Part shown: positions 1 to 64,000 of the stretch, one piece after another | Position numbering within the stretch: position 1 is the first letter of the stretch | How the letters are laid out: the number at the start of each line of letters is the position of its first letter | The notes under the pieces: generated by a model | What the model was told of the DNA's origin: nothing | The model's database searches: none | What the model saw: only the letters and a program-made list of their open reading frames with translations | Assembly: GCF_030028105.1 (NCBI RefSeq) | Contig: NC_092379.1 | Span: 46,300,150-46,364,149, forward strand | Source of the DNA: Mobula birostris | Taxonomy: Eukaryota | Direction of reading: 5' to 3' | Length of the DNA stretch: 64,000 bases | Position numbers and translations under genes: made by a program

Positions 1-1883
1 CTAATTTTAGCCCTGTATTTAGAATAGTTGGAGAGTGGTAGTTGCTGGCAACTGGAACCCACAGTGTTCACAGACCTCTGGTGTCCTGATATGCAGCCAC
101 TGTCGAAACTGCAAAGCAGTCAGCACCTCCTAGCATTGCTACTAAAGCGAGTGTGGTAAAAGCATAGGTCCAGCATCGTCTGTTTCGCAGCGCGGGTGTC
201 CTTATGCTGGGGACCTTTCTGACTAGGCTTATTGGAGTAGACAAAGGATGATGAACGATGCCCCGCTGCCTAGTTGAGTGTAAACTACCAACCATTTTAG
301 CAAGTTCCCAAAAGCCTATCGGAGGTGCATTAGTGAGGGCTACACAATCTGGATCAGATATTTGCGCATGAAGTGTTTTTAAAATCAAAACAAGGATGGT
401 GATTTCCCAAGAGGGACCAGATGTAGTCCATTAGCTTCACAGACTTACCATCACTGAGACCGGATAAGGAGAGCAAAGGTTTGGCACGCTCAGATGCTGA
501 TACTCCAAAGGTCTGTAAAAAGTGATTCAAAAGGTTTCAAAAGGTGTACTTAATGTCAGAGAAATGTATACAATATATATCCTGAAATTCTTTTTCTTTG
601 CAAACATCCACGAAAACAGAGAAGTGCCCCAAAGAATGAATGACAGTTAAAATGTTAGAACCCCAACTCCCCCAGTTCACCCCTCCCATGCACAAGCAGC
701 AAGGCAACGATAGCCTAACCCCCCACTAGCAAAAAGCATCAGCGCCCTCCACCGAGCACTCAAATGTGCAGCGAGCATCAATAAAGACACAGACTTGCAG
801 TTCTCCAAAAACTACTCATTCACCCAGTAATTTGACATACGACAGTCTCTCTCTCTCTCCCTAATAAGGGAAAAAGAGATGCCTCATTTCACAGCGAGAG
901 GAGAAGTATAACAAACAACTCTCCAATTTACGATGTTAAAAGTCTGTTGCATCATTTTTTCCGAGCTCTGTGCCCAGAGAGTTGGCACCAGAAGGGCACA
1001 GCTCTCCAGACACACAACCCCTGGCATTTAACCCGCTGCTCCCAATGTTCCATGTTCTTCCGCAATACTTTAGTCAGGGGCACCAGTCTAGAATCAGCAT
1101 GTCTCCAGAGCCACGAAAATCCCGAGCCCAGAAGACGCGCTCGCCTTCCAAGCCACATGCTTGGGATATCAAAAAGTGGCTGGTCATGAGGCCCTGAGAG
1201 CAGGTCCCAATGCCACAAAGAACCGAACTCAGAGTGTAACTACAGGTCAGTGTCTTCAGACAACCTTAAACAGAAAAGAAAGAGACATCAAAGAAAGAAA
1301 CTGAGCTGTTTCCGAAGATGCAAGCAAAGAAGTCACCAGCATCGTGACTTCACTCCACCTCCAGATGATATTTCAGCAGTTGGTATTTATCTTGTTCAAG
1401 GAGACTCATGTTAGCAGCCATGGAACTGCCGAGCGATGCTACCACATAGAAATATTTGGTATTGGCTGCAGAGATTTCTCGAAGGGCAAACTGGGTATCC
1501 ACTTGTACAAACCAAGCGATGGCATTTTGCTCCCGAAACTCTGGCAATTTCAGTGTCTGTGTTGTCCAACAGATTCAATAACTCCTGAATCATCAAGGGG
1601 AGTCACCAATGAAGGTTTTCCACAAATAAAATGAGGCGAGGTGATTTATGTTTAATGAAACCCATAACACATTTTATTGAACTCCGAAACCTACACAACA
1701 AAGGAGCGCTAACAGACTTTTACGTAATATCGTCATTGCGTCAGACCAGCCTCTTAAAGTCAAACCACAACTCAATGTCAATGGTTGTGAATTGTGTACG
1801 TTTATCCCAATTATATTGTAGAATGCCTACAGGATGGCTTTTAGGAGCAACTTGTCCGGAAGCCCACCAGGGAACCGGCTGTT

Positions 1884-4234
1884 TTGGATTGGGTGCTGTG
1901 TAACCAACCTGAGGCGATTAGGGAGCTGGAAGTAAAGGAACCTCTTGGAAGTAGTGATCATAATATGATTGAGTTCAGTTTCAAATTTGAAAAGCAGAAG
2001 CTGGTATCAGGTGTATCAATATTTCAGTGGAACAGGGGAAATTACAGTGGTATGAGAGAGGAACTGGCCCAAGTCAATTGGAAAAGTAAACTAAATGGAG
2101 GGACGGCAGAGCAGAACTGGATGAAATTCCTACAAGAAATAAGGAAAATGCAGGAAAAATATATTTCAAGAAAAAAGAAAATCATGAATAGAAAAATGGC
2201 ACAAATGTGGCTAACAAGAGAGGTTAAGGCAAAAATAAAAGCAAAAGAAACGGCGTACAAGGAAGCAAAAATTAGTGGGAAAAATGAGGACTGGAAGACC
2301 TTTAAAAACTTACAGAAAGAAACTAAGAAAGTCATTAGGAAAGAAAAGATGAATTATGAAAGGAAGTTTGCGATTAACATAAAAAAGGATACTAAGAGTT
2401 TTTTTAAATATATGAAGAGTAAAAGAGTGACAAGGGTAGATACGGGACCGATTGAAAATGATGTTGGAGTAATTATAATGGATAACAAAGAGATGGCGGA
2501 GGAACTGAATGAGTATTTTGCATCAGTCTTCACAGTGGAAGACATGAGCAATATACCTGATAGCCAGAGGTATCAGGGAATAGAATTAGGTACAGTCAAG
2601 ATAACTAGAGAGAAAGTGCTTGGGAAGCTAAGTGGACTAAGAATAGATAGGTCTCCCGGCCCAGATGAGGTGCACCCAAGGGTTCTGAAGGAGGTGGCTT
2701 TGGAGATTGTGGAAGCAGTGGAAATGATCTTCCAGGAATCAATAGACTCTGGCATGGTTCCGGAGGACTGGAAGGTTGCAAATATAGTTCCGCTATTTAA
2801 GAAAGGAAGGAGGCATCAAAAAGAAAAATAACAGACCTATTAGTCTGACATTGGTAGTTGGAAAGATATTGGAGTCAATCCTCAAGGACGAGGTTATGAA
2901 ATACTTCGAGGTGCATGACAAGATAGGCCAAAGCCAGCATGGTTTCATGAAGGGAAGATCCTGCCTTACCAACTTATTGGAATTTTTTGAGGTAATCTCG
3001 AATAAGATTGACAAAGGAGAGGCTGTGGATGTTGTGTATTTGGATTTTCAAAAGGCCTTCGATAAGGTGCCGCATATGAGGCTGCTTTATAAGATGAGAG
3101 CCCACGGAATTATAGGAAAGTTATTCAAATGGGTGGAGCATTGGTTGATAGGCAGAAAGCAAAGGGTGGGAATAAAGGGATCCTATTCTGATTGGTTGCC
3201 GGTTACTAGCGGTGTTCCGCAGGGGTTGGTGTTGGGGCTGCTTCTTTTTACAATGTACATCGATGATTTGGATTATGGATTAAATGGTTTTGTGGCTAAG
3301 TTTGCGGATGACACCAAGATAGGTGGAGGAGCAGGAAATGTTGAAGAAATGGAAAGGTTGCAGAGAGACTTTTTCAGTTTGGGAAAGTGAGCAAAGAAAT
3401 GGCAGATGAGATACAACGTTGACAAATGTATGGTTGTACATTTCGGAAAAAGAAATAATCGGGCTCATTATTATTTAGATGGGGAGAAAATTCAAAAATC
3501 GGAAGTGCAAAGGGACTTGGGCGTCCTCGTGCAGGATACCCTAAAGGTTAACCACCAAGTTGGATTGGCGGTAAGGAAAGCGAATGCTATGTTGGCATTC
3601 ATTTCAAGAGGAATAGTGTATAAGAGTAAGGAGGTGTTGATGAGGCTCTATGGGGCATTAGTGAGACCTCATTTGGAATACAGTGTGCAATTTTGGGCCC
3701 CCTATCTTATAAAGAATATACTGATGTTGGAGAGAGTTCAGAGAAGATTTATGAGGATGATTCCTGGAATGCAGGGGCTAACATGTGAGGAGCGTCTGTC
3801 GGCTCTTGGATTGTATTCATTAGAGTATAGAAGAATGAGAGGGGATCTCATAGAAATGTTTCGAATGTTGAAAGGGTTGGACAGAGTAGATGTGGAAAGG
3901 TTGTTTCCCTTGGTGGGTGAGTCCAGGGCAAGAGGCCATAGTCTTAGAATTAGAGGGTACCCAGTTAAAACAGAGATGAGGAAATTTTTTTTTTAGCCAG
4001 AGGGTCGTGGATTTGTGGAATTCGTTGCCACATATGGCTGTGGAGGTCCGATCATTGAGGGTGTTTAAGGAGGAGATTGACAGGTATCTAATTAGTCAGG
4101 GTATCAAGGGATATGGGGAAAAAGCCGGAAATTGGAACTAGATGGGTGAATAGTTTAGCTCATGGGGGAGCTGCGGAGCAGACTCAATGGGCCGAATGGC
4201 CTACTTCTGCTCCTTTGTCTTGTGATCTTGTGAT
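1884..4234 (+). mobile_element. 5'-truncated CR1-clade (HER1-like) LINE, frameshifted ORF2
   Basis: ORFs 1884-2831, 2851-3390 and 3406-3996 carry the endonuclease end (LGSSDHNMIEF) and RT motifs (QHGFMKGRSCLTNL, VYLDFQKAFDKVPH, GVPQG, KFADDTK). The element ends in a (TCTTGTGA)2 tail. Confidence 0.92.
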
Positions 4235-4489
4235 ATTACCTTACATGATAAAGAACCCACCCATACATCCAGCATCCTCTTTGACTTTCTACTGTCAGAC
4301 AGGAGACTCCAATGCATAAAAACAAGAATTACCAGTTTCTTCACTCAGGCCATTAGGCTTCTGAATTCCTTGTTGCATTGCATTTGAAGTGTTATCGGTT
4401 AATCAATTCATTACCAGAAAATATTTAATTTATGTACTTTACTTTCTTTATATATGCATAATTCATCTAGATTTTATCCTTACTTTCAT

Positions 4490-5328
4490 TGTTACGTACC
4501 CCGTAACTGGACTGCCAAACCAGCAGAAATGGACCACTTAGTTGGAGTCTGGATTACTGGAACTAAGAAGGTTTTATTAAAGAAATAAGTAACACAGTAC
4601 TCTAACTTAAGGATATAAATGCAACAGGTTAGCAATGATAAAACACACATGTACACAGAACTAGGATAATAGGAATCAATCAAGCTCTATCGCAGTCTAG
4701 GGGTAAAATGATCAGTCTCAAGTGACACAGTTCAGTTCAGTTTAGTTCAGTTCGCAGTAATCACTGTTGTGCCGTTGGAGAGAGAGAGAGAGAGAGAGAG
4801 AGCGAATGCTGATATTCAAATCGGATTCAACAGACCTTTGATATTCCTCGCAGTTAGCTTTCGGGCGAGCCCTTTGTAATGTCTTCTGAGGTCACCGACT
4901 GTGATCCCTCCGTTCCGGATACAATCGTACTTCTGCGGTGAACCCGGCACCCAGGCAAGGGTGGACACACATACCAGGTTCCCGCCGACCGTACCTTCTC
5001 ACCCTGTGCATCTATGTCTGGCCGGCGACCAGACCTCCAAAACTCCCACCAACTTGTAGGGACACACCGCTTTTCCAAGGTCTCGTTATCTTGTGGTTTT
5101 GTGGTGTGTGCTGCCTTAGCGAACCTGTTCCTTTTATCCCCCTGCTGGGGTCTCGCCTGTCCATCAAACTTCAAACAGTTCGGGTTCAAAGCAACTGGTC
5201 TGAACAATACTCGGAACTGTGTCTCTTTTCGTTAATCTCTCTCATCTCTCTCTTATTAGCATTTTGAATGTTTCCCCATTGCCTTTCTTATTGGCCTCAA
5301 TCTTCTGATAACTTGGAATTTGGTCACA
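4490..5328 (-). repeat. 3' LTR of the Gmr1-like element
   Basis: TGTTAC...TCACA termini; directly repeated at 8111-8928; contains (GA)n at about 4778-4802. Confidence 0.9.
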
Positions 5329-5439
5329 TACCCCTATCCTTCAAAGGATTTTTACCGGGGTAAAAATTATAGGCATGAATACATTATTAGATACACACAA
5401 GTATACATGTTCATCAGCTATTTGGCTAATACAGAGAAT

Positions 5440-6874
5440 TTTAAGTTGCCAGCACCTTGACAGACAGTCAGCAATCACATTTTCCGTTCCTTTTATATGT
5501 GTTATTTTAATAATCCTCTAAAACCAGGCTCCAACTTAGCAAACTTCATAGTGGCCAAAAACACTAATGAGTTGTGATCAGTGTAACTTCTCAGTGGTTT
5601 TCATCCCAGACCAAGATAACAAGGGTCGTCCCATACCAACTTAGCGTTCTTTGGCAAGAGCTTATTAAGAGGGTGGGTAATATCCGCAAAGTTCTTGCAA
5701 AACTTCCTCTAGTACCCCCCCATCTCCAAGAACCTTCTCAGGGCTTTCTTGTCTGTCGGGGTTGGAACGTCAGAGATAGCTCGCACCTTAACTTGCATTG
5801 GTGCCAGCTGCCCCTGTCTTACCACAAATCCCAGATAAGTGACCTTCACGTGGCCAAACTCACTTTTTGCGAGGTTCAGTGTCAGGTTGGCTTCAGACAG
5901 CCGTTTAAACAACTCCTCTACTGCCACAATGTGCTCCTCCCCCCAAAAAGTCCACCAAGGGGTATCTTGAGGGCCAGGTTAAGAATCTCATCCCCATAAA
6001 TTTTTGGCACCACCCCCCTTTCCTCATCTGCAGGCACGGTACTTGGTCTCCATTTCTTCCTTAGTATTCCCTCCTCCATACAATAGCCCACTGGCTCCCT
6101 TTTTAATTCTACTTCAGAGAGAGCTGTCTCCGCCGAAACCATCAGCTCCTCGTCTCACTCCTGTGCCTGTACAAATTCCTTCCTGGCTAATGCTAAGTCT
6201 GCCTCAACTCCCTCACTTCCTCCTGTTCCACTACGCTCCTTCTTTTCACTTTCTACCTCCCCCGGGTACAAGGCTGGTAGAAACGTCTCAGCTAAATTTA
6301 CTTTGGCAGCCTTTCTGGACACACGCCGAGTCACTGCGCAAACGGGATAAACCTGTGAGTCCATGGGCGGGGCCTCAATGCTGGCAGGCTGTCTTGTTAG
6401 TTTTACTGCTGAGAACACATTTCCACCGGCGAGGTCATTACCGAGTAAGACCTCCACGTCTTTCATCGGTAGTTCGGGCCTCACCCCGATCATGACCGGT
6501 CTGGAGACCAAGTCGCTTTGTAGGTGTATCTGGTGCAAAAGTACTGCTTCAGTCCTTTTTCCAATGCCTCTTATGACCCTGACCTCCCCAGTCTGGGTCT
6601 CTGAACTAAAGTCTAACACACTCTTTAATATCAATGACTGACACGCTCCCGTGTCTCTCCAGATCCGTACTGGAACCAGGTTTAACCCCTCTTTCACCAA
6701 CACCAATCCAGCCGGGATAAACCTCTCGGGCCCTTCCTGAACTTTGTCAGACCTCTTCTCTCCTAGCGGTTTGCTTACCAGCTCAATACAGCCAGTCGGA
6801 ACCGCCGTTTTCCCTTTCTCCATCTCCTTCTTTGGGGCAAAGCACCTGGACGCAAAGTATCGACTTTCCCACAA
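5440..6874 (-). pseudogene. Deleted pol: protease region, integrase N-terminus, RT end, RNase H end
   Basis: RDTGACQSLIL (protease); VVPKIYGDEILNLA...PLGG (decayed integrase H2C2 start); VTYLGFVVRQGQL (RT); WSLVLEDY...HIKGTENVIADCLSR (RNase H end, about 5440-5550). Confidence 0.8.
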
Positions 6875-8011
6875 TTATAGCATACGACCCCAGGAGACTT
6901 CCTACCAAACTGCTCCCGGTCTACCTTATCCTTCTCACCAGTCCCTGGCTTACTTTCTGACTTTTCTGGCAGACTCTCCCCGCCGTCCTGGCTACCCTTC
7001 TGGTAGCCTTTACTCGGGGCAAACTTCGTTTTATGTGTCAACGCGTACTCATCCGCTAACTTAGCAGTTGCGGCTAAAGTGTCTGCCTCATTCTCATCTA
7101 GGTAGGGTTTCATACCTTCGGGGACACAACCTTTAAACTGCTCAATCAGGATTAACTGTAGCAGTCTGTCATAATCCCCATTGACCCCTTTCGAGGCGCA
7201 CCAACGCCCACAATATGTCTGCAGCTCACGGGCAAACTCTAAATACGTGTGGCCCCATTGCTTCCTCGCATTCCGGAACCTCTGCCGGTATGCCTCCGGG
7301 ACCAACTCATAAATCCTGAGTATGGCCTCTTTCACCACCTCATACCTCTGGGCATCTTCTGCGGACAAAGCCGAGTAAGCTTGTTGGGCTTTTCCTTTAA
7401 GTACACTCTGAAGCAAAACAGCCCACTTATCCCTTGGCCAGTCCCGACTTGCAAACCTTTTCAAAATGGAGAAAGTACCGATCAACATCGGTCTCGTCAA
7501 ATGGGGGAACCAGCCTAACCTCCTGGGTCACCCTGAAACCGCCACCTTGGTTCGGCATGGGCCACTGCGCTGCCATCATCTTTAACCTCTGCAGCTCAAA
7601 TTCCCTTTCCTTCTGTTTCTCCAACTGCCTCTCTTCTCGCTCCAACTGCCTCTCTCTCTCCCTCTCCTGCCGTTCTAACTGCTTCTCTCTCCCTTGCCGT
7701 TCTAACTGTTTCTCTCTCTCTTCGTGTTCTAGCTGTCTTACCCGGAACTCATGCTCGAGTCTCATTTTTTCCATCTGCACCTGTACTGCGTCTCCACCAG
7801 GTTTTCCCATAGATACCACCTCCAGCTCCCCTTGGGGAAACACACCTTTAGACACATAATGCTCTATGATAGCTCTGTGCATCTCCTCTCTCCTCATGGT
7901 CGACTTACCCTTAAAAAGATTCAACCGTTTGGCCACAGCTGCCAATTCTACTTTCCTGGCATCCTCTAATGCCTCCAAGGTCGGCACCTTTAGAAATTCC
8001 TCAATCTCCAT
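6775..8011 (-). pseudogene. Frameshifted gag with SCAN domain
   Basis: ORF 7427-8011 (coiled coil, LVPPFDETDVDRYFLHFEK) and ORF 6775-7500 (AYRQRFR...LILIEQF...LADEY; degenerate zinc knuckle CYNCGK). Confidence 0.85.
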
Positions 8012-8110
8012 TTCTGCTGTTTGTCTTTTCTTTCTTTTGGGAATTTTAACCCAATCAATTTACTCCGTCCCAAATTTAGCGTTCAAAATCGCGGATAAAA
8101 TCCTCACTTA

Positions 8111-8928
8111 CGTTATGTACCCCGTAACTGGGTTGCCAAACCAGCAGAAATGGACCACTTAGTTGGAGTCTGGATTACCGGAACTAGGAAGGTTTTATTA
8201 AAGAAATAAGTAACACAGTACTCTAAACGTAAGGATATAAATGCAACAGGTTAGCAATGATAAACACACATGTACACAGAACTAGGATGATAGGAATCAA
8301 TCAAGCTCTATCGCAGTCTAGGGGTAAAATGATCAGTCTCAAGTGACACAGAGTTCAGTTCGCAGTAATCACTGTTGTGCCATTGGGGAAAGAGAGAGAG
8401 AGCGAATGCTGATATTCAAATCGGATTCAACAGACCTTTGATATTCCTCGCAGTTAGCTTTCGGGCAAGCCTTTTGTAATGTCTTCTGAGGTCACCGACT
8501 GTGACCCCTCCGTTCCGGATACAATCATTCTTCTGCGGTGAACCCAGCACCCAGGCAAGCGTGGACACACACACCAGGTTCCCGCTGATCGTACCTTCTC
8601 ACCCTGTGCGTCTATGGTTGGTCCCATGCCAGACCTCCAAAACTCCCACCAGCTTGTGGGGGCACACAATTTTTCCAGGGTCTCGTTATCTCATGGTGTT
8701 GTGGTGTGTGCTGCCTTAGCGAACCTGTTCCTTTTATCCCCCTGCTGGAGTATCACCTGTCCATCAAACTTCAAACAGTTCGGGTTCAAAGCAACTGGTC
8801 TAAACAATACTCGGAAGTGTATCTCTTTTCATTAATCTCTCTTGTCTCTCTCTTACTAGCATTTTGGATGTTTCCCCATTGCCTTTCTTATCGGCCTCAA
8901 TCTTCTGATACCTTGGTATTTTGTCACA
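8111..8928 (-). repeat. 5' LTR of the Gmr1-like element
   Basis: Homologous to 4490-5328 with scattered substitutions and a shorter (GA)n. Confidence 0.9.
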
Positions 8929-11900
8929 TCATAAATTATAGTGTGTTATATGTGTGTTATGTGTACTACTCTCTGGAAACCCTGCTCTGGAGAAATATGT
9001 CTCATTTGATGGTAAACATGTATATAATTAAACAACTTGATTTGTATTTCCTTGTTGTCAGGGAGCTGCATGAAGTGAATGTGGAAAAGATGTTTCCAAT
9101 ACAGTATTGGGAGAGCCTAGGATCAGTGGACACATCTTCAGAATAGGACATCTCCTTAGAACAGAGAAGAGGAGGAATTCCTTTAGTTAGAGAGCACAAT
9201 ATGATGGAGGACTCAGTCTCTTGTCTTCCGAATTGAATGAGCTTCAAGCTTGCCTCATATACATGAGTCATGCAATTTTTGCTGCTCAGGAACTGTTGTT
9301 TAATGTACTCGGGATCTGGTGTGGAGGGGACCAAGGTTCAACAGTCTCCCATTTATTCCTATATGTGCTGGTCTTTAGTGAGTAGCTTGCTGGGAGTGAG
9401 GAAGGATGTTTAATTAGTCTGGAGTGTTGATATAGACTTGTTTGACCCTATAGTCTGTTCCCTATTGGAATGGGCTCTGTGTTTGGAATCATAGAGTGTG
9501 TGATCATGTAGCTGAATTAGAATGGAGATGAATTTCTGAGAATTGAAATGATTTTCCAATATCCTTCTCTGTTGGCAGGACTGAAGACTCGAGTAATGTT
9601 GGGTAAGGTTCAGTATGGTGATTGTTGTTGATCCCTGCATTTACCTTGGGTGATTAGCATATTGCAGATGTTGATGTGCCCCATCTAACCTGTAACTTAG
9701 GAGCTACACTTCAGGCACAAGAAGGAGGTTGAACAGGGTGTGCATTTAATGACAGAAAAATTTATGCAATATACAGACTGAAATTCAGTTTCTTTACAGA
9801 CATCAATGAAAACAGAGGAATTTCCATGTGGTGGAAAGTACAAGGGCCCTTCTATAATTACAATATTCAGATTTTTTTTTATTTTGTCAAGATGATTAAC
9901 TTTGGGCATTTTGACAGCCCCTTGCATATCCTTCTCTTCCCAGATGCAGTTGAGGAGTCTGTGAATTCATGCCAGATGTTCCTCTCTGCATTGTTTCAGT
10001 AACAGGGATATTATTTACTCCAGATACCTCACTTCCACTAGTTGGATTGGGGTGGTAGTGAAAATGGACTGGTTAGAGTGTCATGGGATGGAGTTAAGGC
10101 ATCAAATAGACAGACTCAGTTCAGCCTTCTTTATCCTCGTCTTGATGAGTTATCCATTCTTGGCACTCGGTTAGGAGGGGCCATTGGGTCTTTGGGCTGT
10201 GGATGCTCTTGACAGCTCTGAGAAATACACATGTGATACTCAGCTACTTGCTGGATTGTGTTTTTTTTTGCCACTTTCTGTTCTTTAGATCTAGGAGTTT
10301 CCATTGGAGATCGATTTCTCCAAATTCCGATACTTCTGCTCTCCTTTCCCTCTTCTTCAATTCAACTATCTGGCTTCTTATGCCTGTCACCTTCTACTGG
10401 TGCCCCTCCTCCTTCACGTTCTCCTTTGATACACCTTCGTATCCTATTCCTATTCCTATTCCACCTTACAGGGGTAGCTGACTGCATTACTCCAAGCCCT
10501 GTACAACCTGAATGAGAGGCCCTTTTCCAAAGGTCATCGATTACAAGAGTGTACTTTGCAACCGGAGGAACAGGAGTGCACTGTAGGATTTTCCAGGGTA
10601 AGGCAAGTACGGGTGTACATTCAAAATAATTTCGATTACAATGGGGAGGCTGTTTCAAATGGAGATGGTAATGTTTGTCAGTACAATGGGCAGAACACCT
10701 TGTATTTAAACAGGAAGAAATCGAATGAGAGTTATTTAAGACAAATAGTAAACAAATGCTTTGCTTATTTTAGGTGAAATTAGGATGCTGGATGTAATCC
10801 GATCAAAAACATGGACCATGCTCCAGTGAGAATGCGATCTGAATGCGCGAGAAAGACTCACGAAAGTCGTACCTCCACAGAACCTTTTTCCTCGCTTCAA
10901 TGGGTTTAACCTCAACTGACTAAGCACACTATGGAATAAAACCGCACTCTGTCAAAGCAAATGAAATATTGTGTGATCCCGATTTTAGGAATAGGTTTTG
11001 GAATTGGGAGATCATTGTCCAGATACACCCTTAACTTAGAATCCTTTCAAATCGTTCCATTCTGTGATACTAGTCCTGCTTGTACTGCAATTTCTTTTAG
11101 CTTCCTGACAGAAGGGAGATGTTTGCTGATTGTAGCATCAGGTCCCAACTATATAGTATGATTTATTACCCATATAGAACTTTAATTATAATATTACTGT
11201 TGATATTAAGTTTGTACTGACTGTAGTTTAGTTTTTGCAAAGTAGTATTTTGCTTTTTGTTAGAAAATATCTTGAAGTAAAGTGTAAGAAAAGAATAAGA
11301 TGTGACCCGTCTTTGATAAATGCCAAGATCTGTAACACAAGATGCAAGATTCTACAACGAAATGGTGTCAGATTTGAATGTGGTGACAGTCGGGAGAGAA
11401 AGAGATTATGCTTTATATAATTCGAATAAAATAATTTCTTACAACCTTTTTTTTGTTTTCTCATGCATCTTGCTGTTGAATAAGAAAGACAAAGGAGCGA
11501 ATTTTAAATTATTTTCGGTAGAAGAGGCTCTAAGAATATCCATATCTTCAATGATGGTGGGACATAATATGACTGTAAACGATTGTGACATCAGTGAACA
11601 TGTTTAACCCTAAGTGCTGAACAATTAATTAATCTCCACTTCCTCCTGGTATCTCCATCTTCAGGAAAGACACTCTACAGCCTACTGGATTCAGTCCACA
11701 CCATATCAAGAAAAGTCTGAAAGGACTGGATACAGCAAACGTTATCGCATACATCTAAACCCCAGAAATGGCTCAATTGGGCTTGTAGATTACTGAGAAG
11801 GCAATGCGTATCAGCACACAGACCTAATATGGGTTAATAGGATTAATTTGTATGGACAAAGAGTCAGATTGGATGTGGTAGACAAAAGGGCGTCATCTAT

Positions 11901-14900
11901 GTGGTATGATTCTATGCCTCTCTGACCTGAAGAAGCTGCGCCTCCAGCCAGGCTCGTCTGGTATACGCGCCTCTTAATGGCAATTTGAAACAAATGTCTA
12001 AAGAAAGTCCTGTGTCTGAAAAGCAGAACAACTGCAATTCAACGAATTATAAACCGCACAGCTCACTCTTAATCATTATTAAAATAACAGGTGTAATCAA
12101 TAAGAGTTGTGAAATGACACCTGATTATCAGTGTCCAGCTTGAGAGTTGCCAGGTTTTATGGTTTCCAGACACCATCAAAACTGTGTTCTAAACCTTAGC
12201 CAAATGATTTATAAATAAAAAAATCATAATTTCTCTGGATGAATTTTGTGGCGGGGTGGTTATAAGTACCAGATTTTTCAGCGTCCACATATTTGCGGGT
12301 GCTGTTTTCCTTTCGAATAAAAATTAATAACTCTTGAACCAAGTGCAAGCAAAGCATAGATATCGTTCATGCACATCACTATTGACTCTATTTTTACATG
12401 TTGTGATTTATTGCATTCATAGAAATTTGGAATGAGTCAACATACTGTATGGCCAATCTGTCCTATTGGAAATCTATAGTGCTGTTTCTACCAGCACCCT
12501 CTCCCGTCATCTGTACTGGCGAACATTTAATTTCAAACTGTATATTAATTGAAAATAGTTGTTGAATTTCTTGTCACTTGCCAGAATATAAGAACTCGTG
12601 GAGTAAATACAATACTCCCATTGGTTTATTGTCAAATATTTAACATTGCCCGCTGGTCTTCAGCTCTTCAGAATTTCAAATATGATTCTTCATTTTTTTC
12701 AATCAAATGACCAAATACCATCGAATACATCCATGAAATATTTGTTTAATCTCCATTATCCCTAGAGAAAAGTTTAGGCATCTCCTGGTTCCACCCCTGG
12801 CTATGAAAGATGCTGGTGATCAAGCAACAAAATGCAAAGTCAAGTGCAGATCACCCAGTATCTCAGGAATGACTGAGCAGTCTTGAAGAGAACCACATTT
12901 CCACGACGTATGCTTATGTTCTCATTTAGCACTCCGTATCACCGAAGGAATTAATATCCTTTCATATCTGTTCTAGTTTGATTTCTAAGCTGAGGCCTAA
13001 TCACCACACATTAAGACTTTGATCAAAATTCAGGATTCGAGGTTCAATATTGCTTCCTGTACACAAATGTATAGGAGAACGAAATAATTGTTATTCGGAA
13101 TCCAATGCAGTAAAAAACGCAACAAGGTGAAATTGTAATAATAATAATAATAATGAGCGTAAACAACAGGAATTCTGCAGATGCTGGAAATAATAATGAG
13201 CGTGCTTGGTTATGCCCGTAACTCAGGCTTTACCGACTTGAGCTGAGAAAATATAATAGTGATAACATATTAAATATAAGTATGGAAGATAGATCGTATA
13301 CATGATTTGATCTTATCCATAAAGTGACGCCAAGCACAGGATTGAATGAGTGTAAGATGACTGACAGGAAATTTTAAAGTAGTTGTTGTTGGGGGTGTGG
13401 AGGGGTGGCTTGTGGGTGCAGGTGTTGATCGACCTTACTACTTCTGGAAACTAACTGTTTTTGGGTCTGGTGATCCTCGTCTAAATGCTACATATTGTCC
13501 TCCCTCATGGGAGAGGGACAGACACTCCCTGAAAAGGGTGGGAAGGATCTTTTATGATTTTACTGGCCCTTTTACGACACCTCCCTGCATATATCCCTTT
13601 GACGGCGTGTCGGGTGGAAACTGCACTCTGACGAAGAGGACGACTCTATAATGAGTATTCACGACTGACCAACGCATCACGGGCAAACCTGCATAATTTA
13701 AATTCGATGCATAAATTAAGAAAGTCTATTTATCTCTACTTTACAGGAATAAATCCTGACAGATTAATGCATTCTTGCGTTCCACACCTCTAAAATCTGT
13801 CCACTAGGTTACTGAATTGTGTCATTACATCTGCAGAACTACAGCCTAATCTCACAAAATGGTGTTGAAATCATTTGTTTATTTTGCCATTCTTAATCAC
13901 AAGGAAGTTAATGACGATTTTACCCTTGTTATCACTGTCTTGCACCTCTTGCTGTTTCCTGCTCATATTTCGGTTTCATTGCGGATATGGAAATCTGTGC
14001 ATGTTGTGGGTTTGCCACTGATTTACATATTAATGTTTTGCACGTGCAGAGACTTAGTATCTAGAATTTAGTCATACCTAGTTCCCCGGTTAGTAAACAT
14101 ACTGAAGGGATTTAGTACAATAATTAATTTACTTACACAAAGCTCAGTCTGTAAGTAGAAAGCAAGCATTGTTGGTATGTAATGCACATAGGTCCCTATG
14201 ATTTGAAATAAAGTTTGCAAAAATGTTCAGCTTAGATAATATGCTGATATATTGAAGGAAGATAGTGTGCAGCTGGCCGAGTGGTAACTGAGCACCGGAG
14301 CCACGCAGCCACCTGTCCTGTCATATTAATATCTGGAGTCTAATACTAAAAGCACACTAGCTCTCTGGAGGTTATGATGAATGCCTTATTTCAAAGTCTA
14401 TCTGTTAATCATCTCTGACTGTGATTGCCGAGTCTTATCCATGAAAAGGATTCATTCACTCTTAAAAGATTAGTCAATTTGTCATCAAAGTCTATCGCAC
14501 CCATTTGCCAGGAAGACATTTTAGATCTGGTTTGTTTAGTAAAGGTACATTCTAACTTCCCTCCAAGTTTACCTGACATGAAAGTCAGATAAATTATCAC
14601 GAGAACCGGTTCTGACTGAAGGGCTTTCGGAAGGGTTGGAACAGCCAAAATTTAGGCTGTGTTCCTATGCTGTCAATTGTACCAAAGATCTATAAGTTCA
14701 CTAACTTTAAACAAACACATATTGGAATATAGAATAACTGTCAGAATCATGTTATTCTCTGTCAAGGGCAAGATAACACATCTTGTTCTGAACAGATTGT
14801 TGAGGTTTTCTGAAATGGATGCCATAAAAACTTCCTGCGAAAATGCCAGTTCCTTGTTTTAGTTCCTTTACAATTTGGAAGCTTTATGCTATATATGGCC

Positions 14901-15429
14901 TCGGGGTAGACCCTAGGATTTATTTTTGCAACGACAATAATCAGAATCAAAATGGCTGCACACCTGTCAATATTTAGCTGCTTGAAAGTATACAGAGAGG
15001 ACCGAAATTGAGGCTCTGAAAACATTTAGCGTATTTATTTTGTAACTTGATATCAATTCTACTTATTTGTTTTGTACGTTTTGTATTTCAGAATTAAACT
15101 ATGATTAGTTCTATAAAAATGGGTTATGTTCCTTTACAGAAAATAATAAAAAGCGCAGATGAGCGGACACATTGGAAACACGAAGTATCATATCTCAGAT
15201 AATACTTAACAGTAAAAAAATGACACCTCTGGAAGCTTTGCGTCCCTGCTTATGGAGCTTTCAAGAAAGGTGAAAAGGGCAGTTAAGAAGAAAATGCAAC
15301 ACAAGTTACTGAAGGAACTCAGCAGTTCAGGTGGCATCCACGGCGGGAAGTGAACAGTAGACAATTCCTCCACCATTGATGCTGCTCTCACCCACAAGTA
15401 CTTCAGTTCCAAGATGTCCGCGCTCACCC

Positions 15430-16560
15430 TATCTTACCGCCACCTTGACAGTAATTCCTCTTTTCCTATCTGTCACCCCTGAGTTTTCGTATTCAGCACA
15501 TCATTCTCTGCAACTTTAGCCATCTTCAATGGGACGCTACCACTAAACACAACTGGACTTTCCCCGACCCTATCCCACTTTCCACAGGGATCACTCCCTC
15601 TGTGATTTCCTTGTGCATTCATTCTTCCCCACTAATCTCCACTCTGGCACTTCCACTGCAAATGGCAGAAATGAACACCTGCCCATTGACCTCCTCCATC
15701 CTCTCCATTCAGAGCCAGTTGAGGCAACACTTCACTTGCAAATCGGTGTTTAATGTGTCCGATACTCCGGGCGTGGTCTCTTCTACATTGCTGAGATCTG
15801 ATGTACGATATATTGAGGGGCCGCTTTGTGACCCTCTTCAGCTGCATCGCTAAAAGAGGAGTTTCTGGGTGACCAATCATTTCAATTCTGATCCCCATTT
15901 CTGTTCCAACATCTTGGTCGATGGTCTGCTCTTCAATCATGCTGAGGCCATTCTCGTGTTGTAAGAGCAACACGTTCTCCCTCTAGGTAGCCTTTAACTG
16001 AATGGCATAACCTTCGATGTTTGGAATTTCTGGTAATCCTTTCCTTCGCTCTTCCTTCTTTTTCAATTCCCGACTCTGGCCTCTTCCGTCTTTTTCTCAA
16101 CAACTTATTACCTTCCATGGTGACCACCCTCCTTACATTGCTCCCGTAATTCATTCTTCTCTCCCATAAAACATTCTTCTTCTCCAGCTCTTTCCCTTTT
16201 GCACGTATCACCTCCCATCTTCTCAGTTCAATCCCCCATCCCCACCCAGCTGCCTTCACCTTTTATTGTCCTCCTCCCCTCCCTCCAGCTTCATCTTCAG
16301 TAACTGCCCTCTTCCTTTCCAGTCCTGGTGAATGATCTCAGCCTCAGATGTCAACTGTTCATTAATTTCCCTAAATGCTGCCTGACTTGCTGAGCTCCTC
16401 CAGTAATTTGTGTGTGTTGCAGTCGAAATTTCAGACAGAGACCCTTTATCAAGACTGAAAAGGAGGAGGGCAGAAGCCGCATGAAACAGTGTGGGGAGGG
16501 TAGAAGCACAAACAGGCGTGTGGCTGGTGAACCCAGGTGGGAGACGGAAAGGAACTAACA
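15430..16560 (+). mobile_element. Degenerate Penelope-like element (GIY-YIG remnant and terminal repeat copies)
   Basis: 15700-15970 resembles the PLE GIY-YIG region (GRGLFYIAE...RF). The terminal motif ATGCTGCCTGACTTGCTGAGCTCCTCCAG at about 16375-16403 is followed by an inverted partial copy. Confidence 0.65.
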
Positions 16561-17249
16561 GCGGGGAGGATGCGAGAGTGACAATGATGTGTTAAGATGG
16601 GAGACGATAGGTGTAAGAGTCACAGGACTGAAGGGGAAAGTATATGGTAGCAAAGAACAATTCCTATCCACTTTTGCACATACTTTTCGGCTATCGAGAC
16701 AGCTTCAAAGTTCCACATTCTGTATTTAATTGCCCTTCTTCTGATCAATCTGCCAATTTGCAGAAGTAGCAACATGGCTTTGTACGCGAAAAGTTGTGGC
16801 TCACTAATTTGACTGAGTTTTTTTGAGGACGTGTCCAATATTATTGAGATAAAATGTTTTCTCCACGGAATTTAGCAATGTTTTGAAAAGGTCTGGACTG
16901 TCAGACTGCTCCGGAAGTTTGGTTGCATCGTATGGGATCCAGTATGATCTGGACAAATGGATGTACAATTGATTTAGTGGGTTGAAGGCATGAAAAGATA
17001 GTGGAAGGTTATTCAGATTGGAGGTCTTTGACTCGTGTGCCATGGGAATTGGTTATGGCTTCCCTGATGTTTCTGATATATTTTAAAAACACAGGACATT
17101 TTTCCCATTAAGCATGTTGCTACCTCAGAATCTTATTGTTGGTTCTGATAGACAAATTGAGGATGAATACAAACATAATTGCGTCACGCAGAAATTGGAG
17201 AAAGAAGAAGTTAACTTTTATTGTATATAATGCATTTAATTGCAATGTG

Positions 17250-18644
17250 GTGCTGACGCTCTTTCAGTGATGATCTTCGTTTGTACTCAGTGTCTGAGGC
17301 TTCTTGCTTAAGTGCCCAACAGTAATCGGCCAGCATTGACTGATCCCAGTAGCCCTGATACTGTTTCTCTGGCTCCTCAAAGTCCCAGAAAAAAAACTTT
17401 CACCACGGTTGCCACTAACAGCGCAAAAATTTGCAGGGAAGAATAAATGGGCAAGTAGAAAAAGGAATCTTTAGTGACATGTTGCAATTCATGGTTTCGT
17501 ATGCCTTAAGCATGTCAATCAGCACTGGTGCACTGCAGTTACCAAGAACATTTTCAATAACACACTTGAATGCCTTCCATGCGATTCTCTCTCGTCCAAC
17601 TAGAAGTTTTTTTTTCAAATTGCCTGTCATTGATGGCCTTTTTGATTTGTGGTCTCACAAAACAATTTCATTAATCTTTGCATCAGTTATTCTGCGAATC
17701 ATCTGTCTCAAATATCGAAATCCTTCAGGAAATATTCGTATCTGGTGACAGCAGATTCCATCCTTGCAGTTGTCAGCCCGGTAATTCTGCTTTGCATTTG
17801 ACAAACCCAAGTGTCTGACCAGGTCATTTAACTCAGATTGAGTTATCAGATGAGGCTCACTCAACAGAAAAGTTTCAAAATCTGTGTCAGTATCTGTGTC
17901 TTTTTGCATACCTGGCGGGTGCATCGTGGCAGCTTCGTTAGCTTTCTCTAGACTTCGTATCTCTGCTGGCTTCGGTACTGGAAGACATTTGTCATGCGGC
18001 ACATGGCTGAAGGGAGAATGAGGTATTCAATGGATTTCTTATTTTTAGCAGAGACACACTGGTTAGGCAGAAGTAGTAGTCTGTCACATGAACTTTCTGC
18101 TCTCGCCATATCATCGGGACAGCGAACGCCATTGACTTTTGAGCGCCTCTGAGCCAAGCTCTAAAAAGTACAGCGAGTGTTGCGCAACAAATGTGAGGAG
18201 CCAAGGCTCTGTCTTGATCACGAATTCTGCACCCAAAGTATACCTTATATGTCTTAGTAACAAGCGGAGTCCTGTTCCGTCTTGGATATTTAAGCGTATA
18301 CTTGCCACAAATACAACAGAAAATATCACGGCTGTTGCAACATTGGCTAGACATCTTGCTATCACAAATACTCCTGAAAGTACAATTACTTTATCATAAT
18401 GAGTACATACAATATGCTACGCGCACAGAGCATGCGTGTCAACGTGATCGCAAACCGATATACAAGTAAATGCAATGCGTAGAATAGTGTGTGCGTGATG
18501 CTTTTATCGCTTTTCCAAAAACAAGTCCTGCCGAGCTTATGGTGCGCGATGGGGATATTTCCTGGTGGTTTGCAGCATCAGCAGCGCAACATCCATGAGA
18601 TACTCTTAAAGGTATTCACGAAGCAATATCTTTGTTGTCCAGCG
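17250..18644 (-). mobile_element. Decayed Chapaev3-like (CMC superfamily) DNA transposon
   Basis: Minus-strand fragments: FCCICGKYTL...APHICC...FAVPMIWREQK.HVTDYYFCLT, EPHLITQSELNDLVRHLGLS, AWKAFKCVIENVLGN...CNMSLKI, YQGYWDQSMLADYCWAL. One terminus-like end ...TTTGTTGTCCAGCG is followed by TAA. The family name is from recall of these motifs. Confidence 0.7.
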
Positions 18645-21600
18645 TAACTTGGATGAGAATATCGGAGCCATGATTTGTAAACTTGTGGTTAACAGGGAAA
18701 TTAGCATATAATGGAAAATGAAGACATTTACCCAGGTTCGTTCTCCAGATTTCCTGGGAAACTGATCATATCTCAAAAATGAATAGGTTGAATATATCTC
18801 AGACACGTGCGAAGTAATGCATTTTGAGTGCATAGTTGCCTGAAGGTTGTGACAGGTGGCCAGATTGTGGAAGAAAGTGCAGGACATGAAAGCTTTCCTC
18901 GGTCAGAAGACTAAGCACTGGTTCTGGATGCCGTGTTACAACTGCACAAGAGGTTTCATTATTTTTGTCATTTTTGTGTTATCCAATTGTATCCTTAATA
19001 ACTCCTTTGATTTTTTTTCTTAACATTTTTTTTTTTTTGCAAGATTCAGCATTTGGCAATAACCAGAATCTGGTTATCAGTTTTCAAACTTTCTACAACG
19101 TTTGATCTATAAATCGGAGCTCTTCATTTTATCTTACTCAGTACATATATGCCCTGACTTCTCACTACTCCTTCGTTGAATTCTTCCAAACTTCAGGACC
19201 ACATCTTCAGATCACTCCGATAAATTACAACTGTGTCTTGTAAAACTATCATGTCTGTCTAAGACAGCGACAGACAACATATTTTCTGCACACTAGCATG
19301 TAACTTAAGGCTCCGTTCGATGGGTTTACAAATCCACTCTGTTTGAAATTGGAATCAGAATGTAAGTCAGTTTTATTATCAGTGACATATCGTATGTCGT
19401 TGAATGTGTTTCTTCACAACAAAGGTACAGTGCAAGATATAACATTAACATAAGTTGCAATAAATGAGCACATAGAATTGGAATCGCAAGGTCGTAGTTA
19501 TACGTTCAAGGACCGTTCAGAAATATAATAGCTGAGGGTGGGTGTTCAGACTCTTATACTTTCTCCTCGGTGGCAATAATAAGAGAGGACATCTCGGCTG
19601 ATGAGAGTGCTTAATGACGGATGCCTCCTTTTTGAGATGCAGCCTTTTGCAATGTTCATGATGGTGGTATGGGTACGTCGGTGAAGCAGATGACTAAGTC
19701 CTCCTTCAAATCTTTGCAACCTCTTTTGATACTACACTTTGGAACCTCTGCACAAGGCGGAGAAACAACCAGTCTGAATACTCTCCACCGTACGTCTGAA
19801 GAATTTTGCTAGTGCATTTGGTGATATCGCAAATCTTATCAAACTCCTAATTCATGATTCCATCAATGTGTTGGCCAAAGTTTTCCGTAAGGTATGCGTG
19901 TGTGCGCGCACATGCAGCTTTTGCTATGAGTGTACAAAGGAATTTAAACTGCACACAAAAGGTTGTTACCCTTTCTCTTGTTGGCATTTTAAGTATATTC
20001 CACAGACGTTTCCTTTTCTGGTTTCTGAATCAATGGTGTCAATAAGGTGGAGTACGTGATGATTTGACTACAGATTTTAGAACTGGATTATTTATATTGT
20101 TTTCACTGAAGAAATTATTCAGTGCGCACTTGTGGTCACTGGGCAAACAATTGCACAGCACAAGATTTTTGAGAATAGTGGTCATTACGAATGAGAGGAA
20201 ACATTGGTATTCGGCCCAAGATAGTTCCTCTGAGATGACGACACCCAGGAACTTGAATCTGCTTATCTGCTTCACCACTGACCCATCAATTACCGTAGGA
20301 CCAGGGACTCATTTCAAAGACTTGAGAGTACAGCAGAAAGGTTGATTAGCTTAGGGCAACATTTATAGTCGTTTTGCCAGATAGAAATCAGAAAGGCTGA
20401 ACAAATGCGAAGACCTCCTTCCACATATGTGATACATTGAATTGCAATCCATTATTGAACTTCAGGTCCAACCACTAAAATCACAGCGACAATCTAATGT
20501 TGTTTGGAAAGTCAAAAGCCATCATAGCGGCCACCAATTTTCAGACTCTTGGATAAATCTATCCAACACGGAAACTTGTCATCTCGTGCTCCAACAATTG
20601 GCTCAGTACTACTAATCTGCCGATTGTAATAGAACTGAATTCCCTCCTTCTTTGCAATTTTTGGCCTGACACGTTCTGGAATGTAACCTCTGACGAAATT
20701 GGACACAACGTATCTTTTAAAATATCATCTGCTGTCTTGGTGTTTCCCATTATTAATTAAAAATCATTTAGAGAAACAGAGTTTTAATGTTTTGATCAGG
20801 GTGTGCTTGAAGCGCACACGCAATATTGAGCATTTGTATATATTAATTGTACGGGTGATCGGTTATAAAATCATATCTGAAGAGTTTCTGAGGCTAGCAA
20901 GTTTCTGAGGCCACTGTACAAAACACGTGTATTGGAAAGTCATAGGTTAAGGACTCAATGGAATCAGATGTTCACTTTCGTCCAACATCACCAATGAATA
21001 TGCTTGTGGCTTTGATTTTTCCACGCAGTGCAGGTGGCTGCTCTGCTCACTGAAACAGCTGTACGAAACTACTGAAGCCTCCAGCCATATATTCTATCTG
21101 TCAATAATTGTACTCAGTGTCTCATCTCATAGTTTTACTTCTTGAAATTAAGCGAACGCCTCCTTCTAAAAGCAGCACGGGGCAAACGTGACCCCAGATG
21201 CTGCGGTTTTCAATCAACAACAGATGGGCAATAACGGATGTCAACTTAAGATAAGGGCGCAACGGTCACTTACCGGTCGTCCAGCACGTGACATTCTTTT
21301 GTTGGGCTATTCTTTCGCAACAGAATGGAGCAACGAAGAGAGGAATTGTTTTTCAAAACTCCATTAGCTGATTTTAAGCAGCAAGCTCCTTACATTCCGA
21401 CAATGGTAACATGGTACCGGGAATCAAGAATCATCCTAAGCTGTCAGTATGAATGCACATGCATAAAGTCACGACAATACCATCAAATGTTCTCTTGTTA
21501 GACTGACAAAATTATGAATATCGATTTCAATTTGCTTTCATTTTTTTCTGCACCGTGGTTGTTGTTCTGACATGGGTAGCACATTAATTTCAAGAGATAA

Positions 21601-22179
21601 TAAAGTATTTTGTTGGAATACTCGGCCACCTCAAATGGTGTCACTGAACAGGCATGGCTCTATCATAGAAACATGGTCCCTGAACTTCGTTCTCTTGTCT
21701 ATGCAATTTATTCATTCGATTACTATTAACAGAAAATAACATTTCATAATGAAATAAAGACTGAGGATGCGAGTGACGAGTCCAAGCCACATCAGTCTCT
21801 ATGTAAATACATGGCCCGAACCTCTCTTTTCAAATTTTCCTCTCACCATCAATGCATGCCCTCTAGTATTACACATTTCAATCCTGTTGAAAATATTTCG
21901 GCTTCCTGAAATTTATATGCTTCCCATAATTTTCTAACGTGCTCTCAGGTCTCGCCTTCGTAGGCCACTCAAGCATAAACAACCCTAGTTTCCCCAAGCT
22001 CTCCTTATACTACATAACCTCTAATCCAGACAGAATCCTTATAAACCACTTCTGCACATATCAAACTGCAACTTTACTTCCCGAGGCTTGAAAACATATC
22101 TCTGGCTAATAAAGGCAAACGTAAGATTTGCTTTCTTTACCACACTATCAAATTGTGCTGCCACTCTGAGAGAGCTGGG

Positions 22180-24885
22180 ACATGGACCCCCAAGATCGCT
22201 CTGTACCTGAAAGGCGCAGAGACACATGACATGATCACTTGGGGTCTCCCAATGTCTCGGAAGAGGCGCCCCACTCACTCGTTTGTCGATCTGATCAAAG
22301 AATTAAAAGAGGAAGATAATGCGACGGAGGCGCGTCAGGTCTCCGTCAGCAGAGTACAGTCCGCGGTAGTAGCCTCGGTGCTAGAGATCCCTGATAGCCC
22401 TCCCTTGGGGGTGATAAGTGAACTCGTTCCTGAGATTGAAACTGAGATATCCATGTTGTTATCTGCAGGTGCGACCACTCCGCATGACAAAGCCGACTGG
22501 GAGTCGAACCCCCTGAGGGGACGGACCAAGCAGTGGGCTGCTAGTGAATGGGGTCCCGCGGAAGGGGAGAGACCGGTATTCTCTGCGATAACTGTGGGGA
22601 AGAGAAACATTTCAGGTGGGAGTGTGAAGGCCGCGAAATCTTCGGAGAGTGAGCCCCCAGCTACTTAAGCGGAGAAAGACGAAAGGAAACTTAGAACCCA
22701 GTGAGGGAACGGCCTGGCTTCTCGGGGGGAATGCGTTCCAATCAATGTATCAACGAACACCCTGAAGCAAAAAAACCTATTCCTGAAGGCTTAGCGGGGC
22801 CAAGCTCCAGTGTATCGCTACGGATCGAGGGTATTTATGCTGGAGCCATTTTTGTCACAGGCTGTCAGGTTACTCTGCTGTATCGTTTGTTTTACAACCG
22901 GTATTTGACGCATTTACCATTGACGCAGTTCAATGCACTAGAGATCTGGAGTCTTAGTACGGATGACTACCCGTATGATGGTCACTTGTCCTTGAATCTG
23001 GAGTTTTCGGAGACAGATGTGGGAGCAGGCGAGGTCCGTAATACATTTGTGTTAGTTTGTCCGGACCCGGTCGGACAGCGCAAAGCTTCAGTTCTTTTGG
23101 GGACGAATACCCCTATTGTGAAAAGGCTAATGGGAGCCTGCAAGGAGAAAGTTGGAGAGAGTTTTCAGAGAACATTGTCTATTTACCTCATGTTCCGAGC
23201 TGCTTCTGAGGAAGTGTGTGGCCGCACTGGGCTGGATGATGAGCATAAACGGGGGACTGTGTGGTAAACCCAGTCCAAACCAGTCGTGTTACGGCCTGAG
23301 GAAGTAGCTAAAGTGACGGGAAACCCCGAATTTCCCGGAATGCCTGATGTCAAGGACCACTTGGTGGATGCTCCGGAAGACCACGAAGAGAAGTCATCCT
23401 GACCTGCTGGGGTATTGGTGAGACTCGAGCTGCAGAAGCCCTCGGTTGCACAAGTCAACAGGATGACTGTGATTCTCAGGAACACCTCGGAGAGGGAGGG
23501 CACCCTTAGCCAGCGTATGCCAATGGCACCCCTCTGTCCGGTGACGGTAAAATCTAGTGTCTCTGTGAGACAAGTCGGGAAGAAACTCTCTCCAAAAAAG
23601 GGAAATTTGACTGCCGAGTCATTCAACTTTTGGGGATTCCCTGGTATCTGGAAGCTGGAAGGGAAGTTCGATAGAGAAGATGTTGAAGATGGAAGATGTC
23701 TTTCCCACTGATGCGTTTGATGTGGGTTTTCCAAGAGCACTAGCCACACCATTCGGGAGACAGAAAACACCCAGTTCATAGACAGGTCGCGGCGACTGGC
23801 ACTTGCAGACGTTTAGACGTTCGGCAGCATCTCCGGAAGCTGAAGGAAGCTGGGATCATCACTGAGTCCAGAAGCCCTTATGCGTCGCTAATAATGGTGA
23901 CCAAGAAGAAGAATGGGAGGGTACAGATGTGTGTGGACTATTGGGCTCTTAACGGGCGTACAGTCGCCGACCAGTATACTGTGCTGAGAATGGTGAATGC
24001 GTTGGCCTGTCTGAGTGGTGCGATGGACGTCAGGAGTGGATATTACCAGACACCTACGAGTGAGGCTGACAAAGAGAAGACGGCTACTGGGATTCTTCCA
24101 GTTTGAAAGGATAGCCCAGGGCATATCAAGAGCCCCCCGCGACTTTCCAGCATGTCATGGAGAAAGCCGAGGGGGATATGAACTTGCTTAAGGTGTTGCT
24201 CTACCTGGATGATCTCACAGTATTCCGGTCCACCTTGAACGAATATGAGGCTGGACTACTGAAAGGTGCAGGGCTGCCTGAAAGATGCAGGGTAAAACTT
24301 TCCCTGGACAAGTACGGGACGTCTATCAACTATATGGGGCACATAGTCTCAGGAATGGAGTAGTTAATGATCCGTCTAAGATAGAAGCAGTGATCACAAG
24401 GCCAAGGCCCCAGTCTGTGAGCGTCCTGACCTCGTTCCTTGGATTCTGTGAGAAATATCGGAGGTTCGTGAAGGACAATTCTAAAGCGAGTGACCACTTA
24501 AATCAGCTTCCGTGCTGTTACACTCTCTGGGGGAAGAAAGGGAGGAGGACTAAAAGAGAAATTGGCAAAGATTATTTTAGCCACTCAGAACTTTTTGGAG
24601 CGAGATGGGATCCGAAATGTGAAGAGGCCTTTCAGTTGCTAAAGGAACAGCTGAGGAAAAAGGCTGTGCTGGCTTTTGCAAACCCCCGATTGCCGCATGT
24701 ACTGCATACGGATGGCAGTAGACAGGGCTTCGGGGAGTTCTGCTTGCGGGACCAGGGCACAGGATTGACACCTGTCGCTTTCGTCAGCTAGGGTCAGTCA
24801 ACCTCTGAGCGAAACTACCCCACACACAATTTGGAGTTCCTGGCTTTGAAATGGGCTGTAGTGGATAAGCTAAGTGACTATATGT
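22180..24885 (+). mobile_element. Truncated gypsy retrotransposon (PNMA-like gag, protease, RT, RNase H), multiply frameshifted
   Basis: SFVDLIKELKEE gag motif, CX2CX4HX4C knuckle near 22585-22630, decayed protease IFVTGCQVTL, RT (MCVDY, DVRSGYYQ, LYLDDL), RNase H (LHTDGS; LKWAVVDKL). Confidence 0.85.
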
Positions 24886-24886
24886 A

Positions 24887-24996
24887 TACAACATGAATTC
24901 TGCAGGTGCTGGAAATTCAAGCAACACACTCAAAGTTGCTGGTGAACGCAACAGGCCAGGCAGCATCTCTAGGAAGAGGTACAGTCGACGTTTCAG
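24887..24996 (-). repeat. Penelope terminal-repeat fragment
   Basis: Reverse complement reads GGGTCTCGGCCTGAAACGTCGACTGTACC...GATGCTGCCTGGCCTG...CCAGCACCTGCAGAATTC. Confidence 0.75.
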
Positions 24997-26600
24997 GCCG
25001 AGACCCCAGTTCCTGCCCAGGAAGAGCTTGCCCTCCACGCCTTTCGAAAAGCGCTCAAGCCAGAGCGTCTTCGGCAGCATGTTCCCCTGACATCACCATC
25101 ATCACTGGCAGAGGCAAAAGGACGAAGAAACTTCAGTCCCCCAAGGCATTCTAGTGTCACCCGGCAAACCGCGAGGTTGGGCTTATGTCACCGAGGTGTA
25201 GGAGGAAACTGACGAAGAGGAGCCCGTGACACAGTTCCAACCAGCACCGCGCAGGCCCCATGGCGTGCCGCGGAGTGGTCTCTGCTATCGGTATGGCGAG
25301 GCAAGCCATATGGCCTGGGATTGCTCCGCAGCAGCGCCACGCCATAGCCCAGCGCAGCCAGCCGGCGCCGCTCGACACCTCCAGCAGAACTCTGCGGTTG
25401 TCGCCTCTCCGGGTGGGACGTTTGGGTGAAGAACAAGGCTTTTGCGTGGCCTGCGCAGTAGAGGGCATCAGAGGTCTTGCGTTGGTGGACAAGATATCAA
25501 TCCTCACCATTACCTATCTGGCTTTCCTCGCAACACGGCCCATCCACCCTGCCTGGGTCGACAACCACGCCGGTCCAGCGGCTACGGTTACTGACAACTG
25601 TGCGGCGCTGAGAGGGAAGAGGTGGCTGCGTATCGCAGTGGGGAAAACACAGTAGAATAGGAGGTGCGTATGGCTGACATCCGGGAGTCCTGCCTCATTG
25701 GCCTGGGCCTGCTGTCACGTTGGGGGGCGCGCGTGGTTGTACTGGGGGCAATGCTCTACTTCGGCGCCGACGCCGTGGTCCTCCGGCAGGACAGCTTCAG
25801 AAAGCGGACCCGACAGGATCAGCAGAAAGCACCACGGTCTCATCGCGACCCTCCACAGCGAGCAGGTGAGCGATCCTCTGCTGGTCCGAGTTAAGGGATT
25901 CTTGAGCGTGGGACAATGGCCGGAATGGGCAGAGGTCTCCGCCCTAGATCCAGAGATTAAAGCCCTATTCTCTCAGTGGGCACGCCGGAGTAGCGGGATG
26001 GGCTGCTGTTCTGGCGGAGGCCACGGTGTTACGGTCCGTGCACGGGCTGGTGGGGCAGGCCGTTTCGGGGTCGCAAAGACGTTGGGCAAGTTGCGCGAAC
26101 GCTTCTATTAGCCAGTGTACAGGCAGGACGTGGAACTGTTCGTTCACTACAAAGATGCTTGAACGTCCCAGAACGAGCCGGAGTCAGTCTAGGGCGCCAA
26201 TACAGCAGTACCAGGTGGAGGCCCCCGGTATGGGTCTACTACCGCAGCCGGAAGAAGAGACTATCCCCCAAGTTTGTAATCCATTAGAAGGGGCCGGCAG
26301 AGCTGTTCGACTGCATCTCCGATGTGGTATACCGAGAGCGGTTGCCTGAGTGGCCGAAGCCAGTCGTGCCGAACCGGGTCCGTCTGGCACTCGCTTGGGT
26401 CGTACAGTTATTTGCATGTGTGTTTGTGGGTCACAGTAACTGTAACCAGGGAATGTAATAATCACCTCCCCGTCTGCATGTGACTGAGTGGATTTCTCCC
26501 CGGGTCATAGCGCCCGGTGCTTGTCCCAGTAAACGCGGCTGTTGAATTAAACGAGCTTAACGAGCTTGTTTTCGTTTGTCATCATGGACCAAATGCTCGC
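24997..26600 (+). mobile_element. Second gypsy remnant (gag knuckle, protease, integrase pieces, LTR-like end)
   Basis: GLCYRYGEASHMAWDC knuckle; ALVDKISILT decayed protease; integrase-like pieces at about 26030-26400; TGTAACC-starting LTR-like segment at about 26440. Confidence 0.7.
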
Positions 26601-27723
26601 CACTATATATATGATCACTATCGTTGGAGGTTCTGGGACCGACAACATTAGTGACGTACTTGCAAGCAGAACCATCAATCAACTACTACACTCTGTCTTC
26701 GGTAGGTAACACAATCATGAATCCAAACGGCCAAGTCACCATGGATAGCATGCTTCTTAATCTTCTGTACGAGTCTCCCATGAGTGGCTTTCTCGCATAT
26801 CTCCCTAAAGCCGACGTAGACATATTCTATCTCTCTACCTTTACCAATCATCTCCATCACCTTCTTGAAACCTTCAATACTGATACTAAGAGATGACCTG
26901 CCTCGCACAAAGCTATACTGATGATCCTTAATTAAGCTATGCTTTCCCAAATGCTCATAAATTCTATTTCTAAGAATCCGCTACATCAGTTTCCCTACCT
27001 CTGACAATAAGATCCACCAATCTATTATTTCCAGATTAACGCCATTTCCATTCCAAATAAAGGAACACCATCCTCCCTCCACCTCCCCCCCCCCCCCCCC
27101 GCAACAGCTTCTTCCCTCAGGGAGTGAGAATAATGAATACCCTGCCAACGCCTATATATCGTCTCTAGGGCAGCGGACTGCTTACTGCACTGTTTACTAT
27201 CTATCGGCGCTCCGCATTACTACATACATTTTGAATTATAATTTACGAACTTATTTATAGTATACTTTGCCGTTTTATACGTGTGTGATATATGATGTGT
27301 GGATGCACCGTCGTCCGGAGGAACGTTGTTTCGTTTGGTTGTCTATATGTACACTCAAATGACAATAAACGAACTTCAGACTGAACTTGTACAAATATGT
27401 TGGTCATGGCGTCAGCCATCACCGTTCTCGCCTTTCTCTAGAATACTTCAATAGGCCCTGCAAACACTTCAAGACGAATGATTTTAAAGATATTCCTAAT
27501 CTCAAAATGTCCTGCCAAATTAGCATGCTCCACTCTGGTCTCACTACCCTCTAATTCTCTCCCCTCGGTAAAAACATATGCAAAGTACACCTTAGGACTG
27601 AACGCTCATAATCGCTCTCCAAAAGCATGCTTCCGCTTCCTACTTTATCCGTGAATGGTTCTGTCCTCTGCCGAGTTATCTTTGTTTATCGAAGTGGGTA
27701 TCCTACTTGCCAAAATATGGTCC

Positions 27724-27724
27724 C

Positions 27725-27770
<46 letters not shown>

Positions 27771-27817
27771 TCTCTCTCTCTCTTACACACTCACACACTC
27801 CCTCTCACTCTCTCACT
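27724..27817. repeat. (CT)n/(CA)n microsatellite
   Basis: Direct reading. Confidence 0.95.
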
Positions 27818-28739
27818 CTCCTAATTTTCTTATTGAGACTTTTCTTGCTTATTTATATTTTTTTCAGTATCACTGTTCGGTTTTATCTCCCTAAACCTTA
27901 AGCACGCTTTCTTTATCTTCTTGACTAAATTTGCCACGTCTGCCACCACCCACTCTTCCTTATAAGTTATAGATTCCATTAAAATTATGTATTTTATGCG
28001 TATCGGCTGCCCTCAGAAGTTGATCATTTATCATATTCATTGCCCATCTTCTTCTCCCTTTGACATCATTATGGAATATGGTTCGTAGTTTGCCACGTTG
28101 TTCGAATTTGACAAATCCCTTCACAATGAACAATCTGATAGGATCTTCGCCCCTAAGTCCATCTTCTTTCTGTCTTCTGATCAGAAATGACCGGATTACT
28201 ACCCTAAATTAGACAGATCTGTGTTTTTTTCATCTCAATGCTTTCTGTCTAGTCGAGTTCCTCCAGTATCTTGTGTGTTGCTTCATTGCTATCCACGCAC
28301 ATTGCATGCTAAGTCTCGAAACCACAATTAAAAATAAATTTCCGTTCAGATTTTGTTACTACGTCTGGGATCAGATTCATGTTGACAGCCAGTGGTGAAT
28401 AGAGGAAGCAAGGTAGGGAGACAGGGATGTATTCAGTTTGTCTGCATCATTAGGAATAATCTTTAGTTATTCGTGGTGATGAACTGAATTGGTTTCAGAG
28501 CATTTTCTGTGTCATAATGACCTTCAGACTTTTAACATATTTTTGCGAAGCTCTCTCCATATAACAAACCAAAGAGAAATATGTTCAGTACGACGGAAGG
28601 AAGCAATGAAGATCTTTCTCTAAATTTCTATCCATACATTCACGTTAATGCGTCATATATTTTACCGATGTAATTATGGGATATAATGCATATCATTTTC
28701 CAAGCTATAATCGTAGTGAATGTGCAGTCATTCTGCATC

Positions 28740-28773
28740 ATGCAAATGAGGCCAACCTCTCGAGGCTTATAAA
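28740..28773 (+). promoter_or_regulatory. IgNAR: IgNAR V promoter: octamer ATGCAAAT (28740-28747) and TATA box (28768-28773)
   Basis: Exact octamer followed 20 nt later by TATAAA, about 90 nt before the leader ATG. Confidence 0.8.
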
Positions 28774-28863
28774 GTCTTTGCTCCTCCATAAGTTTGCACA
28801 GACAACCTGCGCTGATGTCTGGAACCTTCTCTGTCTAGCAGGCTTTCAGTTCGTGAAGGAACG

Positions 28864-28906
28864 ATGAATATTTTATGTGTTTCGATATTTTTAACCTGGC
28901 TGCCAA
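28864..28906 (+). CDS. IgNAR: IgNAR leader exon (MNILCVSIFLTWLP + phase-1 A)
   Basis: ATG at 28864, GTAAGT donor at 28907; resembles IgNAR signal peptides of the MNIFLLSVLLAWLPN type. Confidence 0.92.
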
Positions 28907-29034
28907 GTAAGTGCAGTTCGGTTTTAAAGAGAATAATGGTTACTATATTGCTGTTGCTTCCACAAATTTCATTTTATGTTAAATCTTGTGCTGCTTCAGA
29001 TATGCGATGACTAAATATGTTTTCCTTCCTTCAG

Positions 29035-29306
29035 ATGCCTTCAGTGTATCGGTAGAACAGACACCAAGAGAAGCAATAAAACAACCAGGCGAAACTCTGA
29101 CCATCAACTGTGTTTTAAAAGATGGTAACTGTAACCTGCGTAGCACATCGTGGTTCATCCAAAGACCGAGTCAATCGGGTTGGGATAGGCTGTCTATTGG
29201 AGGACGATATGCGGAATCAGTCAACAACACAACAAAGTCCTTTTCCCTACGGATCAGCAACCTAATTGTTGAAGACACGGCCACGTATTTCTGTAATGCT
29301 CAAGAC
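29035..29306 (+). CDS. IgNAR: VNAR segment, type II-like with CDR1 Cys
   Basis: Acceptor TTCCTTCCTTCAG. Translation (N)AFSVSVEQTPREAIKQPGETLTINCVLKDGNCNLRSTSWFIQRPSQSGWDRLSIGGRYAESVNNTTKSFSLRISNLIVEDTATYFCNAQD. Canonical Cys, Trp and Cys present; CDR2 region deleted as in VNARs. Confidence 0.96.
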
Positions 29307-29344
29307 CACAGTAACGAAGCTGAGCACACGCCAATTCAAAAAGT
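29307..29344 (+). other. V 3' RSS: CACAGTA - 22 nt - TCAAAAAGT
   Basis: Heptamer 29307-29313 immediately follows the V coding end; nonamer 29336-29344. Confidence 0.9.
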
Positions 29345-29539
29345 TTGAAAATCTTTCACGCGAGAATCTCTGACTGCTTCGTTCTTATGGAAAAGAAAAT
29401 TACTGAGCAGCAGTTGATTCCGCTATAGAGCGAACGTACATTAGTACTAAGTTGGCGACAGTCACAATGCCGCTTATGTCCAAGTGGACACAGCTGAAGG
29501 TGCAGCGTCAGTATTCTCCCAGAGTTATGTAAATGGAGA

Positions 29540-29616
29540 CTTTATTGCTATTGATTCAACCACTGTGCCAAGGAACAAGCGACAGTGCCACAGTAGTCTA
29601 AGCCATAGCACAAACC
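29540..29616 (+). other. IgNAR: D segment 29568-29588 (CCAAGGAACAAGCGACAGTGC) with 12/12 RSSs
   Basis: 5' RSS CTTTATTGC-12-CACTGTG (heptamer 29561-29567); 3' RSS CACAGTA-12-GCACAAACC (29589-29616). Confidence 0.9.
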
Positions 29617-29918
29617 TCCGAGACAGTTTTATTTTTTAAGCTCATCTATTTGTAAAAAGGATTACAAAATATGCCTTTACGTGCATGGATGTTACTCAAC
29701 ATAGCTTTTCAAACGATTTCACTTCTCCTTTATGTTGAATTCTACTTACAGTCCCTGGTACTCAAACAGCGAAATGCCAGTTTTATTATCATATGCGCTT
29801 ACAGCGCACTGAATAAATACAAGGGCGGGTGAAACTGAAGGAAATGGAATATATTGGTCAGCCCTTCGTTCCTGTATTATTGTGGAAAGCCTCCGCCTAT
29901 CTTTCGGTTTTAATGATT

Positions 29919-29957
29919 ACTTTCTGAATTGAGCTGAAAAGCAACTTAATCAATGTG
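29919..29957 (+). other. J 5' RSS: ACTTTCTGA - 23 nt - CAATGTG
   Basis: Nonamer 29919-29927 (reverse complement TCAGAAAGT); heptamer 29951-29957. Confidence 0.85.
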
Positions 29958-30003
29958 TGCAAATACCATAACGGAACTGGTACAAAGCTGACTGTGAAAC
30001 CTG
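29958..30003 (+). CDS. IgNAR: J segment (CKYHNGTGTKLTVKP + phase-1 G)
   Basis: GxGT-x-LTV motif; GTAAGT donor at 30004. Confidence 0.93.
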
Positions 30004-32519
30004 GTAAGTGATATCTTTTATTACATTTTGAGCAAGCACGTACTTTTCCCCGAGGTCAAGTATAATTATATTCTCGTTTAAATGATGCAATCTGAAAAGG
30101 GCAGTATGATTTTATTTTATTTTTTTTGGAGTATAAGCATTTCACTGAGACACCCCAGAAGAATTTAAGTATACGTCATTCTCCTCCCAAGATAATACCT
30201 TCGCTCGTTTTAAAAAACGAACGTTGGAGTATTTTTTACAAATTGAAGCGCACAAATTACCCTCGACCTGCTACGCCCCACCCACGTCCGACGGTTACTT
30301 TAAAGTATTACCTGCTGTATTGATGTAAGTGCCATGTCCTCATATCTTGGCATATTTGAGTGTGGATTTACTCTCCAATGGTTGCAGACCCATGCAGAAA
30401 AGAACTTTGAAGATGAAATAGGTTTCAGTACAGAAGGGATCGATAGCTTAATAACCTGATACTTTGAGGGGGTTGTTAGAACATATGCTTATTGCAAAAA
30501 CAACTTGCCATTTAGCTGCAATGGAAGAAAGAAATGTCTTCTATTTAGAAACACATACCATTCTCTAACAAATCCATACATTTAGAAGACCAGGTTGAAA
30601 CAAATTTTATGTTGTCAGAATCGTTGGACTTATATAACTTTAGTTATAATTTGGTGTCAATGGTGAGAGTGTTCAGGGAGGGCAGAAGTAGGCTAAAGGT
30701 CTGTGCGCAAGGCCGGAAAAGATACTGAATGAATGCCAACATAATCAATATCGTCTTTGAAAGCGGAGCACAATAATATTAAGTCTGTACCATCTCGCTG
30801 AATGCTTTAGTCAATTGCCACGGCGCTATATTTAATTAAATGCTACACTCCAGATCTTAATGAATGACATTCCATATGTAGATTATAAAGGTTTACAGTG
30901 TTAATCAGACTGTTTTGTGGTACAAAAGATAAAACTGTCATCATTGAAGCAGTCTGCTGAAATATAGGTTGCAATGGAAACATTGCTGCGAAACGGGTTT
31001 TAATTTTCATCAGTCAATTGAATGATAGCGTCTACAAGTAGATCCTTCCCAAAGCAAACTCAAATGTAAGCAAACCTCTGACACTATTATGAGACCGACA
31101 AATGTCAGGGAAGTAATTTGCAAAAATATCCATCATTCGTCCAATTTACTTGACCTTATTGCTATTTGTTTGCTTCAACTTTCTTAGTTTTAAACATGCT
31201 GTAAAGATCCTTTGTCCGAGTTTAGTCGTGTTTAAAAGTCCTCTGAATCTCGTTGTTTATGGAGTTTTGTGGGAACCCGGTACAATTCCACTTGTGTTTT
31301 TGTTTTGTTAAATAAGCAAGTAAACAACATCGCCTTTTTTCGTATATAGCGCTGTGGTGTATTACTCCGTCTACCCGGCTAATTTTCACCCAAATTAATG
31401 TAGACCTCCCCTTGCGTTTTGATGCTTTTGGGAAAGGAATTTCTCAGACGTCAAGCACAGTCCATTCCATGCACTTAACTGAGAAACTGAGAAGGAATCG
31501 ACATTTGAGAAGAGTACCAGAGGGTGAATTTATTAAATATTTAGAAACACCATCAACACCCTTTCTATTTTATTATGCTACCTGCAATCGAAGGGAAGCT
31601 GTCTGATACCAGCACCTCTTCTTCAGTCCAATAAAATGTATTGGACTACTCTTTCACTTCATGGTCGTCAGTCTTATTATAAGCTCTATATCTCCCCTCC
31701 TTCTGTAATATGCGATGACCGTTTTCTTTGTATGTCCGAAACGATCTCTGCTTTAAAAATTATGCCAATTTTCTCATTCTGCATTCGAATAATTTCAACA
31801 TTTGCAATACCCTGTGAAAGAAATTAAATATTTCCCTAATCTCTATCCTAAAGGGGAAATCCCATATTTATGTTCCATTTCACTCCCACATCCGAAAGAC
31901 ATGCTGTTGGTTAGCTAACTGGCAAATTAGTATTGTCTACAGTGCTTAGAACAATGATAGAATTTGATGCAATTGATGTGGTTGTGGGGGCGAATAAACT
32001 AAAATGGATTAACGTAGAATTATTGCAACTCACTTATGTAACCCTAGCCTAATCATAGGACGATTTACTAACCATTCTGACTTTGGACGATAGAATTAAA
32101 TGACAGTACCTGGGAAACCCACACGGTCATGGGGAGAACAAGCAAGCTCCTTAGAGACGGCGTCAGAATTGAACTTTGTACACTGACACTTCGAGCTGTG
32201 ATAGTGTTGCGCTAACGGCAACGCTTTTGTGTGTCTTGCACTTCTCCATAACTCTTTCTAAATATCCATATTCCCTTAGTCCATATCTCGGAGACTAATT
32301 TTAAATATTCGGGACCCAAGTACCCATCCCTGTGATTCTAGTGAGCAGTTAGCATTGTCCTATTACAATGTCAGCCATATTCCAAAGATGTCTGCTATGG
32401 TTTAGTGAATGTGGGCATGCGCTGGAAACGTAGCGACAATTACGGGCAGTCCAGCACCTTCCTGACTAAATGGATTTAACGCAAACTACTCATTTCACGA
32501 GTTTGCATCAGTTTCACTC

Positions 32520-33600
32520 CATAAGGCCATAAGACAATAAGAGACAGGAACAGAATTAGGCCATTTGGCCCATCGCGTCTGCACCTCCATTTCATCATGA
32601 CCGATCCAATTTTCGCCTCCTACCCAATCTCATGCCTTCTCCCCGTACCTCTTCGTGTCCTCGCCAATCTAGAATCTATCAACCTCAGCTTTAAATATAC
32701 ATAAAGACCTGGTTTCCACAACTTCATGTGGCAAAGAATTCCACAGATTCACCACTCTTTGGCTAAATAAATTCCTCCTGATATCCGTTCTAAAAGAGCG
32801 CCTGTCTATTCTGAGGTTGTTTCCTCTGGTCTTAGACTCTCCCACTATAGGAAACATGCTCCCCATGTCCACACTATCGATAGGTTTCAATGAGATCACG
32901 CCTCATTCTTCTGAATTCCAGCGAATACAGGCCCAGAGCCATTAAACACTCTTCATATGACAAGCCAATCAATCCTAGAATCATCTTCGTGAACCTCCTA
33001 TGAACCTTCTCCAGTTTCAACGCCTCCTTTCGAAGATAAGGGGCCCAAAACTGCTCACAATACCCCATCTGAGGCCTCACCAGTGTTTTATAATGCTTCA
33101 GCATTCCCTTCTTGCTTTTATATGCTAGTCATCTTGAAATGGATGCTAACATCGCATTTCCTTCCTCACCATAGATTCAACCTGTAAATTACCCTTTAGG
33201 GAATCCTGCACAGGCACTGCCAAGCCACTTTGCGGCACAGTTTTTTTTTTTTTGCATTTCCTCCCCGTTTAGAAAATAGTTAACTCTTTCATTTCTTCCA
33301 CCAAGGTGTTTGACCATGCATTTCTTGACAATGTATTTCAACTGCCATTTCTTTGCCTGCCGATTGTCCTAATCTGTCTAGGGCCCCTCTATTTCCTCAA
33401 AACTAGCCGCCCTCCACCTATCTTCGTATCATCTGCAAACGTTTCAACAATATTATCAATTACATCATTCAAATCATTGACATATAACGTAAAAAGAATC
33501 GATCAGATCCCGGTGGAACACCACTGGTCACCTGCAGCCAGACAGAAAAGGCTCGCTTTGTTTCCTGCAAAGCAGCTACTGCTTTATCCATGCTAGAATC
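32520..33600 (-). mobile_element. CR1-clade LINE 3' fragments in the J-C1 intron
   Basis: Minus ORFs 32874-33104 and 32669-32899 match the CR1 ORF2 C-terminus (YKTLVRP...WAPYLRK; RVVNLWNSLP) plus the 3' UTR. Confidence 0.85.
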
Positions 33601-33959
33601 TTCCTGTAATTCCATGGGCTCGTAGCATGTTTAGCTGCCTCATCAAAGGCCTTCTGAAAATCCAAGTACACAACATCAATCAGCAATCGAACCGGGCACT
33701 GCAAATTGTCTCTCATAGTGTAAAAATAGATCATTAATTGGTAGGGTGGACTCGGAAAATTAAAGTGGCATTATGATCAATGTTATCTGTTGCCAGCTCT
33801 ATCTCAGTAGATACACTGTCAACCGGGCATTGTTGATTCCCACATTCAGTGCACTTCAACAATCATCTACAGCAACTTGCAGTTTGAGAAAAATGGAAAC
33901 TTGCTGAAGTTGCAAAATAACTTTTGTCCCGTTCAGGTAAACCTAGTCGAAAATTGTGG

Positions 33960-34930
33960 AGTCTGTAAAATACTATATTTTGTAATATGGACAGACTGGT
34001 GACGTTTCAGATACGATTACCATTTAGCAAGCCTACCTTACTCATGCTTTTTCTGCGACTAATACATATCATAATCGTCAAATTGCAAAGTACATATACG
34101 TCATCATACACAAACCAGAAATTAATTTTCTTGCGGGCATTCACAGAAGATACCATGAAACACAATAGAATCAATGAAAACACGCACACATTAAGGCGGA
34201 CAACGAAAGGGCAAGAGGGAAACTGTGCAAATCAAACAGAAAAAAAGAAACAAATAATATAACTAAACAATAAATATCCTCACCATGAGATGATTCTTTT
34301 TTAAACTGAGCCCACAGGTTGTGAGAACAGTTCAATGTCAGGGGGAATGAAGTTGAGTGAAGGTAGTCCTTCTCGTTAAAGAACCTGATGTTGAAGGGGT
34401 AACATTTGTTTTCGAACCAATTAGTTTGGGTACCTAGGCTACTGTACCTCCCTCCTGATGGCGGCAGCCAGAAGAGAGCGTGGCCTGGACCCTGAGGGTC
34501 CTTGAAAATAAATGCTCCATTCCTGCGACAGCGCTGCGTATAGATGCGCTTAATAGCGGGGAAGGTTGTATTCGTCATGAACTGTGCTGTATCCACGACC
34601 ACTTTTTTGTAGGCTGTCCGTTCAAGGCCATTGATATTTCCATACCAGACCGTAATGCAATCAGTCAGTATACTCTCCACCGAACATCTACTTAAGTGTG
34701 TCAAAGTTTTCGATGACATGCCGGATCTTTTCAAAATTGTAAGAGAGTAGTGCTTTCTTTCTAAGGGCACTTACCAGTTGGACTCTGGATAGATCCTCTG
34801 AAATGATAACGCATAGGAATTTGAAGTTGCTAACTCTCTCCACCTCTGACCCCTAGATGAGGACCTGCAGATGGACCCGCGGTTTTCTCCTCCCGTAGTC
34901 AATAATCAACTCCTTGGTCTTGCTGAATTT
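33960..34930 (-). mobile_element. Rex1/Babar-type LINE 3' fragment
   Basis: ORF 34171-34770: VESILTDCITVWYG...LPPSGGRYSSL. Confidence 0.75.
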
Positions 34931-35284
34931 GAGTGAGAGATGTTATTCTGACAGCTAGATTTTCAATCTCTCTCCTCTAATTAAGTCGTACGGCCAACGA
35001 CAGCTTTGATACGACGAAGAGTAATCAGGCGAAATTTCAAAGTACCATTCAAGGTATAAAAAACAAATCACTGTAAGCTGTGATACCATTATGCTGAAGG
35101 AAATATCTCAGCTTCAGTTATCCCTTCAGCCGAAAGGTCTTAGAAGAGCTAACGTAGCTCTTGACATGTAGAGATTCCTATGATGCAAGGAATATTGTAG
35201 TTGTCTTATGCCTTACAAGTTGTCAGAAGAACAACGTAAAATTGATCCAATCAATTCAAAGACTTCTGTTTTTGTTAATTTTAG

Positions 35285-35605
35285 CAAAACAACCGACTCC
35301 GCCAAACATCAATCTTGTCTATTCTGCAACTGCCGAACAAAAAGCACAGGGTTTTGTGCAATTGATTTGTCTCATGAGCGAATACCTACCTGAAAACATC
35401 GCAGTGACCTGGCAGAAAAACGGACAAGCCGTACAGTCCGGCTTTACCACCACTTCTTCCACTGAAAGTTCAAGCGAAACGTTTACTTCAGCAAGTGTGC
35501 TCAAAGTGCCTGTGAACGAATGGGCCAGTGGTGCTGTGTACTCGTGCCAAGTATCCCACTCTGCAACCAGCAGCAACATCCGCAAAGAAATACGAGCTCA
35601 GTCAG
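35285..35605 (+). CDS. IgNAR: IgNAR C1 exon (intact)
   Basis: AKQPTPPNINLVYSATAEQKAQGFVQLICLMSEYLPENIAVTWQK...YSCQVSHSATSSNIRKEIRAQS closely matches shark IgNAR C1. AG/GT sites, phase 1. Confidence 0.96.
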
Positions 35606-36645
35606 GTAAGAAGCAGTTCCCAATCCATAGGTGCAGTATTTCCACTTTCGTCCTCAGTATTTCATTTGGTGGGCTGTAATCATCTACAGACAAGATTTTA
35701 AAATAACCAGGCTACTAAAGATTAAGATGAGTGCCAGTGTCAAGTTCGGGTAAGGGACAGATAGGAGTGTGATTCGGAATGTTTAGGCAGCAAACATTAA
35801 ATATCAGAGGTAAGAATTACGAGGAAATATTGCGAAGTGTAGTCAGAAGACGTCATGGCGCTTCAGTGAATATTGATTTCTGATCATGTTAATGCATCGA
35901 ATAGAATTTGTATATCTGAAATGATTCTAAGGAATCCGGACATCTTAAAAGATAAGCACAGGAAAGCAGCGGTAAAACAAAAATCTTCCGTGATCTTCTT
36001 TAACTTTCAAATTTAACAGCTCATTAATTTTTACTGTTGTGTTATATTTGTAGCTGGTATCAGCATGCAATAGTGAAAGTTTTGGAAAATAAATAAATGA
36101 AAGGAAGAAAGTAGTCGAGGCAGCCACTCGACTTATCAGACAGTTAAACCTTGTGCTAAACTGGTCCTTCATTCTTGCATAAATAGATCGAACAATGCAT
36201 ATGTATTTAGCACTTCTTTCCATCGAACATTCACTTCCATCTTCTAGCTACCTGTGTTCTGTCCTCTCTCAGCCAATCTCTCTGTCTCGCTGCATCCCAT
36301 TGACCGTTCTGCAACAAGCCACTACCCCTTCCCCACGCCAGTGTTTTATCACTGTCGTACTTTCCGGGGATGTCCGGCTGTATCTCTCCCTCCATCCTTC
36401 GCCACACTTGTCTATGAATGACGATACGTTATTCATTTTCAACCATTTTCTTTTCTTTTCAGTATAGAAGAGTAGCGTGTGGTCATGATCTAACTCAAGG
36501 GTTCACGAAAAGACGACTTAAGCATGATTTAAAATTAACAATTTCCACCTTAAGCTTTTAACTTGTAGCAGGTTATTAATAAATGGAAATCCCTGCTAAA
36601 CTTCAGATTCGTCACGAGTCCTTTCAATGACTGTACGTCTTCTAG

Positions 36646-36948
36646 AATTCGCATTGTTTCTCGGTGATCCCACCGTTGAATAAATGTGGATGAACAAAAC
36701 TGCCACACTGGTGTGCGAAGTGATCGCTACAACTCCAGCTGAGGTTTCCATCTCTTGGACAGTGGTTGGGAAGGAAAGAGCTGATGGCGTTCAAACAGAA
36801 CAAGCAGCAAAGATCGGGAGTCAGTACGTGACAGTCGGCCGTTTGACCAGCAGCGTGGCCGAGTGGGACAGCGGGGTAGAATACTCCTGCTCGGTGCAGG
36901 ACAGTCAATCAGCTGCTCCCCTATCAAAAAGGACACGAAACGCCAAAG
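36646..36948 (+). pseudogene. IgNAR: IgNAR C2 exon with in-frame TAA at 36681-36683
   Basis: EFALFLGDPTVE*MWMNKTATLVCEV...EWDSGVEYSCSVQDSQSAAPLSKRTRNAK; homologues read DPTVEEIW. Splice sites intact. Confidence 0.92.
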
Positions 36949-38666
36949 GTGGGTGCAATAACAACAATCGAAATGCAAAGCAGTGTAGATGCAGAAAGAG
37001 GAACAGAAACTGCTGGATGCCAGGCAGCAGTACTCAGAGGAAAATAGGCATGGTGGTGAACGAGTTGCCCTCTGCTAGAGTCAGGATGCATTATCTTATT
37101 CAAGGGAAGACAGGTTTTCTGACAAGTGGTACACCGATAGCGTTCCACCCAAGATTTCGTCGCATGATTTGTTGAAGTCATAGGACCCGACAGCATTGGA
37201 ACAGACCCTTTGGTCGACAGAAACCAAGCCCGCTTCAGCCCTCATTCAGCGAATTCCACTTTGATCTAGTTTATTGTTTCCTAGATTCAACAACTCTTAG
37301 AAGATTCTACTCTACATTAAGAGTAAATTATGGTAGTCGACGTGGCTAGTACTGGCATGCTGTTCGATATGGAAATTGAGAACCTGAAACAGAACGCGCA
37401 CGGCCACACGACAACCGTATAAACTCCAGTAGAGCAGATCAAGACCGAAATCAATGTTTCTGGATACTTGCAGCAGGCATTCGAATAGTTGTATCCTTGC
37501 ACTACCCCTCCAAAAAGTTGTAGTCATAAAATACTGCACAAAAATACAGTTGGCCCTCTGACCCCAATGTTCAAAACTATTTCACATCTACCTGAATCCA
37601 ATTTTCAGCAACAGAAAAAAAAATATTTCAGTGTCTTTCCTATTTCAGTGATCGACTAAATGTTTGCCAAATGCAGTGACTTAAGGTACTCTCTAAAGCT
37701 CCTTCCACTTAACTTAAGTACGTACTGTCTTTGGATTTCATAATCTACACATACGGATGCTTTTGTTTACTTAGCCTACCAGTGTCACTGATAATTCTGC
37801 GTGGTGTTATCGGGTCACTACTCAGATTCATTCACTTCAGAAAAAAAACAAGCTCAGCGATTCTAATTACTCCCCATAACTGACGTTCTCCAATCCAGCT
37901 AACATACAGTTGAATCTCTTATGCGCTCGTTCCAGCACAATGCCATTCACCTAACAACGAGGCGACTAGAGTGCAAACTCGAGGGCACCAGTGTTTAATA
38001 AAGTTGAAATAGACCATCCTAAATTTCATCTGCTAATCCTGACCTGTGAAAGCAAGTATGCCGTGTTCGTTTGTCAACACACCAACTACCGGCTCTGCCA
38101 CTTGTGGGGAACTATGGATTTAAACGCCAGTATCTCTCTGTTGATAAATGTTCCTTAATAATGATCTATTTTGTATTAATGGCATACCCCCTTCTTCAGT
38201 TCCCAAATTGCATCGACTACATTTGTACACTTGCTGCCGCAAAATCTAACATTGTATTTGATCAGTATTGCCGCAGCTTTTGACGCCCATCATCGCGATT
38301 CAAAACACCACCAAGTTTAGTCTTATGCATTACTCAGAAATGATATTTTCTATATGCACATACAAAACGTTATATCACAAACAAGAAAGCTCTTAGGACC
38401 GTGGTACGCCCCTCGTGATACACTTCCAAACAGAAAGTTATCATCACCATTACCCTTAGCGGCTCACTAACAATTAGACCGCTCAGCACGGATTCTTAAA
38501 CAGCTTGACCAGCGCATAGTTAGGAAAATTGTCAAATGCAAATGTGGGCACTGTTTCCTTCATCGCAGATACTACAATTCTTGCTGTGGATTTGCACCGT
38601 TTCGTTTCAACCACATTTCGGAAAGACAGTTTTTGGAGATTAACACGGGTTGACCTTCTCTTGCAG

Positions 38667-38984
38667 CCAAAGCACTGGAACCAACGGTACATCTCTTTCC
38701 CCCCTCTGCAGAGGAGATTCAAACTGCGGGTATCGCTACGCTCACATGCATGATAACGGGATTCTACCCCGATGACATAACCGTTTTGTGGCAGAAGGAC
38801 GGAGCCGCATTCTACTCTAACGCTACCAGCTTCCCCACTGCACTTCAACAGGATATGACCTTCAACACCAGAAGCCTCCTTTACTTGACTTTGGCCGATT
38901 GGAAGAAGGACGCAACATACTCCTGCGTCGTCACGCACCCACTTTCACAATCTACTGTGAAAGCAAACTTCAGCACCCGGAAAA
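38667..38984 (+). CDS. IgNAR: IgNAR C3 exon (intact)
   Basis: AKALEPTVHLFPPSAEEIQTAGIATLTCMITGFYPDDITVLWQKD...FPTALQQDMTFNTRSLL...YSCVVTHPLSQSTVKANFSTRK. Acceptor TTCTCTTGCAG, donor GTAAGC. Confidence 0.95.
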
Positions 38985-39479
38985 GTAAGCACAATTTGCC
39001 AAAAGGCTCACATCCATTCCGTTCTTTACATCCTAGTCAAGAGGTAAAAATACAACAGGAGGTCGGCAATGAGCAGATTGAAACGATCATTACTGTAGTA
39101 CTGTATTAGTAATCAGACGTCTCCGACGATCCGATACAATAACATATGTGAGCGTCAACTAAAATTAGAGTTATATAATCGGATTTCTGTTGAACATGCG
39201 GAGACAAACTGAACTATAGTGTTAAAATACCTCACCAATAGGATCTCAATAGGGTAAAGCTGGAAGAACGTGTATAAATATTAATTGATGAATGACACTA
39301 TAAACGGAGCTATTCTTGGCGTTTCTAATTACGTTCTAAGATCATACACCAATCGACCACACTTGTAAACAGACTTATTTAAGGTCAGGTGCAATATGAT
39401 CAATAGATAAGAATTAACATACTAATAACTCACAAATGATAGAGTGCTGATTTAGTGATGAGTCTCCGACACGACCGGC

Positions 39480-39730
39480 GTGAATAATTGGGTGAGAAAC
39501 GTTCTCAGTAAGAAGTTGTACATTCTCCCGTGGAGTACATGGGATTCCTCCTGGTACTCCGGTTTCCTTCCACAGTCTAAAGACGTACCGGGTGGTAGGT
39601 TTGTTGATCATTCTGAATTGTCCGGCGATTAGGCCAGGGTTATATCGGGGGTTGCTGGCGGTGCGGCCCGAATGGCCAGAAGGGCCTATTCTGCGTATAT
39701 CTCAAAATAAATAAGTAAATAAATAAATAA
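39480..39730 (+). mobile_element. tRNA-derived SINE (V-SINE-like)
   Basis: Core GGTACTCCGGTTTCCTTCCACAGTCTAAAGACGTACCGG...GGTAGGT; A-rich tail. Related inverted copies at about 40090-40380 and 43340-43510. Confidence 0.65.
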
Positions 39731-39731
39731 C

Positions 39732-39797
39732 TAGACAGACAGACAGACAGACAGACAGATAGATAGATAGATAGATAGGTAGATCGATAGATAGATA
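39732..39797. repeat. (CAGA)n(TAGA)n microsatellite
   Basis: Direct reading. Confidence 0.95.
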
Positions 39798-42700
39798 CAT
39801 CTTCGATGGAACAGGAAAATAGATATGCCTCTCGGTGTGAAGAGTGAATCCACATTTATGGCCAGTTTATTTTTATCTCGCATGGTGTTGATGATGCTCG
39901 GTCCTGATCTCACAACAACGCACAATGCAATACACGAATATCTACAAGGACTGTTCATTCCACGCTGTAGGGAGTTCAGACCATTGCCGTTTTTACGGAA
40001 AACTTGAATGTAGTCTACAGGAAGTTGTGTCAATCATTTGTCAATTAGATCCCATTATACAGTGAAATATGATTCATTTATTTAGCGATACAACGCGGAG
40101 TAGGCCATTCCGGCTGTTCGAGGCACGCCGCCCCAGCAGCTGCACAACCCCAATTAACCCTATCCTAATCACAAGACAATTTACAATGACTAATTAACCT
40201 ACCCGGTCGGTCTCTTGACTGTGTTAGGAAAGCGGAGCATGCGGGAAAACCAATGCATTCCACCGGGAGGACATACAGACTTCTTGAAGACTGGCACCGG
40301 CATTGAACTCCGAACTCCAGAACGCTCCGACCTGTAATAACGTCGCTCTACCTCTGCGCTACCTTGGCGTTGTGTTGTCGGTTGGCAATGGTTGGAGCCA
40401 TAAATTGCAGCAAAGAAAATGATGAAAATCATTGTGCAGGCACAATGACATCATCGTATTAGCTTCTCAGGGCAGGTTTTAAATACCCTTCAGCAACTTC
40501 ATGAATGTTAACTCCTGCCCATGATAAGGACAGATGGTTGTTTATGAATGTATATTGCTCAAATCTAATCACAAATCCTCATCAAATGAAGCTGTCAATG
40601 TATTATTGCGGGAAGATCTATGTGGCAAGTGAAAGTGAAATTTCTACGACACTAGTTCCAGACAATATTTAAAAGAAACTGTAACAACCTGCTCTTGATA
40701 TTCTATGCATTACGTAAAAGAACATGCAGACCACTATGAACCCGAACACTTTTCAGTCTCCGACTATTCATAGAATACGCTATCGTTCTATTTATTTCTC
40801 CTGAGTTGATATCCTCACGTTTTCCACCTTACCTTCAATCAGCTAAGTATTAGCAATTTATTTTCTTGTCCACATCCCTCCAAATTTTCCCGGAATCCTT
40901 CTCACAGATCATGATGCTGCCTAGCTTGTATTCCCAGAAAATAGACATTACAGTATTTCCAACAGTAATATCATTGAAATAGGTTAAGAGCAGCTGAGGC
41001 CCCAGCACCGGTCGCTGCTTTTACAACCATAAACCCTTATTTCATTCGCTTCTGGTACATGGTTGCTGTACGGTTTAACATGCACACAATCGACTGTTTT
41101 TTATTCACCTGAGCCACTCTGACAGTATTTCCCAAAAACAAGATGTTGCGATAGCCAGGGGCTTCAAATACACGGGTATTTTTTCTTCTTCAATGCACAC
41201 CACATCCTGACTTGGAAATGCCCTATAGTCCCTTCCCTTCAGGTTCGATGTGTTACATCCTGTAACTCAACTCACTACTCAACAGCAGTGTACATTCTGC
41301 TTCAACAGAAGCATTAAAACAGTTCAAGAAAGTAGCTCACTTTCTCGAGGCTAAGCATGAACGACAGATAAATCATGACAGTCAAAGCGCATAGGATCCA
41401 AAGCAAACTGGAAAATTGGATCAAACATTGGTTTGAACACAGTAGGTAAAACTTAGTGAAGGGTGATGCTTTTCAGATTAGACGTGTGTATACAGTGGTG
41501 CATCGCAATGTTCGCTGCTGGGATCATTGCTGACTGTGATATTTATTAATGTCTTGAATTTCAATGTAGAAGGTCTTATTAGTAAGTTTGCTGATGACAC
41601 GAGAATCGCTGGTGTCATAAATGGTGAAAAACTTTATCAATGGATCCAGCAGGATAAGTGGGAGAGCTGATCAGAACATTGTCAGAAGCAAGTTAGTCCT
41701 GTTACAAATGAAGTGATGCCTCTTGAAAAGTCAAATACTCCAAGATTAGAGCATGCACTGTACGTGATAGGAGACTACGAATTTTTGATGAACAGAGAGA
41801 CCCTGGTGTATAAGTCAATTGTTCCCTGTAGGTGCCATCACAAGAGGATAGTGCACTATGGAATGCATGTAGAAGCTTTCTTCACTGGACCAATAATATA
41901 TTAAAATAACTCGAACTTCATGTTCAGACTTTATGAACTAGTGGCTGGATCGCAATTGGAATATTTGTGCAGTTCTCATCACCATTCTATAACATTCACG
42001 TGATGGTGCTGAACAGAATGTAGAGGGCATTCCTCTTGACTGAATCGAAAAACTTCAGCTATCAGAGAAAAATGACAGGTTTGACTTGTTCTTCTGGATC
42101 TAAGGAGGACGAGGACACGCTTGAGAGAAGCATAATCACATGAATTATGATTAATATAGTTGGGGTGGATAGTTACAATTTTTGTAATGTTCCGTTGAAT
42201 GGAACTTGATGCACAAGCTAACGTGGAAATGAAAACACTTCCTGAGAAAGTGGAAGCACATTAACCAACAAAATATAAGAGTCATCTAGAAAATTACTTG
42301 ACTAGAAAAGGTGTCGAATGCTGTTCACGAATGCGAGTAATGTTGGATGAGCATAGGTAGGTCTCTCGGAGCGAAGTCGGCTGAAGGGCCCGTTTCTGTG
42401 CTCTGAACTCAATCTTTGTTTTCATACCTTTCCTTCCTTCATTTTCTGTTCTTATTGTCTGATCATAAAGACCACATTATTTCACACCGTCAGAAAAACT
42501 ACACTTATTGCACTCGTTGCTCTCCACCATCTGCTCTCGCGCCTGAAAAGTCAAGTTCTCCAGCTTCGTGTAGTTCACACTTTCATTTTCCACCAGAAAT
42601 GACCATTTCTATCAGTAATCCATCTGCGATTTCCTTCAAATTTTCTCTCTCCATTAGTACAGCCTAGCCTGCTGGGCACAATCCACGGCCCCGCTGTTGG

Positions 42701-44960
42701 CAACGCCTATGAGAAAGTGGCATATTCAGCTTTTAGCTGTCGCATTAACCAATTCGTCACCACCCTGTCCAGACGAGTGGTTTTGGACTCAAAACGTTAG
42801 CTTCTTCCCGTTATGCGCCGCTGTGCGTAGCCTGCTCAGCGCGTCCAACATTTCGTGACTAAAAACTGAATAATTTTCATTTGTACGTTTCCATAATGAG
42901 ATACTGTGCCATTATGCTTCATTGTTGTCATTATTTAAAACCTCTACTTCTACATTGCAATGCGGATTCCGTTCAGCGTAGCAGCCAGTAATGATGTTTC
43001 TGTGCGTCTTATCACCGACCCAACATTCCTTTCAATTGCACTCAAGGGAACGGGAACGCGTTTTCCCGTTCGCCGTAATGCTGGCATGTTTGGTATTTAG
43101 TCCTATTATTTTTGAAGGTGGGTTATTGCCTAAAACTCAGGACATCGTTCATGCAACTTAAATGTGCTGCTCCGCCTGTTCTAATCACGGAACAATTTAC
43201 AATGACTTATTTCCGTCTGGCATAGTTTGCATATTCTTGTTTGATTGTCTGTGGTTTTTGTATTGCTATACTTATGCTCTATTCTTGGCTGGTGCAGCTG
43301 TTACGAAACCCAATTTCCCTCGGGATCAATAAAGTATGTATATCTATCTATCTATCTATCTATAAATTGACCAAACAGAGTGTGGGTTAAAACCTGAGAC
43401 ACGAGGGAAACCCACGCGGTCAAGGTGGAGAACGTAAAATTTTCTTACAGGATTGCGGCAGAAATTGAACGCTGGTCGCTGGTAGTGTAAAGCGTTGTTT
43501 TGACCACAGCCGCCCTTGCTCTGTGAGAATTGTATATTGAAACATTCAGCAGAAGGCTCAGAAACGGAATACAACCAGATAAGTTAGTGACAATAAAAAA
43601 AAACAGGAAGATACAATATAGAAGAATGAGTGGACAAATCAAACCCCCGAACTGTCATTCATTGAGATCTTAGGTGATCTCATTATCGATTCATTTGGGC
43701 TTTCAAGTCTGCTTGGTGCAAATACGGGATCTCCAAAGTACACTATGATCTGTACTCTGTAACAAGTCCTCGAACCTTTTTTTCAGTCCACGATTGCTCT
43801 TTATTCAGAAAATGTATCTCTTAGCTGCAGATTATAAACACAAGATTCTGCTTATGATAGTATCCTGTGTAACACACAGTAAATGCTAGACAAATTCAGT
43901 AGGTCAGGCATTATTTATGGAGAGGAATATAGAGTCGATGTTCAGGACGGCAGTTATTTATTCCCGCCCATAGGTGTTGTCTAACCTGCTGAGTCCCTAC
44001 TTCATTTTGTGTGTGTTTCTCTTTGTTGTAGGTCACTCATTCGTGGAAACTTTGACAATGTTCATCTTTATCATGCACAATACAATTTTACTTGCTTCAA
44101 AACGTCAGCGTACATGATTCTGAACTCCATTATGTGTAATTGCAATCCTTTCAATTCTTGCTCGTGAGGCAAGTTACTCATTCCAATAAAGAAACTACTA
44201 AACGTTTGCCATATTTTCAGTGCAAAAAAAGTTGTCCTTCATTATGCAGACTAAAAATGTGGGCATTATTCAAAGACTGCCTTCGGGCGCACGTTATACT
44301 TTTCGACATCTATCTATTGTGTAATGAAGCCGAGTGCTCCATAACACACCTTGATTACTCGCAGCCTTGTTTTGCAATATTCCTCCTTTTACGTCCAGCG
44401 GTGCTGACCAACTGTACAACAGTTCAAAACCTGCCAAGGGAAAATTCATTCTTTGTGTTTAACGCAGATACTGGTTCTTGCTCACGAAAATAATATGTAA
44501 AGTTGTAAACAGTGAATTTTAGAGTGTTAGTTCGTTGAGGCGGGTTAAAGAAAATATGAACAGTCACAGACATTACACCACGCGGCACCAGGTGCAGATT
44601 AAGTAGCAAACGGTAAAATACACCAACTCCTTCACATTAGACATATGACGGATCAGATGTTGATTGCAAACATAGGGACTCAACGAGCCCATCGACCAAT
44701 CTTTTTTCCTGTAAAAATGTAGCCTCTAGCTGATAATAAATCCACGAATTTACAAGGAAAATATTAAAACATTTTATTTTGTTACTGTACTCTTTCGATC
44801 CATTCGGTCGGTTTGACAGTTTGCCTCTCTCGGATGTTCACCGGATTCTCTGTTCGTGTTCTCTCATTACAGGTAAAGTAGAGAATGCTGACGCAGACGC
44901 AGATTCAGCTTTCGTTTGCATGGACCCGAAGTCAAATGAAGACATCCAACTAATGGTGTC

Positions 44961-45080
44961 CGTCCTGATGAAGGTCTCCGGCCGTAAAGTCGATCGTTAT
45001 TCTGCTCCATAGATGCTGCCTGACCTGCTGAGCTCCTCCAGAATTTTGCATGTTGCTCTGAATTTTCAGTATCTGCAGAA
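44961..45080 (+). repeat. Penelope terminal-repeat copy with decayed hammerhead core
   Basis: CTGATGAAGGTCTCCGGCCGTAAAGTCGA...GATGCTGCCTGACCTGCTGAGCTCCTCCAG. Confidence 0.7.
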
Positions 45081-47169
45081 TCTCTTCTGTAGATGATAAC
45101 ATCAGACCGCTACATTTATAAAAGCTTTGATGCTGTGTGTGTGAATTTATAATTTTGTTTCTCTTTATCCTATCAGTTTGATTCTGATTTCTGCTATGTC
45201 AATAACTGGTGTTGGTTGGAATTTCACAGAAAAGTTGCAAAGCAATGAAATGCAAAGTGTATTCCTCTGAATAATGTAAAATAAACTGTGGTGAAATAAT
45301 TGTCCAGCAGTGAAAGATTGGAATCTACCATAAATGTGAAAGAATTAAATGCACCTTGCAATCAGGTATTCCAATTTCATACTTGAACAAATCTATCAGT
45401 TTAGTCTGACCTTATGAGCGGCGCCCTCTCCTACTATCCATATTCACTGACAAAAGACAACTTGGGAGTTGTTTCGAATCGACTCTTCGTATCTTCTCCA
45501 TTGTCTGCATTTCAAAATAATGTTTATACTCAAGGTTCTGCGCTAAGAAAAGGCTACTGAATCAAGCAAACTATAACTCTGTGTGTCCTGCAGTTTAATC
45601 AGTTACCTTCCTTTATAAAAGAAAAATCATGTTGGAGGGTGGGTGATTATAACTAGCAAACCATGTGAAAATATTATAAAGAAATTGCGCGAATAACAAA
45701 ACTTGAAGAAGATCTACTGGATCTTGGAAGTAATTGCATTGTTCCATTTAAGGTATTCTCTCAGACAGCAATTCTACAAAGGAATATACTGATTACTACT
45801 TCTGTTTATGCTTATTGATTATTTGCCACGAGAGTAGCTATTCCATACGATGCGTGTCTGCAGTTCCGAATAAATGACAACACTTTTCTGGCGCTAATAG
45901 ATGGGATGGTGCCCAATCACATAATGTATATTCAAGACCTCAAATAAAGCAAACAATTACCTGTCAATCAGTCTCCTTTAGTGCTCATCCACTTTCCCTT
46001 TCACCCACGGCATTCTGTCCTCTCCTATCAGATTTCCCCTTCCTCAGCCCTTTATCTCTTTCACCAATCAACTTCCCAGTTCTTTACTAGAAACCTTCCC
46101 CGTCCTGGTGTCTCCTATCACCAGCCATTTTGGACTTCTTCTTCCCCTCTTCTCAGCCTCTTATTCTAACTTTTCCCCTTCCTTTCCAGTCCTAATAAAT
46201 GGTCTTTGCCCGAAATATGGACTGTTTACTTTTGTCCATAGATGTTGCCTGGCCTGCTGAGTTCTGCCAGCATTTTGTGTGCGTTGCAACCAAATGAACA
46301 TGCTGTGCTCCAAAGTAGAACCAGCTTTACTTATTCCTACAGGAGTACCTATTATAATAATTATTATTATAATACTCTGACAAATTATTGTCAGAATGTC
46401 AACCAAGAGATTTCAGTATAATGCTAATTGACTGCTTTTTTAACCATTGATAATTCCGGTCTAAAATTCATATGCCTACAAATACTTTTTTTTAAATACT
46501 GTGTCTATTTCAATGCTACACTGACTATTGACAAAACCTAACCACAATGCTAATTAAATCCGCATGTTGAGTAAAGGAAATAAGGTAAAGATTCAACTCA
46601 GACAAGCAACGTCTTTTGAGGCAAAGGATCAATCAAATAATCTTCTGGAGATTTTGCCGTGTTACAAAAAAACGGAAATTATTAAACCAGTGTAATTAAT
46701 TTTAATTATGACTATTACAAATTAATTAAATATTCGACCTTAATCGTACGTTAATAATTTTAATCAAGTTGTTTGCTTATCGCTGTCGATTAAATGTAAT
46801 CAGTAACTTTCCAAACAGATGTTTTAAATATATCCAGAACATTTCAATAAATTTTAACCATATTTGCATTAAAGTGAACGAGTGGCACTTGCAAATTCCT
46901 GTTGCAATGCGCTTCGCAATATACTATTTGATATTTGGATACATTCATCAAAATGATTGTTTTTTCATTGAAACTATTATGAAATATTGTCGTATGAATG
47001 TCAGGGTTAAAATAATTTCTGTCACAAAATCATAACATGAGCGAATGAAGTGAAGTTTAAAAAGTTCGCAGAATGGTTCATTCGTTCAGTCACAACAGGA
47101 TGCGGTGGAATTTTAGTTACGAAACCTTGCTGGCTTTATGAGGGGGAAATCGCGCCTCACGAGCATGTT

Positions 47170-48200
47170 TGAAGGTTATGACAAAAATGATGAAGGTAGA
47201 GAAGTGCATGTGTTGTATATGGATTTTAGAAATGTATTTGACAAGATTCCTCGAGGCAGGCTTTTTTCCCGACAGACGTGAGACCTGGGAGCCATAGAAG
47301 CTTAGCTGCACGGAATAGATTTGGTTTTCCAGTAGAAGTCAGAGCGTGGTGGAGCATAGAGGGTATTCTTCCTGGAGGTTGGTGACGAGTGGTTCTCCGC
47401 AGGGATTGTTCTGTGACACCTACTTTTTGTGTTTTTTTTTTAATATAGATGAGGAAGTGGAAGGGTGAGTTAGTAAGTTTGCAAAGGAGATGGGTGTGGA
47501 GGAGGAACGGTGAGTTAGTTTGTTTGCAAAGGAGACGGGTGAGGAAGTGGCAGGGTGCGTTAGTAAGTTTGCAGATAACACAAACATTGGCGGTATTGTG
47601 ATTAGTGCAAAAGGATGTCGTAGGCAGCAACCAGATATAGGCAGAATGCAGGGCTGGGTGGAAAAATGGCAGATGGACGTTGCACTGAGGATTTTTTTTC
47701 AGGAGCTGTGAAGTAATGTTGGATCTCTATTAAACTCTGGTTACACCACATTTAATGCTTCCACGACTTTTCTATAATAAAGCAAGTTCAGTTCTGCTTA
47801 CTTCAGTATAGGAAAGATATGGAAGCTTTAGACAGGGTGCAGAGGAAATTTAACAGAATCCAGCCTGGATTGGAGAGCAGGCATGTGCGATACAGGGCTT
47901 TCCTCTTTGGAGCGAATGTGGAAGAGAGGCGTTTCCGGTTACGAAAAGCATAGAGAGCCCAATTTCTCAGTGAGGCAATGGCTAGTACTAGAGGAGCTGA
48001 GTAAAGATTTGGAGAGATGCCAGAGATTTTTTTAATGTTTCCTTTGAGAGTTATGGGTGCTTGGAAAGGTCTGCCTGCGATGGTGGTTAAGAGGAACATT
48101 TAGAGTCTCCGACATAGGCACATGCGGTGGATTATGGTTAAGTGGGTCATTGCTTAATCGGGGCAGCAGCTTATTTGGGACAATTATGAAGGAACAAAAG
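47170..48200 (+). mobile_element. Degraded CR1 LINE fragments
   Basis: VLYMDFRNVFDKIP, VSKFADNTNIGG and 3' ORF2/UTR remnants. Confidence 0.7.
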
Positions 48201-50315
48201 CTGTTGAAAACATCATCCGGGATTCCCTTCATTTATTTAGCACACTATCCAAGTTCACTGAGACACGAGATTGTTGTCAAAGTTTCCAACTAGGGTCAGT
48301 CGCGTTCACTTGTGTGGCGAACATTGTGCTTAGACAGAACAGTTTTTTTATTAGCGTCTGTTGTGTGTGTTTGTATCCATGAAGCAATGTTTTTTTTTTT
48401 TTGTCGCTGTTAGCTGGTTAGAAGTAAGCAGGAAAACAATTCGGAAATGCTTTGCTCGCTGCGTTTTCAAATATTCAGCCGTGGAGACGGCCGGGACTGA
48501 AAATGAAACAATTTGACTACTTCAACAATTAGAAAATACGAAGCATTTGAAGGTTTCGACAATTATCTTGAATGTTTCGACTGCATTGTATTAAGGCAGT
48601 CCATTATCTACACAACGTGCCTGCGCTGATGTGTTCACAGTCAATCAAAAGAACAGGACAGCATACAGTGTGGATTAATTCCTACCATTATAATTCCTAC
48701 GAACTAAAATTTTATAGTACTGTAGTAGTATTATTAGTGCTCTAATTTGCTATGCATTTCATTTGAATAATTTGTTACTTATTTAAACCGTAGTTTGTCT
48801 TTTTTTATATGTTTTAAAATATTTCCATGAAACTTCCCCTAATTGGGGCAGCCACCCAATTGGGCCAAACTGTACTGGTCCCGATGTGTCCTAATTAAGC
48901 GGAATCTACTGTCCACTGGAGTAAATGGAGGTTTCTGGGATCGATCGTGCAGTAGATTGATATAGATCGGCACAGCACTTGGGCCAAGAACTGCTCAGTT
49001 CTGTGTCCATGTTCTACGTTCAGTGTCCTACTCAGAATCAGAATCAATTTATACTGAAACTCATTTGGAGATATTTACACAAGCTGGAGCAATGGGGTAG
49101 TTTTTTTTTTAAAGATAGTGGCCATGTTAAGAAAGCACTACGTTCACTGAAGGAATTGGACGGCCTCGACATTTAAAAGATAATTGTAACATGACAAAGT
49201 ATGGGGATGATCAGTGGGAGATGATCGGGGAACTGAGCGTGGTTTGGAGATTGACAGAGTCAGAGTTCACAGAGATCGGAAGGATAAGATCGGAAAGAAA
49301 GTTGAGAAGAGAGACAAGAATTTTAAAACTGTCTGACTGGGTTTCAAGGATAGGACGAGTGATGTGGTAAATATTCTGGACTGGGTCAGATAAGCTAAAG
49401 GGGGATGCGCGGCGGAAATTGGTGTTTTCGCGGTTGTAGAAGGCAGATGAAGGAACATAAAGGTAATGTTTGTTTTTCAACAGTGCCGCCATCAGGCACA
49501 AACCCATGGTTCGTTCTTTCAAGGTCGTGCTTGGTGACAATGTGGGAAGCAATGTTATAGGTCCATGCTAACCAGTGAGTACATGTCCGTATTAATCCCA
49601 TCTTCCAGCACTCGGCTCAAAGCCCCAGAGATCATTCCTGTGCTCCTCCAGATACATTTTAAATGCTGTTAACGACTCTGATTCACCGCTCCCTTTGGTC
49701 ACTGTATTCTAGGCAATCGACATTCCCTTAGAGATAAAATCAATCTAGATCCCTTGCAATCCTTTCACCCTTTTACTTCCTTTACCTTAAAAGTGTGTTT
49801 TTACTTTTATATGCCTCCTATAAAGAGACAATTTAACCATTAGCCAATGTCAACAACCCCGTTACCACCACAACCCCCCCCCCCCACACACACACACACA
49901 CACACAACCACTATAAGCAAACAAATCATAGTCGGGGACTTCATTCAAATTTTTTGATGACAGTGATGCCCAATCAGAAGCCCTGTATAAACGATGAGAT
50001 TCGCAATCTGCTGAGGGGCAGATCAGTGGCATTCAGGTCTAGCGACCAAGCAAAATACAAAAGGTTCAGATACAATCTCCTGAAAGCCATTTCACGGCAA
50101 AACGTGACAATTTCGGACCAAACTTGAACCACAGAAGGATGCTCGACCAATGTGACAAGTACTTAATGTCATTTCCTCTTACAAAGAGAAAACACGGCGA
50201 CATTTGTGATAACAATGCTGTCAGGACTCTGAAGCAGTGATTCAATCGCAGACTCCGTGCTGTGCACACAGTACTGTTAATTGAGTAACAAATCCCTAGG
50301 TGCAAACAAAATCGG

Positions 50316-50740
50316 TGTCAAAGTTCAGGCAGAGATCAAAAAATCCAAAGAAATCCAAAAACTAGAGTCAGGGAAATAGGCAGAGTTGATATTCAGACGG
50401 ACAGAGTTCAGATACGAATGATGGAAAGGCTGATGAAAATTCACTGGTACAGTCTGGCAACAATCAGTTGAAAACACAGGACTGAAATACACTGAGCAAT
50501 AAACAGAGAGGCAGATGATAGGTGGAGCACAACGCGACAGAAGTGGCAGCAAAATAGATAATAAAGAGAAACAGGTGAGAGGCGCAGTTCTCAGTAATAC
50601 AGGGGCCGGAGTAGAGCAGGAGCTGGGACAGGAGCACATGGGGCATGAAAACAAACAAGAGCACATGGCAATACAAAACCACAGACTGACGGCTAGGGGG
50701 AAACGCACAATAAGACAAAGTTCCACTGGAGGTACTGACA
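50316..50740. repeat. Possible solo LTR
   Basis: TGTCA...TGACA inverted termini; no TSD found. Confidence 0.45.
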
Positions 50741-51688
50741 AAAGCTTAGTACCGGGATGGGCTCAGTGTATTCTATGTTCACTTTGACCATCAAAACATG
50801 GATGATCCTTCACGAACTCACACAGACCACAGATTGGTTACCAGGCTGTTAAAAACCTGTGATGCTCAACTGGCTGAGATGGTCACCAATAATTTTAAAT
50901 TCTCACTTCCGCATTCTGAGGTGCCTCCACTTTTTTTTTCAGAAGCTGGAGAAAATTCGGCATGTCATCTAAAACTTTGACAAACTTCTGTAGGTCTGTG
51001 GTGGAAAATATATTGATTGGTTTCATCAGGACCTGGTACAGAAACAGCAACGTCCTTTAACAGTAAGCCTTACGAAAGGTAATGGATACGACCCAGTCTA
51101 TCAAGGGTAAAATGCTCCCCACCATTCAGCACATCTACACGGAGAGCTGTCGCTAGAAGGCAGCATCCAACATCAGGGACCCCCACCTTCCAGACCATGC
51201 TCTCGTCTCACTGCTGCAATCAGGAAGAAGGTGCAGGAGCCTCGGGACACACGCCAACAGGTTCACGAACAGTTATTATCCCTCAACCATCAGGCTGTTG
51301 AACCAATTGATAAAGTTTCACTCGACTTCACTCATCCCATCACCGAACCGTTCCCACAACTCAATGATTCACTTTCCAGGACTCTTATCATTATGATTTC
51401 TTTATTTCTCCCTTCTGTATTTGCATAGTTTGGTCCACTTTGAACATTAGTTGGTTGTTCATCCTGTTGGGTGCAATCTTTTATTGATTCTGTTGTTTCT
51501 TGGATTTACTGAGAATGCCCACAAGGAAACGAATCTCAGAGTTCTATATGCCGATGTATGTATTTTTTATAATAAATTTTCTTTGAAACTTGAACTTTGT
51601 AATTTAACACTAACTCCTAATGCACAGTCATGCCATATTGAAACACAAAGGCTCCCAGTACCAGTCCCTGTGGAACACTGGTTAACAC

Positions 51689-52274
51689 TGTTACATACCT
51701 TATCTGTGATTGTTTTTTCCAGCAGTAGTACGGGAGAGTGAAGACTTTATCGGGGTACAGAACCCGAAAGGATTGAGAGGAGTCGGTATCCTTCGGCAAT
51801 TTAACAAAGGATCGACCTTCCTGAGTCTTCGTTGAAGGAGTAGCGACCTGCATCGATATAACTCTTACCAAAAGACTACGTAGTTCATGCAAAGGTTTGT
51901 TCTCTAGAATTTAAGGTCAGTTGTTTGAAACTGTTTATTTCCTGCATCGTGAATCTTTTGGACAGAACCAACAGGAAAAACGCGTCTTTGAAGAAATCCT
52001 TCTCTAGACAAGGCTCTCCCAATTGCACGTATAAGTCTGTTGGACTTTCGAATTTACCATTTTAAGAACTATATCTGACTTTACCGCTTTAAAAACTGTT
52101 TGCGCATTTAACGCTTTAAGAACCACTGCTGATTTGTTAAATGGCTGCATAGCGGGTAACTTCCGGTTAAGGTGTTCGTTTGTATTTTTTATTGTTTATC
52201 CGTGTTTAATAAATATTTGGTTGTTTTTATATAACCTGTCTCGACTGATATTCATTGTTGCCGGTTACGTAACA
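51689..52274 (+). mobile_element. Solo LTR with 4-bp TSD ACAC
   Basis: TGTTAC...GTAACA termini; ACAC at 51685-51688 and 52275-52278; AATAAA near the 3' end. Confidence 0.85.
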
Positions 52275-52399
52275 ACACATTCTAACAATCACAGAAAAAA
52301 AATCTGAGGTCACCAGAAACCCTCATTTTAACATCATTCCCTGAATCAAATAGGTCTTAACATCTTAGATTACATTTCTAAATTGGACCTATTGCTGGC

Positions 52400-53755
52400 C
52401 TTACTGACGTCAATGTCAACCATATTTATTATGGTACCTCACCAATTGGAGCTGGAGTTGGATGTAATCAGGACCATTCTGGAGGCTGAAGATATTACAG
52501 ACGAGACTTTTGAAGAGGTGTTCATACCCAGTGTATAGCCTTTCGACAGTAGACTTGTGGCCACCAGGAGAGGTAGTGGAATATGAAGTCAGTGCAGGGT
52601 TCTCCTGTGGCCACTCTCCTGAGCAACAAGTACGCTCCTTTGTATACTGCTGGGGGTGGGTGACCATCAGATCACGGCAGCAGCTGACAGACTGCTGACA
52701 CTGTGGCCGGCTCTGAGGCTTGACGGGGCAGGATAAATTCAGGCAATGCAGTTATAATAGGGGACTCGATAGTTAGGGAGACAGAAAAGATATTCTGTAG
52801 CCACAAAACAAGGCGCTAGGATGGTGTGTTTCCTCCCAATTGCTGGGTTCCATGATGCATTGGAGCGGCTGCAATATATTGTCAAGGAGAAGAGGGAACA
52901 GCCAGAGCTCCTGGTGCATATTGACAACAATGACATATAAATGGGATGGTAGCGCGGATGAGTGAGTGGCTGCAGAGATGGTGCAAAGGACAGGAGTTCC
53001 AGTTCTTGGATCATTGGAATCTTTTCTGAGGAAGGGGTGACCTGTACAAGACGGAACTACGATGTTGAAGCCATTATTGAAACTTGGCTGAGAGGGGAGC
53101 AGGATTGTGTGCTTAATGTACCTGGTTTTCGAAGTTTTAGAAATTATAGAGGAGGAGGTAAAAGAGCGAGTGGCGTTGGACTGCTAATCAGGGACAATAT
53201 CACAGCTGCACTCAGAGGAGTCAGACACTAAATCCATTTAGGTGGAATTCGGGAATAGGAGAGGTGCAATCACACTGATGGGATTGTACTGCAGATCCCC
53301 AATTAGGCACTGGGACATTGAGGAAGAGATACACAACCATATTAAGGAAATGTGTGATAATAATAGGGTTGTTTTCATGGGAAATTTCAACGCCCCTAGT
53401 GTAAACTTGGACCTTCTTATTGTAAGGGATTTAGATGGGGCTGAATTTGTTAAATGTATACAGGAAGGTTTCTTAGATCAACATGTGGACGGTCCAATCA
53501 GGGAAGTGGCTGTACTGGACTTCACGTTGGGAATCAGTCTGTCCAGGTGACTGACCTTTGATATTACTGGGCCCTTAATCAGTGTCTTTATGTCCTCTCT
53601 AGCCATAGGCAAGGTCTCAGAGGACTGAAGAGTGGCTAATGCTGGACTTCTTTTTTTTTAAGAATGGAACAAGGAAAGTCCCTGGAACTATAGATTGGTG
53701 AGTCCCACGTCAGTTATAAGGTAATTGCTGCAGAAAATTCTTAGAGATAGGATAT
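52400..53755 (+). mobile_element. CR1 LINE 5' part (ORF1 esterase, APE endonuclease, RT start), decayed
   Basis: IIGDSIVR (SGNH esterase-type ORF1); AIIETWL...GVGLLIRDNIT; VFMGNFNAP. Confidence 0.8.
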
Positions 53756-53759
53756 ATCG

Positions 53760-56700
53760 GACGGATACAGTTAATTACAGGGAACGACTGCGACCAAGAG
53801 CTAGGATAAGAGGCTCTGAGTGTCCAGTGTGTTTGGTGTGGGAGAGCGTTTTCCAGCATTAAAGGTTTACGAGTCCACCAAGCAAAGTTGAAGTGCTATT
53901 CCATCCCAGTGGATGAAGATGAGATTTCTTCACCAAGCACAGATGATGTGGTCTTTTCAACCACTGATTCACAAGCCACAGCAATTCGCTCTGAAGAGAG
54001 TCATACTCCAGGTCAGACGAGAGATAACTCAGATCAGGTTTCAGACCACAGTACCCAGGTAGATTCTTCGCATGATGGCGGTGGTGAGGAGATAGGGAAG
54101 AAGAGGAAGGTCAATTGGCCAGAAATGACAGATGAGAAGGCTTGGCGTGTATTTGGTCAGGATATCAGTATGATGTTGGAGAAAACTCTCAGGGGAACAT
54201 CAAAGAGAAAGTTGGAAGTGATGGGCGATATGATTTACGATGTTGGAAAGTACAGGTTTGGTTTGGTTGAGTTGAAGAAAACAAAGCCTACACAGAAACC
54301 AAGCAGGCGCCAGAAGGAGATTAGTAGGTTGAGGAGAGAGCTTAGGTCGTTGAGACAGAGGTGGAAGGTAGCAAGCGAGGGTGACAAGCCAGGGCTTGCT
54401 GATCTCCGGGAGCATTTTCGAATAAAGTTAGCATCACTCCGTCGTGCAGAGTCACAAAGTAAAAAAAGAAGAGAGAGAAGGCAAGAATGTCGTTCTTTGA
54501 GAACCCTCACGAGTTCACAAAGAAACTGTTTGAACAAAGTAAGAGCGGGCAGCTTAACATCTCTCAACAAGAACCTGGGCATCACCTAGCAAGCACTTAC
54601 TCTAATGAACAGCAGGAGGCTGCTTTGCTTGACATTTCAGGGCGTGTGAAGCCTACCAAGCCAGGAGTGAAGTTCAATCTGTCAGAACGCAAATTGACAG
54701 AAGTTGAACAGTTCATCAGAAAGGCAAGGTCAGGCTCAGTGCCAGGACCTAATGGAGTGTCGTATAAGGTGTTCAAGAAGTGTGAACAGCTGAGGAAATA
54801 CTTGTGGAGATTGTTAAAGGTGGTGTGGAGACAAAGTGTTGTTCCTTTGTCATGGAGTGAGGCTGAAGGAGTATACATCCCGAAGGAAGAGAATTCTTCT
54901 ACTTTGAATCAGTTCCGACCAATTTCACTCCTGAATGTAGAGGGGAAGATTATGTTTGGCATTCTGGCAGAAAGAATATCTTCATTTGTGATTGAAAATG
55001 GATTAGTAAATACATCTGTGCAGAAGGCAGGAATACCAGGCTTCCCAGGATGCCTTGAACATTCTAGTATGATATGGCATACCATCCAGGAGTCAAAAAG
55101 GTTGAGAAGAAATCTGGCTGTAGTTTGGCTTGATGTGGCAAATGCAGATGGTTCTGTTCCCCATGTCCTGATTGAGCTTGCGATGGAATTCCTATGGATT
55201 CCTGCAAAGGTGAGGAACCTTGTTATGCAGTACTACAACGATTTTCGGATGAGGTTTTCCACTCAGCAGTTTACAACTAGGTGGCAGAGCTTGGATGTTG
55301 GAATCCCAATGGGATGTGCAATTTCACCCATCCTTTTTGTGTTAGCCATGGAGGTCATTGTGAGGGCTGCAGGATCAGTGGGACCAGATGTCGCACTTGA
55401 TGGCGGAGGGGAGTTACCACCAATACGAGCATTCATGGATGATCTCACCCTTTTGGGTCCCAGCACGGAGGCAGTGGAAGATGTACTATCTAGACTCGAG
55501 GAGCTAATGGATTGGGGAAGAATGAAGTTCAAGACCAAGAAGTCAAGAGCCTTGTTCGTAGGAGAGGAAAGCTGGTTGACTTTCATTTCACCCTTTGTGG
55601 GGAGGAGATTCCATCCATTCAGGACCAACCAGTTAAGAGCCTCGGGCGATGGTACACAGAGGAGCTGAGAGACACCAAGAGGGTTCAAGAGATAGCAGGA
55701 CAGATCAGCAGAGGTCTGATGTCTGTTGACCAGTGTGGCTTGCCTGGCAAATTGAAGTTGTGGTGCTTGCAGTACGGACTGATGCCACGGATAATGTGGC
55801 TGCTAACTGTCTATGAAGTGGCAATGTCCCACGTTGAGGCAATGGAACGGAAGATCAATAAGTATGTGAAGAAGTGGCTTGGAGTACCGAGCAGCCTCAC
55901 CAATATTGCAATCCACAGTAGCCAGACAAAGCTTACCATCCCAGTGCAATCCCTTGTTGAGGAGGTCAAGGTAGCCAAGGTAAGTTCATTTTTGATGCTT
56001 CGAGACTCAAAAGACACTGTTATCAAGAACACCCAGCCAGATGTGAGATCAGGCAGGAAGTGGTCCGCCCGTGTAGCAGTTCATGAGGCAGAGTCCAGAT
56101 TGAAGCACAAGGAGATGGTTGGGGCTATCCAGCTAGGCCGCCAGGAACTTGGATGGACAACCCACAAGTGGTGGTCATCTTCTACAGGTAAGGAGCGCCG
56201 TGAGTTTGTAACACAAGAAATACGAGTGGTAGAAGAGGAGAAGAGGTTAACTAAAACAGCTGGCCTGGCCAAACGAGGGGCTTGGGCCCGGTGGGAAAGT
56301 GTTGAACAAAGAGAATTATCTTGGAATGTTCTGTGGCAGATGGAACAGCTCCGCATTTCTTTTTTTATGCAGAGCAGCGTACGATCTGCTCCCAACACCT
56401 ACCAACCTCAGCACCTGGTATGAAGATAAGACAGACAGGTGTGCTGCTTGTGGCGAGAAGGGAACACTTCAACATATCTTGAGTGCATGCAGAGTCAATC
56501 TTTCCAGCGGCATGTACACTTGGAGACATAACAACGTTCTCAAAGTTGTAACAGAAGCGGTTGAGCAGAGAGTACTGCAGCACAACTTATCTCATGCCCC
56601 ATGCTGCACAGAACATCACATATCATTTGTGAAAGAAGGCTCCAAGTCGAGGGTGTACAGCATAGGCACACGATCAAGCATACTTTCTTCATCCAATGAT

Positions 56701-57390
56701 TGGTGTGTCAAGGCTGACCTGGACGGGAAAGGCAGTTTCCCAGAGCAAATAGCTTTCACAACATTGCGTCCAGATATAATTGTATGGTCTGACAGCAGTA
56801 GAGAAGCAGTTATTGGTGAACTCACAGTCCCCTGGGAAGACAACATCGATGAAGCCCATGAGCGCAAGTTAACCAAGTATGCAGAGTTAAGATCAGAGTG
56901 CAGAGACAGAGGGTGGAAGGTCTCATGCTATCCATTCGAAGTAGGCTGCCGTGGGTTTATTGTGTTCACTCTCCAGAAGTGGCTGCATGACCTTGGCTTC
57001 ACTAGAACAGAGATCTAGTCAACCAGCATGGCTGTAGCTGAGGCAGCAGAGAAAGGATCAGCATGGGTGTGAACCGAGTATGTCCAGAGGGGCAAATAGT
57101 CATACAGTGTATACATATCTTGCAAACCCTTCAGTAGTTGCATAGACACCTGAAGAGTAGACTATCTGTTGGATGGAAGTGACCAACAACTCTGATAGAG
57201 GCAGATGCCAAGCTTTTAAGCTCACCAGCGGGAGGTGGTGCTTTAGCACTGCTGGCCCACCACCAGTCTTGATCATAAGTGGGCTGAAACTCCTGAAGAC
57301 GGGTGGCAGAACAGCTGATGATCCCACTGGTGATAGCACAGGACAGTTAACATCTTAGTCCATGTGTATCTTGTAACTATCAGTTTCGGT
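53760..57390 (+). mobile_element. Near-full-length HERO-like non-LTR retrotransposon (ZnF-RT-RLE), three frameshifts
   Basis: CVWCGRAFSSIKGLRVHQAKLKC N-terminal finger; RT (FRPISLLNVEGK, GIPMGCAISP, AFMDDL); CAACGEKGTLQHILSAC; restriction-like endonuclease RPDIIVW...ELTVPWE...KLTKY. Confidence 0.85.
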
Positions 57391-57394
57391 TAAC

Positions 57395-58625
57395 CCATGA
57401 CCTAACTAGGGAGAGCCAACATAACTTTGCTTGTGGCAGGTAGTACCTTATCATCTTGATTGAGTTTTTTTGACAAGATGATGAGAGAGATTGCTGAGGG
57501 TAGGGCAGTGGTTGTTGTATACATGTTTTTTAGTACAGCGTTTGACAATGTCCCTCATGGGAGGGGAGACTAATCCAGAAGATTAGATGCATGGTTGGTG
57601 CAGTGAATTGGCTGTTTGGATTCAGCACTGGCTTGCGCATAGAAGAGAGAGAGGAGTGTTAAAAGGGGCTTTTCGAGCTGGACGTCTGTAATTGGTGGAC
57701 TTCCGCAGGGATCCGTGCTGGGAACTCAGTTGTTTGTAATATATACAAATGACCTAGATGAAAATGTAGATGAGTGGGTTAGTAAATTTGTGGATGATAC
57801 CAAGACTGGTGGAGTTGTGGATAGTGTAGAAGACTGGCAAAGAATACAGTATGATATGGATTAGTTGCAGACATGGACTAAGAAATGGCAGATGTAGTTT
57901 AACCCAGGTAGGGCAAACGCAAGGCTCTCAACAGTGTCGCTGAGGATCCAAGTTCATATGTCTTCGAAAGTTGCTCCACAGTTGATAAGGCAATTAAGAA
58001 GGCATGTACAATGCTTGCTTTAATTAGTCATCGCATTGAGTTCAAAAGTTATGAGATTATGTTGCAACTTCATAAAACTCTGGTTACGCCACATTTGAAG
58101 TGTTGTGTGTAGTTCTGGTCACTCATCATAGGAAGGATGTTGAGGCTTTGGAGAAGGTGCAGAAGAGGTTTGCAGGATAGTGCCTGGTTTAGAGCTATCA
58201 CAAGAGGCCAGATAAACTTGGCTGTTTTCTCAGAAACTTCAGTACCTGAGGGGATTATGAGAGGCATAAATAGAGTATACGGAGAGTCTGTTCCACGGGG
58301 TTGAAATGCCTAACACCCGAGGGCATGCACCGAAGGTGAGAGGGGCAAAGTTCAAGGGGAATGTGAGAGGTAAGTTGTTACTCAGGGTGTCGGGGATGCC
58401 TGGAATGCGCCGCCTGGTATGGTGGTGGAGGCAAATACATTAGAGGCTTTTCAGGGAAATTTGGATCGTCACATGGATGTAAGGAAGATGGAGGGATATG
58501 GACATAGTGTAGGTAGGAGGGATGAGTGTTCGGTTGTTTTTGACTTGCTTTGTAGCTGGCTCGACACAACATTGAGGATTGGATTATCTGTTCCTGTGGT
58601 ACTCTTCTATGACCTACGTTCTAAC
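57395..58625 (+). mobile_element. CR1 LINE 3' part (continuation of 52400-53755)
   Basis: Resumes at the CR1 RT region (LIEFFDKMMREI...AFDNVPH; SKFVDDTK) and runs through the 3' UTR. Confidence 0.8.
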
Positions 58626-58909
58626 ACACAATTGCCTTCTTTAAAATAAATACAGATTCATCACTGAGATCTGCCCTTGACATACCCGGTATCCCTGGCT
58701 GATCCAGCGACCCCAACTTCTCTATCCCACACAGACAATTTCCAAATTTTATCAATCCAAGATTTACGAAACAGAAATACCACCTTCTCTTTGGCATCTC
58801 CTCTTGTTTTAACTGGAAAAAAAATCCATACCCTGTTGCCAGATTACCCAATTTTCAATCGTGTAATAATAAAGAAAACAAAATCTTAATCAAAGTCAAA
58901 GTTTTAATT

Positions 58910-59758
58910 AAAGTGTTGACTTCAACTACCTTACTTCTGGTATGGGAAACAGCTGGAACACCATCCGACTACAATTTACCTGGGCGTGACGCTGGACGCT
59001 CTCTTTTGCTACCCAGATCCAAAAACTCCAAGGAAAGTTGTCTCTCGCAATTCTCTCTTGAAAAAACTAGCAGGCACAAAATGGGGAGCTAATGCTCACA
59101 CACTGAGATCACTCTGCTATGCACCTGCAGAATACCGTACACCTGTGTCTGGCAGATCAGCCCATGCAAAGAAATTAGACCCGTTGCTTAACGAAGCCTG
59201 CCAAATAATTACGGACACACTGCACCCCACACCCACTAACATCATTTAAAGACTTGCAGGGATTGCTGCCCCCGAGATCTGAAGACACACTACAACAAAA
59301 ATTGAAAAAGGTAAACAGATCCACGCACCCACTACATCATCATGTGCCAGTATCCAACCGCCTAGAATCGAGGAAAAGCTTTGCTACAGTGGAGGAACTA
59401 CCGCACTGAACATCCCCCAAACACACAGGATTGACCTCTGGCAACAAACAGAAGCCAGAACCCCACCAAACAATACAGTGCAAGACCGCACAGAAATGTT
59501 ACCAGACGGGGCACTGCTTGACAGTCGGAAGTGGTGCACTCTCAACAGAGCTAGAGCGGGAGTAGGACGGCAGACAATATGGTGAAGTGGGGTTTAAAGA
59601 CCAGCGAATCCTGTGAGTGTGGCGAAAGGGTGCAGAACATTGAAGGCGTTCTACGCAGCTGCCCACTCTCACCTAATTTAGCAGACACTGACCTGCTCAA
59701 CATGAACCAAACAACACTAGAGTGGCTGGCTGTCCGGTGTGACAAGCTATGATGATGA
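58910..59758 (+). mobile_element. 5'-truncated Vingi/Ingi-like LINE
   Basis: YLGVTLD...RNSLLKKLAGTKWGANAHTLR...CYAPAEY...RSAHAKKLDP; C-terminal CECGE; (ATG)n tail. Confidence 0.7.
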
Positions 59759-61699
59759 CCTCACTAATTAGATTCCTTGCATTCAAATAGAAGAAAATTG
59801 ACTTCATATTCTGGCTCCTCTTCATTTATCCACCACCTCTGCCAACAGGTGTACTGCACTTCTTCACCTTCAGGTGCATCTGCACATCCACCCATTTCTC
59901 TGCGATTATCCTTATTAGATGGTTGCAAGTTCATCCACGATTTACGAGATGATTTTGAACTTTTAAGATCAGCCTCAATTTGTCAAGATGAAAATAGAAG
60001 ATGCTCGGCAGTTTCCTGGTAACAGAATTGAGACAGCAGGATGTGATACAGTGGGCAATATTAGCATGTATAATTTAATAGAAAAAGACAACAGGGAACC
60101 GAGAGGAAAATATGCTTGCTGGAAATGACGGTGAGTTTCATGGGGTTGTAATTCTGGAACGTTAGATTCCCCTCCCCCCCCCCCGCCCCCCAATGAGTTT
60201 AGGACAAGTGGCACTGACATCAAATTAGACGTTCTTGTCCACTTGAGACAAAGAAAGTCCATGGCAATCCGGCACATTGTATGGACGCAGTGCATGGAAA
60301 CGAGAATAGGAAAGGAGCTTCATCAGAAAAAGGAAAACGTGTAGATACTGTTTATTTCCCTTCAATAGATGCTACATAGCATACTGAGTTCCTTCTTCAT
60401 TCAATGCGTGTTGTTGGGATAATGTTTTGAGCATGTTGCTGTGGAATTGGGTGAATGAAAAAAATAATAAAAGAGCTTTGATAGCATGGAAAGCGTTATT
60501 TTCAAAACATATTTGCCACTGCATTAATAGCCAGCGACATGATTTGGAATTCAACCATGGCAACCCGAAAAATTGAGATCATCATCTCATTAAAAATAAA
60601 TGTCCATATTTTAAAGTTAGCTTTAGCAGATCACAAGACATGAGCAAAAATTACGGAACAACTACACAATTGGTTTGCTCGTGTCCTTTTGGAAAGAATA
60701 TCTGCTCTCCTTTCCTAATTGGTGCCAGTGCCATAAATTCAACTTTTGCACCATGACCAGGAAATATTTATACTCCTTGTCTTTATAAGATATTAATCCA
60801 TATTCATTGGATCCAAGCAGAAAAAAAAGCTGAAGCCGTAATAATTCTAATTTGGGATTTCCAGTTCTGATTTATTGACTGGAAGATATTTCATTTCAGG
60901 GACCCGTTACTGCCATCCACTGATCATTGCTGGTATTGCAAGGCGAGGGTTTTAGCATTTTTGCCTGTGTGTATTCTCTTTCCATTTATCCGCATTATCT
61001 CATGAAGGCCAACACTCTCATGTAACAAATTAAAACCAATTGGCCTCAGTCCACCCAAAATTCACTGGTAACATTTAGACAATGTTTGTTTTAACTTGTG
61101 AGGGAAAGAAATAGAAAATTGGCTCCTAATTTTACTTAGAACACTTTATAGGATCCCACACAAGAGTTGCTTTTTGAAAAAAAAATATTCAATTTGTCTC
61201 TTCAATGCAATCAATCTTATTCGTCTAACCTGTAGAAAAAAACAGCGGACCTGGCAGTTTTGTACACAATTAGCCACTGATATTATTCCACCAATTAAAC
61301 ATTGAACTCCCCTATGGTAAATATACCCATAAATGAAACAAAACTGTAGCTCGGATCATTCACAATACTTCTTATTTGCGCCTCGTACAGAAGCAGAGCG
61401 ATCTGACACGGTTTGATTTGTTACTTTCCAAAGAATTATCAGAATCTGTGAACTTCAGCGTTTGTTAATACTTGATTGCTGCATTAACCTCTGACCAACA
61501 ATAAACTTTCCGACAGTTGGGTTCGAAAGAATATAATGCGACTGAACACAACAGTAAAAAACGCTTTTTCATATGTGGAGAAGGATTCAATGTTGACGTT
61601 TCAGTTTGATTTCCAATGGAAGGAATTTCTTAGCACGTCAGTCAGGTTTGTCCGGCGAATACTGCAAAGGAAAGTGAAGACTCGGACCAGGCCTCGCTG

Positions 61700-64000: not shown

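Follow-up and report, generated by a model that had tools for sequence, protein, structure and literature searches.

The IgNAR gene clusters described from cartilaginous fish have three D segments in types I and II and two in type III. The V units of NAR-TcR have one D and one J next to a NAR-type V; they are located in the TCR locus and splice to a leaderless supporting TCR-delta V. That D segments are already joined in germline DNA is a known quirk of cartilaginous fish. In nurse shark type III IgNAR, D1 and D2 are fused (PMC4622739, PMC3149040), and the bamboo shark clusters IgNAR2, IgNAR5 and IgNAR6 carry pre-joined Ds (PMC8692893). RAG-like joining in shark germ cells was shown by the comparison of split and joined paralogs (PMC2193156).

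The stretch of DNA analyzed here, in the following called the window, has a length of 64 kb and contains a cluster that is best described as a germline IgNAR mini-cluster (L-V, D, J, C1-C3), the single D of which was probably formed by RAG-type joining in the germ line. A single-D IgNAR cluster could not be found in the literature, which does not prove that none exists, and the nurse shark 2024 locus paper makes no mention of Ds. With its one D, the cluster extends the described series, apparently in a ray.

Anatomy of the IgNAR cluster

The locus is an IgNAR gene cluster of the cartilaginous fish type, consisting of a VNAR-type V, its own J and IgNAR C exons (Table 1). When the V exon was compared with solved structures, the top 30 matches were all VNARs (E 5e-29 to 2e-20), and a Pfam V-set match was obtained. 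A protein search with the V ORF resulted in four bamboo shark VNARs with 53-57% identity and no genomic relatives among the matches; an exact look-up of this ORF in public assemblies gave no match.

Table 1. Features of the IgNAR cluster, given in window positions.
Feature	Position	Strand	Remarks
Octamer ATGCAAAT	28740-28747	+	Ig-type promoter element, direct sequence reading
TATAAAG	28768-28774	+	Ig-type promoter element (28740..28774), direct sequence reading
Leader exon (MNILCVSIFLTWLP..)	28864-28906	+	intact; donor GT at 28907
VNAR exon	29035-29306	+	open; ends ..YFCNAQD
V RSS	CACAGTA 29307-29313; TCAAAAAGT 29336-29344	+	22-nt spacer
D 5′ 12-RSS	nonamer CTTTATTGC 29540-29548; heptamer CACTGTG 29561-29567	+	12-nt spacer
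Single D, coding	29568-29588	+	21 nt
D 3′ 12-RSS	CACAGTA 29589-29595; GCACAAACC 29608-29616	+	12-nt spacer
J RSS	nonamer ACTTTCTGA 29919-29927; heptamer CAATGTG 29951-29957	+	23-nt spacer
J, coding (CKYHNGTGTKLTVKP)	29958-30003	+	donor GT at 30004
IgNAR C1 exon	35285-35605	+	open; 4Q97 (nurse shark IgNAR) E 5.6e-40, 103 residues
IgNAR C2 exon	36646-36948	+	in-frame TAA 36681-36683; 4Q9B at E 6e-28
IgNAR C3-type exon	38667-38984	+	open; donor GT intact at 38985; 4Q9C at E 6e-36

The first-pass annotation had described a V with a 22-RSS, one 12/12 D and a J with a 23-RSS within ~650 bp as a complete unit. This layout was upheld by direct reading and by RSS scoring, with all elements on the + strand. 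The unit is 12/23-compatible and needs two RAG joins, not four, and the layout of types I and II with three Ds and four rearrangements is not what is found at 28.7-30.0 kb. In the 64-kb window, RSS scoring detected the D of Table 1 as the sole 12-RSS/coding/12-RSS unit; no further D/RSS pair was found between V and J, and no second unit anywhere else in the window. Chance RSS matches were rejected as an explanation; in the 64 kb, RSS-like sites of comparable score have a low density of 0.13 per kb per strand.

That weak D/RSS pairs are hidden between V and J, and that the cluster thus has several Ds, is extremely unlikely. Isolated heptamer-like strings do exist there (e.g., CACAATG at 29463), but none of them has a nonamer at a distance of 12 or 22-23 nt or a partner RSS on its opposite side, and the best remaining RSS scores do not rise above background.

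V, D and J are in frame with one another. The D is open in all three frames and encodes PRNKRQC in frame 1. Besides an additional Cys within CDR1 (KDGNCNL), there is one Cys codon in D and another in J, which might serve as partners of the CDR1 Cys in the manner of type II/III VNAR. The shorter CDR3 potential proposed for the cluster is doubtful, since V, D and J joined without trimming stay in frame and result in a CDR3 of ~16 residues.

Exons C1 to C3 are located downstream of J in the same orientation, with 5.3 kb between the J splice donor and C1. As claimed in the first-pass annotation, they are genuine IgNAR C exons (Table 1). Despite the intact C3 donor, C4 and C5 could not be found up to the end of the 64-kb window and could lie beyond it, and motif searches within the window for secretory-tail and transmembrane exons 3′ of C3 gave nothing convincing. 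Instead of five C exons with secretory and transmembrane exons, only C1-C3 are present within the window; IgNAR forms with three C exons are known (PMC5192425).

Homology breakpoints and origin of the D segment

For comparison, public DNA and RNA runs supplied contigs that belong to related IgNAR clusters. Of each unaligned contig end 30 nt are readable, and D2 and the RSS spacers fall outside this range. Both non-coding flanks of the D are 91-96% identical to the related clusters. The alignments end at 29567-29572 on the left and resume at 29580-29586 on the right, with loose contig ends at 29570, 29572, 29580, 29582, 29585 and 29586. RNA-run contigs of 299-483 nt align from V or the V-RSS to exactly 29570 (92-95% identity) and then read GTATATACTGT and next CACAGTG, a D1 and a heptamer of their own. 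For RNA-run contigs of 525-1178 nt the alignment begins only at 29585 or 29586 (91-94% identity), and two of them have 658 nt of unlike upstream sequence ending in ..GATGTG CCAGTACT, i.e., their own heptamer and D3. One DNA-run contig aligns to 29572 and continues with CGCAAAC CACAGTG, its D1 being CCAAGCGCAAAC. Other DNA-run contigs align from 29580 or 29582, after ..CTGATGTG CAA or ..CTGATGTG CAACA, and contain an unfused D3 of 12 nt. Related D1 and D3 segments share CAAGCG-like bases, and some role of short homology is possible.

Joined and unjoined homologues have the flanks in common, their homology ends at the borders between coding segment and RSS, and the relatives enter their own heptamers. 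The 5′ RSS of the D (29540-29567) is the homologue of the 5′ RSS that precedes D1 in related clusters, and the 3′ RSS (29589-29616) that of the 3′ RSS of their D3. Because the relatives run into their own D1 or D3 with heptamers at the breakpoints, the D of the window can be read as the start of a D1 and the end of a D3. By this comparison, its 21 nt are composed of a D1 5′ end (CCAAG), 3-8 nt, and a D3 part ending in ACAGTGC. The D1 contribution is trimmed to 5 nt, and the 3-8 middle bases go beyond what a plain deletion would create; presumably they represent N addition or a remnant of D2. The single D probably consists of two or three older D segments that were joined in the germ line. The pattern of breakpoints is the one that marks a germline-fixed RAG coding joint, with RAG as the presumed agent.

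A deletion independent of RAG, in which replication slippage or microhomology between the CAAGCG-like bases of D1 and D3 removed the interval, is improbable. A string of 6 nt is common to the D1 of relatives (CCAAGCGCAAAC) and the D3 part in the window (CAAGCGACAGTGC), but the expected product of such an event would be CCAAGCGACAGTGC, whereas the window has ~7 extra bases (CCAAG GAA CAAGCG..), like a coding joint with additions. Furthermore, both breakpoints are located inside coding segments of 12-14 nt, and exactly the two inner RSS are gone from an interval of at least ~600 nt.

A distinct simple IgNAR subtype or a lineage linking IgNAR and NAR-TcR had also been proposed for the one-D layout. 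Like the NAR-TcR units, the cluster has a NAR-type V, one D and one J, and one 12/12 D between the 22/23-RSS of V and the 23-RSS of J is the simplest legal arrangement. That the unit is a primitive NAR arrangement which was retained, or a recombinant of NAR-TcR and IgNAR, is nevertheless very unlikely, even though elasmobranch genomes show linkage of IgNAR with NAR-TcR genes (PMC12227049). The J is TCR-like in look (GTGTKLTVKP), but the other IgNAR clusters match its 3′ half (TKLTVKP) at ≥90%. Unlike in NAR-TcR, this J is followed by IgNAR C1, and neither a leaderless supporting V exon nor a V-set exon or other Ig domain was found between J and C1 (30.0-35.3 kb). In addition, the D itself is a mosaic that begins as D1 and ends as D3.

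As the flanks are 91-96% identical to those of clusters with a separate D1 and D3 and their own heptamers, the difference must be recent, and the one-D state is best regarded as a secondary fusion, which argues against a distinct subtype. The change presumably went from three Ds to one. Judged by these comparisons, the fused-D cluster is a recent derivative and not a bridge to NAR-TcR, and does not inform the question of how IgNAR arose from NAR-TcR.

For the germline fusion, the ancestor would have been a standard V-D1-D2-D3-J cluster, and would have lost the DNA between D1 and D3 when its Ds underwent RAG-type joining in germ cells. This could have happened in a single 12/23-legal D1-to-D3 deletion, skipping D2, or in two steps, first D1-D2 and then D2-D3. 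The residue would be the 21-nt coding joint with the 5′ 12-RSS of D1 and the 3′ 12-RSS of D3. Somatic joins would be reduced from four to two (V to D and D to J), and the resulting CDR3 would be less diverse and partly hard-wired.

Presence of the fused form in genomic DNA

The fused form was searched for in short-read DNA data. A contig of 101 nt spans 29511-29611 without differences, and its depth is 6.6, compared with 7.0 for neighboring locus-specific (single-copy) contigs. The sampled 31-mers of the junction (3 of 3) are present in the DNA runs X1-X3, which all belong to one sample and possibly to the individual of the assembly itself. Because of the bridging contig and the 31-mers in three runs, the layout is not regarded as an assembly slip. 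No junction word turned up in the runs X4-X7, which represent a second organism or sample; this fits a recent or polymorphic event.

Partial rearrangements happen in lymphocytes, and the read support comes from one sample only, possibly the assembly source. Still, there is only a very small probability that the reference contains a misassembly or a captured lymphocyte D-D joint. The junction bases occur in neither flank homologue, and a misassembly cannot invent such bases. A somatic clone would be expected as a small minority of the reads, whereas the independent contig crosses the junction at the depth of its neighbors and all junction words are found in the three runs.

Functional state and comparison with germline-joined clusters

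RNA contigs of paralogs show the leader-to-V splice joint (28904->29035) and run past 30003 into C1-like sequence in their unaligned ends. The claimed splicing to the C exons is shown for paralogous transcripts only; C2 of this cluster contains a stop codon, and its own V letters, which include C at 29228 and T at 29267 and 29269, are absent from the RNA contigs. For these reasons, and as C4, C5 and the tail exons were not found, this copy seems disabled and probably represents a pseudogene, or a gene of weak use at most.

It is unlikely that the fused-D cluster is instead a working, 'innate-like' ray IgNAR, possibly as one of several copies. Such a gene would need two RAG joins and would provide a largely germline-encoded, in-frame, Cys-bearing CDR3 for use in early life, like nurse shark type III, with the dead C2 being skipped to give a V-C1-C3 chain. 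Its joint with non-templated addition would point to a TdT-like activity in germ cells.

Nurse shark type III resembles the cluster in its germline-joined Ds, with fewer somatic joins and a restricted CDR3, and in the combination of a CDR1 Cys with a Cys that the germline D region encodes, which are known to pair in type III (PMC4622739, PMC3149040). In contrast to type III, which retains two Ds (three joins), the putative fusion in the window extends from D1 to D3 and leaves one D (two joins). A further difference is the stop codon in C2.

The bamboo shark clusters IgNAR2, IgNAR5 and IgNAR6 likewise have pre-joined Ds and an unjoined cluster at their locus, but possess five C exons with Sec and Tm exons, whereas only C1-C3 are seen in the window; which Ds are joined, and whether there is a single-D cluster, is not mentioned in that study (PMC8692893). 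The germline joining of shark NS4 light-chain and heavy-chain clusters was deduced by the same logic, from near-identical flanks of joined and split paralogs and coding-joint-like junctions (PMC2193156; review PMC4279169). Those are V-J, VD or VDJ fusions, while the window contains a putative D-D fusion that still requires somatic rearrangement.

The fused-D cluster would be a clean natural case in which V(D)J-type recombination has rewritten a germline antibody gene, for which the unfused sister clusters serve as a comparison. It may furthermore provide a handle on how the number of D segments relates to the length and cysteine content of the VNAR CDR3.

Architecture of the IgNAR cluster

The region 29250-30010 was scored for RSS on both strands by weighted heptamer/nonamer matching. 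Four good sites and no more were detected, all in correct order and orientation and each adjoined by a coding end, and no second D was found between V and J. In the whole 64-kb window, sites of equal score occur at a background of 0.13 per kb per strand, and the D at 29568-29588 is the sole unit of the type 12-RSS/5-40 nt/12-RSS. Due to the four ordered RSS, the low background and this sole 12/12 unit, the layout of V(22-RSS), single D(12/12) and (23-RSS)J described in the first-pass annotation is real and well beyond chance.

Features of the IgNAR cluster (window positions)
Feature	Position	Strand	Description	Evidence
Ig-type promoter	28740-47; 28768-74	+	octamer ATGCAAAT; TATAAAG	read directly
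Leader exon	28864-28906	+	followed by 128-nt intron	
V exon	29035-29306	+	open	
V-RSS	29307-44	+	CACAGTA, 22-nt spacer, TCAAAAAGT	weighted scan
D 5' RSS	29540-67	+	CTTTATTGC, 12-nt spacer, CACTGTG	weighted scan
D 3' RSS	29589-616	+	CACAGTA, 12-nt spacer, GCACAAACC	weighted scan
J-RSS	29919-57	+	ACTTTCTGA, 23-nt spacer, CAATGTG	weighted scan
J segment	29958-30003	+	CKYHNGTGTKLTVKP; GT donor at 30004	
IgNAR C1 exon	35285-35605	+	match over 103 residues	nurse shark IgNAR C1 (4Q97), E 5.6e-40
IgNAR C2 exon	36646-36948	+		best match 4Q9B, 6e-28
IgNAR C3 exon	38667-38984	+		4Q9C, 6e-36

The V exon was assigned to the Pfam family V-set, and the best 30 matches of its translation among solved structures are VNARs (E 5e-29 to 2e-20). 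The translation contains the two canonical cysteines and one in CDR1 (KDGNCNL), with none in FR2 or FR4; based on this set, the exon is classified from its sequence as a type II/III-like VNAR.

The first Ig exon 3' of J is C1. The structure matches of C1, C2 and C3 (the entries 4Q9B and 4Q9C are 'novel antigen receptor' C domains) and their common splice phase 1 identify the C exons as genuine IgNAR exons, as initially proposed. The C3 donor GT at 38985 is intact, and no C4, C5, secretory or transmembrane exons were found in the remaining 25 kb (38985-64000) by tblastn and motif searches. Of the long open frames in this part (about 53.8-57.0 kb and 62-64 kb), several resemble reverse transcriptase by eye. 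Further ones lie upstream of the cluster at 1800-4000, 5700-8060 and 22000-25000 and appear reverse transcriptase- and gag-like by eye. If this reading of the upstream frames is right, the surroundings of the IgNAR gene would be rich in repeats.

Origin of the single D segment

Contigs of public sequencing runs were aligned onto the V-D-J stretch, including four RNA-labelled runs from the organism best matching the window DNA. RNA-run contigs of 299-483 nt match from V or the V-RSS to exactly 29570 (92-95% identity) and then read GTATATACTGT followed by CACAGTG, which is their own D1 with its own 3' heptamer. Further RNA-run contigs (525-1178 nt) match only from 29585 or 29586 onward (91-94%); in two of them, a non-matching stretch of 658 nt lies upstream and ends with ..GATGTG CCAGTACT, their own 5' heptamer and D3. 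Among the DNA-run contigs, compared at 95% likeness, one matches to 29572 and continues with CGCAAAC CACAGTG; therefore, its D1 is CCAAGCGCAAAC. Others match from 29580 or 29582, after ..CTGATGTG CAA or ..CTGATGTG CAACA, and their D3 segments are unfused and 12 nt long.

Due to these breaks of homology inside D, the window D (21 nt, CCAAG GAA CAAGCG ACAGTGC) has a D1-like start and a D3-like end, with 3-8 bases in the middle matching neither partner as seen in the relatives. The 5' 12-RSS of D1 and the 3' 12-RSS of D3 are retained; neither of the inner RSS is left, and the lost interval measures about 600 nt or more. Both breakpoints fall within coding segments of 12-14 nt, and together with the extra bases this suggests a RAG coding joint. 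CAAGCG is shared, but a microhomology deletion through it predicts CCAAGCGACAGTGC, from which the window D differs. The spacers of the IgNAR D RSS permit joining of D1 to D2 or D3. The RAG-like joint may have been formed either directly from D1 to D3, with N-like bases, or as D1-D2-D3, in which D2 was trimmed.

A 101-nt short-read DNA contig spans 29511-29611 with zero differences at a depth of 6.6, compared to 7.0 for adjacent locus-specific contigs. All three sampled junction 31-mers occur in each of three DNA runs of the same sample, which may be the assembly's own animal and is not a second individual. Misassembly and a minor somatic clone were ruled out by this exact contig at neighbor depth and the 31-mers in three runs. 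In the runs of another organism or sample, 36-39% of the wider region's words are present and none of the junction words; the D3 there is unfused, and its 3' flank is near-identical. This tentatively fits a recent or polymorphic fusion.

At 29402-29539, every contig of the best-matching DNA sample shows 5-6 mismatches to the window (e.g., 29425, 29434, 29478, 29494, 29497), and the adjoining D contig is identical to the window. These mismatches point to a second haplotype or to a sister cluster that is nearly identical, possibly likewise with a fused D.

Relation to known IgNAR clusters

In sharks, the described layout has three Ds (PMC4279169, PMC4622739, PMC8692893), and the window flanks diverged only 4-9% from three-D-type relatives. 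Taken together with the D1-start/D3-end mosaic, the sequence comparison argues for a derived, young one-D state. Germ-cell RAG-like joining was inferred by comparing split paralogs with joined ones (PMC2193156), in the way also used for the window D. In nurse shark type III IgNAR, D1 and D2 are fused (PMC4622739, PMC3149040), and the bamboo shark has three IgNAR clusters with pre-joined Ds (PMC8692893). The fused D matches this known habit of cartilaginous fish, and the cluster probably adds a new case of D-D joining in the IgNAR germ line, carried one step further to one D element, whereas the described type III has two.

A new kind of receptor was rejected. The first-pass annotation also considered a lineage linking IgNAR and NAR-TcR. 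In NAR-TcR, a NAR J is spliced to a leaderless supporting TCR-delta V. The evolutionary bridge was rejected as well, because the single D is judged a recent derivative and the supporting V is absent from the J-C1 intron, where none of 10 ORFs encodes an Ig domain. Overall, the observed layout was confirmed and its interpretation partly supported.

Predicted rearrangement and functional state

Instead of four somatic joins, the cluster would require two, one from V to D and one from D to J, each 12/23-legal. V ends at a codon boundary and the J start is in frame; V, D and J being in mutual frame, an untrimmed join would read ..YFC NAQD PRNKRQC CKYHN GTGT.., with a CDR3 of about 16 residues, in which two germline Cys codons could pair with the CDR1 Cys. 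Instead of the shorter CDR3 initially expected, restricted diversity with a CDR3 that is not notably short is predicted.

The first codon of this J is TGC, for Cys (29958-29960), and one paralog J in RNA opens with TGT. Other paralog J starts in DNA (TTGCGGAC.., TAATGAAC.., TTAAAAAC..) have no initial Cys codon, so J 5' ends vary among clusters; the 3' half (TKLTVKP) is common to them.

At 29228, every covering RNA contig has G, whereas the window and the DNA of the same organism have C, and 29267 and 29269 show the same split. No junction words were found in the RNA runs, and in C2 an in-frame TAA is located in the A strand (36681-36683; ..GDPTVE*MWMNKT..), the rest of the exon being open with good splice sites. 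Due to the RNA mismatches, the missing junction words and this stop, the cluster copy is probably a pseudogene. Of the proposed splicing of a one-D unit to IgNAR C exons, the genuine exons stand, but the J-to-C1 splice products in the RNA runs mismatch this cluster's C1 start at several bases. Since C1 and C3 are both phase 1, skipping of C2 would preserve the reading frame, and a V-C1-C3 product might still arise.

The RNA-labelled runs (X9-X11 and X18) also hold contigs of unrearranged paralogous clusters (window 29273-29570 and 29585-30003), spanning V-RSS to D1 and D3 to J through intergenic DNA, which represent sterile germline transcripts or else DNA carry-over. Also present in these runs are V-to-J joints (29293 to 29978) and J-to-C1 splices of other clusters.

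What the first reader, a model, noticed from the sequence alone, without database searches (positions are those of the whole stretch)
36646..36948. Single nonsense change in C2 of an otherwise clean locus
Seen: TAA at 36681-36683 where homologues have Glu (GAA). It is a substitution, not a homopolymer indel. Promoter, leader, V, RSSs, J, C1, C3 and all splice sites show no disabling lesion. C1, C2 and C3 are all phase 1-1, so skipping C2 gives an in-frame V-C1-C3 chain. Inference: a very recent pseudogene, a null allele, or a locus that produces a shortened IgNAR by skipping C2.
Basis: partly seen in the sequence, partly recalled or inferred. Interest (0 to 1): 0.72.

Follow-up and report, generated by a model that had tools for sequence, protein, structure and literature searches.

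The report
Stop codon in truncated IgNAR pseudogene
The stop codon is real, but it sits in a copy of a shark/ray single-chain antibody (IgNAR) gene that had already lost its whole back end, so this is ordinary decay of a dead gene copy and not a new short antibody.

Summary
Exon C2 (36646-36948, 303 nt, phase 1-1) has an in-frame TAA at 36681-36683. All five paralogous C2 exons on the same chromosome have GAA there, and nurse-shark IgNAR C2 (PDB 4q9b) has Glu. DNA contigs from two runs match the window exactly across the T.

The locus is not "otherwise clean". The window has V, one fused D, J, C1, C2 and C3. It has no C4, no C5 with secretory tail and no transmembrane exon.

The genome holds six IgNAR clusters within 1.1 Mb. 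Only the two outer ones carry C4-C5-Sec-TM. The four inner ones, this one included, stop about 2.4 kb past C3. Two of the other three align straight through that junction. The third aligns up to a further deletion of its own that removes the junction. So the truncation most likely happened once, before the copies were amplified.

Changes private to this copy look neutral: 9 non-synonymous against 5 synonymous, and an exon rate 0.74 of the intron rate. The complete cluster A has a ratio of 0.31.

RNA contigs cover C1-C3 at high depth. At the W-diagnostic sites the table lists they carry the other clusters' letters. No exon-exon joint was seen.

Verdict: a secondary lesion in an old, 3'-truncated duplicate pseudogene. 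The scan reached the same reading for a sister cluster 420 kb upstream (s1-145200).

The parts
28864..28906 (+). Leader exon (ATG at 28864, donor GT at 28907), preceded by octamer ATGCAAAT at 28741-48 and TATAAA at about 28769
   Evidence: Read directly; conserved in all six clusters
29035..29306 (+). VNAR exon, open reading frame, Cys in CDR1, followed by heptamer CACAGTA at 29307-13
29568..29588 (+). Single D segment flanked by CACTGTG (29561-67) and CACAGTA (29589-95). The five other clusters carry about 375-675 extra bases here, so this D is probably a germline fusion
29958..30003 (+). J segment (…GTGTKLTVKP), heptamer CAATGTG at 29951-57, donor GT at 30004
35285..35605 (+). C1 exon, phase 1-1, open; best solved match is IgNAR C1 (4q97, E 2.4e-40)
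36646..36948 (+). C2 exon, phase 1-1; best solved match is IgNAR C2 (4q9b, E 5.6e-28 for the part after the stop)
36681..36683 (+). In-frame TAA (GAA>TAA, Glu>stop), private to this copy
   Evidence: exact DNA contigs
38667..38984 (+). C3 exon, phase 1-1, open, donor GTAAGC intact but with no downstream exon to splice to; best IgNAR match is 4q9c (E 6.8e-36)
41378..41397 (+). Truncation junction. Homology to complete cluster A stops at A 15600 and resumes weakly (68-70%) at A 27920. The missing 12.3 kb of A holds C4, C5+Sec and TM1
   Evidence: sister copies P2 and P3 align straight through it

Best explanation
The window holds one of four 3'-truncated duplicate copies of an IgNAR heavy-chain gene cluster: V, fused D, J, C1, C2 and C3 only. 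An ancestor copy lost, or was never copied with, the segment carrying C4, C5 with the secretory tail, and the transmembrane exons. That truncated unit was then amplified at roughly 200-kb spacing, between two complete clusters (A at 45.68 Mb and B at 46.78 Mb of the same chromosome). Without a secretory tail or membrane anchor, and without the C3-C4 linker cysteine that the cited nurse-shark work predicts to link the two chains, the copy cannot make a normal IgNAR chain. Its exons now drift neutrally. The G>T change giving TAA at 36681 is one of 14 private coding changes, a secondary decay lesion. Shown here: the stop, the missing exons, the junction shared with P2 and P3, the near-neutral private changes, and RNA contigs that carry the other clusters' letters. 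Inferred: the order of events, and the absence of any function.
For: The stop is private to this copy; the other five have GAA. There are no C4, C5-Sec or TM1 exons anywhere in the window. The genome has two copies of C4-C5 and of TM1 against six of C2, C3 and V. P2 and P3 align colinearly through 41378-41397 at 92-94%. Sister copies also decay: P2's C2 has two stops and a GT>AT donor, and P5's C2 lost its first conserved Cys. Private changes in this copy are 9 N to 5 S, against a neutral N share of 0.72-0.74 (p = 0.28). Pooled over the truncated copies they are 48 N to 22 S (p = 0.17). The private exon/intron rate ratio is 0.74 here (p = 0.35) and 0.77 pooled (p = 0.08), against 0.31 in cluster A (p = 9e-7). 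With 14 neutral changes, 0.63 stops are expected. RNA runs X9 and X11 cover only the three exons. At the W-diagnostic sites listed (35359, 35487, 38892/3, 38926) they show the non-window letter in 99.7-100% of depth. Their mismatch counts fit clusters A and B, although the 6-mismatch C2 contig would fit P3 equally. RNA runs hold 0.30 of the C2 words, close to the 0.37 expected from sharing with cluster A alone.
Against: Pairwise dN/dS for C1-C3 among the truncated copies is 0.27-0.52, below 1. This fits inherited constraint or exon homogenisation rather than present function, but it does not exclude past or weak selection. Sister copy P3 is still fully open through C3. Only assembled contigs were available, and they drop rare variants, so low expression cannot be excluded. 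In X11, 9 of 3215 depth units at 35359 do not carry the other clusters' G and may carry the window's private C. A low-depth intron contig of the family is present in X9. The junction itself (41378-41397) lay outside the stretch laid with reads.
Confidence: 0.85

Rival explanations
1. The V(D)J part of the truncated clusters is still used. After rearrangement it is joined to the constant region of a complete cluster by the cluster-to-cluster 'switching' described in nurse sharks. The stop in C2 would then be irrelevant, and the copies would persist as V-gene reservoirs.
For: The V exon, RSSs, J and leader are intact here and in the sister copies. Inter-cluster V-to-C switching over more than 120 kb is reported for shark IgM/IgW (review PMC4279169, citing Zhu et al. 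2012 and Zhang et al. 2013). The complete clusters lie 440 and 660 kb away on the same strand.
Against: Nothing I read reports such switching for IgNAR. Private V changes are too few to show constraint. The earlier notes found no expression of the sister V genes.
Confidence: 0.07
2. The T at 36681 is one allele of a polymorphism (a heterozygous or population-level null allele), with an intact GAA allele elsewhere in the species.
For: Only one individual's DNA was examined and contigs cannot show zygosity. The change is private to this copy and could be young.
Against: Even with GAA the copy lacks C4, C5, Sec and TM, so 'null allele of a working gene' does not apply. The contig across the T has the same depth as the flanking unique contigs, and no G-bearing contig was listed.
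Confidence: 0.05
3. The locus makes a shortened IgNAR by skipping C2 (V-C1-C3).
For: C1, C2 and C3 are all phase 1-1 with intact splice sites, so skipping is in frame. Natural IgNAR short isoforms exist (PMC8692893, PMC11641339).
Against: The known short forms lack C2-C3 (secreted) or C4-C5 (membrane), not C2 alone, and they end in a Sec tail or TM exon that this copy lacks. No C1-C3 joint and no window-specific RNA was found. Private changes look neutral.
Confidence: 0.02
4. The TAA is an assembly or consensus error.
For: A single-base difference in a multi-copy family.
Against: Two runs give contigs identical to the window over 162-174 bases spanning the site, together with four other private letters nearby.
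Confidence: 0.01

Closest known systems
[quoted passage not shown]
   Same: A tandem family of IgNAR clusters within about 1 Mb, of which only some are complete. Pre-joined D segments occur in some clusters. Expression comes from the complete ones.
   Different: There the incomplete clusters lack V genes. Here they keep V-D-J-C1-C2-C3 and lack C4, C5, Sec and TM. P2, P3 and this copy share one junction, which points to amplification after truncation.
Nurse shark GcIgNAR3, a third locus that is not expressed (PMC11641339)
   Same: An IgNAR locus linked to expressed ones but silent in RNA-seq.
   Different: The reason for its silence is not given there, and that locus has assembly gaps. Here the lesions are defined.
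Natural IgNAR short isoforms: membrane form V-C1-C2-C3-TM, and secreted form lacking C2-C3 (PMC8692893; PMC11641339, which cites Rumfelt et al.)
   Same: The same exon phases allow in-frame domain skipping. V-C1-C2-C3 is the domain content of the short membrane form.
   Different: Per PMC8692893 and PMC11641339, the membrane form is spliced from a complete cluster, and the bamboo shark's C2-C3-less secreted form comes from its own locus (IgNAR3). Both end in a TM or Sec tail. This copy has neither, and a form lacking only C2 is not described.
Nurse shark IgNAR constant domains C1, C2, C3 (PDB 4q97, 4q9b, 4q9c)
   Same: They are the best solved IgNAR matches to the three exons. The codon hit by the stop is Glu in 4q9b.
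   Different: A different species. The window's C2 cannot be translated through.

Membership tests
IgNAR heavy-chain gene cluster (complete, functional) | VNAR-type V exon with RSS, D segment(s) and J in one cluster | tested here: met
   Open V exon with CDR1 Cys, heptamers, one D and a J. Only one D, where the paralogs carry about 375-675 extra bases.
IgNAR heavy-chain gene cluster (complete, functional) | C1, C2 and C3 exons of IgNAR type | tested here: met
   Best solved IgNAR matches are 4q97, 4q9b and 4q9c. C2 carries the stop.
IgNAR heavy-chain gene cluster (complete, functional) | C4 and C5 exons | tested here: not met
   No hit in the window to cluster A's C4 or C5 peptides other than cross-hits to C1-C3. 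Only two genomic copies exist, at clusters A and B.
IgNAR heavy-chain gene cluster (complete, functional) | Secretory tail and transmembrane exons | tested here: not met
   The Sec tail lies in A's C5 exon and TM1 at A 21638-21961. Both are absent from the window. TM1 has two genomic copies only.
IgNAR heavy-chain gene cluster (complete, functional) | Uninterrupted reading frame through all exons | tested here: not met
   TAA at 36681-83.
IgNAR heavy-chain gene cluster (complete, functional) | Rearranged, spliced transcripts in lymphoid RNA | tested here: inconclusive
   RNA contigs carry the other clusters' letters at the diagnostic sites listed. The C2 word share is 0.30 against 0.37 expected from cluster A alone.
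Duplicated (non-processed) pseudogene | Arose by genomic duplication and keeps its introns | tested here: met
   Colinear with clusters A, P2, P3 and P5, introns included.
Duplicated (non-processed) pseudogene | Disabling lesion(s) | tested here: met
   3' truncation plus a nonsense codon.
Duplicated (non-processed) pseudogene | Relaxed constraint relative to the functional paralog | tested here: met
   Private N:S is 9:5, not different from neutral. The private exon/intron rate ratio is 0.74 against 0.31 in cluster A. Small numbers; pairwise dN/dS is still below 1.
IgNAR short isoform locus (domain-skipping form) | Transcript joining non-adjacent C exons and ending in a Sec tail or TM | tested here: not met
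   No Sec or TM exon is present. No exon-exon joint was seen, though the contigs are short.

The most novel reading that the evidence does not exclude
The four V-to-C3 truncated IgNAR units are not mere debris. They would be kept as extra V(D)J cassettes whose rearranged V regions are expressed on the constant regions of the two complete flanking clusters, by inter-cluster switching or trans-splicing. On this reading the C2 stop costs nothing, and the family widens the VNAR germline repertoire.
Probability: 0.06. Interest if true: 0.7.

Novelty: new member of a known kind. Interest (0 to 1): 0.18.

Why it matters
It matters mainly for annotation. Anyone mining this genome for VNAR germline genes, or designing VNAR library primers, should know three things. 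Only two of the six IgNAR clusters are complete. RNA contigs match those two best. The four inner copies, this one included, are truncated, and three of them also carry coding or splice lesions in C2. The family is a clean example of a truncated immunoglobulin cluster being amplified after it lost its 3' end. It gives a neutral-rate yardstick beside two selected paralogs. It does not point to a new antibody format.

Tried and rejected
- Exact-product look-up of the 163-aa open frame that starts just after the stop found nothing on record.
- The first literature search was too broad and two read calls failed on a short term.
- A words search of earlier findings was blank.
- The search for C1-C2, C2-C3 or C1-C3 joints in RNA gave no joint at all, because the Logan contigs are 60-156 bases long. 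The only joints listed lie in a high-copy repeat at 40.1-40.3 kb.
- Pairwise dN/dS (0.27-0.52) first looked like constraint on the truncated copies. I set it aside after counting copy-private changes and comparing exon with intron rates.
- A simple '12.3-kb deletion' is not certain. The right flank matches cluster A at only 68-70%, against 85% on the left. The junction may therefore be the edge of a partial duplication ending in a repeat, not a deletion.
- Assembly error was rejected on the exact contigs.
- I did not run the large protein searches, structure prediction or complex prediction. They would not change the verdict.

Full report
**Names used.** W is the window's IgNAR cluster. A (45.68 Mb) and B (46.78 Mb) are the two complete clusters on the same chromosome. 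P2 (45.88 Mb), P3 (46.11 Mb) and P5 (46.52 Mb) are the three other truncated copies. X1 and X2 are DNA runs of one sample. X9 and X11 are RNA runs of the same organism.

**The observation.**
- The exon at 36646-36948 follows an AG, is followed by GT, is 303 nt long and has phase 1 at both ends.
- In its frame the twelfth complete codon (the thirteenth of the spliced exon) is TAA, at 36681-36683.
- The rest translates to an immunoglobulin C domain. Its best solved match is nurse-shark IgNAR C2 (4q9b, E 5.6e-28).
- C1 (35285-35605) best matches IgNAR C1 (4q97, E 2.4e-40). Among IgNAR structures, C3 (38667-38984) best matches IgNAR C3 (4q9c, E 6.8e-36).
- The genome, 4.0 Gb, has six copies of this exon on one chromosome, at 45.68, 45.88, 46.11, 46.34 (this window), 46.52 and 46.78 Mb.
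- All five other copies read GAA at the codon, with no indel. Paralog A's 'LRDPTVEEIWI' is identical to 4q9b. The change is a private G>T substitution.

**Is the T real?**
- Contigs built from two DNA runs of one sample match the window with no difference: X1 over 36585-36758 and X2 over 36585-36746.
- That stretch also holds four more letters private to this copy.
- The contig depth (6.7 in X1) equals that of other window-unique pieces (6.4-6.7), and no T>G row was listed.
- An assembly error is therefore very unlikely.
- The sample may be the one that was assembled, and contigs cannot settle zygosity.

**The locus is not otherwise clean.**
The following are all intact:
  - the octamer, TATA and leader;
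  - the open V exon, the heptamers and J;
  - every AG/GT.
- A six-frame search of the window with the C domains found only V, C1, C2 and C3.
- Aligned with cluster A, the window is colinear from upstream of V to 41378, which corresponds to A 15600. It then resumes only weakly (68-70%) at A 27920.
- The missing 12.3 kb of A holds three things:
  - C4, whose linker carries a cysteine that nurse-shark models predict to bond the two chains (PMC11641339, AlphaFold3);
  - C5 with the secretory tail (…GKPTLVNVSLVLTDSFKLC);
  - TM1.
- None of these is anywhere in the 64 kb.
- Genome-wide there are two copies of C4-C5 and two of TM1, at clusters A and B. There are six copies of V, C2 and C3.
- P2 and P3 align straight through the window's junction at 92-94%. 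P5 aligns up to a further deletion of its own that removes the junction.
- The truncation therefore most likely arose once and the truncated unit was then amplified. Because the right flank is so weakly similar to A, it may be the edge of a partial duplication rather than a deletion.

**Decay or function?**
- P2's C2 has two stops and a GT>AT donor. P5's C2 lost its first conserved cysteine. P3 is still open.
- Pairwise dN/dS for C1-C3 among the truncated copies is 0.27-0.52, which at first suggests constraint.
- Changes private to one copy tell otherwise.
  - This copy has 9 non-synonymous (one of them the stop) and 5 synonymous changes, against a neutral expectation of 72-74% non-synonymous (p = 0.28).
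  - The four truncated copies pooled give 48:22 (p = 0.17).
- Exon and intron rates point the same way:

| Copy | Private changes, exons | Private changes, introns | Odds ratio | p |
|---|---|---|---|---|
| This window (W) | 1.6% | 2.1% | 0.74 | 0.35 |
| Truncated copies pooled | about 1.6% | about 2.0% | 0.77 | 0.08 |
| Complete cluster A | 1.7% | 5.2% | 0.31 | 9e-7 |

- With 14 neutral coding changes, 0.63 stops are expected. One stop is what drift predicts.
- Exon similarity to B (synonymous divergence 0.12, against introns only about 75% alike) suggests past homogenisation of the C exons. That would also explain the low pairwise ratios.
- The truncated copies differ by 5.6-7.0% in introns, and this copy's private share is about 2%. 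The gene's death long precedes the stop, and the stop itself need not be very recent.

**Expression.**
- Four RNA runs of the same organism hold 0.30 of the sampled words of this C2 exon. Sharing with cluster A alone predicts 0.37.
- Laid on 35200-41150, runs X9 and X11 cover only the three exons, so they are real spliced RNA, at depths of about 500-9,700.
- At the listed sites where this copy is unique, they show the other letter:

| Site | X9 (other letter / all depth) | X11 (other letter / all depth) |
|---|---|---|
| 35359 | 4630 / 4630 | 3206 / 3215 |
| 35487 | all | all |
| 38892-3 | all | all |
| 38926 | all | all |

- Mismatch counts of the main contigs equal those expected for clusters A and B. 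The 6-mismatch C2 contig would fit P3 equally.
- No RNA piece was shown over 36646-36695, and no exon-exon joint was reported. The contigs are only 60-156 bases long and drop rare variants, so absence is not proven.
- Traces exist but cannot be interpreted:
  - 9 of 3215 depth units in X11 that do not carry the other clusters' G at 35359, and may carry this copy's C;
  - a depth-12.8 contig with the mismatch count expected of P3;
  - a depth-6.8 intron contig of the family in X9.

**Comparison with what is known.**
- The white-spotted bamboo shark has seven IgNAR clusters in 800 kb. Four are complete and three incomplete, and several have pre-joined D segments (PMC8692893).
- The nurse shark has three loci, of which two are expressed (PMC11641339).
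- The known short isoforms are V-C1-C2-C3-TM and a secreted form lacking C2-C3. Both end in a TM or Sec tail.
- A form lacking only C2 is not described, and this copy could not finish any chain.
- Cluster-to-cluster switching of V regions is reported for shark IgM and IgW (PMC4279169). This leaves a small chance that the truncated copies serve as V cassettes. I could not test this.

**Earlier notes of this scan.**
- They reached the same reading for sister cluster P2 (s1-145200).
- They describe P3 as open only as far as C3 (s1-145201).
- They describe this window's D as a germline fusion (s1-145202).
- I re-derived each of these points from sequence.

**Verdict.** This is an ordinary secondary nonsense mutation in an old, 3'-truncated duplicate IgNAR pseudogene.

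Noticed in passing
G000:C12:45.67-46.79 Mb (loci L002-L021): Six IgNAR clusters about 185-255 kb apart, all on the + strand. The two outer ones (A, B) are complete, with C4, C5-Sec and TM1. The four inner ones are truncated after C3. They are 92-94% alike to one another, about 87% to A and about 75% to B outside exons.
   Followed up: yes
L014 / P2 cluster, C12:45879135-45879437: Sister C2 exon with two stops (TAA, TAG) and a donor changed from GT to AT.
   Followed up: partly
L018 / P5 cluster, C12:46522271-46522573 and downstream: Sister C2 exon lost its first conserved cysteine (TATLVSELI). This copy also lacks the equivalent of window 40907-42292.
   Followed up: partly
window 29587 versus the five paralogs: All other clusters carry about 375-675 extra bases between D and J relative to this window. 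The window's single 21-nt D therefore looks like a germline fusion of several D segments.
   Followed up: partly
C exons of all six clusters: Long stretches of C1, C2 and C3 are identical even between this copy and B, whose introns are only about 75% alike. Synonymous divergence is 0.12. This suggests exon homogenisation by gene conversion, or strong nucleotide-level constraint.
   Followed up: partly
G000:C12:18.4-22.8 Mb; C3:14-16 Mb and 96-97 Mb: More than a hundred C-domain exons 35-50% identical to IgNAR C2/C3 (likely IgW, IgM or light-chain cluster arrays). The nearest array is on the same chromosome as IgNAR, which fits the reported linkage of the elasmobranch IgH isotypes (PMC12227049).
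   Followed up: no
window 40100-40300: A very high-copy repeat, with contig depth up to about 25,000-38,000 in DNA runs and about 6,000 in RNA runs. It is the source of all joints and most loose ends in the read table.
   Followed up: no
window 1800-4000, 22000-26300, 53800-57000, 62000-64000: Long open frames with reverse-transcriptase-like or retroelement-like translations flank the cluster on both sides. I observed them only in the ORF list and did not analyse them.
   Followed up: no
window 35359, 36706-36765, 36033-36228 in RNA runs X9/X11: Trace-depth RNA-run contigs of three kinds. (1) 9 of 3215 depth units that do not carry the other clusters' letter at 35359. (2) A depth-12.8 piece with the mismatch count expected of P3. 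(3) A depth-6.8 intron piece of the truncated family. They could be leaky transcription, DNA carry-over or errors.
   Followed up: partly
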